Part shown: positions 1 through 32,000 of the stretch, in pieces
Position numbering within the stretch: position 1 is the stretch's first letter
Layout: the number at the start of each line of letters is the position of its first letter
Source: Candidatus Latescibacterota bacterium
GTDB taxonomy: Bacteria > Latescibacterota > UBA2968 > UBA8231
NCBI GenBank assembly: GCA_965243025.1
Contig: CBDETY010000003.1
Span: 2,851,506-2,883,505, forward strand
Direction: 5' to 3'
DNA: 32,000 nucleotides
Translations under genes and position numbers: made by a program
Notes under the pieces: model-generated
Told to the model about the DNA's origin: nothing
What the model saw: the letters and a program-made list of their open reading frames with translations, nothing else
The model's database searches: none

Positions 1-395
1 ACAACGTCGAGCTGCCCCTGGTCTACGCCGGGACGCGGCGGCGCCAGAGACGGGAAAGGGCCGAGGCCGCCCTCGAGCGCGTCGGCCTCGCCGACCGCAT
101 GGACCACCGGCCCGCCGAGCTGTCCGGGGGACAGCGCCAGCGGGTGGCCATCGCCCGGGCGCTGGTCAACGAGCCGTCGCTGCTGCTCGCCGACGAGCCG
201 ACAGGCAACCTCGACAGCCGCACCGGGGAGGAGATCATGGGCCTCTTCGACCACCTGCACGCCGAGGGAAACACCGTCATCCTCGTCACCCACGAGCAGC
301 ATGTCGCCGGCCACGCGCGGCGCTCGATAGCCATCCTCGACGGCCTCGTGGCTTCCGACGAAAGGAGGGGCGGTCAGCCCTCGGACCGTTCCTGA
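1..395 (+). CDS. ABC transporter ATP-binding protein, C-terminal part (MacB/LolD type); 5' end lies outside the window
   Basis: Frame 3 is open from nt 3 ([10 protein letters not shown]...). It carries the ABC signature [15 protein letters not shown], Walker [13 protein letters not shown] and H-loop VILVTHE. TGA stop at 393-395. The 3' end overlaps the convergent ACP gene by 22 nt. Confidence 0.9.
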
Positions 396-658
396 GCCGC
401 GGCCCCGAGCTTTGCCATTACGAAGTCGACGATAGCGTCGCAGGTCTCGAACAGCTCGATGCGCAGCTCCTCGTCGTCGATCTCGAAGCCGAACTCCTCC
501 TCCAGGCCGGCGATCAGCTCGAGCGAGGCGACCGACGAGGCGCCGCCGTCCCCGAACAGGGGCTCGCCGTCCGGGATTTCCTCCGGATCGATGTCGAGCC
601 CGAGGGTGGCGGCGATCGTCCGCTTAACCCGCTTTCTCGTCTCTTCCCGTTCCGGCAT
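374..658 (-). CDS. Acyl/peptidyl carrier protein (phosphopantetheine-binding, 94 aa)
   Basis: ATG at 658 with GGAG 6 nt upstream. The acidic 4-helix-type sequence [28 protein letters not shown] aligns with E. coli ACP [26 protein letters not shown], and a Ser sits at the attachment position. The start lies 35 nt upstream of the preceding gene's stop. Confidence 0.8.
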
Positions 659-2651
659 TCTCCTGCTCCGGATCCTGTGAAAAATGGGCCACGACGGTCT
701 CGACCAGGCGGCCTTCCCCCGCCCGCGACAGGATCGCCGCGGCGGGGATGCCGAAGCGGTCTTCGAGACGGCGCAGGTTGCTGTCGATCTCCCCGGCCGA
801 CATCTGGCGCGGGGTGATCCAGCTGCGCCCGTAGGCGGCGCGGATGTGCTTCTCCTTGTCGCTCATCGCCAGGGCGATGGTCGGCGCCTTCGCCAGTCCG
901 CGCAGGCAGGCGATGGTGTCCGCGACGTACTCCTCGGGGTCGATGCTGTTGACCACCAGGACGACGGCGTCCGGCCTGGTGCCGAGCAGGAAGGCGAGAG
1001 AGGTAATGGTATGGGTCGACGGGTGCTCGATGGCGTAGGGGATCGTCCCCGACTGGCACCCCACCAGCATGATGTCCGGCTTCCTGTGGTGGGCGATCTC
1101 CCGCATCCTGGCGTCGAGAAAGGGGGCGTACCACTGCAGCGGCAGCTCGAGCGGCGACGCGTACCCCATCGGGAAAGAGAAGTCCATGCCGAAAAGGGCG
1201 GAGTGGTGCTCGGTGCCGACCTGGCCGACCGCGTACCCCGCCTTCTGCAGGCGCCGCCGCAGGGCGAGCTGCAGGGTGAACTTCCCCTGCTGCGAGCTGG
1301 TGCCGAACACCCCCAGCACCGGGATGTCGACGGCACCGTACCGGCTCGACCGGCGCAGCAGCGCCTCGACCTCGGCGTTGTCGACCCCCGGGTAGGCGAT
1401 CTTCAGGTTGCGGCGCCGGGCCTCGGCGTGCAGGTCCCCGTACTTCGCCGGCAGGACCGGCAGGAAGCTGAAGACGTGCAGCCCCGCGGCAAGTGCGGCC
1501 CCGACCGACTCCCGCAGGACGTCCCGCCTGCCGATGCGGCCCAGCTCGTCGACGTACCCCAGGATCAGGGTATCGGCGCCGCCCAGGGCATCCCCGAGCT
1601 TCGGGCAGATGCGGATCCCGACCGGGGGCAGCCCGAGGGCCTCGCCGGCGTCCTTGCCCGCCAGCCCCTTGCCGGCGGGATCGGCGATGCCCACGACCTC
1701 GAAGTCGAGGTGTTTCAGGTGCCGGACCAGGCTGTGCATCTCCTTGTTGAAGGGGTACAGGGCCGCCTTGTGGATCCAGTCCGGGCAGCCGCCGCCCTCG
1801 ACATGCGAGGTGCTCTCCCGGGGAGCCGGTCCCGCCACCGGGTTGGCAACCCCGGCCCGGTCGCGGACGGCTCCCGCCGAAGGGCGCCGGCCCGGTTTGT
1901 CCCGGGGAGGGCGAACCTCCTCGTCCAGGGCGTTCGCCTTCAGGATCTCCCGCACCTCCTCGAGGCCGGCTTCTGGCGAAGCCTCCCTGATCAGGGCGAC
2001 GATGCCGCTGACATGGGGGGCGGCGAAGCTGGTGCCCGCGGTCATCACCTCGCGCGGCTGCAGCCAGCACAGCCGCTGCTCGTCGCCGCGGGCGACGCAC
2101 TCGATCGGCTTGCCCTCCCGGTAGTGGAACCCGTAGCGGCCGGGGACCTTGCCGCCGGCCACCCCGATGACGTCGGGCAGCACCGCCGGGTAGCTCTCGA
2201 GCCCCTCGTTGTGCTCGGCGGCCACCAGGATGACTCCGGCGCGGGCAGCCTCCCGGGCCGCCTCGGTGAGAGGACGGCGAAAGCTCGCGTCCGTGGTCCC
2301 GAGACTGAGGTTGACGACGTCCATTTCCTCGTCGAGGCACCAGCGCAGGGCGGCGACCAGGACGCTGCCGTCGGCGCTGAGGGATTCGTCGAAGATGCGC
2401 ACGCTGTAGATAGAGGCGGCCGGCGCCTTCTTGAGGATGATCCCGGCGCAGGCGGTGCCGTGCCCCGCCTTGTCGGCGATCTCCCCGATCTGCTCGATCC
2501 GCCCGTCCCCGCCGACTGACATGGCCACCCCGCCGGCCACCCGGATGCGCGGATGCGCCGGGTCGACACCGCTGTCGACGACAGCGACCCTGATCCCCGC
2601 CCCGGTGAGGGCCTGGAAGGGCAACTGGAGGGAGCCAGGTGCTGGTGTCAT
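624..2651 (-). CDS. Fusion protein: N-terminal subtilase (peptidase S8) domain plus C-terminal DUF1611/DgcN-like domain
   Basis: Subtilase triad motifs are present: VAVVDSGVD (Asp), GHGTACAGII (His) and GTSFAAPHVSG (Ser). There is no signal peptide. The C-terminal ~330 aa looks DUF1611-like, with P-loop-like VLGVFGTSSQQGKFT and TLILGYVDELG. I placed the start at ATG 2651 because AAGGAG (ctcctt at 2662-2667 on the + strand) lies 10 nt upstream; the longest ORF would begin at 2696. TAA stop at 624-626. Confidence 0.8.
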   Translation of the reverse strand: MTPAPGSLQLPFQALTGAGIRVAVVDSGVDPAHPRIRVAGGVAMSVGGDGRIEQIGEIADKAGHGTACAGIILKKAPAASIYSVRIFDESLSADGSVLVAALRWCLDEEMDVVNLSLGTTDASFRRPLTEAAREAARAGVILVAAEHNEGLESYPAVLPDVIGVAGGKVPGRYGFHYREGKPIECVARGDEQRLCWLQPREVMTAGTSFAAPHVSGIVALIREASPEAGLEEVREILKANALDEEVRPPRDKPGRRPSAGAVRDRAGVANPVAGPAPRESTSHVEGGGCPDWIHKAALYPFNKEMHSLVRHLKHLDFEVVGIADPAGKGLAGKDAGEALGLPPVGIRICPKLGDALGGADTLILGYVDELGRIGRRDVLRESVGAALAAGLHVFSFLPVLPAKYGDLHAEARRRNLKIAYPGVDNAEVEALLRRSSRYGAVDIPVLGVFGTSSQQGKFTLQLALRRRLQKAGYAVGQVGTEHHSALFGMDFSFPMGYASPLELPLQWYAPFLDARMREIAHHRKPDIMLVGCQSGTIPYAIEHPSTHTITSLAFLLGTRPDAVVLVVNSIDPEEYVADTIACLRGLAKAPTIALAMSDKEKHIRAAYGRSWITPRQMSAGEIDSNLRRLEDRFGIPAAAILSRAGEGRLVETVVAHFSQDPEQENAGTGRDEKAG

Positions 2652-2754
2652 GGATCGGACGCTCCTTCGGGCGGGTGGAACGAGGCCGGCCGACATGCGG
2701 ATGCGGCCGCTTCGCCTTCCCTGTAGACGTGCCAGCGGCTGGAAGTGCTAGTGC

Positions 2755-2908
2755 CCCGTCGCAGAAATATCTCGACATTGGGACGCCGATCCATCCCGGC
2801 TCACGGCGTTGCCTTCGCTCCCCGTACGCCCTCGGTACGACTCGCTCAGGCGCCTTGTGAGCCGGGCGCCTCGGCATCCCAATTTTGTCAATCTATCTCT
2901 GCGACGGG
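2755..2908 (-). repeat. Conserved structured element, copy A (read on the minus strand), directly upstream of the S8-DUF1611 gene
   Basis: Read on the minus strand it aligns with copies B and C: gtcccgtcgcagagatagattgacaaaattgggatgccgaggcgcccggctcacaaggcgcctgagcgagtcgtaccgagggcgtacgg.... Hairpins lie at 2848-2871, 2822-2841 and 2805-2813. An 11-bp inverted repeat (cccgtcgcaga at 2755-2765 and tctgcgacggg at 2898-2908) closes the whole element. Confidence 0.7.
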
Positions 2909-3157
2909 ACACCTAGCCCTTCCGCGCGCAATTCCGTGAATTCGTTCCCCGCGGCATCCCGGCACAGTTACCCCCGTCCTTGCTCCGACATACCCCGGCA
3001 GGCACTTGCGGAGGCCCCTCATTCTTTCCGGGAAACCAGGCAGCAGGCGCCCGGCCGTCCTGGCGACCGCTGAAACGGCGCTAGTACACACACCCCCGGA
3101 TGCGTCTGATGGATAGCGCTCTCACCCGAAATCCATCCGCAGCGCAGGAGGCTCCCC

Positions 3158-4348
3158 ATGGCGGAAACGGCCGTACTTCCGCTCAACGAAGATCCGCCGG
3201 TGAGAGGGTATCTCCGGCACGCATTCCTCTTCTCCATCCTCGCGACCGACGACATCTACCTGCCCTGGCTGTTCGGCGGCAACTACACCCAACTGGTCTT
3301 CGACCGCGACCCCGGGTGGATGCCGCTCGACTTCTACAGCCCCCTCGGCTACAGCGGCAGCGGCTTCGCCTGTCCCTTTCTCGACGCCCAGTGGATCGGC
3401 CGCACCCTGATCGAGGGGGGATACGGCAGCGCCGTCCCGTTCCTGATCGAGAGCATCGACGAAGGCTACTACGCGAGACTGACGGTTGACGAGTTCTATC
3501 TGCCCGGGAGGACCTCCTACCGCCGCCGCCACTTCATGCACAGCCTGCTCGTCCACGGGTACGACCGCGGCCGCGGCCTTTTCCGGGCGGCGGGGTACCT
3601 TGCGAACGGGGAGTACCGATCCTCCCGGGTGACCTTTACCGAACTGGAGGAGGCGTTCGCCGTCGGCCTCGAGCCCCTGGAGACGGGGGATCGGGACCGG
3701 GGAAGTGACGGCGAGAGCGATACCGGACCGCGCAGATTCGACGGGGTCGGATCGCGCGCCGACCTGCGGCGCTGCATGTACAGCAAACGGTTGAGCAACG
3801 TCGAGTCCAACAGGGTCTGGCTGGTTCGATACAACCGCGAGGCCCGCTTCGAGCTCGACTTCGGAGCGGCCCTGGAAATGCTGGAGGATTACGCGAATTC
3901 CGCGAGGACGCCGTCGCGGTTTGCGAGCATCCTCACTTTCCCGAACAAGGTCTACACCCTCGGACAGCCGGTCCCCGAACGGGAAGACCTGACCTTCGGA
4001 GTCGAAACCTACGGCTGCCTTCAGTGGTGGATGGAGGAGGTTCTGCGGGGGCGCCGGGAATTCGACATCATCCCCTTCCACGTGCTCTGGGAGCACAAGA
4101 AGGTCATGGTGTCGCGGCTGGAGTACTTCGAGAGGAAGGGCTTTCTCGACCCTTCGCTGGCCCTGTCGGCCCGCTACCGGGAAATCGAAGCCAGGGCCTC
4201 CCACCTGCGGCTGCTGATGATTCGCTGCCGCATGAAGCAGGACCTGAAGCTGCTGGACCGCTCGCTCGCCCGCGTGGCCAACCTCCGGAAGGAGGAGACG
4301 CGGGCGCTTGACGGTGTGCTGCGCGCCGCGGGGTCCGCCCGGGCCTGA
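3158..4348 (+). CDS. Hypothetical protein, 396 aa, with a tentative BtrH-N-like / papain-fold signature
   Basis: AGGAGG at 3146-3151 lies 6 nt before ATG 3158. Composition is coding-like, unlike its 360-aa shadow ORF. The segment IDEGYYARLTVDEFYLPGRTSYRRRHFMHSLLVHGYDRGRGLF resembles the His...GYD core of BtrH N-terminal/C39-like domains, recognised from memory only. Confidence 0.6.
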   Translation: MAETAVLPLNEDPPVRGYLRHAFLFSILATDDIYLPWLFGGNYTQLVFDRDPGWMPLDFYSPLGYSGSGFACPFLDAQWIGRTLIEGGYGSAVPFLIESIDEGYYARLTVDEFYLPGRTSYRRRHFMHSLLVHGYDRGRGLFRAAGYLANGEYRSSRVTFTELEEAFAVGLEPLETGDRDRGSDGESDTGPRRFDGVGSRADLRRCMYSKRLSNVESNRVWLVRYNREARFELDFGAALEMLEDYANSARTPSRFASILTFPNKVYTLGQPVPEREDLTFGVETYGCLQWWMEEVLRGRREFDIIPFHVLWEHKKVMVSRLEYFERKGFLDPSLALSARYREIEARASHLRLLMIRCRMKQDLKLLDRSLARVANLRKEETRALDGVLRAAGSARA

Positions 4349-4371
4349 ACTGGTCCGGGCACCCGCCCCGC

Positions 4372-5013
4372 CTACTCCTGCGGCTCGCCGTTTTCCCTGT
4401 TGGCACCCCTCTGCCGCTCACGGCGCAGCAACCACCCCGGGATCTTCCGCAATGAGTCCACTATCTGCTGCAGAAGCCGCTGGTGGCGCGCCCTGCTCAC
4501 GGTCAGCTCCGCCAGCTTGATCCAGGGGGCGCGTTCCCGCACGTGGCCTTCCGCCCTCGACAGATGCGCTTTCACCGACTCCTCCGCCAGCCCGAGAAAG
4601 CGCGCGATCTCCTCGCATGAGCTCCCCTCGATATGGAAGAGCACGAAGATCCGGCGGCTTTCCCGGGGAATCTCGTCCAGCAGGCTCCAGAGTTTCGCCG
4701 GCACCTCGACCCTTTTCTCGGGCTCCTGGTCCTCCGGGGGGCGCGGCGATCCTTTCATGTAGGCGTGAACGCGCCCATCCGGCTCCACACTCCCTCCGGA
4801 ACGCTTTGCCGCGAAGCGGCTGACGGACCCGTGCGCAGGCCTGATCAGCGCCACAACGAACTCGCGCAGGAAACGGCGGGCTTCCTCCTCCACTGTCCGG
4901 ATCACCTCCGCAACAGGCAAAGCAACGGCCCCGCAACAGACGGTTTCCGCCTGAATCGGACCGAAGGGGGAGTTTTTGTAATCGGGCGTTTTCGAATCAC
5001 TTATCCTCGACAT
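4372..5013 (-). CDS. Sigma-70 region 4 (ECF-type HTH) domain protein; no recognisable region 2
   Basis: LWSLLDEIPRESRRIFVLFHIEGSSCEEIARFLGLAEESVKAHLSRAEGHVRE matches the ECF sigma region 4.2 pattern. The N-terminal ~100 aa show no region 2 motifs. ATG at 5013. The gene converges on the 396-aa gene across a 23-nt gap. Confidence 0.65.
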   Translation of the reverse strand: MSRISDSKTPDYKNSPFGPIQAETVCCGAVALPVAEVIRTVEEEARRFLREFVVALIRPAHGSVSRFAAKRSGGSVEPDGRVHAYMKGSPRPPEDQEPEKRVEVPAKLWSLLDEIPRESRRIFVLFHIEGSSCEEIARFLGLAEESVKAHLSRAEGHVRERAPWIKLAELTVSRARHQRLLQQIVDSLRKIPGWLLRRERQRGANRENGEPQE

Positions 5014-5094
5014 TCGTTTTTCGTTCTCCCGTGGCGGTTCTCAAGGCCTTCACATGTCTGACGGCAATGAACACCGAAGTACTATAAGCACTAT

Positions 5095-5248
5095 GTGACA
5101 GAATGGGTTGTCCCGACAACGGGCGCAGGCGCCCGGACTCACAAGCCGCCTCAGCGAGCCGTACCGAGGGTGTACGGCGAGCGCAGGCAACGCCGGGAGT
5201 CGGGATTGAGGCGGAAAATCGCACCGGATGAGGATTTCATTTAACCGC
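5095..5248 (+). repeat. Conserved structured element, copy B
   Basis: Aligns with copy C across aggcgcccgg(a)ctcacaa...cagcgagccgtaccgagggtgtacggcgagcg...gcaccggatgaggatttcatttaaccgc. Hairpins lie at 5127-5151, 5158-5178 (perfect 7-bp stem gccgtac/gtacggc) and 5186-5194. Confidence 0.7.
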
Positions 5249-5277
5249 GATTTTTCCCCTCAAATGGATCGGCGGAA

Positions 5278-5305
5278 GAATTGCAAGGTGAATTGCAAGG
5301 AATTG
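5278..5305. repeat. Short tandem direct repeat, gaattgcaagg twice with 12-nt period plus a partial third unit
   Basis: gaattgcaagg occurs at 5278-5288 and 5290-5300, followed by aattg at 5301-5305. It sits in the lower-GC spacer between element copies B and C. Confidence 0.6.
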
Positions 5306-5508
5306 ATGGGACAGGACACTGGTATGTATTGACCCTCTGCAAGCTATAGCAGAGAACTCCAATCCGGGTTCACGCTTTGATTTTTGCCGGTCTGCCTTCT
5401 CCCGTGGCTTTAACCGGGAGGAACGGATAATACGACGGTCATCACTCTGGTATTCGCGGGTTGGCTGCTGCCTGACCTTTCTTCGTCGCCGAGCTGCCTC
5501 TGTCCGGA

Positions 5509-5662
5509 GTCCCGCAGAGATAGATTGACAGAATCGGGATGCGGAGGCGCCCGGCTCACAGGGCGCCCCAGCGAGTCGTACCGAGGGTGTACGGCGAGCG
5601 TAGACAATGTCGTGAACCGGGATCGAGGGGAAATGCACCGGATGAGGATTTCATTGAACCGC
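5509..5662 (+). repeat. Conserved structured element, copy C
   Basis: It shares the 5' module gtcccgcagagatagattgacagaatcggg with copy A and the 3' module gcaccggatgaggatttcattgaaccgc with copy B. Hairpins lie at 5546-5567, 5575-5595 (a T-G wobble replaces the C-G pair of copy B) and 5603-5611 (gac-aat-gtc versus ggc-aac-gcc in A and B). Confidence 0.7.
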
Positions 5663-5771
5663 AAACCGCCTCGCGGCGTGCTTCGTCTCCGGGGAGATCG
5701 CTCTCCCCAAAGGCAATCCGCGAACATCGAGATCGGGGAGGTCCTTTTTGTCCCCGGTCAATACATAAGGT

Positions 5772-6824
5772 CTAAATCCAGCCGTGCTCGATGGTGGTGG
5801 GGGAGCCCGAGGTCTGGTGGCTCCACCCCGGGCCGCTGTCGAGCAGGACGTCCCGGCCGGTGATCGCCGACTTCTCCGCGGCGAACAGGATCTCCATGAT
5901 GTGGCGGCCGTACTCGCCGTGCGCCGGGGGCTCGATGTCTCTCTCTATCGCCTCGGCGAAGCTCTTCCACTCGTGGTGCATTTCGTGCGGGGCGTCCTCG
6001 AACGGCACCTCCTCCCACCGGTCGCCGCGGCCGACCCGGACGTACTTGCCGTCCCCGCCGTGCTGGTTGAAGCGCAGGGTTCCGTTGGCGCAGATCACCT
6101 GGCACTCGAAGTTCGGCGCCCCGTCGGCGAAGCCCACGGCGACGGCGACCCCGCCGAGGCCGTTCTTGTAGCGGATGAAGGCGGTGGCCGCATCGTCGGC
6201 CGCCTGGTAGTGGGCGCGCGTGCCGATCGCCGCCGACACCGAGACCGCCTGCGAGGCCATTACCCAGGTGAGGCGGTCGACGACGTGGACGCCGTTGGTC
6301 AGCCACATGCCGCCGCCGTGGAAGCGGCTGCGGTACTGGGGCCGGCGGGTGCGGCCGCTCCAGTTCTTCGACATGTAGCTCACCGCGGTGACGACCGGCC
6401 CCAGTTCCCCGGAGTCGAGGATCTCCTTCGCCTTGACGCTGGTGGGGTAGAAGTGCTGCGACAGGCCCACCATCAGCTTGACCCCGTTGGCCCGCGCCGC
6501 TTCGACCATGTCGTCGCACTGCTGCAGGGAGATGGCCATCGGTTTCTCGACCAGCACGTGCTTGCCGGCGTTGCAGGCGTCGACGGTCAGCCGGTGGTGG
6601 AGCTGGTGGCCGAGGACCACCGCCACGGCGTCAACCTCGCCGTGCTCGAGCAGCTCGGTATGCGAGGAGTAGCCTCGCGGGATTCCGTACTTCTCCATGT
6701 ACTCGACCCGCTTCTCCTCGAAGAGGTCGGCGACGGCGACGACCTCGACGCCGTCGAGGCCGGAGATGGCGTCGCAGTGCGAGGTGGCGATGCCGCCCAG
6801 TCCGATGATCCCTACCCGTACCAT
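5772..6824 (-). CDS. Gfo/Idh/MocA family NAD(P)-dependent oxidoreductase
   Basis: N-terminal Rossmann motif MVRVGIIGLGGIA and the family EKP motif (HVLVEKPMA). 350 aa. It begins 37 nt downstream of the aminotransferase gene on the same strand. Confidence 0.85.
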   Translation of the reverse strand: MVRVGIIGLGGIATSHCDAISGLDGVEVVAVADLFEEKRVEYMEKYGIPRGYSSHTELLEHGEVDAVAVVLGHQLHHRLTVDACNAGKHVLVEKPMAISLQQCDDMVEAARANGVKLMVGLSQHFYPTSVKAKEILDSGELGPVVTAVSYMSKNWSGRTRRPQYRSRFHGGGMWLTNGVHVVDRLTWVMASQAVSVSAAIGTRAHYQAADDAATAFIRYKNGLGGVAVAVGFADGAPNFECQVICANGTLRFNQHGGDGKYVRVGRGDRWEEVPFEDAPHEMHHEWKSFAEAIERDIEPPAHGEYGRHIMEILFAAEKSAITGRDVLLDSGPGWSHQTSGSPTTIEHGWI

Positions 6825-6861
6825 GGCTCCGATTGCTCCCTGTGTGTTGGCGCCGGGACCC

Positions 6862-8187
6862 TTACCCGACTTCGGCCAGCGCCCTGCCGAAGGCCTCGAT
6901 GAAACCGTCGATGTCGGCGGCCTGCGCCGGCAGCGAGACGGCGTTCATGCCGATGTTGTGGCTGAGGAAGTACCCCTGGTTCAACAGCGACAGGAACACC
7001 GGGGCGTTCAGCTCCTTGTCGATGCGGGCCAGGCTGCGGTAGCAGCGCGGCTGCTCCGCGGTGAAGTATATGCTGAACACCGATCCGTCGCGCAGGGCCA
7101 CGCCGGGGATGCCGGCGCGCTCCAGTTCCTTCCCGACCCCGGCGCAAAGCCTTTCGGTCAATCCGTTCACGTGGGCGAAAGCCTCCGGGGTCAGCTGCTC
7201 GAGGGTCGCCCTGCCGGCGGCCATCACCAGGGCGTGGCCGCTGTGGGTGCCGCTCTGGAAGACCCGCGCCGGCCCTTCGGAGTTGTCGGTCAGGTCCATG
7301 ATGTCGCGCCGGCCCCCGAACGCCCCGACCGGGAAGCCGCCGCCGACGATCTTGCCGTACGTGCTTAGGTCGGGCCGGATCCCGAACTGCTCCTGGATGC
7401 CGCCGGTGCCGACGCGGAAACCGACGATCTCGTCGCACAGGAGGATGAGACCGTGTTTTCTCGCGGTCGCCTCGACGGCGCGGATGAACTCCGGCCGCTG
7501 CGGCATGACCCCCGCCTTCGGGTCGAGCATGATGCAGGCCAGCTCGCCGGCGTGGGCGGCGACGATCCGCTCCACGGCTTCCTCGTCGTCGTAGGGGAGG
7601 ATCACCACTGCCTCGGCGGCGGCAGGGGCCATGCCCCCGGCCCCGGGCACTGCCACCGGGGCATCGGCGGGCCCGGCTTCGTCAAGGGGAGGGGCTACGC
7701 TGATCTCGACGCCGTCGTGGTTGCCGTGGTACCCGCCTTCGAACTTGGCGATCTTCGGCCTGCCGCTGAACTCCCGGGCGAGGCGCACCGCGTGCAGGGT
7801 CGCCTCGGTTCCGGAGTTGCAGAAGCGGACGCGGTCCAGGGAGGCGACGCGGCGGCACATCTCCTCGGCCATCTCGACCTCGTTCCCCATGCTCGCCCCG
7901 AGAGCTATCCCCCGATTCATCTGGCTTGCGATCGCCGCCACGACCGCGGGGTGGTTGTGCCCGAGCACCTGCGCGGTGTGGTGATTGGCGAGATCGAGGT
8001 AGCGGTGGCCGTCGACGTCCCACAGGTACTGGCCCTCGCCACGCTCCAGGGACAGGGGAAACGGCGGGTAGAAATAGGCCCCCTTCACACCGCCGGGCAT
8101 TACCTTGCGGCCGCGCTCGAACAACTCTCGCGAACGCGGGTGGGCGGCCTTGTAGCGTTCGGAAACGGATTCGAATTTGGGGTTCAA
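6862..8187 (-). CDS. Class-III PLP-dependent aminotransferase (glutamate-1-semialdehyde aminomutase-like)
   Basis: MPGGVKGAYFYPPFPL..., ANHHTAQVLGHNHP, and the HemL-like Schiff-base lysine context YGKIVGGGFPVGAFGGRRDIMD. TTG start at 8187 is preceded by AAAGAGG 4-5 nt upstream. Confidence 0.85.
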   Translation of the reverse strand: MNPKFESVSERYKAAHPRSRELFERGRKVMPGGVKGAYFYPPFPLSLERGEGQYLWDVDGHRYLDLANHHTAQVLGHNHPAVVAAIASQMNRGIALGASMGNEVEMAEEMCRRVASLDRVRFCNSGTEATLHAVRLAREFSGRPKIAKFEGGYHGNHDGVEISVAPPLDEAGPADAPVAVPGAGGMAPAAAEAVVILPYDDEEAVERIVAAHAGELACIMLDPKAGVMPQRPEFIRAVEATARKHGLILLCDEIVGFRVGTGGIQEQFGIRPDLSTYGKIVGGGFPVGAFGGRRDIMDLTDNSEGPARVFQSGTHSGHALVMAAGRATLEQLTPEAFAHVNGLTERLCAGVGKELERAGIPGVALRDGSVFSIYFTAEQPRCYRSLARIDKELNAPVFLSLLNQGYFLSHNIGMNAVSLPAQAADIDGFIEAFGRALAEVG

Positions 8188-8340
8188 GGGTCCTCTTTCT
8201 TCTTCTGTTTGGAAGCTGGCCGCGGGCGGATGTCCGGGGCCCCGGCTGCGATTCCCGGCAAGTCTATGGGATTCGCGCCGAGACTGTCAATTTGGATTGC
8301 TGCCCGCCTCGATTCACCATTCGGTGAGCGCCTGGGCGAT

Positions 8341-8392
8341 CCGCGAAGTCGAGGTGATCTTCTCACTTACTTCGCGGAACTTACTTCGCGGA
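8341..8392. promoter_or_regulatory. Inverted repeat with two alternative partners: ccgcgaagt, then a 2 x 14-bp tandem repeat acttacttcgcgga
   Basis: ccgcgaagt at 8341-8349 is the reverse complement of acttcgcgg, which occurs twice (8369-8377 and 8383-8391) inside a perfect tandem duplication at 8365-8392. The site lies in the divergent, lower-GC intergenic region. Confidence 0.4.
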
Positions 8393-8837
8393 CTGGAGGT
8401 GAAGCTGATCGGACGCGGCGTAGGGTTCGCGCGAAATTTCCAGGGAAGTAAGAGGCAAGCCGTCCCGGGTGTCCCATGCTTTCCAATCACAAACCTCATC
8501 CAAATGAAAGGATGAAAAAATGAAAGATCTTCTCATGCTCTCTGGCCCCCTGGGCTACCACCGGGGAGCGTATCTTGAGCGCAATCGAGCAGGCGGGTGA
8601 GCTTCTCACGAGCCGGACCGGTTTCGTGGGGAGTTCATCATGAACGAGAGCGGCTCGTATTGCCAATGCTACTGACTTCGGGGAGTCCCGATTAGCGTCA
8701 AAGTCGACAGCATGGTCGTAACTGACCTCGGCCATTCTCCGATCATGCAGTACTTCTGGAGTGTGGCCGAGGTTCTTTTTCATTCCTTCTTGTCCCGCTG
8801 CTTCAACACAGGGTTACAGATCAAAGGTGGAGTTCAA

Positions 8838-9746
8838 ATGCAATTCCTTTCGTTCCGAAACGCTTTTTTTATCCTGCTCCCGACGATTGCTCTCGATGCC
8901 CAGTGGTCGGACCGCGTCTATCCGATCAGGGAGCTGACCGACGAGATGCGGGCGCACATCGACATCAGGGACGGTTCGGTTGACGACTGGTCGGAGGTAC
9001 TCGGCGAACCTGCCTTGACGGCACTGGATTTCGCCACTCACCCATCCTATCCGGAGTACGACCCGTCGTCCTTCGACTTTCGCGTCTGGCTTGCCTGGCA
9101 CGATGCAGGCAACCACCTGTTCGTGGCCGCCGAGATCGTGGACGATATCTACGTAGGAATGTGGCCGGATAATCCTCCTGATTGGGCTCCCGCCGATCGT
9201 CCTCCATTTTGGCAGCCTGCCGAAGGAACCGTTCAATTGTTGGTCGACGGCGACAGGAGTGGTGGGACGGTAGTCGAAACCGGAATGGAACAGGCGCAAG
9301 CGTATTGGGCGGTTGCCGAAAACCATGAAAACGGCAGCAACGTCTTTCTGAGTTTGGTGGGTCTCGATTATCCCTGGGTGCAACAGGTACCGTACGCCGA
9401 TGGCAGCGGGAGCGTACTGGACAGTCAGCCCGTCTTCTACGCGGTCGAGTTTTACGTCACCCCGTTTGACAGGTTGATTCCGGACTCCCCGGAGAACAGC
9501 CTGGTATCCGACCTTTACGCCGGCAAAACGATAGGTTTTTCCATGGGGATTTCGGACTCTGACACGGACCCGTTAGAGGATGACCGTTATCACGCCTTGT
9601 CCGGACCTGACGACTCATGGGGAGAGGGAATTTTAGTGTCTGACCTGTGGGCGCACGGGATCCTTCTGGGTGCCGACGGCGGTACGGAGGGCACCGCGGC
9701 CGAATGGGTCACCTGGGGCCGCATCAAGGCCAGCCTGTCGGAGTAG
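8838..9746 (+). CDS. Secreted protein with a CBM9-like / DOMON-like carbohydrate-binding fold (tentative)
   Basis: GGTGGAG lies 5 nt before ATG 8838. Signal-peptide-like N-terminus MQFLSFRNAFFILLPTIALDA. FDFRVWLAWHDAGNHLFVAAEIVDDIYV and GKTIGFSMGISDSDTD resemble CBM9-type domains. The track's start at 8712 is an unlikely upstream extension. Confidence 0.6.
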   Translation: MQFLSFRNAFFILLPTIALDAQWSDRVYPIRELTDEMRAHIDIRDGSVDDWSEVLGEPALTALDFATHPSYPEYDPSSFDFRVWLAWHDAGNHLFVAAEIVDDIYVGMWPDNPPDWAPADRPPFWQPAEGTVQLLVDGDRSGGTVVETGMEQAQAYWAVAENHENGSNVFLSLVGLDYPWVQQVPYADGSGSVLDSQPVFYAVEFYVTPFDRLIPDSPENSLVSDLYAGKTIGFSMGISDSDTDPLEDDRYHALSGPDDSWGEGILVSDLWAHGILLGADGGTEGTAAEWVTWGRIKASLSE

Positions 9747-10239
9747 AGTTCCGGCCTCAACTCACCGCGGGATCTCTGAATCCACACCTCGCCGGTCAGC
9801 CTCAACGGACCCGGAACCTTCGTCCGCCACCTCGACCGCGAAGGCTCTTTCTGCACCCGCAAAAGCTCGTAGCAGGCGATCGGCCGTCGCGGCCACCCGG
9901 CCACCGGGGTGCCCTGCCTGGTTGCGCGCGCACCGGCCCCTGAGCGACGGTCCGCTTCGGCGGTAACCAACCCAGCGTCGATAAACTATCTTTGGTTCTC
10001 CCCCAAGCTTGCGGTGGACTCACAGTCCGAGACGGTCCCTGGGGCGGTCGGACCCCGGAATGCCGGGGAAATCGACGCCCCTTCCATTCCCGCCGGAGTT
10101 CGAGGCGGTGTGCCACAGGGAGGATTCCTGTCATGCGAGCCCCGGAAATCCGAATTGGCATTGACTTCCCGCTGACAGCGGTTGGCTGGAGGCCAGGCTG
10201 TTGATGAGCCGCTGCATCCCTTCACCGAGCTGATTGGAA

Positions 10240-11805
10240 ATGCGGGTCCTTATCAGACCTGGAGGAAGGCTTTATCCGGCATTCATTGCCTTTCTCGTCT
10301 CCGCCTGCTCTCTCGCACCGGGCCGGAACCCTCCGGTTCTCGATTCAATTGAAAAACTCCCCGGCGAGTTTGCGGGAAGTGAAATCGACGGTTCCCACCA
10401 ACCTGGTTCCCACCAACCTCTTGAGTGGTGGAAGGCTTTCGCCGACCCGGTCCTCGACCGGATAATCGAGGAGGTGCTCGCCTCGAACTTCGACCTCGCC
10501 GGAGCGGTCGCCCGGGTCGACCAGGCCAGGGCGCGGGAACGGATAGCGAGGGCGCCGGTGTTTCCGCTGCTCCAGCCTTCGGTCGGCGTCACCGACTTCG
10601 ACACACCGGCCAATGCGGGTATCGGCGCGCAACTGGACGAGGTTGGCCTGGGCCCGGACGCCCTGAGCGCATCCGGAATCGACATCCCCGACAGGCTCGG
10701 CCTGACCACCTGGCACATCGGCACCGAATTCGCCTACGAGCTCGATTTCTGGGGCCGCAACCGCAACGACGGGCGCGCCGCCGGAGCCGAGCGGCTGGCC
10801 TCCGAGTCCGACTACCTCGCTGCCCGCATGGGTGTGCTCGCCGAAACCGTGCGCACCTACCTGGAGATCGTCAACCTGCGCAGCCAGCGGAGGCTGGCAG
10901 GCGAAATCGTGGAAATCCTGCAGCACCGCGAGTCGCTGGCCGGGTCCCGTTACGGCCGCGGGCTGACCGATCTGACCCCCCTCCGCACGGCGCGGCGGAA
11001 CCTGCGCAACGCGCAGGCCGAGCTGCCGCAGATCGAAGCTGTGCTGGCGGATGCGGAGGGGCGGCTCCGGGTGCTCCTGGGAGGTTTCCGCGCGGAACTT
11101 GCAGACCTGATGCCGGAATCCATGAAGCCTTCCCCAACCCTCGAACCGGTTCCCGCGGGGATTCCGGCCGATCTCCTTGTGCAGCGGCCCGACGTCAGCG
11201 CCGCCAGGCAGCGGGTCGAAGCGGCGCGCTACTCGGTCGGCGCCCGCCGCGCCGAGCTGCTGCCGAGGCTGTCCCTGTCCGGCTCCATCGGGCTGCAGAG
11301 CACGGAGTCGGGTGAGTTGTTCAACCCCGACCAATGGTTCCGCAATCTCAGCCTGAACCTGCTCGGCCCCGTGTTTCAGGGGGCGCGGCTGCGCGGCAAT
11401 GTCGCCCTCGCGGAGGCCCGGCTGAACGAAGCCGCCGCGGCTTACGGGCGTTCGGTGGTGACCGCGGTAAGCGAGGTCGAAGCCGCCCTTGCGGGTCTGG
11501 AAGCGAGCCGCCGGCGCCACTCGCTGCTCGCATCCCTGGCGGAAGAGGCCCGGGCCGAATCGGCCTTGCAGGAGCAGCGGTACCTCTCCGGCGTGGGGGG
11601 CTACGAGGCTTTCCTGACCGCGGCCCACACCCTCCTAGGCGCACAGTCCGCACTGACGGCCGCGGAGCGCGACCTGGGTTATGCCCGTCTTGCCCTGCAC
11701 CGCGCGCTCGGAGGTTCGTGGACCGCTGACGAAGGGGAAACCGTCCGCCAGAGCGAAGCAGCCCCGGCCGCCCCGCCCCGTTCTCTTCCGACCTCCACGG
11801 AGTAA
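10240..11805 (+). CDS. RND efflux outer-membrane factor lipoprotein (NodT/OprM family)
   Basis: Lipobox FLVSAC, then the typical WWKAFADPVLDRIIEEVLASNFDLAGAVARVDQARA and duplicated OEP-type helical repeats. The ATG at 10240 is preferred over the TTG at 10234. Confidence 0.9.
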   Translation: MRVLIRPGGRLYPAFIAFLVSACSLAPGRNPPVLDSIEKLPGEFAGSEIDGSHQPGSHQPLEWWKAFADPVLDRIIEEVLASNFDLAGAVARVDQARARERIARAPVFPLLQPSVGVTDFDTPANAGIGAQLDEVGLGPDALSASGIDIPDRLGLTTWHIGTEFAYELDFWGRNRNDGRAAGAERLASESDYLAARMGVLAETVRTYLEIVNLRSQRRLAGEIVEILQHRESLAGSRYGRGLTDLTPLRTARRNLRNAQAELPQIEAVLADAEGRLRVLLGGFRAELADLMPESMKPSPTLEPVPAGIPADLLVQRPDVSAARQRVEAARYSVGARRAELLPRLSLSGSIGLQSTESGELFNPDQWFRNLSLNLLGPVFQGARLRGNVALAEARLNEAAAAYGRSVVTAVSEVEAALAGLEASRRRHSLLASLAEEARAESALQEQRYLSGVGGYEAFLTAAHTLLGAQSALTAAERDLGYARLALHRALGGSWTADEGETVRQSEAAPAAPPRSLPTSTE

Positions 11806-11811
11806 ACCCCC

Positions 11812-13023
11812 ATGTCCCGCATACGCAGCTTGATCGTTGCCGCCGCCATAATCGCGGTCTCCGTCGGCCTGGCGGCCTTTCTCGTTTCGCTGGCGCCGGA
11901 GCCGGCCCGCACCGAGCCGCCGCCGCCGGTCCCGTTCGCGCAGACCGGGCTGGTCAAGGCCGGGACCGGTCCCATACCGGTATTCGGAGCCGGTACGGTG
12001 AGGCCGAGCGCGGAGATCGCAATCACTCCGCAAGTCGGCGGCAAGGTCGTCTGGGTGCATCCGGGATTCCGCAGCGGGGGACGGGTCGGGAAGGGCCAGG
12101 CGATCTTCCGCATCGAGGAAGCGGAATACCAGTACCGGGTGCGGGAGGCAAAGGCCAATCTCGCCGCCCGGCGGGTGGCCCTGCTTCAGGAAGAGGAACA
12201 GGCCGCCATCGCCCGCGGCCAGTACGAGCTTTACTCCGGCAGCCGGGGAGATACGGCATCGGCCGCGGCAAATCCCCTGACTCTGAGAGAACCCCAGCTC
12301 GAAGCCGCCCGCGCCGCCATGGACCGCGACGAAGCCCGCCTTGCCGAGGCGAACCTCGCCCTGTCGCGAACCCGGGTGACGGCCCCCTTCGACGGCTTCG
12401 TGCGCGAGGAGTCCGTTGACGCGGGGCAGGTCGTGAGCCCCGGCCAGCCGGTCGGGCGGCTTTTCTCCGCCGATGCCGTGGAAGTGGTCGTGTCCCTGTC
12501 CGACGCCGACGCCGCCCTGATCCCGGGGCTGTGGCAACTCGAGGCAGGCGACGGGAACCGAAAGGTGGCCGCCCGGGTGGTCGCCCGCTACGGCGGGGAG
12601 AGCTTTTCCTGGGAAGGTTTCGTCGATCGGGGCGAGGCGTCCCTCGACGAACAGACGCGCACCATCGACGTGATCGTGCGTGTGCCGGACCCGTTTTCCG
12701 CGAGCGTTCCGGCTGGCGGGGCAGGCGTCCCCGGGGGCAACCCGCCGTTGCTGGTGGGTGAGTTCGTCGAGGTGGAAATCCAGGGCCTCGAGCTCGATGG
12801 CTACTTCGAGGTGCCGCGGGCTGCCCTGCGCGCCGGCGACGAGGTCTGGATGGTCGACGAGGGCGGAGTCGTGAGCATCGTTCCGGTACGGGTGCTGCAG
12901 CGGGCGGACGACCGGGTATTCGCGACCGGCAGCCTCGGAAGCGGCGGGGCGGTGATCACCGGCGGGATCCAGTTCGCCACCCAAGGCATGCTCGTCAGGA
13001 CCGGGGCGGACCCCTCGCCATGA
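11812..13023 (+). CDS. RND efflux periplasmic adaptor (membrane fusion protein, HlyD/AcrA family)
   Basis: N-terminal TM anchor, lipoyl-like motif ITPQVGGKVVWVHPGFRSGGRVGKGQAIFRIE and a coiled-coil hairpin. It starts 6 nt after the OMF stop, and its TGA overlaps the RND start (ATGA at 13020-13023). Confidence 0.9.
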   Translation: MSRIRSLIVAAAIIAVSVGLAAFLVSLAPEPARTEPPPPVPFAQTGLVKAGTGPIPVFGAGTVRPSAEIAITPQVGGKVVWVHPGFRSGGRVGKGQAIFRIEEAEYQYRVREAKANLAARRVALLQEEEQAAIARGQYELYSGSRGDTASAAANPLTLREPQLEAARAAMDRDEARLAEANLALSRTRVTAPFDGFVREESVDAGQVVSPGQPVGRLFSADAVEVVVSLSDADAALIPGLWQLEAGDGNRKVAARVVARYGGESFSWEGFVDRGEASLDEQTRTIDVIVRVPDPFSASVPAGGAGVPGGNPPLLVGEFVEVEIQGLELDGYFEVPRAALRAGDEVWMVDEGGVVSIVPVRVLQRADDRVFATGSLGSGGAVITGGIQFATQGMLVRTGADPSP

Positions 13024-16000
13024 GTCCCAACGACGATTTCCACGGGGAACGGCCCGGACCGCTCGCCTACATGGCGGGCAACGGCGTCGCCGCCAACCTG
13101 CTGATGTGGGCAATCATCGCCGCGGGACTGGTGTCGCTCACCGCCATCGAGCGCGAAGCCTGGCCGACCCAGTCCTTCTACCATATCGAAGTCTCCATGG
13201 CCTATCCCGGCGCCACGCCGGAGGAGATCGAGGAGTCGATCGTCGTAAAGATCGAGGACCAGGTCAGCGGGCTGGATGACGTGAAGGCGGTCAAGTCCGT
13301 AGCGGCCCCGGGCATGGCCTCGGTGCGGGTCCAGATGGATTACGACACCGACATGGCCCGGGCCCTGGACGATATCGAGTCTGCGGTCAGTCGCATACCG
13401 TCCTTCCCGGCCGGCGCCGAACGTCCGCGGTTCCGGGAGATGGACAACCGCATGAGCATTATGCGGCTCATCGTCCACGGCGACGTCTCCGAGCGCTCGC
13501 TGAAGGAACTGGCGTACCAGATCGAGGACGACCTCACCACGCTCCCCTCCGTCTCCCAGGTGGAAGTCAGCGGGGTCCGGAGCTACGAGATCTCCATCGA
13601 GGTTCCCCTTCACCGCCTGCGGGCCCTCGGACTCACGCTCACCGACATCGCCGGCACCATTCGCCGCAGTTCCCTGGACCTGTCGGCCGGCAGCATCGAT
13701 ACCCGGGAATCCCAGGTCCGGGTGCGCACCCTCGGCCAGAACTACGACCAGCAGGACTTCGAGGAGATCGTCCTTCTCAGCGGCCGTGACGGCACGGTCG
13801 TGCGCCTCGGCGATATCGCCGAGGTCCGCGACGGTTTCCAGGAAGCCGACCTGATCGTGCGGCACCAGAACCATCCCGCGGTCTTCGTCGAGGTCTACCG
13901 GGCCGGCGGCGAGCACGTGATGGACGTGGCCACCACCGTCCGCGAGCACCTGGCGAACGAGGTGATCCCGGCCCTGCCGGACGGCGTCGGCATCACCATG
14001 TGGAACGACGAATCCCAGGTCTATGAGGAACGCGCCGATCTTCTCCTCAAGAACGGGATCCTGGGCATGTTGCTGGTGCTGATCGCGCTCAGCCTGTTTC
14101 TCGAAATCCGGCTCGCGCTCTGGGTCGCCGTGGGCCTCGCCGTTTCGGGTATCGGCGCCCTCGCCGTCATGATGGCATTCGACGTGGCGATCAATACCAT
14201 CAGCCTGTTCTCCTTCGTCCTCGCCATAGGGATCGTCGTCGACGACGCCATCGTCGTGGCCGAGCACATTCGATACGAACGCCAGCGGGGAACACCCGGG
14301 GTCACGGCCGCGATCCGCGGGGTACGGCGGATAAAGGTGCCGTTGACGTTCGCAGTCCTCACGTCGGTGGTGGCCTTCGTCCCGCTGCTGTTCATCCCCG
14401 GCGGCATCGGCGACGTGTGGCGGGCCCTGCCGATCATCATGATCGCCATGCTGCTGGTTTCCCTGGTCGAATCGCTGCTGGTGCTGCCCAACCACCTGTC
14501 CCACCTGCACGGCCCGGAGTGGGTGCCGGCCAATGCCTTCGACCGGTTCTTCGCGGGGCTGCAGGGGCGCGTGGACGCGCTGCTGAACAGGTTCGTGCAA
14601 GGGCCCCTGGACCGGGCCCTGAGGTTCGCCACGGCCCAGCCCGGAGTGACGATGGCGGGGGCCGTGGGAATGCTCGTGCTGAGCATCTCCCTTTTGCCCG
14701 CCGGGATCGTTCCTACCACGCTGGCCGCTGACGTGGAGGGGGATATCGCGACGGTCGTCCTGGAGATGCCCGACGGGGCGACCGCTCCGAGGACGTACGA
14801 GGTGGCGCAGGAACTGGAGGCCGCGGGCAACCGGGTCATCGAACGACTCTCGCGCGGCCGGCCCGGGGACGCGTCGCCGCTGCTGACCGGCGTGACGGTG
14901 ACCGTCGGGCTGGGCTCGAGACTCGAGGGCGGGCTCAATCCGGAGCCCACCCTCAACCCGCAAGCCAATATCGCCACCATCGAGTTCAAGCTCCTGGGCG
15001 CCCAACAGAGAGAGATCTCCACCGGAGAGGTCGTGCAGGCATGGCGGGAGGAGGTGGGTGTGCTGCCGTACGTGCGCGGCATCACCTTCAGCAGCGAGGT
15101 CTTCGACCTGGGCAACCCTGTCGAGGCGGTGCTTTCGCATCCGCATCCGGAACTTCTCGCCGAGATCGCGGACTCGGTGGTCGAAGGCCTCCGAAGTGTG
15201 GATGGCGTCTACGACATACGTTCGGACCACACCCCGGGAATCCCGGAAGTTCAGCTCGAGCTGCTTCCGGAAGCGCGCACACTCGGTCTCACGCTCGAAG
15301 AGCTGGCCGGGCAAACGCGCGCCGCCTTCTTCGGCGCCGAGGCGGTCCGGGTGCAGCGGGGCCGCGAAGAGGTCCGGGTCTACGTGCGCCTGCCCGAAGA
15401 CGAGCGGAATTCGATCACCGACGTCGAAAGCTACCTGGTCCGCACGCCGGGCGGGGCCGAGGTCCCGGTCATGAGTGTGGCCTCCCTGAACCCGGGGGTG
15501 TCGCCGCCGGCCGTTCGACGGAAGGACGGCCAGCGCGTCGTCACGGTCACTGCGGACGTCGATGCTTCCGTGATTTCAGGCGACGAAGCCAACGACATCC
15601 TGGCCAATTCCATCCTCGCGGACCTGACCGCCCTGCACCCGGACCTGACATTCAGTTTCGGCGGGGAACAGCAACAGCAGCTCGAATCCCTGGACGCGCT
15701 GTACCGCGGGTTCGCGGTCGCCCTGATCATGATCTTCGCCCTCCTCGCCATCCCCCTCCGATCCTATACCAAGCCGTTCATAATCATGGCCGTGATCCCC
15801 TTCGGATTCATCGGAGTGATCCTGGGTCACTGGATCCTCGGAGTAGCCCTGAGCGCCGTATCCTTCATGGGGATCTTCGGCCTGAGCGGGGTGGTGGTGA
15901 ACGATTCCCTGGTCATGCTCGATTTCATCGATCAGAAACTCGGGGAAGGCGTCCCGGCAAGGACTGCGGTCGTGGAGGGAGCCAAGGGGCGCTTTCGTCC

Positions 16001-16214
16001 GATCATGCTCACTTCCCTGACTACGTTCCTCGGCTTCACGCCCCTCATCCTGGAACGCGCCATCCAGGCCCAGTTCCTGATCCCCTTTGCCGCCTCGCTC
16101 GGTTGCGGCATCCTCTTCACCACGGCCATACTCATGATGGTCGTTCCCGCGCTCTACACCATCCATCTGCGTCTGATTGCTTCGGGGCGCCGTTCCGGCA
16201 CCGGCAGCGCGTAG
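13020..16214 (+). CDS. RND efflux permease (AcrB/AcrD/AcrF superfamily, 1064 aa)
   Basis: Length and architecture are typical of 12-TM RND pumps. ACR_tran-like motifs include AIGIVVDDAIVVAEHI and GLSGVVVNDSLVMLDFI. Confidence 0.92.
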   Translation: MSPNDDFHGERPGPLAYMAGNGVAANLLMWAIIAAGLVSLTAIEREAWPTQSFYHIEVSMAYPGATPEEIEESIVVKIEDQVSGLDDVKAVKSVAAPGMASVRVQMDYDTDMARALDDIESAVSRIPSFPAGAERPRFREMDNRMSIMRLIVHGDVSERSLKELAYQIEDDLTTLPSVSQVEVSGVRSYEISIEVPLHRLRALGLTLTDIAGTIRRSSLDLSAGSIDTRESQVRVRTLGQNYDQQDFEEIVLLSGRDGTVVRLGDIAEVRDGFQEADLIVRHQNHPAVFVEVYRAGGEHVMDVATTVREHLANEVIPALPDGVGITMWNDESQVYEERADLLLKNGILGMLLVLIALSLFLEIRLALWVAVGLAVSGIGALAVMMAFDVAINTISLFSFVLAIGIVVDDAIVVAEHIRYERQRGTPGVTAAIRGVRRIKVPLTFAVLTSVVAFVPLLFIPGGIGDVWRALPIIMIAMLLVSLVESLLVLPNHLSHLHGPEWVPANAFDRFFAGLQGRVDALLNRFVQGPLDRALRFATAQPGVTMAGAVGMLVLSISLLPAGIVPTTLAADVEGDIATVVLEMPDGATAPRTYEVAQELEAAGNRVIERLSRGRPGDASPLLTGVTVTVGLGSRLEGGLNPEPTLNPQANIATIEFKLLGAQQREISTGEVVQAWREEVGVLPYVRGITFSSEVFDLGNPVEAVLSHPHPELLAEIADSVVEGLRSVDGVYDIRSDHTPGIPEVQLELLPEARTLGLTLEELAGQTRAAFFGAEAVRVQRGREEVRVYVRLPEDERNSITDVESYLVRTPGGAEVPVMSVASLNPGVSPPAVRRKDGQRVVTVTADVDASVISGDEANDILANSILADLTALHPDLTFSFGGEQQQQLESLDALYRGFAVALIMIFALLAIPLRSYTKPFIIMAVIPFGFIGVILGHWILGVALSAVSFMGIFGLSGVVVNDSLVMLDFIDQKLGEGVPARTAVVEGAKGRFRPIMLTSLTTFLGFTPLILERAIQAQFLIPFAASLGCGILFTTAILMMVVPALYTIHLRLIASGRRSGTGSA

Positions 16215-16245
16215 TGCAATTCACGATGCAGGGAGGCTGAGGCTG

Positions 16246-18279
16246 ATGGCTGATACTACCGAGGGCTTGACGACCCCACCCCTGACTCTGACCCAGGAAC
16301 TCATCCTGATGCTCCTCAACGAGGAGACCGGCTACTTTCACCAGGTACCCGGCTGGCACCTGAACTGCGCCGTGGTCGGTGCCGTGCTCGCGGAGCTTTC
16401 ACTCCAATCTCGCATCGACACGGACATGGAATCCCTCTTCCTCGTGGACGCGTCGGAAACGGGCAACCCGGCCCTGGACCCCATCCTCGAGGAAATCGCG
16501 AACGCACCGAGGCAACACAACGCCCAGTACTGGATCGAACGGCTCGCTCCCCGTGCCGAGTCGATCATCGATTCGGTCCTGGACCGCCTGGTTGACCTGA
16601 AGATCCTGGAATACCACGACGGCGAATTCTGGACACTGGCTCCTGCCGTCCGGCATGGGGAACTGTCCGGCACGTCGGAGGAGGGCACTGAGGGCCAGTT
16701 CATAAGGACCCGTATCAGCAGGGTCATCTTCACCGACGAGATACCCGATCCGAGAGATGTCATCATTATCTGCCTCGTCAATACCTGCGACGTATTCCGT
16801 TTCATATTCCAGCTCGACGACGAGGCGGAGGAGCGCATCGAGTTCATCTGCAGGATGGACCTGATCGGCCGCTCCCTGGCGGCTGCGGTCTCTCAGAACC
16901 TCGCCGGCCCGGCCCTTCAACGCCCTGCCCTTGCCAGGAAGATCCCGACGGTTTCGCTCACCAAGCTGCTGCGGAACCCCCATGTTCGAGACGGCAACCT
17001 GAACGCGCTCTTCGGGAGCCTTGCGGAGGAGTACGGTCCGGTGTTCCAGATCCGCCCTCCCTTCTCGAAGCCCATGATCTTCCTGGCCGGACTCGAGGCA
17101 AACCGCTGGGTGCACAAGCGGGGGCGCATGTACCTGAGAGCCAGGGACTACTTCAGCGACTTCGAGAAGGTCTACGGCGCCTCCGGCGTCCTGCCCGCCC
17201 TGGACGGCGCCGATCACTTCCGGCTTCGCAAGTCCCTGTCGCCGGCCTATTCCGCCGGGAGGCTGGGAGGGCAGCTGGACCAGCTCTACAACCAGGGGCG
17301 CAAGTACATGGCGAGCTTGACGGTAGGGGACTCCTACCGCGCCACGTCCATGTGCCGGGAGATGGTGAACGCGCAGCTCTCGCCGCTGTTCATCGGCGTC
17401 GAAACCCAGGACCTCATGGACGACCTGATGGCCTACAAAATGCGGGCCCTCAGCGTGCACATCGCCAAGCTCCTGCCAAGGTTCACGCTGAACACCCCGG
17501 GCATGAGACGCCGGGCGAAAGCCCTGGACATACTGATGCAGCGGGTCGAGAGCGTCCATACCCCCGCCCAACGGGCGGACAGCCCGCGGGACCTGGTGGA
17601 CGATTACCTCAGCTTGCACGCGAGCGACCCCCAGTTTCTCCCGGAGTCCAACCTGCGGTTCGCCTTTTCCGCGGCCCTGATCGCCAGCGTGTACCTCGGG
17701 GATACGTTCAGCCTCGTAGTCTACGCCATGGCGTCGCAGCCCGACCTCTACGCCCGGATCCAGGCCGAAGCAGATGCCCTGTTCGCCAAGGGCGACCCCG
17801 AAAGAGAGGACTTCACCCCCGCCAACATCGACGTGACGCACCGCTTCCTGATGGAGTGCCTGCGCATGTACCCCATCGTCTCCATGTCCATTCGGAACGT
17901 GATGAATACCTGCGTGGTCGAGAATCACGAGCTGCCCATGGGGGAACGGATCCACATCGCCATGACCGCCACGCATTACATGAGCGACGTCTTTCCCGAC
18001 CCCTGCAAGTTCGACATCGACCGCTACCTGCCGCCGCGCCATGAGCATCGCAACCCCGGGTACGCCCCGTACGGGCTGGGCACGCACAAGTGTCTCGGCA
18101 CCCGCTGGATGGAGCTGCACCTGGCGGCCAACCTGCTGATGCTGGCGCACTACTTCACTATTGAGGTGTCCCCGGAGAAGTACAAGACCAAGCTCCGTTT
18201 CAGTCCCTTTCCGTCGCTGAAACCGAGCAAGAAGCTGAAGTTCCGCATCTCCGGGCAGAGGCGCGAGCTGCCCGCCTGA
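16246..18279 (+). CDS. Fusion protein: N-terminal GPP34/GOLPH3-like domain plus C-terminal cytochrome P450
   Basis: GGGAGG at 16231-16236 lies 9 nt before ATG 16246. The N-terminal ~220 aa (LTLTQELILMLLNEETGYF...AVVGAVLAELSLQSRI...WIERLAPRAESIIDSVLDRLVDLKIL) follow the GPP34 pattern. The P450 part has ExxR (ECLR), a PERF-like FDIDRYL and the heme loop YAPYGLGTHKCLG. Confidence 0.85.
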   Translation: MADTTEGLTTPPLTLTQELILMLLNEETGYFHQVPGWHLNCAVVGAVLAELSLQSRIDTDMESLFLVDASETGNPALDPILEEIANAPRQHNAQYWIERLAPRAESIIDSVLDRLVDLKILEYHDGEFWTLAPAVRHGELSGTSEEGTEGQFIRTRISRVIFTDEIPDPRDVIIICLVNTCDVFRFIFQLDDEAEERIEFICRMDLIGRSLAAAVSQNLAGPALQRPALARKIPTVSLTKLLRNPHVRDGNLNALFGSLAEEYGPVFQIRPPFSKPMIFLAGLEANRWVHKRGRMYLRARDYFSDFEKVYGASGVLPALDGADHFRLRKSLSPAYSAGRLGGQLDQLYNQGRKYMASLTVGDSYRATSMCREMVNAQLSPLFIGVETQDLMDDLMAYKMRALSVHIAKLLPRFTLNTPGMRRRAKALDILMQRVESVHTPAQRADSPRDLVDDYLSLHASDPQFLPESNLRFAFSAALIASVYLGDTFSLVVYAMASQPDLYARIQAEADALFAKGDPEREDFTPANIDVTHRFLMECLRMYPIVSMSIRNVMNTCVVENHELPMGERIHIAMTATHYMSDVFPDPCKFDIDRYLPPRHEHRNPGYAPYGLGTHKCLGTRWMELHLAANLLMLAHYFTIEVSPEKYKTKLRFSPFPSLKPSKKLKFRISGQRRELPA

Positions 18280-18290
18280 GGCGCTGCGAA

Positions 18291-19322
18291 GTGGGGCTGG
18301 GAAAGCTTTCGAGAGAGCTGAGAGACGCGTACCGGGGATCGCCCGTGGCGCGGCGGGTCCGGCACTTCGAGGGCTGGCTCGACCGGGCGGCGGCGGAGCC
18401 AGGTGGCGCGGGGTACGACCACACTGAAACAGCGAAAGACTATTACGACCTCTGCAGCGGGTTCATGGTGTGGGGCTGGGGCGAATCCCTGCACTTCGCC
18501 CCCCTCACGCCTCATGAGAGTCTGGAGGAGTCCAAGGTCCGGCACCAGCGGGCGATGATCTCCGAGTTGGAGCTGCAACAGGGTATGACGGTGGTCGACG
18601 TCGGTTGTGGGGTCGGCGGCCCCATGCGCCGCGTCGTCCGTGAGGCCGGGGTCAGGGTCGTGGGCATCAACATCAATGAGATCCAGTTGGAAATGGCGAA
18701 GAGGTTGAACGCCGAGGCGGGGCTCGATCACATGGTCGATTTCGAGACCTGCAGCTTCATGGACATGAGCGCCATCGAGGACGACACCTTCGACCGGGGG
18801 TATGCCATAGAGTCAACCTGCCATGCGCCGGACAAGCAACGCGCCTTCGAGGAGGTTTTCCGCGTGCTGAAACCCGGTGCCCTGTTCTGGGGGCAGGAAA
18901 TGTGTCTGACGGACAAGTTCGATCCGCAGGACGACCGGCACCGGGCCATCGAGCAGGATCTCATGCGCGGCATTGCGCTGAAGGACATCGCCACCTTCGG
19001 GGAAGTGGATCACGCGCTCCAAGCCGCGGGATTCCAAGTCATGGAAGGGATGGACCGGGACGTCCAGGAGGGACCCTCCACACCTTGGTACAAGCCCATG
19101 GAGAGTCGCCACGGGGCGTTGGGCAACGCCTTGCGCAGGCTTCCGTGGGGCCGCAAGGCCTTCCTCGCAGGATCGAAGCTGGCGGAAGTGCTGCGGCTCT
19201 TTCCGAAAGGCTCCGCCGAAGTGGTCCGATTCCTCGATCGAACCGCGCAGGCTTATGTCGCGGGGGGCAAGGCGGGAATCTTCACGCCGCTGTACTGTTT
19301 TCTGGCTCGCAAGCCTCTTTAA
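18291..19322 (+). CDS. Sterol C-24 methyltransferase (ERG6/SMT1-like, SAM-dependent)
   Basis: GTG start 11 nt after the P450 stop, with GAGG 9 nt upstream. All SMT signature blocks are present: YYDLCSGFMVWGWGESLHFAP, VDVGCGVGGP, YAIESTCHAP, TPWYKPMES and the C-terminal LFPKGSAEV...VAGGKAGIFTPLYCFLARKP. From memory, yeast ERG6 has YYNVVTDFYEYGWGSSFHF, LDVGCGVGGP, YAIEATCHAP, IPWYYPL and GLAPEGSKEV...VAGGKSKLFTPMMLFVARKP. Confidence 0.9.
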   Translation: MGLGKLSRELRDAYRGSPVARRVRHFEGWLDRAAAEPGGAGYDHTETAKDYYDLCSGFMVWGWGESLHFAPLTPHESLEESKVRHQRAMISELELQQGMTVVDVGCGVGGPMRRVVREAGVRVVGININEIQLEMAKRLNAEAGLDHMVDFETCSFMDMSAIEDDTFDRGYAIESTCHAPDKQRAFEEVFRVLKPGALFWGQEMCLTDKFDPQDDRHRAIEQDLMRGIALKDIATFGEVDHALQAAGFQVMEGMDRDVQEGPSTPWYKPMESRHGALGNALRRLPWGRKAFLAGSKLAEVLRLFPKGSAEVVRFLDRTAQAYVAGGKAGIFTPLYCFLARKPL

Positions 19323-19433
19323 GCCTGGATGACAGGCCGGTCCTCGCCTTGGAATGGAGGGGCATCGGCGATCGTTCAGCGGGGCCGCCCACCAGGACGG
19401 AAACGGCCAGGTACGGCAGGTGTCGGGCGAGAG

Positions 19434-20519
19434 TTACCCGACCTCGCCGGACTCTGCCGTTTCACCCCCGGCGCCGTCCGGCTCAAGTTGCGGATAGAAC
19501 TGCCGGCAGTACCGGCGGTACTGCCCTATGGGGCCGTCGGCCGCACACAGCCTGGGGACAGGCCGGTACTGCTTCCGCTCCCAGATCACCACGTCCTGCA
19601 GGACATCCTGTTGCTGTTGTGACAGCAGAATGCGGTTCATCAGCCTGCTGCGAAGCTTCATCGGAAGAAACCCCAGGCCCGAGATGAACCGCCGCGGCCT
19701 GCGGATGTCCCGCATCTGGCTGACCAGTGCGAGATCGATGAGAGTGCCGTCAACGGGCGTTGCCAGCACCCACAATCGAGTATTCATACCGATGGTTTTC
19801 TCGTGGATTTCGACGAAGGAGTACCCCAGTCCATGGACGTGGGTGACGGCCGAGGTTTCGTGCACGAGGTCCTTTACCCCCAGGATCCTGCGGACCCGTT
19901 TGAAATCGAAGCAGCTCTTCAGGTAGGGGCCGTCGACCGTGACCGTACCGACCGGATTCACGTTGTCGTAGCCGTGCACGTAGCGCAGGTGTCCCAGGTC
20001 CACGGAGTTCTCGGCCGTCTCCTGGGGATGGCCGCGGAACCGGAGGGTCCTGAATCCCGGCTTCCCCCACTCCGGGCCGCCGGGGGGGTCGTCCGGAAGG
20101 TGCCAGTGCGGAGGACGGCCGCCGCTGCCGAACCAGGCGAAGACCATGCCGAGGATCTCCCTGGTCTCGTAAACCTTCAGTTTCGCGGCTTTGGGAGCCG
20201 GGGCGTTCGGAGTGGCGACGCACTGGCCGGTCGTGTCGAACTCAAACCCGTGAAACGGACAGACGAGGCGGCCGTCGCACACCTGGCCGCCGACCTCCGG
20301 CCCCAGGTACGAACCCAGGTGGGGACATACCGCGTCGGCCACGCAGACTCGGCCTGCCTCGTCGCACCAGGCGACGATTTCCTCCCCCAGCCAGGTTTTC
20401 TCGATCAGTTTCTCACGCAGAATGGACTCGCGGGTTTCTACGAAATACCACCCCTCGGGGAACGCCGGCAACTCGTCGATTCGATTCAAGGCAGGTCGTT
20501 GGGAGTTGCTGACTGGCAT
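19434..20519 (-). CDS. Rieske [2Fe-2S] non-heme iron oxygenase (Neverland / KshA / SdmA-like, sterol-type)
   Basis: Rieske motif CPHLGSYLG...CPFHGFEF and mononuclear iron motif ENSVDLGHLRYVH. I placed the start at ATG 20519 (MPVSN..., GGA-rich stretch ~9 nt upstream); the longest ORF starts at a TTG at 20567. Confidence 0.8.
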   Translation of the reverse strand: MPVSNSQRPALNRIDELPAFPEGWYFVETRESILREKLIEKTWLGEEIVAWCDEAGRVCVADAVCPHLGSYLGPEVGGQVCDGRLVCPFHGFEFDTTGQCVATPNAPAPKAAKLKVYETREILGMVFAWFGSGGRPPHWHLPDDPPGGPEWGKPGFRTLRFRGHPQETAENSVDLGHLRYVHGYDNVNPVGTVTVDGPYLKSCFDFKRVRRILGVKDLVHETSAVTHVHGLGYSFVEIHEKTIGMNTRLWVLATPVDGTLIDLALVSQMRDIRRPRRFISGLGFLPMKLRSRLMNRILLSQQQQDVLQDVVIWERKQYRPVPRLCAADGPIGQYRRYCRQFYPQLEPDGAGGETAESGEVG

Positions 20520-20613
20520 GTCCGGAGATCCTGTCATCAGCACCGAGATAATATCAGAGTTATGCAAGTTCCCTGGTATGAAATGCCCAGGGGGGAACCC
20601 GAGGGTGATTCAG

Positions 20614-21765
20614 TCACCTGACTGAACCACCGCCGCCGTGAACTTCGACCGTCATGTGATCGAAACGATCCCGGTCCCACTGCGCTCCCCAGCCCGGTTC
20701 CGTCGATGGGGTGATTTGTCCGTCCTCGATGACCGGGGTGTTGAGCATGCCCCAGACCGCCCCCTTGTCGGTGAAGTCGTCGAGCCCCGCCTCGTAGAAG
20801 CTGGTGTTTTCAATGCAGCAGCCCAGGTGGGCATGGACCTGTCCGAACAGTCCCCCTTCGGCGTTCAACTCGACGGTTGTGCCGTGCATCTCGGCGAAGT
20901 GGGCCATCTTCAGCACCTGGGTGGCTCCGAAACGGGCGTTTGCCCGCAGCAGGTCGGTGGCTCCCGATATCAGTCTTTGCGTCGACAGGCCGATATCCCC
21001 CATCAGCGTCTCGTTTCCCATGACCGGCATGTCCAGTTCCCGGCAGAGCACCCGATACTGATTCTCTTTCTGCTCGTGCATCGGCTCTTCCAGCCAGACG
21101 AAGTCGAGCTCTTCCATCACGTGACCGACCTCTATGGCTTCCCGCAGCGTGTAGGAACAGACCGGGTCGTTGAGTAAAAGGTAATCAGGGCCTACTGCGT
21201 CGCGGACCTCCCGGAAAATCGGAATGTCCGCTTTGCCCCCTTTGTAACTGTGGAATTTGTAGGCGTCGATTCCGCGCTTCCTGCCCTCCTCGATCACCTC
21301 CAGGTACACCTCGAGCGGGCTGTCGCTGCTGGTGAGGTACACCGGGAAACGATCGCGCACCCGGCCGATGAGGTCGCAAACAGGCATGCCCGCCGCTTTG
21401 CCGAGGATATCCCACAGGCAGTTGTCGAAGCTGCCCGCCCAGCCGGCGGTCCCCTGATACATCCAGCGGTTGCCCTTCCACAGCAGCTGATAGAGCCGTT
21501 CCCGATTCAGCGGATTTTCCCCCAGAACCTGGGTTCGCAACACCTCGGCCTGGCCGGGTGTCATAGTCGTCGTGGAGATCCCGTCGATGCCTTCGTCGGT
21601 CTGCACTTTCAGGAAGTTCATCCGCAAAGGTTTGTCGCTTGCAAAGCTCTTTCCACCGTGGGTGTACTGGATCCGCGACAGTCCCGGCACTTCCCGGAGT
21701 TTGAAGCAAGGCTGTTTCTGTTCCGGATTTTCGAGAACGATCAGTTTCACTTCCGTTATTCTCAT
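20614..21765 (-). CDS. Enolase-superfamily enzyme (mandelate racemase / muconate lactonizing / acid-sugar dehydratase-like)
   Basis: MRITEVKLIVLE..., DNCLWDILGKAAGMPVCDLIG and metal-ligand contexts LLLNDP and FVWLEEPM. The start at ATG 21765 is preferred, with 21831 as the alternative. The gene ends 46 nt upstream of the Rieske ORF. Confidence 0.8.
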   Translation of the reverse strand: MRITEVKLIVLENPEQKQPCFKLREVPGLSRIQYTHGGKSFASDKPLRMNFLKVQTDEGIDGISTTTMTPGQAEVLRTQVLGENPLNRERLYQLLWKGNRWMYQGTAGWAGSFDNCLWDILGKAAGMPVCDLIGRVRDRFPVYLTSSDSPLEVYLEVIEEGRKRGIDAYKFHSYKGGKADIPIFREVRDAVGPDYLLLNDPVCSYTLREAIEVGHVMEELDFVWLEEPMHEQKENQYRVLCRELDMPVMGNETLMGDIGLSTQRLISGATDLLRANARFGATQVLKMAHFAEMHGTTVELNAEGGLFGQVHAHLGCCIENTSFYEAGLDDFTDKGAVWGMLNTPVIEDGQITPSTEPGWGAQWDRDRFDHMTVEVHGGGGSVR

Positions 21766-21918
21766 GTCTCTGGCGAGCCTGTTGAGAGGATTTGTCTGTT
21801 CGGTCGATCCTGCAGACAGCGAGCGAGGCATCTGTCCAGTCTGCCTCGATGCTCGATGTCAGGGGTGTGACCCGGGCCTTTCTGGTACAAGCCGCCTGGA
21901 AACCACGCTTGTTGCCGG

Positions 21919-24582
21919 CTAGTAAACCACCGCGACGGTGCGGATGACATCGCTCTGGTCGAGGCCGGCGCCCTTGTCGTCGGCCTCGACGTGGAAGCGG
22001 AGAACATACATCCCGGGAGGGACACATCTGCCGGCCTCGTCCTCACCGTCCCATTTCAGCTCGTATTCACCTGCGCCCACCTCCCCGCGTTTTCGCAGGG
22101 TGCGCACGGGCCGACCGCTCAGGTCGTGGACGGACACCTCCACCGCACGGCTTGCCCCCACGAGAACGACCGCGAAACGGAGGACAAGCTCGTCGTTGAC
22201 GCCGTCGCTGTTCGGGGTGAAGACCGGAGGTAGAATATCGAAGGCCGTCATGAGCTGTCGGCGTTGCTGAACCCCTACCACTACCAGGCTGTTGCTGTCG
22301 ACGCCGCGGGCGGCATCGCCCCCGTCCACCTGCTGCCAGACCGTCTCTCCGTCGCCGGCGAAGCGGGCAAACGCCTGCACCTGCCCGCCGACGGAAAACA
22401 GACGGCCCGTGAAGTCGAGGCGAAGCACCTCGATGCCCTCTTCCGGTTCGATGAGGGGAAAGGCGACCAGCAGACTGTCCTCGGAGGTGTCGAGCTGTAT
22501 GGCGCCCTCAATGGCGAAGGGGGAGGACAGACCTCCTTCCGCCAGCAGGTCCTGCTCCGCTCCGGCGAGTATGCGGCTGAAGACATCCAGGCTCATGCCG
22601 TCAGGCGCGGTGAGCAGCAGTCCGTCGAAGCCCGGGTTCCCGCGGCCGAAGTCCGGCCGCACGTACAGGGAAAAGGGCCATTCCACCGCCAGCGACTCGA
22701 CCCTCCCCGGGGTCACCTCCCCCAGAAAACGCTGCGCCAGCGGGTCGGAGTACTTCAGTCGCACGCTGCGCAGGGCGGCGGCGGCCTCGGGGCTGTCCGA
22801 GATCAGGGTGGCGCGCATCTGCACGAAGTTGCGCGGCGACGGCGAGGTGATGCGGCTGCCGGACACCCGGTACGGCTCGCTCCAGGCACTGGCGTCGCTG
22901 CCCATGACCTCCTCGATGACGATGTCCCCTCTGAGAGTATTGGGGGGGAGTTTGACCTTCGGGTTGGGCTCCTTGAGCTTGTCGTACCTCTCCGCGGTCA
23001 CCTCCTCGCCGAGGCCGTTGTAATAATGGCTTACCTCCGACTTCGTGCTGCTGGTGCGGGTCTGCAGGAAGACGCCGGTCCCCGGAGGGGTGTCGGCGTC
23101 CCACTCGATGGAGGTCAGCGTGCGCGTCCCCCCCGGGTCGATGAGGGGTGACTCGAGGCTCACCCGCGGCTGAAACCCATCGCCGTACATCTGCAGCTCG
23201 GTGATCGGAAAATTGACAATGTTCACTCCTCTTTCATACACGATCCTGAAGTATCGAGCCTGCAGGGGCGCCCCGAAGCTGTGGCGCTCGGCTTCCATCT
23301 GGGTTCTGTGCACCTCGTAAAACCGGCCCCCTTCCCCCCGGCGGCCTCGAAGCTTGGCCACCGGGACCTGCTCGATGCGCTTGCCCGTGACCCAGTTGGG
23401 GCTGCCGTCGACCTGCCGGGAACCGTCGGAGAAATCGAGCTGGAAATTCCCGAACGTGTAGTTGTGACCGGCACCCCGCAGGTTCATGAGGATCCTCAGG
23501 CTGCTGATCCAGAAGGACGACCCGAGATCCACGACCATTTCAGGCACGAGCGCCTTCTGGACCTGGAGGGGAAAAGCGGTCAGCACGTTGCCGTCGAACA
23601 TGTCGCCAGGAGCAGCTTCGCTCGGGGGCTGGGTCGCAACGCCGCCCCCCCGTTCGAGGAGTCGGCGCGCCAGGTCTTCCCCCTCCTCCCAGACCTCGAG
23701 CTCTGCCAGACGAGGCCGTTCGCGGCGATAGTGGCGGATCGGTCCCCGCCGCTCCTCGGGCACGAGGAGGTAGTTTTCTTCCGGCACGGCAAGCAGCCGT
23801 CCATCGCTCAGGCGTTTGGTGAATTCCACCGCACCCCTGACTTCCTCAGGAAGCTCCCGGTACGTTTCGGCGTCGACCTCCACACCGCGGCCAAGGCGCG
23901 ATCCGCGCACGATCACCTGGACGTAGCGGGCGACCATGGTGCGGGCATTGTCCGGCACCTCGGAAAAGTCGATCTCGAACAGGCGCCGGGTCGTGTTCGG
24001 CGTGAACAAGCGCAGGACGGGCAGGTATTCGAGGGATTCCCCGGCGAGGGTGGAGACCGGTTTCTGCCCGTCCGAGGTCAGCACGTCGAAAAGCAGAAAG
24101 GGATCGCCCAGATCCTCGTCGACAAAGCGCAGCACGATCCGGTTGAGGACGACGACGCGGCCCAGATCGAGGGTGAACCACCACCGGGACGGGATGTCGG
24201 CTCCCTCGGGAAGGGGGCCAGGCTCCCAGAAAGTTGCCGCATCCCCGTCCAGGACTCCGGGTACCCCTTCACGATTCGAGCCCGCGGCGACGGCGTCGAG
24301 AAGGTCGATCTCCTCCGGCGCCTTGCCGGCCAGGTGTTCCGGGGGCCGCTCGCGGAGGAAATCGACAATGCGGTCCCTGGCGTTGGTATCCATGGTCCAG
24401 CGCCTCGGTTGCACGCCGGAAGGAAGAAGCTCCACCGTGCCCACGGGAAACAGCCAGTGCTCCCAGTGCTCCGGAGTGTCGGCCACGATCTGACGCCCGG
24501 TGCGGTCCAGCCGGTACGCGCCGGCCTGGCCCCAAAGGGAGGTGCTCGTGAACACGAGCACGGCAAGGGCGACGGCGAACAC
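21919..24582 (-). CDS. Large secreted protein (~887 aa) with discoidin-like domain(s) and a C-terminal FTPNxDGVND / FlgD-Ig-like domain
   Basis: Proposed GTG start at 24582, 16 nt after the upstream stop, gives a hydrophobic N-terminus FAVALAVLVFTSTSLWGQA. LDGDAATFWEP resembles a discoidin (F5/8 type C) domain. The C-terminus FTPNSDGVNDELVLRF...VHDLSGRPVRTL...GEYELKWDGEDEAGRCVPPGMYVLRF resembles FlgD-Ig / T9SS-type sorting domains. Confidence 0.7.
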   Translation of the reverse strand: MFAVALAVLVFTSTSLWGQAGAYRLDRTGRQIVADTPEHWEHWLFPVGTVELLPSGVQPRRWTMDTNARDRIVDFLRERPPEHLAGKAPEEIDLLDAVAAGSNREGVPGVLDGDAATFWEPGPLPEGADIPSRWWFTLDLGRVVVLNRIVLRFVDEDLGDPFLLFDVLTSDGQKPVSTLAGESLEYLPVLRLFTPNTTRRLFEIDFSEVPDNARTMVARYVQVIVRGSRLGRGVEVDAETYRELPEEVRGAVEFTKRLSDGRLLAVPEENYLLVPEERRGPIRHYRRERPRLAELEVWEEGEDLARRLLERGGGVATQPPSEAAPGDMFDGNVLTAFPLQVQKALVPEMVVDLGSSFWISSLRILMNLRGAGHNYTFGNFQLDFSDGSRQVDGSPNWVTGKRIEQVPVAKLRGRRGEGGRFYEVHRTQMEAERHSFGAPLQARYFRIVYERGVNIVNFPITELQMYGDGFQPRVSLESPLIDPGGTRTLTSIEWDADTPPGTGVFLQTRTSSTKSEVSHYYNGLGEEVTAERYDKLKEPNPKVKLPPNTLRGDIVIEEVMGSDASAWSEPYRVSGSRITSPSPRNFVQMRATLISDSPEAAAALRSVRLKYSDPLAQRFLGEVTPGRVESLAVEWPFSLYVRPDFGRGNPGFDGLLLTAPDGMSLDVFSRILAGAEQDLLAEGGLSSPFAIEGAIQLDTSEDSLLVAFPLIEPEEGIEVLRLDFTGRLFSVGGQVQAFARFAGDGETVWQQVDGGDAARGVDSNSLVVVGVQQRRQLMTAFDILPPVFTPNSDGVNDELVLRFAVVLVGASRAVEVSVHDLSGRPVRTLRKRGEVGAGEYELKWDGEDEAGRCVPPGMYVLRFHVEADDKGAGLDQSDVIRTVAVVY

Positions 24583-24598
24583 GGGAACCGCACCCCTT

Positions 24599-26599
24599 TC
24601 AATAGGCCAGGGAGACGACGCGGCTTGCCGCGAAGGTGGCGTCGTCGGTTTCGACCTCGAGTCGCAGCACGTAGATGCCGGGGGGCAGGAGCTTGCTGTT
24701 GCCGTCCATGCCGTCCCAGGAGACGGTATGGGGTCCGCTTGCACGTTGCGCCAACGGCAATTCGGCCCGGCGCCTCCCGGTCAGATCGAACACCTTCAGG
24801 CTTACGGGCACAGCCGCCGACAGGTTCACGAGATCGAAGCGGATGTGGAGAAGGTCGTTGACGCGGTCGCCGTTGGGGGTGAACAGCCCGGTGGAAACCT
24901 CGATCTCCTCGAGCACCCGCCCCCCCACCTCGGCCAGTTCGACGGTGAGGGAGTTGCTCTCGGCCAGAAAGTCGGCATCCCCCGGCTCCAGCAACTGAGG
25001 AACCTCCCACGGTCGGGTACTGTTGGAGACCCTGCCCTCGAACACCGTGCCGTAGTCGTAGATGCGGGCCTTGAAGACCACGGTCACGACCTCCCCGGTC
25101 CGGCGGGCGTCAATTCGCGGCAGGTCGACCTCGAACCCGGTCGAGTCGACCGTTGCCCGCCATTGCGAGAACTCCAGAGAAACTCCGTCGATGGCGACCG
25201 ATTCGACGCTGTCGACAGGCGTCGGTGTGGTGATCCGGATGCGGTCGAAGCCCAGGTCCCCCGTCCTGATCTCCGGCCGCAGGAAGAGGGTGAAAGGGGT
25301 CGACTCTCTGGCCTCGGCCTGTCGCGGTTCAATTTCGGCCACGGCGCGGGTCGCAGCCTGTGGTCGGGTCACCGGAAACTCGAGGTAGTCGAGGCGGCCG
25401 CCCGCATGGAAGTCCCCTCTGAACTGCACGTACCGGCGGGGGCGGCTGGTGCGGAATTCCGCCGCCTGGTCGACGAATCCCAGGGGCGCGCTCCAGTTCG
25501 ACCAGTTGTCGAGATCCGGGGCGGTGCCCCCCTGCGCACCCGGCTCCAATCCGAGATAGGCGGTCCGGTCCAGGGGATCACCCTCGGGGTTGTAGCGGCT
25601 CCGTTCGGCCCCCCGAAAGGTTTTGCGGAAGTAAATGTTGGGATCGGCGGTATCGCCGCTGCGCAACCGCAGATCCACCCTCGCTCCCGGGTGGAGCACT
25701 CCCGACCAGGCGATAGGGCCCAGAATCGCGAACTCCTCCAGATCGATCACGTTGGAGGTATAGTTCGAGCTCACGACGAACCCATCGGCGTAGACCTCGA
25801 ACTCCGCGATCCACCAGTTCCCGATCTCTGCGATGAAGATGATGTTCTGCACCGGTTCGCCCGAAAAATCGAACTCGAGCACCCCGCTCGTGTTGTCCAG
25901 GACCTCCCTGACGACATCGAAGTCCATGCTGAGGAACCCAACCCCATCCGCCTGCTTGTACCAGATTTCTCTCTCGCGAAATCCGATCCTCAACGGATCG
26001 CCGTCGTTGATTCCGAGGGTGTAGGTGGGAATGTACCTGTCCTCTTCGGTTCCCGGCGGGGGGTACAGGCGAACTGTGCGCAGGGGAAACACCCCCGGCA
26101 GGGTCAGCCAGATGTATTTACACCTTCCCTGGTAGGTATCATAGCCTTGAACGCGATCGGCATCGCCGCAATAGGGTGCGGCCTGGCCGCCGATATAGGT
26201 GCCGCCACTCTGGTAGAAGGTCTGAAAATCCCCATCCCACATGACCTCCATGCCGGGTTCGAACTGGAACCCGTTGTACGTCTCCCACGATTTGATGGTG
26301 CCGCCCCCGTCCATGACGGTGGGCACGAGGTTCATATCGCCGGCCACGAATTGGGGACGGATGGAATCGGGACGGATTTCGACGAGACGGGAGCTGCCGA
26401 AAGGCCGCGCGTTGAGCTGTTCCCACGAGAGCTGGACGAACCGCAAGGAGTCGGCCGGGGCGCCCAGGGCGTCGGGGTCCGGAGGGGGAATGCTCTCGCC
26501 GCCGATCCGGTAGATCGTCAGGCCCGAACTCTGGGACAGCCCCATCAGGCCCGCGGCCCAACAGCACAGAATCACCAGCCGAGTCGACAGAGATCTCAT
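24599..26599 (-). CDS. Large secreted protein (666 aa), paralogous in architecture to the downstream gene
   Basis: Signal peptide MRSLSTRLVILCCWAAGLMGLSQS, discoidin-like WIAEFEVYADGF, a shared WS.P...R.(Y/F)VQ.R motif, and the C-terminus FTPNGDRVNDLLHIRF...VFDLTGRRRAEL...HTVSWDGMDGNSKLLPPGIYVLRL. Confidence 0.7.
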   Translation of the reverse strand: MRSLSTRLVILCCWAAGLMGLSQSSGLTIYRIGGESIPPPDPDALGAPADSLRFVQLSWEQLNARPFGSSRLVEIRPDSIRPQFVAGDMNLVPTVMDGGGTIKSWETYNGFQFEPGMEVMWDGDFQTFYQSGGTYIGGQAAPYCGDADRVQGYDTYQGRCKYIWLTLPGVFPLRTVRLYPPPGTEEDRYIPTYTLGINDGDPLRIGFREREIWYKQADGVGFLSMDFDVVREVLDNTSGVLEFDFSGEPVQNIIFIAEIGNWWIAEFEVYADGFVVSSNYTSNVIDLEEFAILGPIAWSGVLHPGARVDLRLRSGDTADPNIYFRKTFRGAERSRYNPEGDPLDRTAYLGLEPGAQGGTAPDLDNWSNWSAPLGFVDQAAEFRTSRPRRYVQFRGDFHAGGRLDYLEFPVTRPQAATRAVAEIEPRQAEARESTPFTLFLRPEIRTGDLGFDRIRITTPTPVDSVESVAIDGVSLEFSQWRATVDSTGFEVDLPRIDARRTGEVVTVVFKARIYDYGTVFEGRVSNSTRPWEVPQLLEPGDADFLAESNSLTVELAEVGGRVLEEIEVSTGLFTPNGDRVNDLLHIRFDLVNLSAAVPVSLKVFDLTGRRRAELPLAQRASGPHTVSWDGMDGNSKLLPPGIYVLRLEVETDDATFAASRVVSLAY

Positions 26600-26696
26600 G
26601 GTTGCGAGCTCGAGAAAGCGCCGGATCGCCTTATTGCGATTCTCCAGTTTGGAATGAACCTATGAAAAACAAAGGTTCCTTCGAAAGACCCCCAGG

Positions 26697-28787
26697 TCAC
26701 CTGCTGACCACGAGGTTCCCGAACCCGTCGACCTCGGCCCGGAACTCCGGGTGAATCACGGTCGTGGAATCCTTCTCCTCCACCACGCACGGCCCCGCGA
26801 CCGCGCACCCGGCCCCGAGACCGTAGCGGTCGTACACCGGGCAGTCGGCGAACCCCCCGCATTCGGCGAAGTAGACCGGCCTGTTCTCCTTCCGGGCACC
26901 GGCCGGGTCGCTGCCGCCCCCCTGCCATTCCCGCAGCCTCGGCTTGGAGATCCTGCCGGTCGCCGTCAGACGGTGGGCGACGAACTCGACCGGCTCCTCC
27001 GGGGCGCTGAAGCCGTAGGCCCGGTCGTGCTCCCCGTGGAACTCCCCGAGCACGCCGGCGATCCCGGCTTCGTCGAGCTTCCCGTCCGGCAGCGGCAGGG
27101 TCAGCTCGTAGCTCTGGCCGACGTAGCGGATGTCGGCCTGGCGCAGGCAGCCGGAGTCCCCTGCGGGAATCCCCTCGCGCTCGAGCGCTTCCCGTCCCTG
27201 AGCCTCCAGGCCGGCGTACACTGCCTCGACGGCGTCCAGGTCGAGCCGGTCGGCGCGCTCGATCCGCGTCGTCGAGTAGTCCCGCTTGAGATCGGTGACC
27301 AGGAGCCCGGTGGCGGAAAAGGTGCCCGGGCTCGCCGGGATGACGGTTGCCGGTATCTCCATCTCGGCGGCCAGGCGGCAGGCGTGCACCGGGCCTGCCC
27401 CCCCGAAAGCGACGAGGGCGAACTCACGGGGGTCGTAGCCGCGCTGGATGGAGACCAGGCGCAGGGCGTTGACCATGGCGGCGTTGGCGATCTCGACGAT
27501 GCCGTGGGCGGCCTCGACCGGGTCCATTCCCAGGGGTTCGGCGCAGCCTCCGGCTATCGCCCGACTCGCCGCCTCGACGTCGAGGGGGATCTCCCCGCCG
27601 AGAAAGAACCCTGGGTTGAGGCGCCCCAGGAGCAGGTTGGCGTCGGTCAGGGTCGGCTCGCGGCCCCCCTGTCCGTAGCAGGCGGGACCGGGGTCGGCCC
27701 CGGCGCTGCGCGGCCCTACCCTGAGCCCTCCGCCGGCGTCCACCCAGGCGATGGAGCCCCCTCCCGCCCCGATCTCCACCAGGTCGATCACCGGTGTCCG
27801 TATCGGGTATCCCGACCCCCGCGAGGAGCCGGCGCCGCTGCGGGCGGCCGCCCCGACCTCGTAATCCTTGGTCACCGACGGGGCCCCGTTCTCGATCAGC
27901 CCGACCTTGGCGGTGGTCCCCCCCATATCGAAGGAGATGACGTTCCCCCGGCCGAGGGAGTTGCCGAGCCAGGCCGCCGCGGTCACTCCCGCCGCCGGCC
28001 CCGACTCCACCATGAACACCGGTCTCTCGCTGGCCGCCTCGAAGCTGAAAACCCCGCCGCTGCTCTGCATGACCAGCAGCTCCGCGGCCACCCCTGCGGC
28101 GCGCAGACGCCCCTCGATGCGCCCGAGGTACTCGGCGACGACCGGCCGGATGCAGGCGTTGATGACGGTGGTGCTGGCCCGGAAGTACTCGCGGAACTCC
28201 GGGGCGACCTCCGAGGACAGCGACACCATGGCCCCGGGGAAGCGCTCCCGCAGGATCTCCCCGGCGCGGCGCTCGTGGCCGGGGTTGGCGTAGGCGTGGA
28301 GGAAGCAGACGGCGATCGCCTCCACCCCTTCCCGGCGCAGCCGGTCGGCCGCCTCCCCGACCGCCTCTTCGTCCAGGGCCTCGAGGACCTCGCCCCCGGG
28401 ACCGAGGCGCTCCGGAACGCCGACGCAGAGGTAGCGCGGCACCAGGGGCCGGGGTTTCTCGAACCGCAGGTCGTAGAGGGAGGGCCGTATCTGGCGGGCG
28501 ATCTCCAGCATGTCGCGGAAGCCGGCGGTGGTGACGAACCCGGTGCGCGCCACCTTCCCCTCGATGATGGCGTTCGTCGCCACCGTGGTCGCGTGCATGA
28601 CGTAGGTGACGTCCCCGGGGTCGACCTCCTGTTCGGCCAGGATTCGGCGCGCGGCCTCGCTGAATCCCTCGGCCGGGTCTCCCGGGGTCGTGGGGACCTT
28701 GGCGGTGGACACCTCGCCGGTCGCCTCGTCGACGAGGTTGGCGTCGGTGAAGGTGCCGCCGATGTCTATTCCCAGTCTATGCGCCAC
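26697..28787 (-). CDS. Hydantoinase/oxoprolinase family protein, A-type subunit (HyuA-like)
   Basis: GTG start gives MAHRLGIDIGGTFTDANLVD, the classic N-terminus of hydantoinase A, 5-oxoprolinase and acetone carboxylase beta. 696 aa. The start overlaps the HyuB-like stop by 11 nt. Confidence 0.9.
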   Translation of the reverse strand: MAHRLGIDIGGTFTDANLVDEATGEVSTAKVPTTPGDPAEGFSEAARRILAEQEVDPGDVTYVMHATTVATNAIIEGKVARTGFVTTAGFRDMLEIARQIRPSLYDLRFEKPRPLVPRYLCVGVPERLGPGGEVLEALDEEAVGEAADRLRREGVEAIAVCFLHAYANPGHERRAGEILRERFPGAMVSLSSEVAPEFREYFRASTTVINACIRPVVAEYLGRIEGRLRAAGVAAELLVMQSSGGVFSFEAASERPVFMVESGPAAGVTAAAWLGNSLGRGNVISFDMGGTTAKVGLIENGAPSVTKDYEVGAAARSGAGSSRGSGYPIRTPVIDLVEIGAGGGSIAWVDAGGGLRVGPRSAGADPGPACYGQGGREPTLTDANLLLGRLNPGFFLGGEIPLDVEAASRAIAGGCAEPLGMDPVEAAHGIVEIANAAMVNALRLVSIQRGYDPREFALVAFGGAGPVHACRLAAEMEIPATVIPASPGTFSATGLLVTDLKRDYSTTRIERADRLDLDAVEAVYAGLEAQGREALEREGIPAGDSGCLRQADIRYVGQSYELTLPLPDGKLDEAGIAGVLGEFHGEHDRAYGFSAPEEPVEFVAHRLTATGRISKPRLREWQGGGSDPAGARKENRPVYFAECGGFADCPVYDRYGLGAGCAVAGPCVVEEKDSTTVIHPEFRAEVDGFGNLVVSR

Positions 28788-30555
28788 GGCCCCCCCCTGC
28801 CGCGGCAGCGGCGCGCAGCCTGGCTGTCTCCTCCTCGTCCACCCGCCAGGCCTCGGTGTCGACGGCCACCCGGTAGACCTCCCGGGCGCGCTCGAGACCG
28901 ACCTTGCCCTCGCGCACGTCGGCGAGCACCGCCAGCGGGTCGCGCTCGTGCGGCGGCCCGTACCCGCCGCCGCCGCAGGTGCGGTAGCTCATCACCTCCC
29001 CCGGGGAGAGGTCGAAGGTCACCTTCGAGCTCAGCTCCTCCGCCTCGCCGTCCGGGTCGAGCACGTAGCTCGCCCTGCGCCCCGGCTCGCCGCCGAACAG
29101 GCCGTGGGGCCCCCAGCGGTCGCGGTCGGCGAGGATGGTGAAGCGGACCTCGTGGCCGTAGAAGCGGTAGTCCCGCCGCAGACCCAGCCCTCCGCGCCAG
29201 GTGCCGGCCCCGTCGGAGTCCTCGACCAGCTCGTAGCGCACGACGTGCAGCGGGTAGTTCATCTCCGTCTCCTCGACCGGCGCGTTCTCCGTGTTCTGCC
29301 CGTGCGTCTGCACGGCGTCCGGGCCGTCGCGGCCAGCGCGGCCCCCGAAGCCGCCGGCCAGGGTCTCGAGGTAGCAGTAGTACTCGCCGCTGCGCGGGTC
29401 GGCGCCGCCGAAGCCGGCGTGGCACTGCATCGCCTTGGTTCCCGCCGGCATGCGCTCCGGAAGGGCCGGGGCCAGGGCCTTGAACATCACGTCGGTCAGC
29501 CGCGTCTGGGTCTCCCAGCCGCCGACCACGGCCGCGGGCGCCCTGCAGTTCACCACCGTGCCCTCCGGGGCGTTAATGCGCACCTGGCCGTAGAAGCCGG
29601 CGTTGACCGGCACGTCCTCGTCGATCAGGCACTTGAGGGCGAAGGCGCAGGCCGAGAAGGTCTGGGCCCAGGTCGAGTTCACCGGCGCCCGGCGCTGCGG
29701 ATCGCACCCCTCCAGGTCGAACAGCACCCCGTCCCCGTCGATGACGATGCGGGCGGCCAGGGCCACCGGCTCGCCCCCGAAGCCGTCGTTGTCGATGCAG
29801 CCTTCGGCGCGGAACTCACCCTTGGGCAGCCTGGCGAGGTCGGCGCGGGTGCGCCTTTCGGTGTAGGCGATCAGCTCGCCGGTGTAGAAGGACGCGGCCT
29901 CGGCCCCGACCCGGGCGACCAGGTCGTTGACGCGGCGGATCCCGGTGTTGTTGGCGGCGATCTGGGCGCGCAGGTCGCCGGCGGTCTCCCGCTTCGAGCG
30001 GATCTGCGCCAGCACCAGCCGGAACAGGTCGTCCTCGATCTCCCCGGCCCGCACCAGCCTGACCGCGGGGATGATCACCCCCTCCTGGAACACCTCCTGG
30101 AAGGCGCCGACGCTGGCCGGGGCGCCGCCGCCGACGTCGACGTGGTGGGCGATGTTGGCGGCGTACCCGAACAGCTCGCCGCCGCAGAAGACCGGGGAGA
30201 TCAGGGCGATGTCGTTGAGGTGGACGCCGCCGGCGTGGGCGTCGTTGGTCAGGATGGCGTCCCCGGGGCCGAGTTTCTCCGCCCCGTACCGCCGGACCGC
30301 CCTGGGCACCAGCTCGACCATCGACCCGAGGTGGGTGGGCTGGGCGAAGCACTGGGCAACCGCCCGCAGGTCCCGGTCGAACAGCACGCAGGAGAAGTCG
30401 GCGCGCGTCTTGATGTTGGTCGAGTACGCCGACCGCCTCAGGGCGACGGCCATCTCCTCGGTCGCCTCCACGAGGGCGTTGCGGATCACCTCGAAGGCGA
30501 TGGGGTCGACGCGGCGGTCGGGGGGACTGGGACCGGGGCGTTCTGCTGCCGACAT
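28777..30555 (-). CDS. Hydantoinase B/oxoprolinase family protein (HyuB-like)
   Basis: ATG 30555 is preceded by AGGAAGG 6 nt upstream. DPIAFEVIRNALVEATEEMAVALRRSAYSTNIKTRADFSCVLFD is the family N-terminal signature. The track's 30693 start adds 46 implausible residues. Confidence 0.9.
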   Translation of the reverse strand: MSAAERPGPSPPDRRVDPIAFEVIRNALVEATEEMAVALRRSAYSTNIKTRADFSCVLFDRDLRAVAQCFAQPTHLGSMVELVPRAVRRYGAEKLGPGDAILTNDAHAGGVHLNDIALISPVFCGGELFGYAANIAHHVDVGGGAPASVGAFQEVFQEGVIIPAVRLVRAGEIEDDLFRLVLAQIRSKRETAGDLRAQIAANNTGIRRVNDLVARVGAEAASFYTGELIAYTERRTRADLARLPKGEFRAEGCIDNDGFGGEPVALAARIVIDGDGVLFDLEGCDPQRRAPVNSTWAQTFSACAFALKCLIDEDVPVNAGFYGQVRINAPEGTVVNCRAPAAVVGGWETQTRLTDVMFKALAPALPERMPAGTKAMQCHAGFGGADPRSGEYYCYLETLAGGFGGRAGRDGPDAVQTHGQNTENAPVEETEMNYPLHVVRYELVEDSDGAGTWRGGLGLRRDYRFYGHEVRFTILADRDRWGPHGLFGGEPGRRASYVLDPDGEAEELSSKVTFDLSPGEVMSYRTCGGGGYGPPHERDPLAVLADVREGKVGLERAREVYRVAVDTEAWRVDEEETARLRAAAAAGGGRGA

Positions 30556-30569
30556 TATGGACCTTCCTG

Positions 30570-30685
30570 CTCGCGGTCTCCGCGAGAATGGGTGCGCTGC
30601 CTCAGGCTCCCGGCAACGTACTTTCTTCAGCCTCAAACGCCAACCGGCAATGGAGGAACCCTGCCCCTGGATTTCCCGCGCGGGA
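30570..30685. promoter_or_regulatory. Divergent control region containing a 7-bp hairpin abutting the hyuB-like SD and a perfect 12-bp palindrome
   Basis: ctcgcgg-tct-ccgcgag at 30570-30586 sits directly 5' (on the mRNA) of the SD at 30562-30568. tcccgcgcggga at 30674-30685 is a perfect palindrome between the divergent genes. Confidence 0.35.
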
Positions 30686-30872
30686 GACAGCACAGGATCC
30701 GCAATCGCTCGCCGGCGGCCGGCGGGTACGACGGAAGGCTCATGAACGACAAGACTGTTCTGAAGAAAGGAAGCGTGACCTTTCCCGAGGACCGCATCCG
30801 GATCAGCTGCCGGGCCCCCCGGCCGCTGTGTTTCCGGTTGGCAACGCCGGGTTTCCGGCAGGAGATGAAACC

Positions 30873-32000
30873 ATGACGGTTCCGAGGGTCGCCGTCGTCG
30901 GCATGGGGGGGTTCGCCGCCGACCACCGCTCCTGGGCGCGCGAGCTCGACGCGAAGGGAGCCATCCGTCAGGTGGCGCAGGTCGCCCCGGCCTTCGACCA
31001 CCGGCCCTTCGCCGCCGACATCGCCGCCCTGCGCGAGCGCGGCGTCGCCGTGTACGACAGCCTCAGGCAGATGATGGCCGAGCAGCGCCGGGAGATCGAC
31101 CTCGTCACCATCCCGACCGGCATCCACCTGCACCGGCCGATGACCGTGGCCTGCCTCGAGGCCGGCTGCCACGTCCTGGTCGAGAAGCCGGCCTCCGGCT
31201 CGATCCAGGATACCGACGCCATGATCCGCGCCGAGGAGCAGTCGGGGCCGCAGGTCACCGTCGGCTACCAGCACCTTTACCGGGAGGACGTCGCCCTGCT
31301 CAAGGAGTGGGTCTGCGCCGGCCGCTTCGGGGCGGTACGGCGGATCAAGGCGTTCGGGAGCTGGCCGCGCAGCCTCGAGTACTACGGCCGCAACGAGTGG
31401 GCCGGCCTCTACGGCCTCGGCGACCGCTGGGTCCTCGACGCCCCGCACCAGAACGCCATGGCCCACGCCGTCAACCTCATGTGCTACCTCGGCTGCCAGC
31501 GCCCCCGGCAGTCGCTGACCCCGGAGTCGATCCGGGCGGAGCTCTACCGCTGCAACGCCATCCTCAGCGCCGACTCCGTCTCCCTGCGCATGCGGTCCGC
31601 CGAAGGAACGGAGGTCTTCTTCGCCGCCAGCCACTGCACCGACGAGCAGCTCGACACCGTCTTCGTGCTGGAAGCGGAGAAAGCGACCCTCACCCTCGAG
31701 TACGAGGGGGGCGGCGGGATCGAGTGGTCCGGCGGCGGGCGGGAACCGCTGCCCGTCTCCGAAGCCGGGGTCACCGACGTGCTGGAGAAGGCGGCCGCCC
31801 TGGCCACCGGCGGGCTCGACCTGCCCCCCTGCCCGCTCGCCGTCGCCAGGGCCCAGACCCTGTGCACCTGCGGCAGCTACGAGTCCTCAGCCGTCCACGA
31901 GCTGCCCGGCCGGCAGATAGTCGGCGGCACCGTCGTCTTACCCGGGATGAAGGAGGCGGTGCTGCAGGCGTTCGAGGAAGCGGCGCTGTTCTCCGAGCTC
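30873..32000 (+). CDS. Gfo/Idh/MocA family oxidoreductase; 3' end lies outside the window
   Basis: It is absent from the ORF track because it has no stop in the window. AGGAG lies 8 nt before ATG 30873. Translation MTVPRVAVVGMGGFAADH...CHVLVEKPASGSIQDTDAMI...VTVGYQHLY shows the Rossmann and EKP motifs. The spot-checked stretches of the frame are free of stops; I did not verify all 376 codons to nt 32000. The 333-aa minus ORF at 30633-31634 is its shadow. Confidence 0.85.
   Translation, partial: MTVPRVAVVGMGGFAADHRSWARELDAKGAIRQVAQVAPAFDHRPFAADIAALRERGVAVYDSLRQMMAEQRREIDLVTIPTGIHLHRPMTVACLEAGCHVLVEKPASGSIQDTDAMIRAEEQSGPQVTVGYQHLYREDVALLKEWVCAGRFGAVRRIKAFGSWPRSLEYYGRNEWAGLYGLGDRWVLDAPHQNAMAHAVNLMCYLGCQRPRQSLTPESIRAELYRCNAILSADSVSLRMRSAEGTEVFFAASHCTDEQLDTVFVLEAEKATLTLEYEGGGGIEWSGGGREPLPVSEAGVTDVLEKAAALATGGLDLPPCPLAVARAQTLCTCGSYESSAVHELPGRQIVGGTVVLPGMKEAVLQAFEEAALFSEL

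What the first reader, a model, noticed from the sequence alone, without database searches (positions are those of the whole stretch)
374..2696. Cytoplasmic subtilase fused to a DUF1611-like domain, translationally coupled to a dedicated carrier protein
One polypeptide joins a signal-less S8 protease with an intact Asp/His/Ser triad to a DUF1611-like domain. That family includes the D-glutamate N-acetyltransferase DgcN, an acyl-transfer-type fold. Its stop codon lies 35 nt inside the start of a 94-aa ACP whose Ser is at the canonical phosphopantetheine position, so the two are almost certainly co-expressed. A MacB/LolD-type ABC ATPase converges on the ACP with a 22-nt overlap, and a BtrH-N-like protein is the divergent neighbour. 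The arrangement reads like a self-contained cleave-and-acylate maturation module for a peptide or amino-acid-derived product. No precursor, radical-SAM, NRPS or PKS gene is visible. My unverified recollection is that TIGRFAMs describes a clostridial peptide maturation system pairing a DUF1611 homologue with an ACP-related protein beside a radical-SAM enzyme. If that is right, this would be a distant variant carrying a protease and lacking the rSAM.
Basis: partly seen in the sequence, partly recalled or inferred. Interest (0 to 1): 0.8.

Follow-up and report, generated by a model that had tools for sequence, protein, structure and literature searches.

The report
Peptide-maturation protease with carrier-protein partner
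A signal-less subtilisin-type protease fused to an uncharacterised P-loop (DUF1611-like) domain is almost always followed by a small acyl-carrier protein and usually by a BtrH/CtaG/CcbD-fold enzyme. Together they form a widespread, biochemically unstudied kit for finishing and exporting ribosomally made peptides, but the copy in this window has no peptide-substrate gene nearby.

Summary
ORF 624-2696(-), whose likely true start is 2651, encodes Peptidase_S8 plus DUF1611_N/DUF1611. It overlaps a 94-aa PP-binding protein (374-658) by 35 nt, and that gene overlaps a converging MacB-type ABC ATPase by 22 nt.

The fusion is real and common. It accounts for 121 of the best 150 clusters (50% identity) in an exhaustive search. 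The catalytic triad and the P-loop are conserved, and dN/dS is about 0.2.

Across 26 related loci:
- The carrier protein is present in all 20 evaluable loci, and its attachment Ser is invariant.
- A BtrH-family partner is present in 15. The window's p396 has the CtaG/CcbD/AziU fold but lacks the nucleophile Cys. One locus has a BtrH-like-PCP-Condensation protein instead.
- An ABC exporter recurs.
- 12 loci carry precursor peptides that share the leader M-K-x-x-L-x-K-P...V-x-A-Y but have very different cores.
- 5 loci carry rSAM/SPASM maturases.

The closest described system is the clostridial TIGR04065-04069 set, which is unfused and has no biochemistry.

My best reading is a QhpE-like cytoplasmic leader peptidase tethered to a carrier-protein-dependent (thiotemplated) tailoring unit, with export through a MacB pump. 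The chemistry is inferred, not shown. The window copy has no precursor and no rSAM. I class it as a new variant of a known kind, of moderate to high interest.

The parts
624..2651 (-). CDS of the S8-DUF1611 fusion protein. It is 675 aa from the likely start ATG 2651; the longest ORF starts at 2696 and gives 690 aa. Residue numbers below use the 690-aa frame.
   Evidence: P0001, 675 aa, 98% identity; AAGGAG 10 nt upstream of 2651; dN/dS 0.21-0.25
1929..2603 (-). Peptidase_S8 domain (residues 32-256). Triad: D41 (2574-2576), H79 (2460-2462), S223 (2028-2030). Oxyanion N129. No signal peptide and no pro-domain.
   Evidence: nearest QhpE; subtilisin fold, E 1e-14; triad conserved: D 50/53, H 53/53, S 52/53
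1791..1922 (-). Pro/Arg/Gly-rich linker (residues 259-302) between the two halves, predicted disordered and variable in length.
   Evidence: pLDDT about 27; length-variable, unaligned region
681..1769 (-). DUF1611-like (TIGR04066-like) half: a Rossmann-like N-domain plus a P-loop domain. The Walker-A-like motif GTSSQQGKFT is at 1275-1304.
   Evidence: 2g0t TM0796, E 2e-13, TMt 0.71; P-loop, E496, Q548, N583 and D586 conserved
374..658 (-). Dedicated acyl-carrier protein, 94 aa. The attachment Ser42 codon is at 533-535. Its start lies 35 nt inside the fusion's 3' end, with GGAG 7 nt upstream.
   Evidence: Ser42 invariant; dN/dS 0.16
3158..4348 (+). p396, the divergent neighbour. It has the BtrH_N/DUF4872 fold (CtaG/CcbD/AziU family). 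His128 is conserved, and the canonical nucleophile Cys is replaced by Phe25, followed by Ser26.
   Evidence: Homologues lie next to the ACP in L003, L004, L008, L084, L085 and L087.
1..395 (+). 3' part of a MacB/DarD-type ABC ATPase gene that converges on the ACP with a 22-nt overlap. In the 98%-identical contig L001 the rest of the operon (two FtsX permeases, a HlyD/YknX adaptor and Yip1) lies beyond window nt 1.
   Evidence: The system is co-oriented with the fusion and ACP in L002, L010, L085 and L087.
4372..5013 (-). Sigma-70 region-4 (ECF-like) protein next to p396. Its membership in the system is uncertain: it is conserved only in the closest relatives L001 and L006. The SacP23 cluster also carries an ECF sigma.

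Best explanation
The fusion, the ACP and the BtrH-like p396 are the conserved core of a peptide (RiPP/bacteriocin-type) maturation-and-export system. It is a fused, rSAM-less Latescibacterota variant of the TIGR04065-04069 system.

Proposed steps
1. The signal-less S8 half acts in the cytoplasm as a QhpE-type leader peptidase. It cuts precursors that carry the leader M-K-x-x-L-x-K-P...V-x-A-Y, at or near the A-Y junction.
2. The ACP is phosphopantetheinylated on Ser42 and carries an acyl or aminoacyl unit as a thioester.
3. The DUF1611-like P-loop half is the only unassigned enzyme in the conserved core. It loads the carrier from an activated carboxylate or a CoA thioester, or otherwise handles the loaded carrier.
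4. The BtrH-family partner takes the carrier-bound unit and forms an amide with the peptide, most plausibly at the amine freed by leader removal.
5. The MacB-type tripartite pump, with Yip1-type membrane proteins, exports the product.

Status of each claim
- Shown here: domain identities, fold assignments, conservation of catalytic motifs, gene linkage, the precursor family in relatives, and purifying selection.
- Inferred: every chemical step, the site of modification and the nature of the carried group.
- In this window the system has no precursor and no rSAM enzyme, so its substrate must be encoded elsewhere.
For: 1. Domains and motifs.

2. The S8 half is closest to QhpE. QhpE is a cytoplasmic subtilisin-like leader peptidase that acts on an rSAM-cross-linked peptide before ABC export (PMC7876137).

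3. The C-terminal half is closest to TIGR04066. In Paenibacillus the same gene set occurs unfused: precursor, ECF sigma, ABC transporter, rSAM TIGR04068, TIGR04066, ACP-related TIGR04069, an unknown protein and a subtilisin (PMC10731318).

4. The fusion is widespread and constrained (dN/dS).

5. The ACP is found in 20 of 20 evaluable loci and immediately downstream in 16. Ser42 is one of only three invariant residues at 14-51% identity.

6. The partner enzyme:
- p396 has the fold of CtaG, CcbD (including CcbD-PCP complexes) and AziU2/U3. All 16 top PDB hits are these proteins, and the next hit has E 0.67.
- The characterised members CtaG and CcbD are carrier-protein-dependent amide-forming enzymes (PMC7183216; PMC12945683).
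- Canonical BtrH_N+DUF4872 proteins replace p396 in L007, L009, L010 and L014.
- In L086 the partner is a BtrH-like-PCP-Condensation protein.

7. 19 precursor candidates in 12 loci share a leader but have unrelated cores: Cys-rich, Gly/Ala-hydrophobic, or long and acidic. This argues that the conserved enzymes act on the conserved leader-core junction.

8. MacB/HlyD/Yip1 genes are in the same operon, and in L010 they lie between the fusion and the ACP. The window ATPase also resembles DarD, the darobactin exporter ATPase.

9. rSAM/SPASM thioether-type maturases occur in 5 loci (the fifth, L016 819-2084, was assigned from its Cx3Cx2C motif in the ORF listing and was not scanned against any family library).
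Against: - No precursor with the family leader, and no other candidate, was found in the window or in 10 kb beyond it (L001), nor in the 85%-identical L006.
- p396 lacks the canonical Cys nucleophile and misses the Pfam cutoff. It could be non-catalytic or do different chemistry; AziU2/U3, its best structural match, is not a transacylase (my recollection).
- p396 is degraded in L006. No BtrH-family gene was seen in L002, L011, L012 or L018.
- No phosphopantetheinyl transferase or acyl-activating enzyme is conserved in the loci.
- In the alignment to TM0796 (2g0t), its 'VEGQG' motif reads 'VG(C/S)QSG' here, so that acidic residue is absent and ATP use is uncertain.
- No member of the family, including TIGR04066/TIGR04069, has been studied biochemically in the literature I could search.
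- The relative position of the two halves is not predicted with confidence (pTM 0.56).
Confidence: 0.5

Rival explanations
1. The DUF1611 half is itself a DgcN-like N-acyltransferase. It moves an acyl group from the ACP thioester, used in place of acetyl-CoA, onto the N-terminus created by the fused protease. The BtrH-like protein is accessory, serving for example in recognition or proofreading.
For: - Protease and DUF1611 are physically fused in at least 121 sequence clusters, and the ACP is translationally coupled to the fusion.
- The P-loop and several polar residues are conserved.
- p396 lacks the nucleophile Cys, so another enzyme might have to do the transfer.
- Some loci (L002, L012) have the fusion and ACP but no BtrH-like gene.
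- DgcN is reported to be a DUF1611 protein that uses acetyl-CoA. This is my recollection and was not verifiable here.
Against: - The fusion protein returned no NCBIfam DgcN hit at E up to 0.1.
- This model leaves the carrier without a loading enzyme.
- It does not explain why a family of carrier-protein-dependent transacylases, or a PCP-Condensation protein, is the third conserved partner.
Confidence: 0.2
2. The system only cleaves and exports. The S8 half removes the leader. The DUF1611 half, the ACP-like protein and the Cys-less BtrH-like protein are non-catalytic and serve for leader or peptide binding, chaperoning, or gating of the exporter.
For: - p396 has lost the canonical Cys.
- The acidic residue that TM0796 (2g0t) has in its 'VEGQG' motif is absent here.
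- No loading enzyme or phosphopantetheinyl transferase is present in the loci.
- The cores are so diverse that a common core modification is unlikely.
- QhpE-type proteases are single-turnover enzymes that might need partners (PMC7876137).
Against: - The attachment Ser of the ACP is invariant while the rest of the protein drifts to 14% identity.
- The P-loop Gly/Thr/Lys and D586 are conserved in 48-53 of 53 fusions and in the stand-alone forms (P-loop 7 of 7, D586 5 of 7).
- Other loci have Cys-bearing BtrH_N proteins, and one has a PCP-Condensation protein, in the same position.
Confidence: 0.13
3. In this particular genome the locus is an orphan remnant of a once larger cluster. It was rearranged around MITE-like repeats and no longer makes a product.
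For: - There is no precursor, no rSAM and no ABC_membrane-type exporter in the window.
- p396 and the sigma gene are bracketed by inverted copies of a 115-nt repeat.
- p396 is degraded in L006.
- The gene order is inverted relative to the single-operon layout of L087 and L085.
Against: - dN/dS is 0.16-0.25 for the fusion and ACP against L006, and 0.20 for p396 against L001.
- At least ten distinct close homologues (84-98% identity) of the fusion, and more than ten clusters of p396 homologues at 41-90% identity, of which about eight are at 83-90%, keep full length.
- RiPP precursors are often encoded away from their enzymes.
Confidence: 0.1
4. The locus has nothing to do with ribosomal peptides. 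It would be a small-molecule thiotemplated pathway like butirosin or closthioamide side-chain assembly, or an anti-phage or general proteolysis function.
For: - The ACP plus BtrH-fold enzyme pairing is known from small-molecule pathways.
- The window itself has no precursor.
- S8 proteases occur in some defence systems; PADLOC gives generic subtilase and weak IetS hits.
Against: - 12 related loci carry leader-bearing small genes beside ABC exporters, Rce1-like immunity-type proteins and rSAM/SPASM peptide maturases.
- The nearest curated families are peptide-maturation families.
- No ATP-grasp, decarboxylase or sugar-pathway genes are conserved in the loci.
- There is no specific PADLOC system hit.
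Confidence: 0.05

Closest known systems
TIGR04065-TIGR04069 'CLI_3235' clostridial/Paenibacillus peptide maturation system. It comprises a precursor, the TIGR04066 protein, the rSAM CcpM (TIGR04068) and the ACP-related TIGR04069. An example is the SacP23 cluster (PMC10731318).
   Same: It has the same parts list: a DUF1611-like TIGR04066-type protein, a small ACP-type protein, a subtilisin-like protease, an ABC transporter, an ECF-type sigma and an extra unknown protein. The C-terminal half of the window protein hits TIGR04066 at E 2.6e-29. Distant fusion loci (L019, L020) have the rSAM and ACP-like genes adjacent.
   Different: - Here the protease and the TIGR04066-like protein are one polypeptide.
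- All scores are below the curated cutoffs: 102 against 200, and the ACP has no TIGR04069 hit.
- The window has no rSAM and no precursor.
- Precursors of relatives belong to no curated family.
- The hosts are mostly diderm Latescibacterota with a MacB-type pump.
- The known system is itself only bioinformatically defined.
QhpE/QhpD/QhpF of quinohemoprotein amine dehydrogenase maturation
   Same: It is the best NCBIfam match of the S8 half (E 2.6e-44). QhpE is signal-less, acts in the cytoplasm as a leader peptidase and is followed by ABC export. Thioether-forming rSAM/SPASM enzymes related to QhpD occur in some related loci.
   Different: The score of 151 is below the equivalog cutoff of 165. 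No QhpA, QhpB, QhpC or QhpG genes are present. QhpE has no DUF1611 domain and no ACP partner.
BtrH (butirosin), CtaG (closthioamide) and CcbD/LmbD (lincosamides): papain-fold, carrier-protein-dependent amide-forming transacylases. AziU2/U3 shares the fold.
   Same: p396's predicted fold matches exactly these proteins. The catalytic His is conserved. A dedicated carrier protein is encoded next to it. Related loci carry canonical BtrH_N+DUF4872 proteins.
   Different: - p396 and its subfamily lack the nucleophile Cys: Phe25 takes its place and Ser26 is nearly invariant.
- The Pfam score is below cutoff.
- The acceptor would be a ribosomal peptide, not a sugar or a polyamine.
- No ATP-grasp or adenylating loader is present.
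DUF1611 (PF07755/PF17396): TM0796 structure 2g0t, and DgcN D-glutamate N-acetyltransferase (from memory)
   Same: Both Pfam domains are above gathering. The fold matches 2g0t over 394 columns. The P-loop motif GTxxxxGKxT is shared.
   Different: Sequence similarity to 2g0t is marginal (E 6e-4). There is no NCBIfam DgcN hit. The 'EGQG' motif is changed. This version is fused to a protease and paired with an ACP.
Carrier-protein-dependent lipidated or hybrid RiPPs (lipolanthines, goadvionins, selidamides), from memory
   Same: They illustrate the same concept: a ribosomal peptide receives a thioester-activated acyl group.
   Different: Those systems use PKS/FAS modules and GNAT acyltransferases. 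None of these is conserved here; one GNAT-like gene occurs only in L087.

Membership tests
Peptidase S8 (subtilase) | Pfam PF00082 match above the gathering score | tested here: met
   95.7 bits against 21.8, residues 32-256
Peptidase S8 (subtilase) | Asp/His/Ser triad in that order, plus the oxyanion Asn | tested here: met
   D41, H79, S223 and N129 were verified at their codons. They are invariant in A1. In 53 diverse fusions the counts are D 50, H 53 and S 52.
Peptidase S8 (subtilase) | Subtilisin fold | tested here: met
   Foldseek against subtilisins: E about 1e-14, about 240 columns, TMt 0.65-0.70
QhpE equivalog (NF049966) | Score at or above the curated cutoff of 165 | tested here: not met
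   151.2 bits
QhpE equivalog (NF049966) | qhp operon context (QhpA/B/C, rSAM QhpD) | tested here: not met
   None is present in the window or in L001
DUF1611 (PF17396 + PF07755) | Both Pfam domains above gathering | tested here: met
   30.0 against 22.6 and 53.1 against 25
DUF1611 (PF17396 + PF07755) | Fold of the solved member TM0796 (2g0t) | tested here: met
   E 2e-13, 394 columns, TMt 0.71
DgcN (D-glutamate N-acetyltransferase) | Match to NCBI's DgcN model | tested here: inconclusive
   No DgcN hit appears among the 7 NCBIfam families at E up to 0.1. I could not confirm that the library holds such a model, and the DgcN paper was not in the library searched.
TIGR04066 peptide maturation system protein | Score at or above the curated cutoff of 200 | tested here: not met
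   102.4 bits, E 2.6e-29, residues 310-588
TIGR04066 peptide maturation system protein | Neighbouring ACP-related protein | tested here: met
   The ACP overlaps the fusion's 3' end and is present in 20 of 20 evaluable loci. It does not match the TIGR04069 model itself.
TIGR04066 peptide maturation system protein | Neighbouring rSAM maturase TIGR04068 and a CLI_3235-family precursor | tested here: not met
   Neither is in the window. The rSAM enzymes in L009, L012, L019 and L020 score below every equivalog cutoff. The precursors match no curated family.
Acyl carrier protein (PP-binding) | PF00550 match above gathering | tested here: met
   35.2 against 20.8. All ACP equivalog models score below their cutoffs.
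Acyl carrier protein (PP-binding) | Conserved Ser at the phosphopantetheine attachment site | tested here: met
   Ser42 is invariant in 14 of 14 homologues at 14-51% identity
Acyl carrier protein (PP-binding) | Actual 4'-phosphopantetheinylation and thioester loading | not testable with these tools
   Needs mass spectrometry of the expressed protein
BtrH_N/DUF4872 transacylases (BtrH, CtaG, CcbD) | Pfam BtrH_N above the gathering score of 29.7 | tested here: not met
   18.6 bits, E 0.0022, C-terminal part of the model only
BtrH_N/DUF4872 transacylases (BtrH, CtaG, CcbD) | Two-domain fold (papain-like plus helical DUF4872) | tested here: met
   AF2 model pLDDT 78. The top 16 PDB hits are AziU2/U3, CtaG and CcbD, with E from 1e-7 to 6e-4.
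BtrH_N/DUF4872 transacylases (BtrH, CtaG, CcbD) | Cys-His-Asp/Glu catalytic triad | tested here: not met
   His128 is invariant, but the Cys column holds Phe, Leu or Thr in the p396 subfamily. Cys is present in the canonical BtrH_N partners of L007, L009 and L014.
RiPP/bacteriocin biosynthetic cluster | Precursor peptide gene with a conserved leader in the locus | tested here: not met
   The leader HMM finds nothing in the window, L001 or L006. Precursor candidates are present in 12 related loci.
MacB-type tripartite ABC exporter | ATPase + FtsX/MacB_PCD permease + HlyD-type adaptor | tested here: met
   The ATPase 3' end is in the window. The permeases and adaptor are seen in the 98%-identical contig L001.

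The most novel reading that the evidence does not exclude
The S8-DUF1611 fusion, its ACP and the BtrH-family partner may constitute a previously unrecognised NRPS-independent thiotemplate machine that works on ribosomal peptides. In this reading the DUF1611 P-loop domain is a new kind of carrier-protein loader. The fused protease exposes the acceptor amine, and the papain-fold partner (or a Condensation domain) attaches the carried unit. This would define a new RiPP class marked by the leader M-K-x-x-L-x-K-P...V-x-A-Y, found in Latescibacterota, KSB1, Ignavibacteriota, Spirochaetota, Myxococcota and Clostridia.
Probability: 0.3. Interest if true: 0.8.

Novelty: new variant of a known kind. Interest (0 to 1): 0.6.

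Why it matters
The TIGR04066/TIGR04069 pair, a DUF1611-like protein with an ACP-like protein, has sat in RiPP cluster annotations for over a decade without an assigned function. DUF1611 itself is almost uncharacterised.

This work shows that the commonest architecture of the pair's relatives is a fusion to the leader peptidase. A carrier-protein-dependent transacylase fold is the third conserved partner. The associated precursors share a leader but not a core. Together these points turn an annotation curiosity into a testable hypothesis: carrier-protein-dependent tailoring of ribosomal peptides coupled to leader removal.

The work also provides experimentally tractable clusters. One is in a cultured organism (Rosettibacter primus, L012). 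Another has six precursors (Treponema, L019).

If the hypothesis is confirmed, it would add a new enzymatic logic to RiPP biosynthesis, give DUF1611 a second function, and supply a leader motif for genome mining in poorly studied phyla.

Tried and rejected
Searches that found nothing useful
- An exact-sequence look-up of the 690-aa ORF found nothing. The deposited gene calls start at M16 (P0001).
- My first leader regex was too strict and found only L002 and L083. I replaced it with HMMs built from the L019, L012, L002 and L083 leaders.
- The precursor hunt in the window failed throughout: the intergenic regions 2697-3157 and 5014-5771 hold only MITE-like repeats, the low-GC region 8.2-10.2 kb holds only a 344-aa secreted-type ORF, and the leader HMMs gave no hit.
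- A small 49-aa gene called between the FtsX genes of L001 was rejected as a precursor. It overlaps the 5' part of a permease that is 407 aa in L006.
- Rfam found no RNA family in the window.
- PADLOC gave only generic subtilase hits, so I dropped the defence reading.
- A PDB sequence search with p396 found nothing. The C-terminal half of the fusion hit only 2g0t, marginally.
- Literature searches for DUF1611, DgcN, CcpM and 'acyl carrier-related protein' found no biochemical study.
- Contexts of the stand-alone TIGR04066-sized relatives P0225 and P0196 were on contigs too short to be informative.

Points that limit the conclusions
- Loci L022-L081 from the genome scan are S8-only (QhpE-like) hits and were not used.
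- The conserved Cys72 of p396 was considered as an alternative nucleophile. It is absent from L004, L019 and L020, so it is not a family feature.

Full report
**1. The observation**

- ORF 624..2696 on the minus strand (690 aa) is followed by ORF 374..658 (94 aa).
- The fusion's stop codon (624-626) lies 35 nt inside the ACP gene, whose ATG is at 656-658.
- The ACP stop (374-376) lies 22 nt inside the 3' end of a plus-strand ABC ATPase gene that stops at 393-395 and runs off the window start.

Pfam places four domains, all above gathering scores.
- Peptidase_S8 at residues 32-256.
- DUF1611_N at residues 345-433.
- DUF1611 at residues 455-664.
- PP-binding in the 94-aa protein.

NCBIfam gives QhpE as the nearest S8 model (151 bits, cutoff 165). 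For residues 310-588 it gives TIGR04066, 'peptide maturation system protein' (102 bits, cutoff 200).

The triad D41/H79/S223, the oxyanion N129 and the P-loop GTSSQQGKFT are at the expected codons. There is no hydrophobic N-terminal segment.

The real start is probably ATG 2651. It has AAGGAG 10 nt upstream and matches the 675-aa homologue P0001.

**2. The fusion is genuine and common**

A word-indexed search returned 867 homologues. The best 120 all carry S8 plus DUF1611 and are 53-98% identical.

An exhaustive HMMER scan of 1.84 billion cluster representatives with the C-terminal half alone gave 1,246 clusters at E ≤ 1e-3 and 346 at E ≤ 1e-30.
- Of the best 150, 121 have an N-terminal extension of at least 190 aa. 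Only 10 are stand-alone sized.
- All 53 fusion-sized proteins sampled (52 representatives plus the window protein) match Peptidase_S8.

At 27-48% identity the key residues stay conserved.
- Triad: D 50/53, H 53/53, S 52/53.
- P-loop Lys: 48/53, plus 7/7 in stand-alone forms.
- E496: 49/53.
- D586: 53/53.

Against the 85%-identical L006, dN/dS is 0.25 for the fusion and 0.16 for the ACP.

The AlphaFold model has mean pLDDT 74. It shows a subtilisin domain and a DUF1611 domain joined by a disordered linker of about 45 residues. Foldseek finds subtilisins (E about 1e-14) and TM0796/2g0t (E 2e-13, 394 columns).

**3. Source and immediate context**

The closest genomes are Candidatus Latescibacterota (L006 at 85%).

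A 98%-identical metagenomic contig (L001) shows what lies beyond window nt 1: the rest of the ABC ATPase, two FtsX/MacB_PCD permeases, a HlyD/YknX adaptor and a Yip1 membrane protein.

On the other side of the fusion lie the divergent 396-aa gene (p396) and a sigma-70 region-4 protein. After those come unrelated genes: a GFO_IDH_MocA oxidoreductase, an aminotransferase and an RND efflux system.

**4. Conservation of neighbours**

I examined 26 distinct loci carrying a fusion: L001-L021 and L083-L087. L082 duplicates L002.

*The ACP.* It is present in all 20 loci where it can be judged.
- It is immediately downstream, often overlapping, in 16 loci.
- It is elsewhere in the cluster in L010, L019, L020 and L083.
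- Five loci end too early to judge.
- L013 begins inside the fusion and shows no ACP downstream.
- In the ACP alignment only M1, Ser42 and E53 are invariant across 14 sequences at 14-51% identity. This argues for a working phosphopantetheine site.

*A BtrH-family partner.* It is present in 15 loci.
- The p396 type is in L001, L003, L004, L008, L019, L020, L083, L084, L085 and L087, and is degraded in L006.
- Canonical BtrH_N+DUF4872 proteins are in L007, L009, L010 and L014 (E 1e-12 to 1e-13).
- L086 has a 900-aa protein. Its N-terminus is related to the BtrH-like family (hhalign 86%, E 5e-6). PP-binding (E 2e-15) and Condensation (E 7e-58) domains follow.

*Exporters.*
- ABC_membrane+ABC_tran exporters sit upstream in about a dozen loci.
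- The MacB/HlyD/Yip1 set is co-oriented with the fusion and ACP in L002, L085 and L087. In L010 it lies between the fusion and the ACP.
- The converging pump of the window is therefore functionally linked, not a chance neighbour.

*rSAM enzymes.* rSAM/SPASM enzymes occur in L009, L012, L016, L019 and L020. For the four that were scanned (L009, L012, L019, L020) the nearest models are PapB, SCIFF, QhpD, CcpM and TIGR04463, and all are below their cutoffs. L016 was judged from its Cx3Cx2C motif alone.

*Other recurrent genes.* These are TlpA-like CxxC redoxins, rhodanese, Rce1-like membrane proteases, DUF5128 propellers and glycosyltransferases.

**5. Precursors**

The Treponema locus L019 has six tandem small genes between the ACP-like gene and the ABC exporter. 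All start MKK(T/A)L(L)YKP...V.AYANEA and end in Cys-rich cores.

HMMs built from these and similar genes recovered candidates in 12 loci: L002, L004, L005, L007, L010 (three copies), L012, L016, L019, L083, L085, L086 and L087.

Nineteen leaders align to M-K-x-x-L-x-K-P-x(7-12)-V-x-A-Y-x-x-E, with L, P, V and Y nearly invariant.

The cores are unrelated to one another.
- Cys-rich: L019, L012, L083.
- Gly/Ala-rich and hydrophobic: L002, L010, L085.
- Long and acidic, or Ser/Thr-rich: L004, L005, L086, L087.

None matches Pfam or NCBIfam.

No such gene exists in the window, in L001 or in L006.

**6. The BtrH-like neighbour, p396**

p396 has few homologues (25) and no precomputed Pfam domain.

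Its AlphaFold model (pLDDT 78, pTM 0.78) matches only three proteins in the PDB: AziU2/U3 (E 1e-7), CtaG (E 5e-5) and CcbD, including CcbD-PCP complexes (E 1e-4). The next hit has E 0.67.

CtaG and CcbD are carrier-protein-dependent, papain-fold, amide-forming transacylases.
- CtaG uses a Cys-His-Asp triad (PMC7183216).
- CcbD uses a Cys-His-Glu triad (PMC12945683).
- BtrH is the founding member of the family (PMC10318531).

In the alignment of p396-type and canonical partners the catalytic His is invariant (His128). The nucleophile Cys of the canonical proteins aligns with Phe, Leu or Thr in the p396 type, followed by a mostly conserved Ser.

So p396 belongs to the fold family but fails the triad test. 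It may use another nucleophile, do different chemistry, or be an adaptor.

**7. How it most likely works**

*Firmly supported.* This is a peptide maturation and export system of the TIGR04065-04069 kind. The protease is fused to the TIGR04066-like protein, and the carrier protein is retained under selection.

*The S8 half.* It is most like QhpE. QhpE cleaves the leader of an rSAM-cross-linked peptide in the cytoplasm before ABC export. A leader-peptidase role is therefore the natural reading.

*Site of action.* The conserved enzymes accompany wholly different cores but one leader. They should therefore act at the conserved leader-core junction.

*The carrier logic.* A carrier protein with an invariant Ser sits beside a member of a carrier-dependent transacylase fold, or beside a PCP-Condensation protein in L086. 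This points to a thioester-bound unit that ends up in an amide bond.

*The DUF1611 half.* It is the only conserved enzyme left without a role. I therefore propose it as the carrier loader or handler.

Every chemical step here is inference. About 0.8 of my confidence goes to 'peptide maturation module with leader-peptidase function'. About 0.4-0.5 goes to carrier-dependent tailoring as described. Rather less goes to the specific role of DUF1611.

*Rivals.*
- A cleave-and-export system with non-catalytic partners.
- An orphan remnant in this genome.
- A non-peptide pathway.

**8. Comparison with what is known**

The nearest described system is the clostridial/Paenibacillus set. In the SacP23 cluster it appears as precursor, ECF sigma, ABC transporter, rSAM TIGR04068, TIGR04066, ACP-related TIGR04069, an unknown protein and a subtilisin-like protease. 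That paper assigns the roles only by analogy (PMC10731318).

The window's proteins score below all the curated cutoffs. They are fused, lack the rSAM, and come from a different phylum with a MacB-type pump.

I found no paper on DUF1611 in peptide maturation or on the fusion.

I therefore class it as a new variant of a known, bioinformatically defined kind. It is not an established member of TIGR04066 or of the QhpE family.

**9. Verdict**

The window copy is a reduced, rearranged instance with no precursor, no rSAM and a Cys-less partner. The family it belongs to is large, conserved and unstudied, and related loci give clear experimental entry points.

Interest is 0.6.

Noticed in passing
window 2751-2912, 5133-5250, 5513-5662: There are three copies of a MITE/REP-like element of about 115-165 nt, with core AGCGAGTCGTACCGAGGGTGTACGGCGAGCG (0 expected by chance). 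The first copy has its own terminal inverted repeats. The copies at 2790-2903 and 5513-5626 are inverted (88%) and bracket the p396 and sigma gene pair. No Rfam family matches. The element also creates spurious 'conserved' ORFs.
   Followed up: partly
L019 1708-3395 (Treponema sp. MAG), L010 3097-4415, L012 6478-6879, L085 2310-2546, L086 6205-6579, L087 5015-5368: A precursor-peptide family with no curated model. The leader is M-K-x-x-L-x-K-P...V-x-A-Y-x-x-E and the cores are unrelated. There are up to six tandem copies per locus.
   Followed up: yes
L086 12336-15038: A 900-aa protein directly after the ACP. Its N-terminus is BtrH-like and is fused to PP-binding and NRPS Condensation domains. 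This looks like an NRPS-type replacement for the stand-alone BtrH-like partner.
   Followed up: partly
L087 6095-6829: A GNAT-like acetyltransferase (Acetyltransf_1, E 2e-4) lies immediately upstream of the fusion and overlaps it. It was seen only in this locus.
   Followed up: no
L006 9495-9823: In the 85%-identical relative the p396 gene survives only as fragments of 40 and 77 aa, while the fusion, the ACP and the MacB pump are intact.
   Followed up: partly
L001 12964-14206: One FtsX permease is called at 352 aa, against 407 aa in L006, and a 49-aa antisense ORF is called in the gap. This may be a frameshift or an assembly error in that contig.
   Followed up: no
L083 and L013: A paralogous fusion type has no adjacent ACP. 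It is followed by an SBP_bac_5 protein, a dCache histidine kinase and a sigma-54 activator. In L083 the ACP, rhodanese, MauE/DoxX, a glycosyltransferase and a p396-like gene lie 5-9 kb upstream. The same genome holds a second fusion locus (L084).
   Followed up: partly
L015 (1.6-kb contig binned as a Thermoplasmatota archaeon): A fusion fragment 48% identical to the window protein sits in an archaeal MAG. On so short a contig this is probably a binning contaminant.
   Followed up: no
window 8000-10000: A low-GC stretch (0.58-0.61, against about 0.70 for its surroundings) holds a 344-aa ORF (8712-9746). L001 has no called gene in the 1.66-kb gap that I take, from gene order only, to be the equivalent region.
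   Followed up: no
window 4372-5013: A sigma-like protein has only a region-4 match (residues 107-155) and an unassigned N-terminal region of about 100 aa. It converges on p396 with a 23-nt gap.
   Followed up: no

Follow-up and report, generated by a model that had tools for sequence, protein, structure and literature searches.

Tripartite pumps of the AcrAB-TolC, MexAB-OprM and CmeABC type handle bile salts and steroid hormones, and MmpL proteins, LprG and P55 (Rv1410c) make up a lipid export system in mycobacteria. BstA-BstB-BstC of Methylococcus capsulatus and HpnN are bacterial transporters of sterols and hopanoids (PMC10942540). On the enzyme side, the long form of GPP34 protein, in which the domain is fused to a cytochrome P450, has been reported as exclusive to sponge symbionts and expressed in situ, and among the neighbours of the short form a P450 is the only one named (Ferreira et al. 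2025, PMC11706023). Sterol methyltransferases (SMTs) are known from symbionts as well, and 8 of 10 methylated desmosterol (Brown et al. 2023, PMC10070321); the orthologue group of the SMT described here may include active or inactive ones. The fusion and the symbiont SMTs are thus known separately, and we found no paper in the literature that connects the two, or either of them with a transporter.

The stretch of DNA analysed here (the window, 32,000 nt) brings these elements together, and its carrier is probably a sponge-symbiont bacterium of Latescibacterota/Gemmatimonadota type. We consider it fairly probable that its five-gene operon represents one form of a sterol-tailoring module that moves horizontally and is equipped with an RND-superfamily lipid transporter. 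The GPP34::P450 fusion, together with a Rieske oxygenase of KshA type and the sterol C-24 methyltransferase, forms the conserved core of this module. Like BstA and HpnN, the permease is an RND-superfamily inner-membrane transporter encoded beside genes that modify sterols or hopanoids, an arrangement for which a lipid route to the outer membrane has been proposed (PMC10942540). Unlike those systems, the module is mobile across phyla and sponge-associated. The partners also differ: BstABC employs a periplasmic binding protein and a TPR-like lipoprotein, which the window permease does not use, whereas this ACR_tran permease is accompanied by a membrane-fusion adaptor and a NodT channel.

The five genes all lie on the + strand, in the order NodT lipoprotein, adaptor, RND permease, fusion and SMT (Table 1), and are separated in turn by 6 nt, a 4-nt ATGA overlap, 31 nt and 11 nt. 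The ORFs match exactly the coordinates at which the initial annotation had placed this packed, co-directional series, and GC3 frame analysis favours their frames over overlapping antisense ORFs. No sigma-70 consensus match was found in the 493-nt region ahead of the operon, and neither short spacer holds a sigma-70-like promoter or an intrinsic-terminator-like site. Six terminator-like matches were found against 7.0 +/- 2.9 expected by chance, all of them intragenic, and no spacer folds better than its shuffled controls (z = +1.44, -0.55 and -0.64). The first of these values belongs to the RND-to-fusion spacer, which has no hairpin, and the last to the SMT-Rieske spacer, which has no canonical terminator. 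A promoter-like or terminator-like site between 16214 and 16246, which would have told against the reading of the initial annotation, thus appears neither in the sequence scan nor in the folding, and the claimed lack of a nearby TetR-type repressor holds among the large ORFs of the window (outside the cluster, down to about 200 aa). The five genes apparently form one operon, from which a single transcript would be expected.

Table 1. Features of the window: position, strand and diagnostic matches
Feature	Position	Strand	Remarks
Upstream intergenic region	9747..10239	+	493 nt; sole promoter-sized gap ahead of operon
Outer-membrane factor (OMF), NodT-family lipoprotein	10240..11805	+	OEP and TIGR01845 matches
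Periplasmic adaptor (MFP), N-terminal membrane anchor	11812..13023	+	HlyD_3/HlyD_D23; TIGR01730
RND permease, AcrB-type architecture, divergent clade	13020..16214	+	ACR_tran
RND-to-fusion spacer	16215..16245	+	31 nt; Shine-Dalgarno AGGGAGG
GPP34::cytochrome P450 fusion ("GPP34_L" form)	16246..18279	+	Pfam GPP34 and p450
Sterol C-24 methyltransferase family protein	18291..19322	+	GTG start; Methyltransf_11 and Sterol_MT_C
SMT-Rieske convergent spacer	19323..19433	.	111 nt between two stop codons
KshA-type Rieske non-heme-iron oxygenase	19434..20567	-	CPH...CPFHG; ENSVDLGHLRYVH; Rieske and KshA_C

The pump is complete in the window. The OMF matches Pfam OEP (147 bits) and the NodT model TIGR01845 (280 bits, cut-off 210), and carries the lipobox LVSAC with Cys23 (nt 10294-10308), while the adaptor scores 156 bits with RND_mfp (TIGR01730, cut-off 95) and also matches HlyD_3 and HlyD_D23. 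The permease is covered over its full length by ACR_tran (527 bits), with the motifs GIVVDDAIV in TM4 (nt 14229-14255), GVVVNDSLV in TM10 (15888-15914) and RFRPIMLTS in TM11 (15990-16016). With AcrAB-TolC, MexAB-OprM and CmeABC, its closest solved structural relatives (best PDB matches are to MexB/MdtB/AcrB-type pumps, at about 200-230 bits), it shares the three components, the gene order and the Asp-Asp pair of TM4. It departs from HAE1 pumps in that the equivalent of Lys940 in TM10 is Asn-Asp, and in being co-operonic with biosynthetic enzymes and without a local repressor. Against the curated HAE1/HME-type cut-offs of 940-1250 bits it scores only 315-417, short of the threshold for either family. 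An HpnN/BstA-like identity was rejected, the protein being of the AcrB type, with ACR_tran and no MMPL domain; the initial annotation had guessed as much, while the shortfall against HAE1 goes beyond it. As judged from sequence, the RND protein is a member of a separate, uncharacterised clade with an AcrB shape.

The fusion has the same architecture and length as the GPP34_L family of Ferreira et al. 2025 (PMC11706023). Its GPP34 domain (residues 15-216, approximately nt 16288-16893) scores 108 bits and its P450 domain (approximately nt 16984-18252) 119 bits with Pfam, the heme ligand being Cys616 in YGLGTHKCLG (nt 18070-18099). At 71% identity or more it is found in 458 species genomes of many phyla, suggesting that the module moves horizontally; this multi-phylum spread in symbiont MAGs resembles that of GPP34_L, the sponge exclusivity being a claim of Ferreira et al. 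The SMT exceeds the Sterol_MT_C cut-off of 21.7 with 59 bits, carries the motifs WGWGESLHF, VDVGCGVGGP and YAIESTCHAP, and belongs by gene order to the orthologue group of the Nitrospira-cluster SMT of Brown et al. 2023. The window thus shares its SMT family with that study, and a similar layout may be presumed for their A. aerophoba scaffold (PMC10070321). Their clusters are complete de novo pathways, whereas the window holds tailoring genes and a pump and no oxidosqualene cyclase. P450s, Rieske proteins and transporters go unmentioned in their main text, nor do their gene tables list any of these next to the SMTs or between them.

The Rieske gene, on the opposite strand, had been left out of the initial annotation and is part of the same conserved module. 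Its translation probably begins downstream of the TTG at 20567, and its orthologues are approximately 345-390 aa long. The best PDB match is KshA (E = 5e-22); SdmA was rejected as an identity, with 31 bits against a cut-off of 600.

The best 80 of the 458 fusion-bearing genomes were surveyed under their submitters' own taxon labels, yielding 65 full-length loci. Symbionts carrying the labels of at least seven phyla show the same pairing of transporter and enzymes, a recurrence suggesting that they re-tailor sterols and export them. In each of the 43 full-length diderm loci outside Nitrospirales the fusion is linked to an RND orthologue of 70-94% identity, and none of these loci has an MMPL transporter. 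The orthologue usually lies 27-31 nt upstream of the fusion (at most 60 nt in 32 of 42 loci), and the Shine-Dalgarno sequence in this spacer is conserved across lineages. Orthologues of the SMT are 69-91% identical, most of the 80 loci have the Rieske gene (ORF clustering counts 62), and an amine-oxidase-type FAD oxidoreductase frequently joins the core of fusion, Rieske and SMT. The divergence of the RND correlates with that of the fusion (Mantel r = 0.56, p = 0.0005), which partly reflects shared history, not function. Orthologues of the adaptor (58-74% identity) and OMF (66-77%) occur in 31 and 19 of the 43 loci, respectively, and several Longimicrobiales loci have the RND gene with neither adjacent, suggesting that the conserved unit is RND plus fusion, not the full three-part pump.

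The gene order was expected to be conserved in relatives, and in the 43 diderm loci the link of RND to fusion, SMT and Rieske persists, rearranged loci included. Taken literally, the stronger expectation that SMT and P450 would not be found without the pump fails in Nitrospirales and Chloroflexota. In every one of the 20 Chloroflexota loci, however, the RND is replaced by an MMPL transporter that has a sterol-sensing domain, which strengthens the case for transport as part of the module. This MMPL protein has weak HpnN, BstA and Patched matches, and in 8 loci it stands side by side with an MFS transporter and an LppX/LprAFG-type (LprG-like) lipoprotein. The resulting likeness to mycobacterial export by MmpL, LprG and P55 applies to these related loci rather than to the window, and is one of family-level matches. 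In the Nitrospirales, which are diderm, no RND lies within 10 kb in five loci (L045, L056 and L081-L083), and two Nitrospirales loci have no transporter of any kind within that distance.

De novo sterol genes (SdmA/SdmB/ERG4-24) occur within 10 kb in only 3 of the 65 full-length loci, and a cyclase was detected only in L054 and L081-L083. One uninterrupted stretch of L054 (Opitutales) contains pump, SMT, fusion and a complete de novo sterol pathway, with the string OMF>MFP>RND>SMT and an RND-SMT gap of 11 nt. Sponge Nitrospira have fusion, SMT and FAD oxidoreductase inside a cluster with SE::OSC, a CYP51-like P450 and ERG4/24; L045 additionally carries SdmA-like and SdmB-like genes, and the gene order of L045 and L056 matches the Nitrospira cluster of Brown et al. 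2023 (PMC10070321).

These comparisons suggest a pathway in which a sterol in the inner membrane, supplied by the host in most lineages and synthesised by the cell itself wherever an oxidosqualene cyclase adjoins, would be alkylated at C-24 by the cytoplasmic SMT and oxidised by the P450, which the GPP34 domain may tether to the membrane, and by the Rieske enzyme. The permease would then take up the product and deliver it, by way of the adaptor and the OMF channel, to the outer membrane or the cell exterior. A sterol-like cargo is mechanistically plausible, since AcrB, CmeB and MtrD expel both bile salts and steroid hormones. The type of transporter would fit the envelope, with an AcrB-shaped permease in outer-membrane bacteria (in the window version with its own adaptor and NodT channel) and MMPL with a sterol-sensing domain in Chloroflexota. 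The proposal of the initial annotation that the pump's cargo is a modified sterol or lipid passes these computational checks and is supported by them, the sterol cargo and the outward direction of transport being putative.

An unlikely alternative is a xenobiotic detoxification island of phase I/II/III layout, in which the three enzymes (P450, Rieske and methyltransferase) act on toxic metabolites of the host or of co-symbionts (terpenoids, steroidal saponins, alkaloids) for expulsion by the RND, rather than tailoring sterols for structural or signalling ends. It would account for an AcrB-shaped permease whose nearest named relatives are annotated solely as multidrug pumps, for a P450 that falls in no characterised sterol family (the nearest solved P450 is CYP51, at just 73 bits), for the lack of sterol synthesis genes near most loci, and for confinement to chemically rich sponge holobionts (PMC11706023). 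However, the methyltransferase is specifically of the sterol family by C-terminal domain and motifs, in Nitrospira and Opitutales the module directly adjoins complete pathways for de novo sterol synthesis, the Chloroflexota substitute has a sterol-sensing domain, and the very high conservation of the RND across phyla (83% mean identity) suggests one defined substrate, not broad specificity. We regard as very unlikely the uptake and catabolism of host sterols on the model of actinobacterial cholesterol catabolism, where the transporter acquires sterol and the KshA-like oxygenase and P450 begin degradation of ring and side chain. The Rieske protein finds its best solved match in the catabolic enzyme KshA, P450s initiate side-chain degradation in known pathways, and the window lacks a cyclase; yet KstD, Hsa and Mce-type or other catabolic genes are absent from the conserved neighbours, the SMT is a biosynthetic, carbon-adding enzyme, and the module joins biosynthetic sterol clusters. 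To our knowledge, moreover, tripartite RND pumps act solely as exporters.

Least probable of all is the effector model, in which a secreted GPP34 protein attaches to PI4P of the host and keeps phagosomes from maturing (Ferreira et al. 2025, PMC11706023), pump and SMT being unrelated; we instead assign the fusion to a sterol pathway that has its own transporter. Although the GPP34 match is solid and the fusion is, as reported, sponge-symbiont-exclusive and expressed in situ, its N-terminus lacks a signal peptide on inspection of the sequence, the domain is fused to a heme P450 needing cytoplasmic redox partners, and the gene sits at tight, Shine-Dalgarno-coupled junctions between the RND and a SAM-dependent SMT. 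The residue aligned to Vps74 Arg97, which we take to be essential for PI4P binding, is an invariant Val43, and we know of no RND pump that exports folded 75-kDa proteins. The main text of Ferreira et al. 2025 is also silent on sterol, methyltransferase, RND and efflux (PMC11706023). It is highly improbable, too, that adjacency is without function and the pump a hitch-hiking general efflux system carried along in island transfer. Passenger genes do occur on islands, and adaptor and OMF genes are variably present, but no gene of the island is better conserved than that of the RND, a different transporter family occupies the same place in Chloroflexota, and the RND linkage outlasts at least five independent rearrangements (L046, L048, L054, L061 and L068). 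It is still there where the fusion has diverged, an RND outgroup of 58% identity lying 30 nt from a fusion paralogue of only 33% identity. The neighbours of a further RND outgroup, at 45%, are P450s and the same type of FAD oxidoreductase.

The five genes that the initial annotation had read as a single operon, namely a tripartite pump (outer-membrane factor, OMF; adaptor, MFP; and RND permease), the GPP34::P450 fusion and a sterol C-24 methyltransferase (SMT), all lie on the plus strand. Their spacings of 6, -4 (the MFP stop and RND start sharing an ATGA overlap), 31 and 11 nt were reproduced exactly. Internal promoters or terminators were not found: the short spacers hold no promoter-like or terminator-like site, their folding does not surpass that of shuffled controls, and the six terminator-like matches are all intragenic and in line with the number expected by chance. 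As the GC content of the window is 66%, long spurious ORFs are common, and the coding frame was picked for each region by GC3 frame analysis. No sterol synthesis genes were found in the rest of the window. The ORF directly upstream of the operon is lower in GC (0.58-0.61), matches neither Pfam nor NCBIfam profiles, and lacks homologues throughout the 80 related loci.

Coordinates and profile matches of genes in the window
Feature	Position	Strand or orientation	Profiles or motifs
Subtilase fused to DUF1611	624-2696	-	Peptidase_S8, DUF1611_N, DUF1611 P-loop domain
344-aa ORF	8712-9746	+	
OMF	10240-11805	+	OEP/NodT
MFP	11812-13023	+	HlyD/RND_mfp
RND	13020-16214	+	ACR_tran
GPP34::P450	16246-18279	+	GPP34, p450
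SMT (predicted)	18291-19322, GTG start	+	Methyltransf_11, Sterol_MT_C
KshA-type Rieske oxygenase (predicted)	19434-20567	convergent, just downstream of SMT	2Fe-2S and iron motifs intact
Large secreted protein	21919-24744	-	FlgD_ig/CHU_C
Large secreted protein	24599-26599	-	FlgD_ig/CHU_C
Hydantoinase A/B pair	26697-30693	-	

The window OMF scores 280 bits against TIGR01845 (cut-off 210) and has an LVSAC lipobox with Cys23, and is thus predicted to be a lipidated member of the NodT/TolC family. The adaptor scores 156 bits against TIGR01730 (cut-off 95), and the match of the RND protein to PF00873 (ACR_tran, 527 bits) spans residues 23-1048 of 1064, indicating a full-length architecture. These family assignments are solid, and by them the three proteins supply the permease, adaptor and lipidated OMF of a tripartite RND efflux system. 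The initial annotation had contrasted this pump with hopanoid and sterol transporters of the HpnN/BstA type. That contrast holds, as the permease is AcrB-shaped, with no match to MMPL (PF03176) and a HAE3 score of only 26.6 bits, and the HpnN/BstA-type MMPL class was rejected. However, it also misses the curated cut-offs of the alternative class, HAE1 (AcrB/MexB-type), scoring 315 against 940 for TIGR00915, 417 against 1250 for NF033617 and 344 against 1250 for NF000282. The proton relay of AcrB (Asp407, Asp408, Lys940 and Arg971) is incomplete in the window RND: the Asp-Asp pair is retained in TM4 (GIVVDDAIV) and the Arg in RFRPIMLTS, but the Lys940-Asn of AcrB aligns with Asn-Asp, leaving no equivalent of Lys940. 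This Asn-Asp is kept in 42 of 47 RND orthologues. The TM10 motif GVVVNDSLV (nt 15888-15914) mirrors that of TM4; its Asn-Asp in place of the Lys940 equivalent is common to this uncharacterised RND clade, including the nearer outgroups. In an exhaustive search of 1.8 billion representatives the orthologue group is isolated, the next clusters being 58%, 47% and 45% identical. Beyond these lies a very large RND family (35-41% identity, 630-930 bits), with AcrB and MexB reaching only about 200-230 bits. The names attached to the nearest outgroups and to this family are uninformative, being generic “AcrB/AcrD/AcrF family” labels.

The fusion (GPP34 108 bits, p450 119 bits) has the N-terminal GPP34 and C-terminal P450 domains and the length of about 675 aa that place it, on sequence grounds, in GPP34_L; its P450 carries the ExxR motif, the GDT motif of the I helix and the Cys ligand loop. 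This P450 is not a CYP51, given a best CYP51 match of 69-73 bits (E about 1e-18 to 1e-19) and the presence of a separate CYP51-like gene alongside the fusion in the Opitutales locus L054 and in L081-L083 of Nitrospirales. The SMT matches PF08241 (64 bits) and PF08498 (Sterol_MT_C, 59 bits against a cut-off of 21.7), that is, a class I methyltransferase with the C-terminal domain. Its signature regions WGWGESLHF, VDVGCGVGGP and YAIESTCHAP correspond to conserved regions I-III of ERG6/SMT1 (YEYGWG-SFHF-like, LDVGCGVGGP and YAIEATCHAP). It is therefore assigned to the sterol C-24 methyltransferase (ERG6/SMT1) family, with delta-24 sterol methylation as the predicted activity. The convergent neighbour has a [2Fe-2S] domain (PF00355, 56 bits), a KshA_C domain (PF19298, 79 bits, aligned from position 2 to the end of the 207-position profile), the CPH...CPFHG motif and the non-heme iron motif ENSVDLGHLRYVH, and is predicted on this basis to be a KshA-type Rieske oxygenase. 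It is not an SdmA, scoring 31 bits against the NF052579 cut-off of 600. No GPP34::Rieske fusion occurs among the top 120 Rieske homologues (a Rosetta-stone test). In a nine-member cluster of 477 aa (P0178) the SMT is combined with a KshA_C fragment, which points either to a genuine fusion of SMT and Rieske or to gene calling through a stop codon.

Database clusters of the fusion number more than 120, range from 74 to 100% in identity and share the two-domain architecture without exception. Among the species-representative genomes scanned, 458 have relatives of the fusion, and the best 80 of these were inspected. In these 80 loci the fusion is at least 71% identical over its full length. Latescibacterota are closest (up to 94%), and the other taxa, by the submitters' own labels, are Gemmatimonadota (including Ca. 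Palauibacter), Opitutales, Nitrospirales, Binatia, Acidobacteriota, Rhodothermales and Chloroflexota/SAR202. Many isolate names, for example APA_bin and SB06xx_bin, match the style of the sponge MAGs of Ferreira et al. (PMC11706023). Because genes outside the module are not common to these lineages, it must have been horizontally transferred. Synteny was assessed by tblastn with the window proteins and by clustering of all ORFs from the 80 loci, in which ORF calls are approximate.

Transporter type linked to the fusion in full-length loci, by submitters' taxon label
Lineage	Loci	AcrB-type RND	MMPL
Gemmatimonadota	17	17	0
Latescibacterota	14	14	0
Opitutales	3	3	0
Acidobacteriota, Binatia, Rhodothermales	1 each	1 each	0
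Unlabelled	6	6	0
Chloroflexota	20	0	20
Nitrospirales	2	0	0

RND and fusion are linked in 43 of 43 diderm loci outside Nitrospirales, with RND orthologues 70-94% identical to that of the window. No AcrB-type RND gene accompanies the fusion in the Chloroflexota and Nitrospirales loci. The linkage outlasts rearrangement in five diderm loci (L046, L048, L054, L061 and L068). Of the 42 cases in which RND and fusion are co-directional, 32 have a gap of at most 60 nt between the two genes, 30-31 nt being the commonest length, and a Shine-Dalgarno sequence lies 8-10 nt ahead of the fusion ATG in every lineage. Since orthologues of the adaptor and OMF are patchy (31 and 19 of the 43 loci, respectively) and several Longimicrobiales loci have unrelated genes upstream of RND, the conserved unit is RND plus fusion, the full three-part operon being lineage-specific.

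In Chloroflexota the transporter is an 827-aa protein with matches to MMPL (150 bits), the Patched SSD and the sterol-sensing domain (38 bits against 22.3). It falls below the cut-offs of HpnN (100 against 752) and BstA (31 against 1400), and its matches to HAE3, HpnN, BstA and Patched are weak. An MFS transporter and an LppX/LprG-type lipoprotein adjoin the MMPL gene in eight loci. This set resembles the mycobacterial lipid-export set and stands where the tripartite pump is found elsewhere. Examples from these Chloroflexota loci (range L050-L080) are L064:13107-15590(-), L063:16848-18344(-) and L073:18326-19129(-). That the transporter changes with envelope type, from AcrB-type to MMPL/sterol-sensing-domain, amounts to a natural experiment that reveals the indispensable part of the module.

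The pairing of RND and fusion seems to be deep. In L084:5293-10544 a paralogous GPP34::P450, with just 33% identity to that of the window, precedes the 58%-identical RND relative by 30 nt, which implies a second, older lineage of the pairing; an OEP gene and an MFS gene are nearby on the opposite strand. The 45%-identical relative adjoins two P450s and an amine-oxidase-type FAD oxidoreductase. Pairwise divergences of RND and fusion are correlated (Mantel r = 0.56, p = 0.0005), as are those of Rieske and fusion (r = 0.67), and no gene of the island is better conserved than RND, whose mean identity is 83% versus 75% for the fusion. Directly upstream of the main RND-fusion pair, one related locus (L031:645-4955) has an additional pair made up of another Rieske gene and another RND gene, the latter 49% identical to the window RND, suggesting that an oxygenase plus RND unit was duplicated.

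Sterol biosynthesis genes accompany the fusion in a few related loci. In sponge-associated Nitrospira, the neighbours of the SMT, the fusion and an FAD oxidoreductase are another SMT, a squalene epoxidase fused to an oxidosqualene cyclase (SE::OSC), a CYP51-like P450 and an ERG4/ERG24 reductase, with SdmB-like (293 bits) and SdmA-like (408 bits) genes in addition in L045 and L056. By gene order only, this locus corresponds to the cluster listed as “Nitrospira MAG” in a table of Brown et al. 2023 (PMC10070321), in which the space between the two SMTs has no named gene; the text of that study does not mention the fusion. In the same study eight of ten symbiont SMTs were active on desmosterol (PMC10070321). 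The most telling locus is a 22-kb block in Opitutales (L054:370-21905), where a complete sterol pathway, tailoring genes and pump are found together: SdmB, SMT2, SE::OSC, CYP51-like, ERG4/24 and SdmA genes, then the fusion, then Rieske, TPR, SMT, RND, MFP and OMF genes. The last six are co-directional, running from OMF through MFP, RND, SMT and TPR to Rieske, and only 11 nt separate RND from SMT.

Two further genes recur in related loci and are absent from the window. The amine-oxidase-type FAD oxidoreductase, of about 460 aa, occurs in 41 of the 80 loci (e.g. L074:19145-20533(-)); by analogy with BfaA in tuberculostearate synthesis, it might be speculated to reduce a 24-methylene intermediate. 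A secreted TPR protein of about 260 aa (cluster 8) is encoded between the SMT and Rieske genes in 13 diderm loci (e.g. L043:13267-14061(+)). It is similar to the sterol-binding BstC in size and TPR nature, but a PDB/NCBIfam profile search returned generic TPR matches only, and it was not classified as BstC-like.

These data are best read as a sterol-tailoring module whose dedicated exporter suits the type of envelope. A sterol located in or at the inner membrane would be the substrate of the SMT, P450 and Rieske enzymes, and its modified form would be carried to the outer membrane or the cell exterior by the RND protein, which in the window has an adaptor and a NodT channel of its own. Given that the window has no cyclase, and that de novo sterol genes are nearby in only 3 of 65 full-length loci, we infer that most carriers probably act on sterols from the host. 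Xenobiotic detoxification, sterol catabolism and a pump that is simply hitch-hiking are each weakened as explanations by the methyltransferase belonging to the sterol-methylating family, by the biosynthetic neighbours and by the swap of transporter family in Chloroflexota.

A different role has been put forward for GPP34, that of a secreted PI4P-binding effector, with phagosome evasion as the guessed function of the sponge-symbiont-specific GPP34::P450 fusion (PMC11706023). This model fits poorly with a fusion that has no signal peptide at its N-terminus, joins GPP34 to a P450 requiring cytoplasmic redox partners and sits at Shine-Dalgarno-coupled junctions within an operon. The PI4P pocket of Vps74 consists of W88, R97, K178 and R181; in a weak alignment (E about 0.01) the Trp is kept (W37) and an invariant Val43 takes the position of R97, the key PI4P-binding Arg, while K178 and R181 fall outside the region alignable to the GPP34 of the fusion. 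GPP34 would more probably serve as a membrane tether or substrate hand-off domain.

The sterol-tailoring reading can be extended to a mobile island, carried by sponge symbionts labelled as at least seven bacterial phyla, through which host sterols are taken up, alkylated, oxidised and handed back by a dedicated RND pump, although we consider this full scenario rather unlikely. Were it true, bacteria would be the makers of some of the unusual sterols of sponges, with host sterols as starting material; among these products there could be side-chain-alkylated precursors of the 24-isopropylcholestane-type biomarkers on which evidence for the earliest animals is based. GPP34 would then be a membrane or sterol hand-off module and not a secreted effector. 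Bacterial SMTs complicate the reading of sponge biomarkers (PMC10070321). The sterol-tailoring reading itself joins two recent, separately published findings, the GPP34::P450 fusion and the bacterial SMTs, into one pathway with a built-in transporter. The main text of PMC11706023 does not mention sterol, methyltransferase, RND or efflux, the text of PMC10070321 does not mention P450, RND, Rieske or transporters, and a literature search for a link of GPP34 to sterols or transporters in sponges found nothing relevant. Because the known bacterial sterol and hopanoid transporters BstA and HpnN are MMPL-type (PMC10942540), a tripartite pump of AcrB shape in association with sterol genes departs from them, and would be the first of its shape with a role in sterol trafficking. 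With only five genes, the operon could be expressed in E. coli supplied with sterols, which makes the origin of the unusual sponge sterols directly testable.

Several other genes in the window deserve mention. The two large secreted proteins with type IX secretion-like C-terminal domains, one of which also has an F5/8 type C (discoidin) domain, may be eukaryote-like adhesins. The subtilase fused to DUF1611 has an unusual architecture. The hydantoinase pair lies about 7 kb from the module, and homologues are found within 10 kb of it in several other lineages (L023, L035, L038, L039, L043, L065, L064, L073, L074 and L078), a recurrence that may merely reflect typical sponge-symbiont metabolism.

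Follow-up and report, generated by a model that had tools for sequence, protein, structure and literature searches.

We propose, at a probability of roughly 60%, that the genes described here form a horizontally transferred module for the modification and export of sterols, which performs a non-canonical alkylation of the side chain. A cytoplasmic GPP34-cytochrome P450 fusion and a KshA-like Rieske oxygenase would oxidise or desaturate a sterol, which the bacterium may synthesise itself or obtain from its host. An enzyme of the sterol methyltransferase (SMT) family, translationally linked to the P450, would use SAM to methylate a side-chain olefin that differs from the classical delta-24(25)/delta-24(28) substrates, or else a sterol whose nucleus was first modified by the two oxygenases. 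A co-transcribed OEP-MFP-RND pump, whose direction and cargo we infer, would carry the substrate or the product across the envelope. The proposal builds on the domain identities and intact catalytic motifs of the encoded proteins, the operon-like spacing of their genes, the conservation of the gene set across phyla, the signs of transfer in composition and phylogeny, and the fact that in Nitrospirales the genes are physically linked to those of the core sterol pathway.

Gene order and the adjoining efflux system

Three ORFs were confirmed in the window (the whole 32-kb stretch of DNA that was analysed): a P450 fusion gene (16246-18279, + strand), an SMT-family gene (18291-19322, + strand) and a convergent Rieske oxygenase gene (19434-20519, - strand), all with coding-type GC3 (0.80-0.85). 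These are the three enzyme types named by an earlier sequence-only reading, and profile searches matched Pfam p450, Sterol_MT_C and Rieske in the respective genes, the C-terminal domain of the Rieske protein being KshA_C; the SMT gene starts, as that reading had it, exactly 11 nt past the P450 stop codon. While its three genes stand, the reading missed both the spread of the set across phyla of sponge and coral symbionts and the same-strand genes upstream. The latter encode an OEP/TolC-like outer-membrane efflux protein (10234-11805, + strand; Pfam OEP PF02321, E 9e-43; GC3 0.79), a membrane-fusion (periplasmic adaptor) protein (MFP; 11812-13023, + strand; Pfam HlyD_3/HlyD_D23) and an AcrB-type RND permease of 1064 aa (13020-16214, + strand; Pfam ACR_tran, E 1e-157), i.e., an ACR_tran permease with adjacent MFP and OEP genes, as in tripartite RND efflux systems (HAE1-like). 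From the OEP gene, the first of the apparent operon, to the SMT gene, five genes share one strand and are spaced at -4 to 31 nt: 6 nt separate the OEP gene from the MFP gene, the end of which has 4 nt in common with the RND gene, a Shine-Dalgarno sequence (GGGAGG) precedes the ATG at 16246, and no terminator-like sites lie between the five genes. The efflux genes, the fusion gene and the SMT gene apparently constitute one operon. The 32-kb window encodes no homologue of oxidosqualene cyclase (its absence had been noted before), CYP51, ERG24, SdmA or SdmB, and no ferredoxin or reductase partner gene is encoded near the cassette; the earlier description of a tailoring cassette rather than a core pathway fits the window.

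The related loci were surveyed among GTDB species representatives (80 loci; co-occurrence with the SMT gene was counted within 10 kb). Of these, 37 contain an AcrB-type RND gene, in most cases immediately upstream of the fusion gene, and the loci that bear it belong to Gemmatimonadota, Latescibacterota, Acidobacteriota, Opitutales and Rhodothermales. Most RND orthologues show 84-93% identity and those of four Longimicrobiales loci 71-74%; the accompanying MFP orthologues and the OEP orthologues upstream of the cassette show 54-74% and 66-76% identity, respectively. In 12 Chloroflexota loci, the RND gene is replaced by an MMPL/Sterol-sensing/Patched-like HAE3 transporter, which matches the HAE3, HpnN and, weakly, BstA models along with the Sterol-sensing domain. 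An RND-superfamily gene beside triterpenoid-modifying genes is likewise found in the BstABC sterol transport system of Methylococcus and for the hopanoid transporter HpnN; unlike these, the pump of the window is a tripartite AcrB-type system that brings along an MFP and an OEP, and it reaches at most 22 bits with BstA and HpnN, to neither of which it has a specific match. Its permease matches generic multidrug-efflux models only (417 bits with NCBIfam RND_permease_2, below the cut-off).

The Sterol-sensing/Patched-like and HpnN-like signatures of the Chloroflexota transporter argue against a detoxification and efflux island, in which the enzymes would modify a toxic lipophilic compound plentiful in sponges (a terpenoid or a non-sterol triterpene such as squalene-like olefins, not a sterol) and the RND pump would expel it. 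Such an island would explain the generic multidrug character of the permease, the occurrence of the cassette in symbionts of chemically rich hosts, and a window that lacks sterol-synthesis genes. Moreover, the Botryococcus TMTs, which are SMT-like, methylate squalene and botryococcene, i.e., non-sterol triterpenes. The island accords poorly, however, with the Nitrospirales cassette being embedded in an OSC-CYP51-ERG24-SdmAB cluster, with the closest folds to the Rieske protein acting on steroid nuclei, and with the sterol-synthesis clusters in sponge-symbiont MAGs of closely overlapping phyla (PMC9531527); we consider such an island quite improbable.

An altered type of sterol methyltransferase

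The methyltransferase (343 aa) combines class-I methyltransferase domains (Methyltransf_11/25/31, residues 96-210) with Sterol_MT_C (PF08498, E 4e-16, residues 282-342), an architecture shared with ERG6/SMT1, and regions I-IV of ERG6/SMT1 are recognisable in it (GWGESLHF, VDVGCGVGGP, YAIESTCHAP). It is 35.5% identical to S. cerevisiae ERG6 over 330 aa (BLASTP, E 3e-57 to 7e-66), thus falling within the SMT family as delimited by Brown et al. (2023; ERG6 BLASTP identity >=30%, E <=1e-50); the ERG6 query was validated by its agreement with published identities, 35.63% for IMG gene 2682229270 and 38.81% for 2682229274. Of the 25 residues of the "functional SMT" signature, conserved in all experimentally functional SMTs (Brown and Welander, 2025), the window protein keeps 23 and has lost F89 and T78 (F89L, T78S). 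Both changes recur in its relatives, which form a "cassette" clade of 80 sequences: position 89 is L in all 80, and position 78 is S or N in 72. The SAM motif, E195, H90, F91 and W286 are retained, whereas Y81M, F89L, T219L, Y223Q and I249 are fixed in 79-80 of the 80 sequences; together with the broken signature, these fixed residues set the cassette enzyme apart from ERG6/SMT1. Positions 81, 219, 223 and 249 are reported to determine how alkylation turns out or to lie along the side chain of the docked sterol. In the SMT tree, the cassette enzymes are monophyletic and divided from the canonical SMTs by a long stem. Three distant relatives (56, 51 and 40% identity) all have L89 and Q223, with M81 in the first two and I81 in the third, and the 56%-identical one likewise adjoins a GPP34-P450 gene.

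The window SMT is 81% identical to IMG gene 2682229270, which published assays place in the "No activity" group for desmosterol and 24-methylenecholesterol. Three second-copy SMTs from other sponge sources, which may belong to the cassette clade, are in the same group. The assays of this clade are all negative, the substrates tried being desmosterol and 24-methylenecholesterol only. The cassette SMT is an altered SMT type, close relatives of which lack classical C-24 methylation in published assays. To call it an unmistakable ERG6-type C-24 methyltransferase, as the sequence-only reading did, was too strong: it belongs to the family, but its signature is broken and its 81%-identical orthologue was inactive.

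It could still be argued that this is an ordinary sterol C-24 methyltransferase cassette, with an SMT that methylates delta-24 sterols as ERG6/SMT1 do; the negative assays would then reflect poor expression or the need for another nucleus (lanosterol, cycloartenol, 4-methyl, or P450/Rieske-modified). The Sterol_MT_C domain, the identity to ERG6 and the 23 retained signature residues are all compatible with this, as is the assay of two substrates only; moreover, inactivity was also recorded for four tested SMTs with the conserved residues intact (literature), which means that the assay gives negatives for other reasons. Yet at least ten related loci encode a canonical SMT (Y/F81, F89, Y223) in addition to the cassette SMT, which makes simple redundancy of the two unlikely. 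Given this, along with the near-complete fixation of substitutions at side-chain-handling positions, the long stem, the inactivity of the verified cassette orthologue 2682229270 and the three possibly related second copies in the "No activity" group, we regard ordinary C-24 methylation as unlikely.

On a bolder reading, the cassette enzyme would be the long-sought methyltransferase of sterol side chains that acts elsewhere than at C-24, e.g., at C-26 of (epi)codisterol and other delta-25(27) sterols. This is speculative, and we would give it a small chance. If true, the products would be side chains of aplysterol or 26-methylstigmastane type, the GPP34-P450, the Rieske oxygenase and an FAD oxidoreductase would serve to prepare the olefin or to finish it, and the product would leave through the pump for the outer membrane or the host. 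A gene cassette that bacterial symbionts have in common would then produce part of the "sponge biomarker" sterol signal.

The GPP34-P450 fusion and the Rieske oxygenase

The P450 had been recognised as a fusion, rightly, but its partner was left unnamed: it is GPP34. The protein of 677 aa ("GPP34_L" architecture) begins with a GPP34/GOLPH3-like domain (residues 15-216, positions 16288-16893, + strand; PF05719, E 9e-31, profile positions 1-199 of 201), which is followed by the P450 domain (about residues 247-677, positions 16984-18279, + strand; PF00067, E 4e-34). The start at ATG 16246 is confirmed by a 100% identical database protein (P0123) of the same 677 aa, which is also the median length of the fusion gene product in the 80 related loci. 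Both domains are present in 120 of the 120 best homologues, and there is no variation at the heme Cys616, in the EXXR motif (E537/R540) or at G485-D486. Among solved structures, the P450 domain comes closest to CYP51 and CYP120 (E about 3e-18, residues about 253 to 664 in the alignment), and it has no close characterised relative. An assignment as a CYP51 orthologue was rejected, the domain being 22-31% identical to the CYP51-like P450s that stand beside SMO-OSC in Nitrospirales loci also holding the fusion. In the AF2 model, the GPP34 part reaches a pLDDT of about 80-90; the P450 part is too poor for fold comparison because of its pLDDT of 54.

The GPP34 domain probably docks the P450 to membranes or lipids. 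It matches Vps74 weakly, and in the part of this weak alignment that covers W88 and R97 of Vps74, R97 stands opposite V44, part of a conserved A-V-V-G stretch, and W88 falls 2 residues from the invariant W37 of the fusion. We take W88, R97, K178 and R181 to form the (basic) PI4P pocket of Vps74. Ferreira et al. (2025; PMC11706023), who published the GPP34_L architecture, regard it as exclusive to symbionts of sponges; it was reported only from sponge (and coral) symbionts, was absent from free-living relatives, and occurred in 92.6% of sponge MAGs, in Gemmatimonadota and Latescibacterota alike. The fusion of the window has the same two domains and length and comes from matching taxa. In contrast, its linkage to the SMT, the KshA-like Rieske protein, an FAD oxidoreductase and RND/MMPL transporters is absent from the main text of that paper, which reports only P450 genes near GPP34_S and mentions neither sterols nor methyltransferases.

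These authors proposed the GPP34 family to be a PI4P-binding anti-phagocytosis effector: the secreted proteins would bind host PI4P and block phagosome maturation. On this view, the P450 would be accessory and the neighbours incidental. The restriction to symbionts, the expression of GPP34_L in Aplysina aerophoba metatranscriptomes and the PI4P binding of eukaryotic GOLPH3 and Vps74, which the paper summarises, speak for an effector (PMC11706023). The SMT gene is nevertheless co-oriented with the fusion gene and linked to it in 75 of the 80 loci, with the Rieske gene and a lipid-type transporter nearby, and sterols and methyltransferases play no part in that main text. By inspection, the N-terminus of the fusion (MADTTEGLTTPPLTLTQE...) has no signal-peptide-like hydrophobic stretch; a P450 requires heme and cytoplasmic redox partners. 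The residue aligned with R97 of Vps74, which we take to be PI4P-binding, is a valine. Hence, a secreted effector seems to us very improbable as the role of this fusion.

The Rieske ORF extends from 19434 to 20567 (- strand), where it reaches a TTG, and ATG 20519 is the likely start because the homologues are 344-365 aa long; the resulting protein has 361 aa (19434-20519, - strand). It matches Rieske (PF00355, E 5e-15) and KshA_C (PF19298, E 8e-22), contains the previously quoted motifs CPHLG...CPFHGF and ENSVDLGHLRYVH, and shares with its homologues the invariant residues C65/H67/C87/H90 and D174/H177/H182/D309. With the AF2 model (pLDDT 82), Foldseek returned KshA5, KshA1 and M. tuberculosis KshA at ranks 1-6 (E 4e-21 to 1e-17, TM 0.71-0.76). 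By its domains and predicted fold the protein is KshA-like, sharing with KshA, the oxygenase of 3-ketosteroid 9-alpha-hydroxylase, the CxH...CxxH motif, the non-heme-iron D/H motif, KshA_C and the top structural matches; it differs in being only 22-25% identical to these KshA proteins, in having no KshB-type reductase or steroid-catabolic genes nearby, and in its biosynthetic or tailoring context. The cholesterol 7-desaturases Neverland/DAF-36 share a KshA_C-type domain. Of the Neverland/KshA/SdmA grouping suggested at first, the KshA-like part is supported and the SdmA part is not. The protein scores 31 bits, over the Rieske domain only, with NCBIfam NF052579 (cut-off 600 bits, a value that the SdmA orthologue of locus L026 likewise fails to reach at 414.7 bits), and its C-terminal domain is KshA_C, not VanA_C. 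Furthermore, true SdmA coexists with it in related loci: the SdmA of L026 has VanA_C and adjoins SdmB, of which the window has no homologue.

Distribution and contact with the core sterol pathway

The sterol connection drawn from the window gained support from the context of related loci. In about 10 of them (nine Nitrospirales, one unclassified), no more than 10 kb separates the fusion/SMT/Rieske trio from parts of a sterol cluster (SMO-OSC, CYP51, ERG24, SdmA, SdmB, canonical SMT), and the Nitrospirales cassette is physically contiguous with this cluster; L026 is the same contig that Brown et al. tested. ERG24-CYP51-LSS clusters were described in sponge MAGs from phyla closely overlapping those of the cassette (Kelly et al., 2022; PMC9531527). 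With the symbiont sterol clusters (PMC10070321; PMC9531527) the cassette shares hosts, phyla, cross-phylum transfer, purifying selection and an SMT-family gene. In contrast to them, the window is devoid of core genes, the P450 it encodes is no CYP51 and the Rieske protein no SdmA, its SMT belongs to a clade inactive in the published assays, and it carries an efflux pump not described there.

The gene set is widely conserved: the fusion gene lies within 10 kb of the SMT gene in 75 of the 80 loci and the Rieske gene in 62, and an FAD amine-oxidase-like gene (71-95% conserved) is found in 35-36. Cassette proteins are 60-95% identical across at least 10 phyla, the carriers comprising Gemmatimonadota, Latescibacterota, Chloroflexota, Nitrospirota, Nitrospinota, Acidobacteriota, Actinomycetota, Binatia, Opitutales and Rhodothermales. 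Judging from these sequences, the cassette appears to have spread horizontally between at least ten phyla in the genomes of sponge and coral symbionts. The phyla are intermixed in the same SMT tree that separates the cassette clade from the canonical enzymes, and the GC content of the cassette remains at 0.54-0.65 against 0.51-0.71 in the flanks (regression slope 0.32). The nearest relatives of the window's cassette come from sponge and coral MAGs (isolate names IRC, RHO, COS, SB066x, APA and Plut), the presumed sponge or coral origin of the window and of most "OZ/OY/CAXX/CBD" MAGs being read from isolate names and PMC11706023.

Gene organization and distribution of the cassette

On the forward strand of the window, genes encoding an outer-membrane efflux protein (OEP; 10234-11805), a membrane-fusion protein (11812-13023), an AcrB-type RND permease (13020-16214), a 677-aa fusion protein in which a GPP34/GOLPH3 domain precedes a cytochrome P450 domain (16246-18279), and an SMT-family methyltransferase (18291-19322, beginning 11 nt past the P450 stop codon) follow one another nearly without gaps. 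The gene for a Rieske/KshA_C oxygenase (reverse strand, 19434-20519, with the ORF extending to 20567) converges on them. The terminator scan revealed no terminator-like site between the five forward-strand genes, the promoter and terminator counts across the window being near those of shuffled sequence. The coding frames of the cassette and efflux genes show a GC3 of 0.79-0.86. The ATG at 16246 has GGGAGG on its 5' side and is backed by a 100%-identical 677-aa database protein, while for the Rieske gene a start near 20519 is indicated by the size of its homologues (344-365 aa). Given this ORF, coding and start-site evidence, the three adjacent genes and the Rieske motifs described in the sequence-only reading were correctly identified. 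NCBIfam models assigned neither the P450 nor the SMT nor the RND permease to a specific family, and the window contains no tRNA genes.

Database searches with the window SMT gave more than 2,700 relatives at E <= 1e-10; the best 120 of them are 75-100% identical, and the few named ones belong to Gemmatimonadota and Nitrospira. Scanning one genome per GTDB species yielded 549 relatives, and the best 80 of these, at 75-90% identity, are spread over Gemmatimonadota/Longimicrobiales, Latescibacterota, Dehalococcoidia and other Chloroflexota, Nitrospirales, Nitrospinota, Acidobacteriota, Acidimicrobiia/Actinomycetes, Binatia, Opitutales and Rhodothermales. Isolate names of these 80 loci, whenever they disclose the host, denote sponge or coral MAGs (Ircinia, Rhopaloeides, Coscinoderma, Aplysina, Porites lutea). 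Using tblastn and ORF clustering over the best 80 of the 549 SMT loci, we found that 75 loci encode the GPP34-P450 fusion (median length 677 aa) no more than 10 kb from the SMT and that 62 have the KshA_C Rieske oxygenase. Of the 80, 37 encode an AcrB-type RND permease that mostly shares 84-93% identity with the one in the window and, in most cases, lies directly upstream of the fusion gene; in 12 Chloroflexota loci, an MMPL/Sterol-sensing/Patched-like HAE3 transporter takes its place. The latter (L077:11040-13709 and 11 further loci) comprises 827-889 aa and matches Sterol-sensing domain, Patched and HpnN-like models and, weakly, BstA. An outer-membrane beta-barrel gene accompanies the cassette in Nitrospirales, Nitrospinota and some unclassified loci. 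Gene order and strand differ among phyla, but the gene set is retained.

A FAD amine-oxidase-like gene (71-95% conserved) occurs in 35-36 of the 80 loci, and this amine-oxidase/protoporphyrinogen-oxidase-like gene is frequently flanked by the SMT and Rieske genes (L003, L004, L007, L012, L046 and others). It is missing from the window, in which tblastn gave no match and the SMT-Rieske spacer (19323-19433) measures 111 nt. In the 477-aa database protein P0058, whose cluster comprises nine sequences, the last 50 KshA_C residues run in frame into an 84%-identical cassette SMT. This may be a Rieske-SMT fusion or else a gene call that reads through.

Both the SMT tree and base composition bear signs of horizontal transfer. 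By neighbour joining, the cassette SMTs group into a single clade whose stem is long and whose internal branches are short, and phyla are intermixed in it: a Gemmatimonadota sequence is nested among Latescibacterota, Acidobacteriota sequences within Gemmatimonadota, and Bryobacterales and Rhodothermales SMTs within Longimicrobiales. The GC content of the cassette varies less (0.54-0.65, sd 0.025) than that of its flanks (0.51-0.71, sd 0.054; regression slope 0.32), and within the window GC is 0.63-0.64 for the fusion, SMT and Rieske genes as compared with 0.67 elsewhere. The cassette is a clear case of one multi-gene unit common to at least ten phyla of sponge and coral symbiont genomes.

Association with sterol synthesis and the two oxygenases

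We postulate that the cassette most likely functions as a transferable sterol-tailoring and trafficking module, and we estimate a probability of about 0.6 for an action on sterols. The contig that Brown et al. 2023 (PMC10070321) tested as 'Nitrospira sp., coral reef' is among these loci, namely L026 (JAAXIB010000027.1; 70,077 bp; Nitrospirales, Porites lutea). This locus carries ERG24, an SdmA-type Rieske gene, SdmB and a canonical SMT, followed by the cassette side: a FAD oxidoreductase, an OMP barrel, the KshA_C Rieske oxygenase, the cassette SMT and the GPP34-P450 fusion. In other Nitrospirales loci, SMO-OSC fusions and CYP51-like genes adjoin the cassette. Moreover, ERG24-CYP51-LSS clusters were reported in 115 of 537 Ircinia MAGs from closely overlapping phyla (Kelly et al. 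2022, PMC9531527). The window itself contains none of these sterol-synthesis genes, and the trio stands there beside an efflux operon, a setting that would also suit an island for non-sterol detoxification and efflux; with the Nitrospirales loci in view, we consider such an island quite improbable.

The Rieske protein retains both metal sites. Its AF2 model (pLDDT 82) has as its closest PDB structures the steroid 9-alpha-hydroxylases KshA5, KshA1 and M. tuberculosis KshA (TM 0.72-0.76, identity 22-25%). The sequence-only reading had assigned it to a Neverland/KshA/SdmA group; the KshA likeness holds, while SdmA can be ruled out, as the window protein reaches only 31 bits on the SdmA model and L026 encodes a separate SdmA-type Rieske protein with a VanA_C domain (414.7 bits).

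The P450 retains the heme cysteine, the EXXR motif and the I-helix G-D-T. Among solved structures, CYP51 and CYP120 are its best matches (E ~3e-18). Its identity to the CYP51-like genes of the same loci is 22-31%, which rules it out as a CYP51 and makes it a separate family. The AlphaFold model of the fusion has a pLDDT of 54, with the P450 domain below 50.

A presumably retooled methyltransferase

The L026 gene at 9995-11029 (TTG start) is 35.632% identical to ERG6, and Brown et al. 2023 (PMC10070321) listed IMG gene 2682229270 at 35.63%; hence, the two are the same gene. The canonical SMT adjoining it in L026 likewise reproduces their figure of 38.81%. With 2682229270, the window SMT shares 81% identity, but with canonical bacterial SMTs only 40-44% and with ERG6 35.5%. 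In a supplementary alignment (Brown & Welander 2025), 2682229270 belongs to the 'No activity' group for desmosterol and 24-methylenecholesterol, together with a Petrosia SMT and the second of the SMT copies in both an Aplysina contig and a Theonella Chromatiales MAG; these three may belong to the cassette clade.

The same authors described 25 residues conserved across all functional SMTs (Brown & Welander 2025). We aligned the 80 cassette SMTs with 10 canonical SMTs from the same loci. In the cassette proteins, F89 is replaced by L and Y/F81 by M in 80/80, T78 by S or N in 72/80, and T/C219 by L and Y223 by Q in 79/80 each, with I at 249 in 79/80; the SAM motif, H90, F91, E195 and W286 are retained. 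Mutations of ERG6 at 81, 219 and 223 alter the number of methylations, and in the published models the docked sterol side chain has residues 81 and 249 within 5 A (Brown & Welander 2025). A search of 1.84 billion cluster representatives returned only two full-length sequences, at 56% and 51%, that exceed 50% identity; the next full-length relative follows at 40%. L89 and Q223 are common to all three; M81 is found in the first two and I81 in the third. The gene for the 56% relative again adjoins a GPP34-P450 gene.

This pattern of residues suggests an enzyme that has been retooled yet remains active, as opposed to a decaying copy or a plain C-24 SMT. Decay into a pseudo-enzyme was rejected in view of the invariant SAM motif and catalytic residues and the 75-90% identity across phyla. 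Of the earlier proposal of an ERG6-type sterol C-24 methyltransferase, the family assignment stands (35.5% to ERG6); the residue changes and the inactive orthologue speak against the plain C-24 type. An SMT of the canonical C-24 kind whose substrate needs are unusual would accommodate the lack of activity on the two sterols; given the near-invariant substitutions, we regard it as unlikely. Methylation of the side chain elsewhere than at C-24, e.g., at C-26, would be a rather improbable activity for the cassette SMT. Side-chain-alkylated steranes (24-isopropylcholestane, 26-methylstigmastane) serve as the oldest chemical evidence for animals; according to the 2023-2025 literature, enzymes for C-26 methylation are explicitly still missing, and whether the relevant methyltransferases reside in sponges or bacteria is unsettled. 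The cassette offers a concrete, widespread and strongly conserved candidate set, consisting of a retooled SMT, two oxygenases and a transporter.

The GPP34 domain and the neighbouring genes

The GPP34-P450 fusion has been described as 'GPP34_L', a set of 656 proteins reported only from sponge symbionts and found in 92.6% of the sponge MAGs of Gemmatimonadota and likewise of Latescibacterota, and was proposed to be a secreted PI4P-binding effector that blocks phagosome maturation (Ferreira et al. 2025, PMC11706023). The main text of that paper mentions neither sterols nor methyltransferases, and Brown et al. 2023 (PMC10070321) mention neither P450 nor Rieske proteins. Our literature search found no paper joining GPP34, sterols and sponges in this sense. 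The fusion looks like a cytoplasmic lipid-modifying enzyme because of its operon context, an N-terminus without a signal-peptide-like stretch, the cofactor needs of the P450 and, in a GPP34 domain that matches Vps74 weakly, a valine at the position of Vps74 R97, a PI4P-binding residue. Although the architecture is reported only from sponge symbionts, an effector role is highly improbable; judged by its genomic context, this family, published as a sponge-symbiosis effector, would instead be a lipid-modifying enzyme in which GPP34 may serve as a membrane- or lipid-docking module. A second, paralogous GPP34-P450 lineage, ~41-47% identical to that of the window, lies alongside the cassette SMT in 14 loci (L014, L017, L019, L020, L027, L032-L034, L038, L052, L056, L071, L075, L081), and L034 and L056 contain an additional ORF matching the GPP34 domain only.

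The flanking enolase-superfamily, T9SS-type and hydantoinase genes and the ORFs at 3158 and 8712 are not conserved beside the cassette in other loci, and we treated them as unrelated neighbours. The lowest-GC part of the window (8001-10000, 0.58-0.61) lies directly upstream of the efflux operon and could be the edge of an acquired segment; the ORF that it contains at 8712-9746 (forward strand, 344 aa) lacks a Pfam/NCBIfam match as well as any counterpart among the 80 related loci. Another forward-strand ORF (3158-4348, 396 aa) shows a strong coding signal (GC3 0.87) and no Pfam/NCBIfam match. On the reverse strand, a single 690-aa ORF (624-2696) carries an unusual pairing of a Peptidase_S8 subtilase domain (32-256) with DUF1611_N/DUF1611 P-loop domains (345-664), and an enolase-superfamily (acid-sugar dehydratase-like) gene (20614-21831) abuts the Rieske gene. 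Two large reverse-strand proteins (21919-24744 and 24599-26599) have C-terminal FlgD_ig/CHU_C (type IX secretion) domains, one of them also with F5/8 type C-like regions; since their ORFs overlap by ~146 nt, the start of 21919-24744 is probably later than listed. Finally, a hydantoinase A/B pair occupies 26697-28787 and 28777-30693 (both reverse), and in seven of the related loci a similar pair (38-43% identity) follows the cassette after a few kb on its downstream side, namely in the unclassified L013, L018, L051, L055 and L067, L078 (Latescibacterota) and L072 (Gemmatimonadota).

Follow-up and report, generated by a model that had tools for sequence, protein, structure and literature searches.

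Within the window, by which we mean the whole 32,000-nucleotide stretch of Candidatus Latescibacterota DNA that was analysed, a gene fusing a GPP34 domain to a cytochrome P450 (16246-18279, + strand, 677 aa) stands fourth in a tightly packed operon ordered OEP, MFP, RND, GPP34/P450 and SMT. The island opens on the + strand with an OEP/TolC-like outer-membrane efflux protein (10234-11805; Pfam OEP, E 8.7e-43) and continues with the HlyD-type membrane-fusion adaptor of the pump (11812-13023, +; Pfam HlyD_3 and HlyD_D23), whose stop overlaps the start codon of an AcrB-type RND inner-membrane transporter (13020-16214, +; Pfam ACR_tran, E 1.3e-157) that ends 31 nt 5' of the fusion. Only 11 nt after the fusion stop lies a homologue of sterol C-24 methyltransferase (SMT; 18291-19322, +) with a Sterol_MT_C domain (E 4.3e-16) and methyltransferase domains. 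Its Region I motif, WGWGESLHF at aa 61, follows the SMT pattern (Y/F/W)G(W/Y)GxS(F/L)HF, its SAM motif is VVDVGCGVGG at aa 101, and by these features together with the Sterol_MT_C domain it is predicted to be an SMT. The fusion thus sits between an RND pump and an SMT, as had been noticed from the sequence alone.

Convergent with this operon, and the last gene of the block shared with relatives, is a KshA-like Rieske non-haem iron oxygenase (19434-20567, - strand; Pfam Rieske and KshA_C) in which the CxH...CxxH motif and the Fe motif are present and for which KshA 4qdc is the best PDB match (E 5.5e-22). As a candidate SdmA 4-methylsterol monooxygenase this gene was rejected, with 31 bits against an NCBIfam cut-off of 600. 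The block common to the closest relatives covers about 10 kb, from ~10290 to ~20479. Searches of the window revealed no gene for an OSC, a squalene monooxygenase, ERG11, SdmB or redox partners, no BstB or BstC homologue, and no tRNA gene, and hence no clue to an integration site, while a promoter and terminator scan of the island stayed at chance level.

The fusion is a single conserved reading frame

The fusion ORF runs from an ATG at 16246 to a stop at 18277-18279, and direct reading of the sequence places a ribosome-binding site, AGGGAGG (16230-16236, +), 9 nt 5' of that ATG. A TTG at 16177 was rejected as an alternative start, with its overlap with the upstream RND gene and homologue lengths of 673-686 aa both arguing against it. 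GC3 is 0.85 in the frame of the fusion versus 0.62 in the antisense ORF. Both Pfam domains score above their cut-offs in the one 677-aa product, bearing out the fusion first read from the ORF list, and the protein divides into a GPP34/GOLPH3-fold domain (aa 15-216; 16288-16893, +), a basic inter-domain linker (aa 217-246; 16894-16983, +) and an E-class-like P450 domain recognised by phmmer against the PDB and by Foldseek (aa 247-677; 16984-18276, +). The linker carries a net charge of +5, counted over aa 215-250, and is the least conserved segment, with a median identity of 62% among orthologues. At the N-terminus no signal peptide or transmembrane segment is visible; the highest 19-residue hydropathy (1.89) falls inside the fold, whose first helix begins at aa 15 in the AF2 model.

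Two neighbouring genes run together through loss of a stop codon, or assembled into a chimeric contig, could in principle give such an ORF, and the sequence-only reading had singled out ~16850-16950 as the place where a chimeric join should be sought. Such a join is excluded by the uninterrupted ORF in more than 170 independent assemblies, closed chromosomes included, and a continuous frame of 673-686 aa recurs in more than 120 protein clusters, 171 genome matches and 20 metagenome contigs. GC3 is high in both halves (0.80 in the N-terminal part and 0.89 in the P450 part), dN/dS is 0.11-0.25 in each of the two domains and below 0.4 in the linker too, and the AF2 model (pLDDT 90.3, pTM 0.86 for the whole protein) is confident over the junction except for a short dip at ~aa 221-230. 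We found no point in favour of an artefact, which the independent assemblies already refute and to which we attach practically no probability. Purifying selection acts on the GPP34 and P450 domains alike, and the constraint on them is equal, with median identities among orthologues of 75% and 73%, respectively.

The N-terminal domain has the GOLPH3 fold without the PI4P pocket

Profile and fold comparisons both assigned the N-terminal domain to GPP34, upholding the original recognition of a GOLPH3-like domain. Pfam GPP34 (PF05719) matched aa 15-216 with an E-value of 9.4e-31 and 107.9 bits (cut-off 29.1) over profile positions 1-199 of 201, and hhalign gave a probability of 97.3% against human GOLPH3. 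A Foldseek search of the PDB with the N-domain model (pLDDT 88.9) returned 8 matches at E<=1e-3, all of them GOLPH3 or Vps74 (TMq 0.62-0.71), with the next match at E 0.24. The assignment rests on these comparisons since a PDB sequence search with the N-domain alone gave too little, namely marginal Vps74 matches (E 0.008).

The basic pocket of the family, which the sequence-only reading had suggested looking for, is not retained. In the hhalign alignment W81, R90, R171 and R174 of GOLPH3 fall on V34, V44, E105 and I108 of the fusion; the numbering of the GOLPH3 sequence used reproduces the four published pocket residue numbers. Across 95 orthologues these positions hold V/L, V/I/A/M/T, E/D and I/V, and a basic residue occurs in none of the 95. 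The 10-residue segment that precedes the R171 helix in GOLPH3 is deleted in the fusion, and residues 1-225 have a net charge of -23 versus +1 for the GOLPH3 core. Because the pocket residues are absent and the domain is so acidic, a phosphoinositide-type membrane anchor is unlikely. The earlier proposal of a membrane- or lipid-targeting module therefore loses its phosphoinositide-binding part, whereas targeting by other means, for instance through docking on a membrane protein, would be plausible. Six residues of the domain (W37, R56, D78, W96, R156 and R197) show no or almost no variation across the 95 orthologues, and several of these are probably structural, since D78 and W96 are among those aligned with positions that are conserved in GOLPH3 as well.

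The P450 domain is complete and distinct from CYP51

Pfam p450 (PF00067) matched the fusion with an E-value of 4.1e-34 and 118.6 bits (cut-off 22.8), and the domain is complete over aa ~247-670. Its ExxR motif (E537/R540), PERF-like DIDRY (D590/R593) and Cys loop YGLGTHKCLG (C616; haem-ligand pattern FxxGxxxCxG), all of which had been picked out from the sequence, are invariant in 40 diverse fusions, and the haem thiolate ligand Cys616 (codon 18091-18093, +) is also invariant in the 95 orthologues. The I-helix is atypical: a near-invariant A480-S-V-Y-L-G-D486 (17683-17703, +; 95 orthologues) replaces the canonical AGxDT, so that in place of the acid-alcohol pair (A/G-G-x-D/E-T) one reads A-S-V-Y-L-G-D-T, the final Thr (position 487) giving way to Ala in 62 of 95 orthologues, and AGLDT is kept by most other GPP34-P450 subfamilies. 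Some functional P450s also do without the I-helix Thr, and the atypical helix leaves the type of oxidation carried out by the fusion uncertain.

The nearest solved P450s are CYP51 and CYP120 at ~20% identity (phmmer against the PDB, E 3e-18). We took as marks of a CYP51 the B'-C region, an I-helix with AG-Q/H-HTS and an identity above ~30% to known CYP51s; here the identity is lower, the B'-C and AG-Q/H-HTS signatures are absent and VYLG aligns to GHHT in the I-helix, and we rejected a CYP51 identity in agreement with the initial view of this domain. Foldseek with the whole fusion model confirmed the P450 fold (TMt ~0.8), with matches swamped by generic P450s (BM3, CYP184A1, CYP51) that are uninformative on substrate, and among NCBIfam models none came near its cut-off for the P450 to offer a functional name.

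The fusion belongs to a published family and travels in a conserved island

The architecture had appeared undescribed when it was first noticed, and that claim of novelty fails: it was published in 2025 as GPP34_L (Ferreira et al. 2025, Microbiome 13:4, PMC11706023), a family with 656 examples in sponge symbionts of many phyla that is reported from 92.6% of the Latescibacterota and Gemmatimonadota genomes of sponges. The window protein, with an N-terminal GPP34 and a C-terminal P450 in one polypeptide, is a member of this family. In the same study the GPP34 family was strongly enriched among sponge symbionts, with expression in situ, and was missing from free-living relatives; GPP34 was also reported in fusion with a Rieske domain or an ABC ATPase, and unfused GPP34_S genes often adjoined a separate P450 (PMC11706023).

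We surveyed databases for the same fusion, a check that had been suggested from the sequence. The protein clusters carrying both GPP34 and P450 do so at identities of at least 74%, many of the 171 relatives from the genome scan lie on closed 2-6 Mb chromosomes, and the 20 metagenome contigs hold the same uninterrupted ORF, many of them from the sponges A. aerophoba (Ga0209021 series) and P. ficiformis / S. foetidus (LXNJ / LXNI series). Relatives that are 94% identical come from Latescibacterota MAGs. The record names 'Plut_88899' and 'TARA_...' also occur among the relatives and hint at non-sponge hosts.

Evaluating the neighbourhood of these relatives revealed a core of fusion, SMT, Rieske gene and some RND-superfamily transporter that recurs in at least 9 phyla at 68-94% protein identity, and the island therefore behaves as if it were horizontally shared between phyla; its carriers are MAGs largely from sponge and other marine-invertebrate samples. 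Among the genome loci with full flanks, 64 of 67 hold an RND-superfamily transporter and 64 of 67 an SMT or Rieske gene, and across 101 compared sequences the SMT is present in 78 and the Rieske gene in 74. The AcrB-type RND gene itself is syntenic and 82-94% identical in Latescibacterota and Gemmatimonadota loci. Further genes recur more sparsely: 42 loci have MMPL/Patched/sterol-sensing-domain (SSD) transporters, 14 have ERG4/ERG24 reductases and 10 have LppX lipoproteins. Paralogous GPP34-P450 subfamilies (34-39% identity) include one setting in a cluster of SMT, SdmB-like (303 bits), SdmA-like (413 bits) and ERG4/24 genes and others that flank OEP-MFP-AcrB operons, whereas two other subfamilies adjoin sulfotransferase and acyltransferase genes and not sterol genes. 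The lipid-modifying context that had been proposed for the fusion is thus conserved across phyla and is stronger than a single locus could show. The joint travel of the fusion with an SMT, a steroid-type Rieske enzyme and a lipid pump between phyla looks unreported, and because of it the conserved context suggests sterol remodelling rather than phosphoinositide binding.

A candidate sterol-tailoring role and the alternatives to it

We favour, at a probability of roughly 0.45 and so at somewhat less than even odds, a reading in which the fusion works in the cytoplasm as a P450 that tailors sterols and is docked, through its GPP34 domain, at the membrane or at a transporter. Since sterol synthesis genes and redox partners are absent from the window, we infer the substrate from the neighbours only, and these include the SMT with its Sterol_MT_C domain, the Rieske enzyme nearest to KshA and, at related loci, ERG4/24 reductases, SSD transporters and SdmA/SdmB-like genes. 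The island would tailor sterols of host origin or of the cell's own making. Alkylation of the side chain would fall to the SMT, hydroxylation or desaturation of the side chain or the nucleus to the P450 and the Rieske enzyme, and transport of the lipid across the envelope to the RND pump. The GPP34 domain, for its part, would hold the otherwise soluble P450 against the inner side of the cytoplasmic membrane, and the other GPP34 fusion partners (Rieske, ABC ATPase) also work at membranes. Anionic bacterial membranes would repel an acidic domain, so direct docking on lipid is doubtful, and the most likely docking site would be a membrane protein, for example the transporter encoded alongside, although this partner is a guess. 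Contact could be made through an acidic tail-binding surface of the kind known from GOLPH3 rather than through the PI4P pocket, as GOLPH3 has a conserved acidic patch to which membrane enzymes are bound by their short basic cytoplasmic tails (PMC8421267). The two subfamilies found beside sulfotransferase and acyltransferase genes count against the sterol part of this reading.

A different function was put forward with the description of the family, in which GPP34 proteins are secreted effectors that enter the sponge cell, where they bind phagosomal PI4P and stop the phagosome from maturing, leaving the P450 as an accessory; sterols and methyltransferases are never mentioned in that account (Ferreira et al. 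2025, PMC11706023). The enrichment in symbionts, the absence from free-living relatives and the expression in situ fit it. So does the fold, as GOLPH3 and Vps74 are PI4P effectors in eukaryotes, but here none of the 4 PI4P-contact positions is conserved, the three Arg positions are never basic in 95 orthologues and the N-domain is at -23 where the GOLPH3 core is at +1. A haem P450 moreover requires cytoplasmic electron donors, genes for an RND pump and a sterol methyltransferase stand in the same operon, and no Sec/Tat-type signal or transmembrane segment is visible, although a dedicated system could secrete the protein without a signal. Taken together, we consider a secreted effector very improbable for the window protein.

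Another way to account for the N-domain is as a ligand-handling, regulatory or oligomerisation module that hands sterol to the P450 channel, gates the active site or tetramerises as Vps74 does. The modelled pTM of 0.86 for the whole protein would suggest fixed domain packing and not beads on a string, the N-domain is conserved as much as the catalytic domain, and its six (near-)invariant residues could form a site; against this, several of them (D78, W96) are shared with GOLPH3 and so probably structural, the PI4P pocket that is lost here is the only known lipid-binding cavity of GOLPH3/Vps74, and the frequent occurrence of unfused GPP34_S beside a separate P450 is more in keeping with a partner protein than with an intramolecular lid. 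Such a module strikes us as unlikely. It is also conceivable that the island serves detoxification, with P450, methyltransferase and Rieske enzyme modifying a toxic host metabolite (such as a sponge terpenoid, a steroidal saponin or another lipid) for expulsion by the tripartite pump. The OEP-MFP-AcrB arrangement is classic for efflux, toxins are the usual cargo of tripartite AcrB pumps, and the pump fits this function equally well; the horizontal spread among unrelated symbionts of one chemical environment and the typical conjugation enzymes (sulfotransferases, acyltransferases) beside other subfamilies point the same way. What weighs against it is the sterol-specific C-terminal domain and Region I motif of the methyltransferase, the ERG4/24 reductases, sterol-sensing-domain transporters and SdmA/SdmB-like genes at related loci, and the in vitro methylation of desmosterol by related sponge-symbiont SMTs (PMC10070321), and we judge a detoxification island to be distinctly unlikely. 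Detoxification and sterol tailoring overlap if the toxin is itself a sterol.

Implications

More broadly, it is possible, if hardly the probable outcome, that GPP34-P450s are the sterol oxidisers of a horizontally exchanged remodelling and transport island in sponge-holobiont symbionts of at least 9 phyla, and that the GOLPH3 fold is an ancient prokaryotic adaptor tethering lipid enzymes to membrane machinery. If so, GPP34 tethering could be a bacterial forerunner of Golgi-enzyme retention by GOLPH3, much of the odd side-chain chemistry of sponge sterols could reflect bacteria making or editing host sterols, bacterial products could be among the alkylated sterols that serve as the oldest animal biomarkers, and the published phagosome-evasion account of GPP34 enrichment in symbionts would need replacing. 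A sterol-tailoring role for a mobile island of most sponge symbionts would offer a concrete, testable gene set for the odd sterols of the holobiont, a metabolic reason for the enrichment of GPP34 in symbionts and a suggestion of the pre-eukaryotic function of the GOLPH3 fold. The proposal links two literatures that leave each other's topic uncited, one on GPP34 as a symbiosis factor (Ferreira et al. 2025, PMC11706023) and one on bacterial methylation of sterol side chains in sponges (Brown et al. 2023, PMC10070321), and neither study ties GPP34_L to sterols. The sponge sterol methylation work bears on the disputed 24-isopropylcholestane "oldest animal" biomarker.

Comparison with known systems

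The closest known system is GPP34_L itself, which has the identical architecture of N-terminal GPP34 and C-terminal P450 at ~670 aa, occurs in matching phyla and is represented among our loci by MAGs named like the datasets of that study (RHO, APA, COS and SB bins); our description differs from the published account in the absence of the PI4P residues and in the conserved SMT/Rieske/RND island around the gene (PMC11706023). Sponge-symbiont sterol clusters with functional SMTs (Brown et al. 2023, Nat Commun 14:1859, PMC10070321) resemble the family of the window island in coming from bacteria of sponge metagenomes and in placing SMT homologues beside Rieske oxygenases and ERG24-type reductases, and their metagenome sources, A. 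aerophoba, P. ficiformis and S. foetidus, are those of the fusion relatives. Those clusters hold a de novo pathway, comprising an OSC, ERG11 and true SdmA/SdmB that are 44-47% identical to Methylococcus, and the study does not mention a P450; the window island lacks OSC, ERG11 and SdmB genes, carries a KshA-like Rieske enzyme and adds an efflux pump. The fusion was not found on the contigs of the characterised SMTs, whose contig names differ.

Two systems of Methylococcus capsulatus offer partial parallels. In BstABC sterol transport the RND/MMPL-family transporter BstA is encoded beside sterol genes (Zhai et al. 2024, eLife, PMC10942540), as an inner-membrane RND/MMPL-family transporter is encoded beside sterol-modifying genes here, and the MMPL/SSD transporters of the Chloroflexota and Binatia islands belong to the same Pfam family as BstA; unlike BstABC, the window has an AcrB-type tripartite pump for which sterol transport is putative. 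The CYP51-ferredoxin fusion of the same species (PDB 7jj1, 6mi0, 6mcw) is among the closest solved P450s, aligning over its full length, and is likewise a bacterial sterol P450 with an extra fused domain. It differs in its low identity to the window protein and in carrying a C-terminal redox partner where the window protein has an N-terminal GOLPH3 fold.

The eukaryotic GOLPH3 and Vps74 (PDB 3kn1, 9qpq, 2zih) share both the fold, as the only significant Foldseek matches, and the Pfam family of the window N-domain. The window protein differs in being bacterial, enzyme-fused and outside any Golgi/COPI context, with the pocket residues and the charge changed as described above, and what the two may nevertheless have in common, by analogy, is the acidic surface for the tails of membrane proteins (PMC8421267).

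Fusion gene and its conservation

The gene runs on the forward strand from an ATG at 16246 to a stop at 18277-18279, encodes 677 aa and is preceded by a ribosome-binding site (AGGGAGG) ending 9 nt 5' of the start, with a GC3 of 0.85 (0.62 for the antisense ORF). A longer reading from a TTG at 16177 was rejected, as it overlaps the upstream gene and homologue lengths of 673-686 aa speak against it. Pfam searches revealed both domains in this single ORF, bearing out the GPP34-like N-terminus fused to a P450 that the sequence-only reading had proposed: GPP34 over its full length at aa 15-216 (E 9.4e-31; 107.9 bits, cut-off 29.1; profile positions 1-199 of 201) and a P450 domain (E 4.1e-34) whose catalytic span, by alignment to solved P450s, is about aa 247-670. 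The P450 is complete, as had been read, with its ExxR (E537/R540), PERF-like DIDRY (D590/R593) and haem ligand C616 in YGLGTHKCLG all invariant among 40 diverse relatives. The gene does lie between a pump and a sterol methyltransferase (SMT) homologue, an AcrB-type RND gene ending 31 nt upstream and the SMT starting 11 nt downstream.

Assembly artefact, raised earlier as a possible chimeric join around 16850-16950, is a negligible explanation for the fusion, since the uninterrupted ORF occurs in 171 relatives in a scan of one genome per species, closed chromosomes included. The best 80 of these 171 align over their full length at 68-94% identity, and many of them sit on closed chromosomes of 2-6 Mb; among 5.8 billion proteins, over 120 clusters reach an identity of at least 74%, all of 664-686 aa and all with PF05719 and PF00067, and the same ORF lies on 20 metagenome contigs, many from sponge metagenomes. 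Both domains are also equally conserved (median identity to the window protein across 95 orthologues 75% for the N-domain and 73% for the P450 domain, the linker being the most variable part at 62%), with dN/dS of 0.11-0.25 in each against five close relatives. AlphaFold2 modelled the whole protein with a pLDDT of 90.3 and a pTM of 0.86, confidence being low only at aa 1-8, loop 139-151 and a short linker stretch.

The architecture, which the sequence-only reading had not recognised as described, is already known. Ferreira et al. 2025 (Microbiome 13:4, PMC11706023) report exactly this arrangement as the "long form" GPP34_L, 656 of 663 such proteins being GPP34 plus P450, alongside rare GPP34-Rieske and GPP34-ABC ATPase fusions and expression of GPP34 genes in situ. 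In their survey GPP34_L is confined to sponge symbionts, where most of the 16 phyla carrying GPP34 have it, as do 92.6% of sponge Latescibacterota and Gemmatimonadota. Because the published architecture is identical, and MAGs named like those of the sponge datasets analysed there (RHO, APA, COS, SB bins) are among our related loci, the window protein is a member of this catalogued family. Public records label such proteins simply "cytochrome P450", and the nearest genomes (94% identity) bear the label Candidatus Latescibacterota, taxon labels here being MAG record titles and many of those MAGs closed chromosomes. Two record names, 'Plut_88899' (L013), suggesting a coral (Porites lutea) MAG, and 'TARA_SAMEA6039926' (L108), suggesting a Tara expedition metagenome, were judged by name only; going by them, the sponge-only claim may be too strong.

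N-terminal domain

A separate model of aa 1-228 (pLDDT 88.9) matched only GOLPH3 and Vps74 among solved structures (8 matches, TMq 0.62-0.71; next E 0.24), so that membership of the GOLPH3 fold looks secure from the predicted structure; structural statements beyond fold and confidence are based on sequence alignment. Pocket residues were mapped by comparing the profile of a 40-sequence family alignment with a human GOLPH3 sequence whose numbering reproduces W81, R90, R171 and R174. These correspond to V34 (V or L in 95 orthologues), V44 (V, I, A, M or T), E105 (E or D) and I108 (I or V), with a basic residue at an arginine equivalent in 0/95. By this alignment, the basic phosphoinositide pocket of GOLPH3, which the sequence-only reading had put forward for checking, is not retained. 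Of the first 225 residues, 38 are acidic and 15 basic (net charge -23); across 40 family members, the N-domain has a negative net charge in 38 and a positive one in none. We found no N-terminal signal peptide or TM segment in the protein; its highest 19-residue hydropathy (1.89) falls inside the fold, whose first helix begins at aa 15.

P450 domain and age of the fusion

The P450 is generic by fold, its nearest solved sequences (Methylococcus CYP51, CYP120, other CYP51s and eukaryote-type P450s) lying at about 20% identity (E 3e-18). Its I-helix reads A480-S-V-Y-L-G-D486, nearly invariant in 95 orthologues, on which ground a CYP51 identity was rejected, in agreement with the earlier remark that CYP51 signatures are missing. 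Position 487 is Ala in 62/95 orthologues, and the canonical AGLDT is retained in most of the other GPP34-P450 subfamilies.

Searching the P450 domain alone against 1.84 billion representative proteins revealed that its nearest full-length relatives are almost all 636-711 aa long, as far down as about 29% identity, with GPP34 present in 8/8 long relatives tested, one of which has two GPP34 domains; unfused P450s appear among the matches only from about 39% identity downwards. Since long fused relatives extend to such low identity, we infer that the fusion is old and has diversified into many subfamilies. The representative protein P0196 (872 aa) carries two GPP34 domains ahead of its P450.

Gene neighbourhood

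ORFs from 100 related loci and the window were clustered and representatives searched against Pfam and PDB. Because similarity to the window protein was the basis on which loci were chosen, the counts refer to a single orthologous group and six spot-checked paralogues. They are also low estimates, since ORFs were kept only where GC3 exceeded the GC of the other two codon positions; tblastn found somewhat more neighbours. Recurrent neighbours were SMTs with a Sterol_MT_C domain (78 loci), Rieske oxygenases closest among solved proteins to the steroid 9alpha-hydroxylase KshA (74 loci, E 5.5e-22), an FAD amine-oxidase-like protein (44), MMPL/Patched/sterol-sensing-domain transporters (42), AcrB-type RND proteins (36), ERG4/ERG24 sterol reductases (14, E 1.7e-72) and LppX-type lipid-carrier lipoproteins (10). 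Full 10-kb flanks were available for 67 genome loci. Of these, 64 encode an RND-superfamily transporter; it belongs to the AcrB type in Latescibacterota, Gemmatimonadota, Rhodothermales and Acidobacteriota, and to the MMPL/SSD type in Chloroflexota, Binatia and one gammaproteobacterium. An SMT or Rieske gene is likewise present in 64, and both occur together in 44. In the window SMT, Region I (WGWGESLHF) and the SAM motif are both present, and the window Rieske protein has its cluster and iron ligands; the latter scored 31 bits with the SdmA model, whose cut-off is 600, and was rejected as an SdmA.

DNA similarity to the closest relatives is confined to 10290-20479, from the OEP gene to the Rieske gene, at 80-87% identity in four loci (L001, L005, L007, L025), and the flanks are unrelated. 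As similarity ends at these positions and block proteins are 60-94% identical across phyla, the block behaves as a transferable island. No tRNA gene was found and no integrase seen in the window, nor was a redox partner found in the island. The FAD amine-oxidase-like gene recurs in the island (e.g. L005, 14261-15625, reverse strand; L102, 17061-18040) and is missing from the window; its product best matches LkcE in the PDB, then the 'putative aminooxidase' 2b9w, which we take to be a Propionibacterium acnes fatty-acid double-bond isomerase, and is a candidate side-chain isomerase or desaturase.

Paralogous subfamilies broaden this picture, and some genomes have two GPP34-P450 genes. Two tandem GPP34-P450 genes (L106, 8001-12143; L107, 6272-10414) adjoin an SMT, SdmB-like (303 bits) and SdmA-like (413 bits) genes, an ERG4/24 reductase and a further P450. 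Two other subfamilies flank or abut OEP-MFP-AcrB operons, L108 having GPP34-P450 genes at 1-575 and 8001-9998 on either side of one. Two more (L101, 8001-12080; L104, 1931-11248) are directly followed by an Acyl_transf_3 gene with Sulfotransfer_1/3 nearby, an arrangement that may point to another kind of cassette, one for lipid conjugation, whose products could be sulfated or acylated sterols. L104 has a DDE transposase nearby as well.

Other genes in the window

A 690-aa ORF at 624-2696 (reverse) joins a subtilase (Peptidase_S8) to both DUF1611 halves (Rossmann-like and P-loop), an unusual-looking fusion. Lowest GC in the window (0.58-0.61, against 0.65-0.73 elsewhere) falls at 8000-10200, where a 344-aa ORF (8712-9746, forward) just upstream of the island boundary had no Pfam or NCBIfam match. 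Two large proteins (21919-24744 and 24599-26599, both reverse) carry sorting tails for type IX secretion (FlgD_ig/CHU_C), as fits an FCB-group host (Latescibacterota), and one of them weakly matches the F5/8 type C domain at a score under the curated cut-off; the ORFs overlap by about 145 nt, and one start codon probably lies further downstream. The hydantoinase/oxoprolinase A and B pair at 26697-30693 (reverse; GC3 0.92-0.94) looks like ordinary metabolism unrelated to the island.

Interpretation

The fusion protein is a haem-thiolate enzyme, conserved and cytoplasmic, of which a GOLPH3-fold domain forms an integral part; this domain is acidic and lacks the PI4P site. Genes for an SMT, a steroid-type Rieske oxygenase and an RND-superfamily lipid transporter are inherited together with the fusion gene. 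We consider it likely that the island serves sterol tailoring, remodelling sterols that in most carriers would probably come from the host, because sterol synthesis in all these phyla is implausible and no OSC lies near the fusion gene. The P450 would oxidise the sterol side chain or nucleus, by either hydroxylation or desaturation, and the GPP34 domain would keep it close to the membrane, the likeliest anchor point being a membrane protein, for example the transporter; this docking role is tentative. To tailoring and docking combined we assign a probability of roughly 45%.

Other explanations fare less well. The N-domain might instead handle a ligand, regulate the enzyme or mediate oligomerisation, which we regard as unlikely, and somewhat less likely still is an island for detoxification and efflux of a host metabolite. 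Ferreira et al. (PMC11706023) hypothesised a secreted PI4P-binding effector that blocks phagosome maturation. With V/V/E/I at the four pocket positions, non-basic residues at all three arginine positions in 95/95 orthologues, an N-terminal net charge of -23 and no signal peptide or TM segment, both that model and the basic-pocket idea are argued against, for this orthologous group at least, and a secreted effector seems improbable. The sequence-only reading thus stands in its observation and in part of its interpretation, its novelty and its basic pocket having fallen away.

The conserved, mobile sterol-gene context of GPP34-P450 appears unreported. Sterols and methyltransferases are nowhere mentioned in Ferreira et al. 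2025 (PMC11706023), nor P450 in Brown et al. 2023 (PMC10070321), and full-text literature searches found no paper joining the GPP34_L and sterol literatures. Together with the evidence against PI4P binding, this context offers a testable enzyme hypothesis for what was an unexplained "symbiosis factor", one that bears on how unusual sponge sterols originate.

In vitro, SMTs of sponge symbionts alkylate the side chains of sterols, and the de novo sterol clusters of the same study (OSC, ERG11, ERG24, SdmA, SdmB; PMC10070321) lie in the same metagenomes as the GPP34-P450 loci, on different contigs. An RND/MMPL sterol transporter encoded beside sterol genes has a precedent in BstA of Methylococcus (PMC10942540). 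Eukaryotic sterol P450s have an N-terminal anchor, whose counterpart in bacteria the GPP34 domain could be. A second function is conserved in GOLPH3: a flat acidic patch on it binds the short basic tails that membrane enzymes expose to the cytoplasm (Welch et al. 2021, PMC8421267), and a strongly acidic GOLPH3-fold domain would be compatible with that function having been kept. GOLPH3 and the N-domain share a fold, but the N-domain lacks the PI4P residues and carries a charge of -23, compared with +1 for the GOLPH3 core.

Follow-up and report, generated by a model that had tools for sequence, protein, structure and literature searches.

The locus analyzed here raises the question of what is methylated by a protein of the sterol methyltransferase (SMT) family, encoded in the genome of a Candidatus Latescibacterota bacterium, in which the block that reads FYEYGWG in yeast ERG6 reads FMVWGWG. 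A preliminary description of this DNA had taken the protein for an ERG6-like SMT and suggested that the divergent block could shift the reaction, for example toward 24-ethyl or further alkylated side chains. Below, "the window" is the whole 32,000-nucleotide stretch of DNA that was analyzed, and residues are numbered as in yeast ERG6, according to a MAFFT alignment anchored on that protein, unless they are given as residues of the window protein.

The SMT-Family Gene and Its Product

The gene and the parts of its product used in the analysis are as follows.

18291..19322, + strand: SMT-family methyltransferase gene of the "MVW" symbiont clade (open reading frame, GTG start, 343 amino acids)
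18441..18506, + strand: equivalent of Region I, residues 51-72, YYDLCSGFMVWGWGESLHFAPL (translation and alignment)
18462..18482, + strand: FMVWGWG inside Region I (translation)
18594..18623, + strand: SAM-binding Region II, residues 102-111, VDVGCGVGGP (D125xGxGxxGP133 in yeast), kept (alignment)
18894..18902, + strand: Region IV residues Q202 and M204 (yeast Y223 and W225), aromatics replaced throughout the clade (specificity-position analysis)
18972..18974, + strand: Ile228, equivalent to yeast position 249, in G-I-A-L where canonical SMTs have G-N/D-G/A-I/L (MAFFT alignment)
19134..19316, + strand: Sterol_MT_C domain (PF08498), residues 282-342 (Pfam, E = 4.3e-16)

The relationship to ERG6 claimed in the preliminary description was confirmed. 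Pfam detects a class-I SAM methyltransferase core (Methyltransf_11, 1.7e-17) and Sterol_MT_C, the latter at 59 bits with a Pfam cut-off of 21.7 bits. In BLASTP, residues 19-342 are 35.5% identical to ERG6 (E = 2e-66), and the two proteins are colinear over ~325 residues. The codons at 18462-18482 do translate as FMVWGWG, and the C-terminal FTP...ARKP tail is present (GIFTPLYCFLARKPL). The ERG6 sequence used for these comparisons agrees with Brown & Welander 2025 at 36 residue/number anchors, and returns the published identities of two Nitrospira proteins (35.63% and 38.81%) to two decimals. Identity to a functional bacterial SMT is 44%. The gene is real and not a chance open reading frame, since its product has more than 2,700 database homologs and the median dN/dS against 61 orthologs is 0.18.

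The window protein retains the SAM-binding motif and the catalytic core (H90, E195, D125, D189, D276, and W286), and these residues are unchanged throughout 62 aligned orthologs. The class-I core, the Region II motif, H90, E195, W286, and Sterol_MT_C are shared with ERG6 and with plant SMT1 and SMT2. From these features, we predict that the product is a working SAM-dependent methyltransferase. A PDB search with the protein returned no true SMT structure, the best matches being RebM, MitM, and similar enzymes. NCBIfam contains no SMT model, and every match of the window protein to its models was below the model cut-off. An AlphaFold2 model built from the 62-sequence clade alignment had a mean pLDDT of 58, falling under 50 in Region I and in the C-terminal domain, which is too low for mapping the pocket.

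The Acceptor Pocket

The divergent block lies, as the preliminary description had stated, in sterol-binding Region I, and published SMT work shows that residue 81 within it affects the number of methyl transfers. The Region I signature, Y81-E82-(Y/F/W)83-G-W-G-x-x-F89-H90-F91, corresponds in the window protein to C77 S78 G79 F80 M81 V82 W83 G84 W85 G86 E87 S88 L89 H90 F91; Y81, E82, and F89 are lost, and W85, H90, and F91 are kept. Among 105 canonical representatives, Y81 is found in 84%, E82 in 78%, and F89 in 86%. Alignment with characterized SMTs singled out M81, V82, and L89 as unusual, along with C77, S78, and L94. Whether MVW is common among ordinary SMTs, a point left open earlier, has a divided answer: W83 is ordinary (18 of the 105 canonical representatives), and the M81, V82, L89 signature is almost absent elsewhere.

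The changes extend beyond Region I. Q223 and M225 occur at frequencies of 0.99 each in the clade, versus 0.03 and 0.02, respectively, in canonical SMTs. At position 249, the isoleucine fits the G-x-(G/A)-(I/L) register of characterized SMTs, in which canonical members have N, D, T, or G. Altogether, 13 positions are fixed differently in 121 clade members and the 105 canonical sequences (Y81M, E82V, F89L, A112I, A143V, D177S, P182S, Y223Q, W225M, E246M, L290M, L348Y, and Y46F), so that four aromatic and three acidic residues are replaced with aliphatic or neutral ones in sterol-binding Regions I and IV and in the surroundings of position 249. Brown & Welander 2025 list 25 residues shared by every functional SMT; the window protein keeps 23 of them, and the two others, T78 and F89, are replaced with Ser and Leu, respectively. 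Published models place residues 81 and 249 within 5 Å of the side chain of the docked sterol, and Y223 is known to affect product number. Judging by the alignment, the pocket appears to have been rebuilt in a coordinated fashion where it accommodates the sterol side chain and stabilizes the carbocation.

The direction of these changes does not match the proposed extra alkylation. In yeast ERG6, 24-ethyl sterols were formed only with Y81F and not with W, A, I, L, or V at this position. In soybean SMT1, replacement of Region I aromatics with Leu abolishes the second methylation. Propylating bacterial SMTs require Gly249 and contain Phe at position 81, 83, or both, and the G249I mutant of a propylating SMT makes C28 products only, with C29 and C30 products lost; the window protein has Ile249, Met81, and Trp83. 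The weaker form of the earlier claim, in which this block alters the activity in some way, is plausible and is favored here. Additional C-24 alkylation is unsupported, and all the evidence at hand speaks against it.

A Clade of Symbiont Proteins

The MVW block is not a point variant of one protein but the signature of a whole clade. M81, V/I/M82, and L89 are present in all of 120 close homologs (75-100% identity). The clade signature can be written as C(S/N/G)x(F/L)M(V/I/Q)(W/Y/F)(G/S/A)W(G/S/N/A)xSLHFAPL, together with Q223/M225, I249, and an adjoining gene for a fusion of GPP34 with cytochrome P450; the window gene has all of these. GWG itself varies at G84 or G86 in 18 of the 120 homologs (GWS, GWN, GWA, SWG, AWG, and LWG). 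In the wider SMT family, nearly all of 150 representatives (50% clustering) read (T)DFYE(Y/F/W)GWGxSFHFA, and the M-x-(W/Y/F) ... SLHFAPL form was seen among them only in fragments or relatives of the clade. In a neighbor-joining tree, the deeper relatives P0154, P0160, P0155, P0156, and P0158, which share SLHFAPL, attach successively to the core clade. On these sequence relationships, we take the MVW proteins to be a paralog clade of their own, which descended from sterol C-24 methyltransferases and occurs in bacteria associated with sponges and corals.

A scan of one genome per species revealed at least ~550 matching stretches in symbiont genomes from at least 10 phyla. The 80 matches that were examined are MAGs of Gemmatimonadota, Latescibacterota, Dehalococcoidia/Chloroflexota, Nitrospirales, Nitrospinota, Acidobacteriota, Binatia, Rhodothermales, Opitutales, and Actinomycetes, many of them with isolate names that refer to sponges (Aplysina, Ircinia, Rhopaloeides, Coscinoderma) or to a coral (Porites lutea). 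The maximum dN/dS between the window gene and the 61 orthologs is 0.25. Even in comparisons with Nitrospirales or Dehalococcoidia, dS is 0.25-1.5, far below saturation, which is incompatible with vertical descent between phyla. The clade is thus selectively maintained and has spread horizontally among phyla. A search for marks of mobile elements revealed no flanking repeats around the gene cassette in the window. The hosts that carry the cassette have no obvious single unusual sterol in common.

The Genomic Cassette

The following genes surround the SMT-family gene.

10234..11805, + strand: OEP of a tripartite RND efflux system (Pfam, NCBIfam)
11812..13023, + strand: membrane-fusion protein of the tripartite RND efflux system (Pfam, NCBIfam)
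13020..16214, + strand: AcrB-type permease of the tripartite RND efflux system (Pfam, NCBIfam)
16177..18279, + strand: fusion of GPP34 (GOLPH3-like) with cytochrome P450, "GPP34_L" (Pfam)
19434..20567, - strand: KshA-family Rieske oxygenase, convergent with the SMT-family gene (Pfam Rieske, KshA_C)

The SMT-family gene is the last in a tightly packed, co-directional run of OEP, membrane-fusion protein, AcrB, GPP34-P450, and SMT. The stop codon of the GPP34-P450 gene is located 11 nt before the SMT start, and a GAGG sequence is found 9 nt upstream of the SMT GTG. The true start of the GPP34-P450 gene is likely ATG 16246 (677 amino acids), in agreement with the gene call in strain L088, which has a 99%-identical SMT and shares DNA with the window at 96-97% identity. 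The Rieske oxygenase probably starts at TTG 20489 or ATG 20519. The closest solved structures for this protein are 3-ketosteroid 9-alpha-hydroxylases (KshA), and the best solved relatives of the P450 domain are, weakly, CYP51s. The GC content of the P450-SMT-Rieske block is 63%, versus 70% in its flanks in the window. Scans for promoters and terminators gave no more matches in the window than expected by chance, and tRNA and Rfam scans of the window gave none.

The partnership is recurrent. In 83 loci, the SMT-family gene is linked to GPP34-P450 (78 loci), Rieske/KshA_C (69 loci), an amine-oxidase-type flavoprotein (40 loci), and AcrB (39 loci); gene orders and orientations vary among these loci, and the linked AcrB homologs are 71-93% identical across phyla. 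A more distant SMT relative, 55% identical and encoded on a 47%-GC contig, also adjoins a GPP34-P450 homolog. Neither an OSC nor any other sterol-synthesis gene was found within the 32-kb window, and most loci likewise have no sterol-synthesis gene near the cassette. In eight loci, mostly of Nitrospirales, the cassette directly adjoins a canonical CYP51-ERG24-SdmA-SdmB-SMT sterol cluster.

The gene upstream of the SMT-family gene is the fusion described as GPP34_L of sponge symbionts (PMC11706023), and the same host-associated restriction to members of many phyla is seen for both. In that work, the GPP34-P450 fusion is reported to be exclusive to sponge symbionts, and modulation of phagocytosis is proposed as its role; sterols, lipids, and methyltransferases are not mentioned, and flanking genes are analyzed only for the short GPP34 in Actinobacteriota. 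Horizontally transferred sterol-synthesis clusters and enrichment of SMTs in sponge symbionts were already known.

An Assayed Ortholog

One member of the clade has been assayed. P0073, which is 81% identical to the window protein, reads FMVYGWGESLHF, and has I249, is encoded on a 70,077-bp Porites lutea Nitrospirales contig (L026/L084) that was used in Brown et al. 2023. P0073 is IMG 2682229270 ("Nitrospira sp., coral reef 2 of 2"), since the 70,077-bp contig, the gene order, and the percent identities to ERG6 match, the last being identical. In a 2025 preprint (Brown & Welander, Supplementary Figure 1), IMG 2682229270 is listed with "No activity" on desmosterol and 24-methylenecholesterol; its canonical neighbor IMG 2682229274 ("Nitrospira sp., coral reef 1 of 2") is functional. 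The assayed protein has the same FMV(Y/W)GWGESLHF, I249, and cassette as the window protein, and nothing of substance differs between the two. The lack of activity agrees with the conservation of T78 and F89 in every functional SMT. IMG 2682229270 is the only clade member assayed, with two substrates. "A. aerophoba 10000835 2 of 2" and "T. swinhoei Chromatiales 2 of 2" probably belong to the clade too, judging by their ~35% identity to ERG6.

The result in E. coli lysate could also stem from low expression, an unstable protein, or the lack of a partner instead of specificity. STRM enzymes are notoriously unstable in vitro, and Brown & Welander remark that inactive homologs may need other sterols.

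Functional bacterial SMTs (Brown et al. 2023: IMG 2682229274; the propylating A. aerophoba and Chlamydiae SMTs) are 42-44% identical to the window protein. They come from the same environments as the MVW clade and, in Nitrospirales, from the same gene neighborhood. In contrast to clade members, they read DF(Y/F)E(F/Y)GWGxSFHF, have G or N at 249, and are encoded in an OSC-CYP51-ERG24-SdmAB cluster and not beside GPP34-P450. The window protein is set apart from ERG6, SMT1, and SMT2 by Y81M, E82V, F89L, T78S, Y223Q, W225M, and N/D249I, by its bacterial host and cassette location, and by the inactivity of its ortholog on the delta-24 sterols assayed.

Discussion

On balance, we favor the view that the window gene encodes an SMT-derived, steroid-tailoring methyltransferase whose rebuilt pocket receives a non-canonical acceptor. 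Such an enzyme would not act on ordinary delta-24 sterols, of which desmosterol and 24-methylenecholesterol are examples; the methyl group would go to a different steroid acceptor or to a different position. The acceptor would most likely be made by GPP34-P450, the KshA-type Rieske oxygenase, and, in many genomes, the amine-oxidase-type flavoprotein, and the co-transcribed RND pump may move the product or the substrate. A steroid as acceptor is suggested by the gene neighborhood and by the weak similarity of the partner enzymes to steroid-modifying ones. A possible precedent for remodeling of the pocket together with a changed substrate and regiochemistry is STRM-1/4-SMT of nematodes, dinoflagellates, and haptophytes, which no longer carries the Region I aromatic signature and adds its methyl group at C-4 of 3-oxo sterols; enzymes of this type are recognized by their action on A-ring-saturated 3-oxo steroids. 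Like the MVW clade, it is an offshoot of the SMT family with an altered pocket, and the likeness is a mechanistic analogy, drawn from descriptions of these enzymes; STRM-1/4-SMT is eukaryotic, whereas the MVW clade is bacterial.

An ordinary single C-24 methylation that needs another nucleus (lanosterol, a 4-methyl or 4,4-dimethyl intermediate, zymosterol, or a delta-5,7 or delta-7 sterol) is an alternative that we consider unlikely, though it fares best among the competing ones. Plant SMT1, which prefers cycloartenol, offers a parallel for nucleus preference. The 23 retained functional-SMT residues, H90, E195, and the SAM motif among them, are what such an enzyme would have, and the Nitrospirales copy, located beside a complete sterol cluster with its own canonical SMT, suggests a division of labor. 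The remark of Brown & Welander on other sterols points the same way. However, the changes in the clade cluster where the side chain and the carbocation are accommodated (Regions I and IV and position 249) rather than in the parts presumed to recognize the nucleus, and Y81, E82, and F89 are found in 78-86% of the 105 canonical representatives whatever their nucleus preference.

It is also doubtful, and somewhat more so, that the clade has given up C-24 for one particular alternative site, as a bacterial C-26/27 methyltransferase for sponge sterols of the aplysterol/26-methylstigmastane type or as an enzyme of C-4-type nucleus methylation. The substrates of such an enzyme would be sterols of the host or of the symbionts, GPP34-P450 and the KshA-like oxygenase would be its partners, and gene transfer would have carried it through the sponge microbiome.

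Slightly less probable again is methylation of something that is not a steroid or not an olefin, namely an acyclic or other triterpenoid, or O-methylation of a hydroxyl installed by the P450 or the Rieske oxygenase. SMT-like squalene and botryococcene methyltransferases exist in Botryococcus. The loss of four cation-pi aromatics and three acidic residues would fit a reaction with no side-chain carbocation, and the flavoprotein partner (amine-oxidase/CrtI/HpnE-like, with weak N-terminal matches only) comes from a family that acts on linear isoprenoids; most cassettes, moreover, lie away from sterol-synthesis genes. Against this, the KshA-type Rieske and CYP51-like P450 similarities point to steroids, the cassette adjoins a sterol cluster in the eight loci mentioned above, and Sterol_MT_C is retained.

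Two further readings are improbable. A catalytically dead paralog with a structural or regulatory role would account for the "No activity" of the ortholog in vitro and for the fact that GWG, invariant elsewhere, varies in 18 of 120 homologs, but the SAM-binding motif and catalytic residues are invariant in the 62 aligned orthologs, the median dN/dS is 0.18, and the cassette has spread to the at least ~550 matching stretches in species-representative genomes. Least probable of all is the idea, put forward in the preliminary description, of a loosened pocket that allows two or three C-24/C-28 methylations leading to ethyl or propyl side chains: residue 81 does tune methylation number in several SMTs and W83 is typical of SMT2-like sequences, but only Phe, and not aliphatic residues, at 81 raises sequential methylation, Ile249 is the residue with which a propylating enzyme loses its larger products, and the assayed ortholog did not perform even the first methylation.

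The SMT protein family was already known, and one member of the MVW clade had been cloned and reported inactive. In the literature searched, we did not find a description of the clade with its pocket signature, scale, and cross-phylum mobility, nor of the fixed partnership of this SMT-like gene with GPP34_L, the KshA-type oxygenase, and the RND pump. The "inactive" bacterial SMT homolog is thereby placed in a large, maintained, and mobile clade, which raises the question of what symbionts methylate and export. GPP34_L, discussed so far only as a modulator of phagocytosis, becomes tied to steroid-like lipid chemistry. Where SMT counts in metagenomes serve to estimate the potential for sterol alkylation, the signature M81/V82/L89/Q223/M225/I249 can be used to separate MVW genes from true 24-SMTs. 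The side-chain-methylated steranes 24-isopropylcholestane and 26-methylstigmastane serve as the earliest chemical evidence of animals, a reading that bacterial SMTs already complicate, and the enzyme of C-26 methylation is still being sought. If methylation away from C-24 proved to be the function of the MVW clade, a "sponge" biomarker would have a bacterial source, and GPP34_L would have a role in lipid chemistry.

Organization of the cassette in the window and in related loci

Upstream of the SMT-like gene, the window carries two cassette components in the same orientation:

10234-16214, + strand, complete RND efflux operon (OEP, membrane-fusion, and AcrB-type genes)
16177-18279, + strand, GPP34_L, a fusion of GPP34 (GOLPH3-like) and cytochrome P450

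The efflux operon directly reaches the P450-SMT genes without a break, and the GPP34_L and SMT-like genes are translationally adjacent. Its AcrB has homologs of 71-93% identity in MAGs from different phyla, so the RND pump moves together with the cassette. GPP34_L has been reported as exclusive to sponge symbionts, and its steroid-type neighborhood was left out of the published phagocytosis hypothesis (PMC11706023).

In the Nitrospirales form of the cassette (positions 6074-9908 of L084, the Porites lutea locus, and matching stretches of other loci from this group), an OMP beta-barrel gene replaces the RND pump. This form also includes a gene for an amine-oxidase-type flavoprotein and a 31-aa ORF overlapping the SMT start, and is directly adjoined by a canonical sterol cluster.

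Differences between the window and a related strain

The window was compared with the locus of a related strain (L088), in which the SMT is 99% identical and shared flanking DNA is 96-97% identical. A 6.2-kb segment of the window (20498-26672) is missing from L088, where a hydantoinase gene comes straight after the Rieske gene. The segment contains:

20614-21831, enolase-superfamily (MR/MLE) gene
21919-24744, - strand, large ORF with FlgD_ig / F5_F8_type_C domains
24599-26599, - strand, second large ORF with FlgD_ig / F5_F8_type_C domains

The insertion boundary coincides with the 5' end of the Rieske gene, and this accounts for the over-long, 377-aa Rieske ORF. The two loci also differ upstream of the efflux operon, at 8336-9638, a stretch of low GC content (about 58%). 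A 344-aa ORF at 8712-9746 had no Pfam match, and the corresponding position in L088 lacks a gene call. Pfam likewise gave no match for the long ORFs 514-2877 (- strand), 3158-4348 (+ strand), and 30633-31634 (- strand). This sequence of 64-73% GC contains many long ORFs that overlap across opposite strands and may be spurious.

Region I variation and fusion proteins

The G84-W85-G86 motif, elsewhere near-invariant, is altered to GWS, GWN, GWA, SWG, AWG, or LWG in 18 of the 120 clade homologs (among them P0051, P0060, P0063, P0067, P0070, P0080, P0083, P0084, P0092, P0109, and P0114), while W85, H90, and F91 are constant throughout. The variation at G84 and G86 is a further sign of altered Region I constraints.

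One database protein, P0058 (477 aa), combines SMT-like sequence with a KshA_C domain match, and is either a genuine fusion of SMT and Rieske proteins or the product of a gene call that reads through. Rare GPP34-Rieske fusions have also been reported (PMC11706023). Fusions of both kinds would hint, as "Rosetta-stone" proteins, at a joint function of the cassette members.
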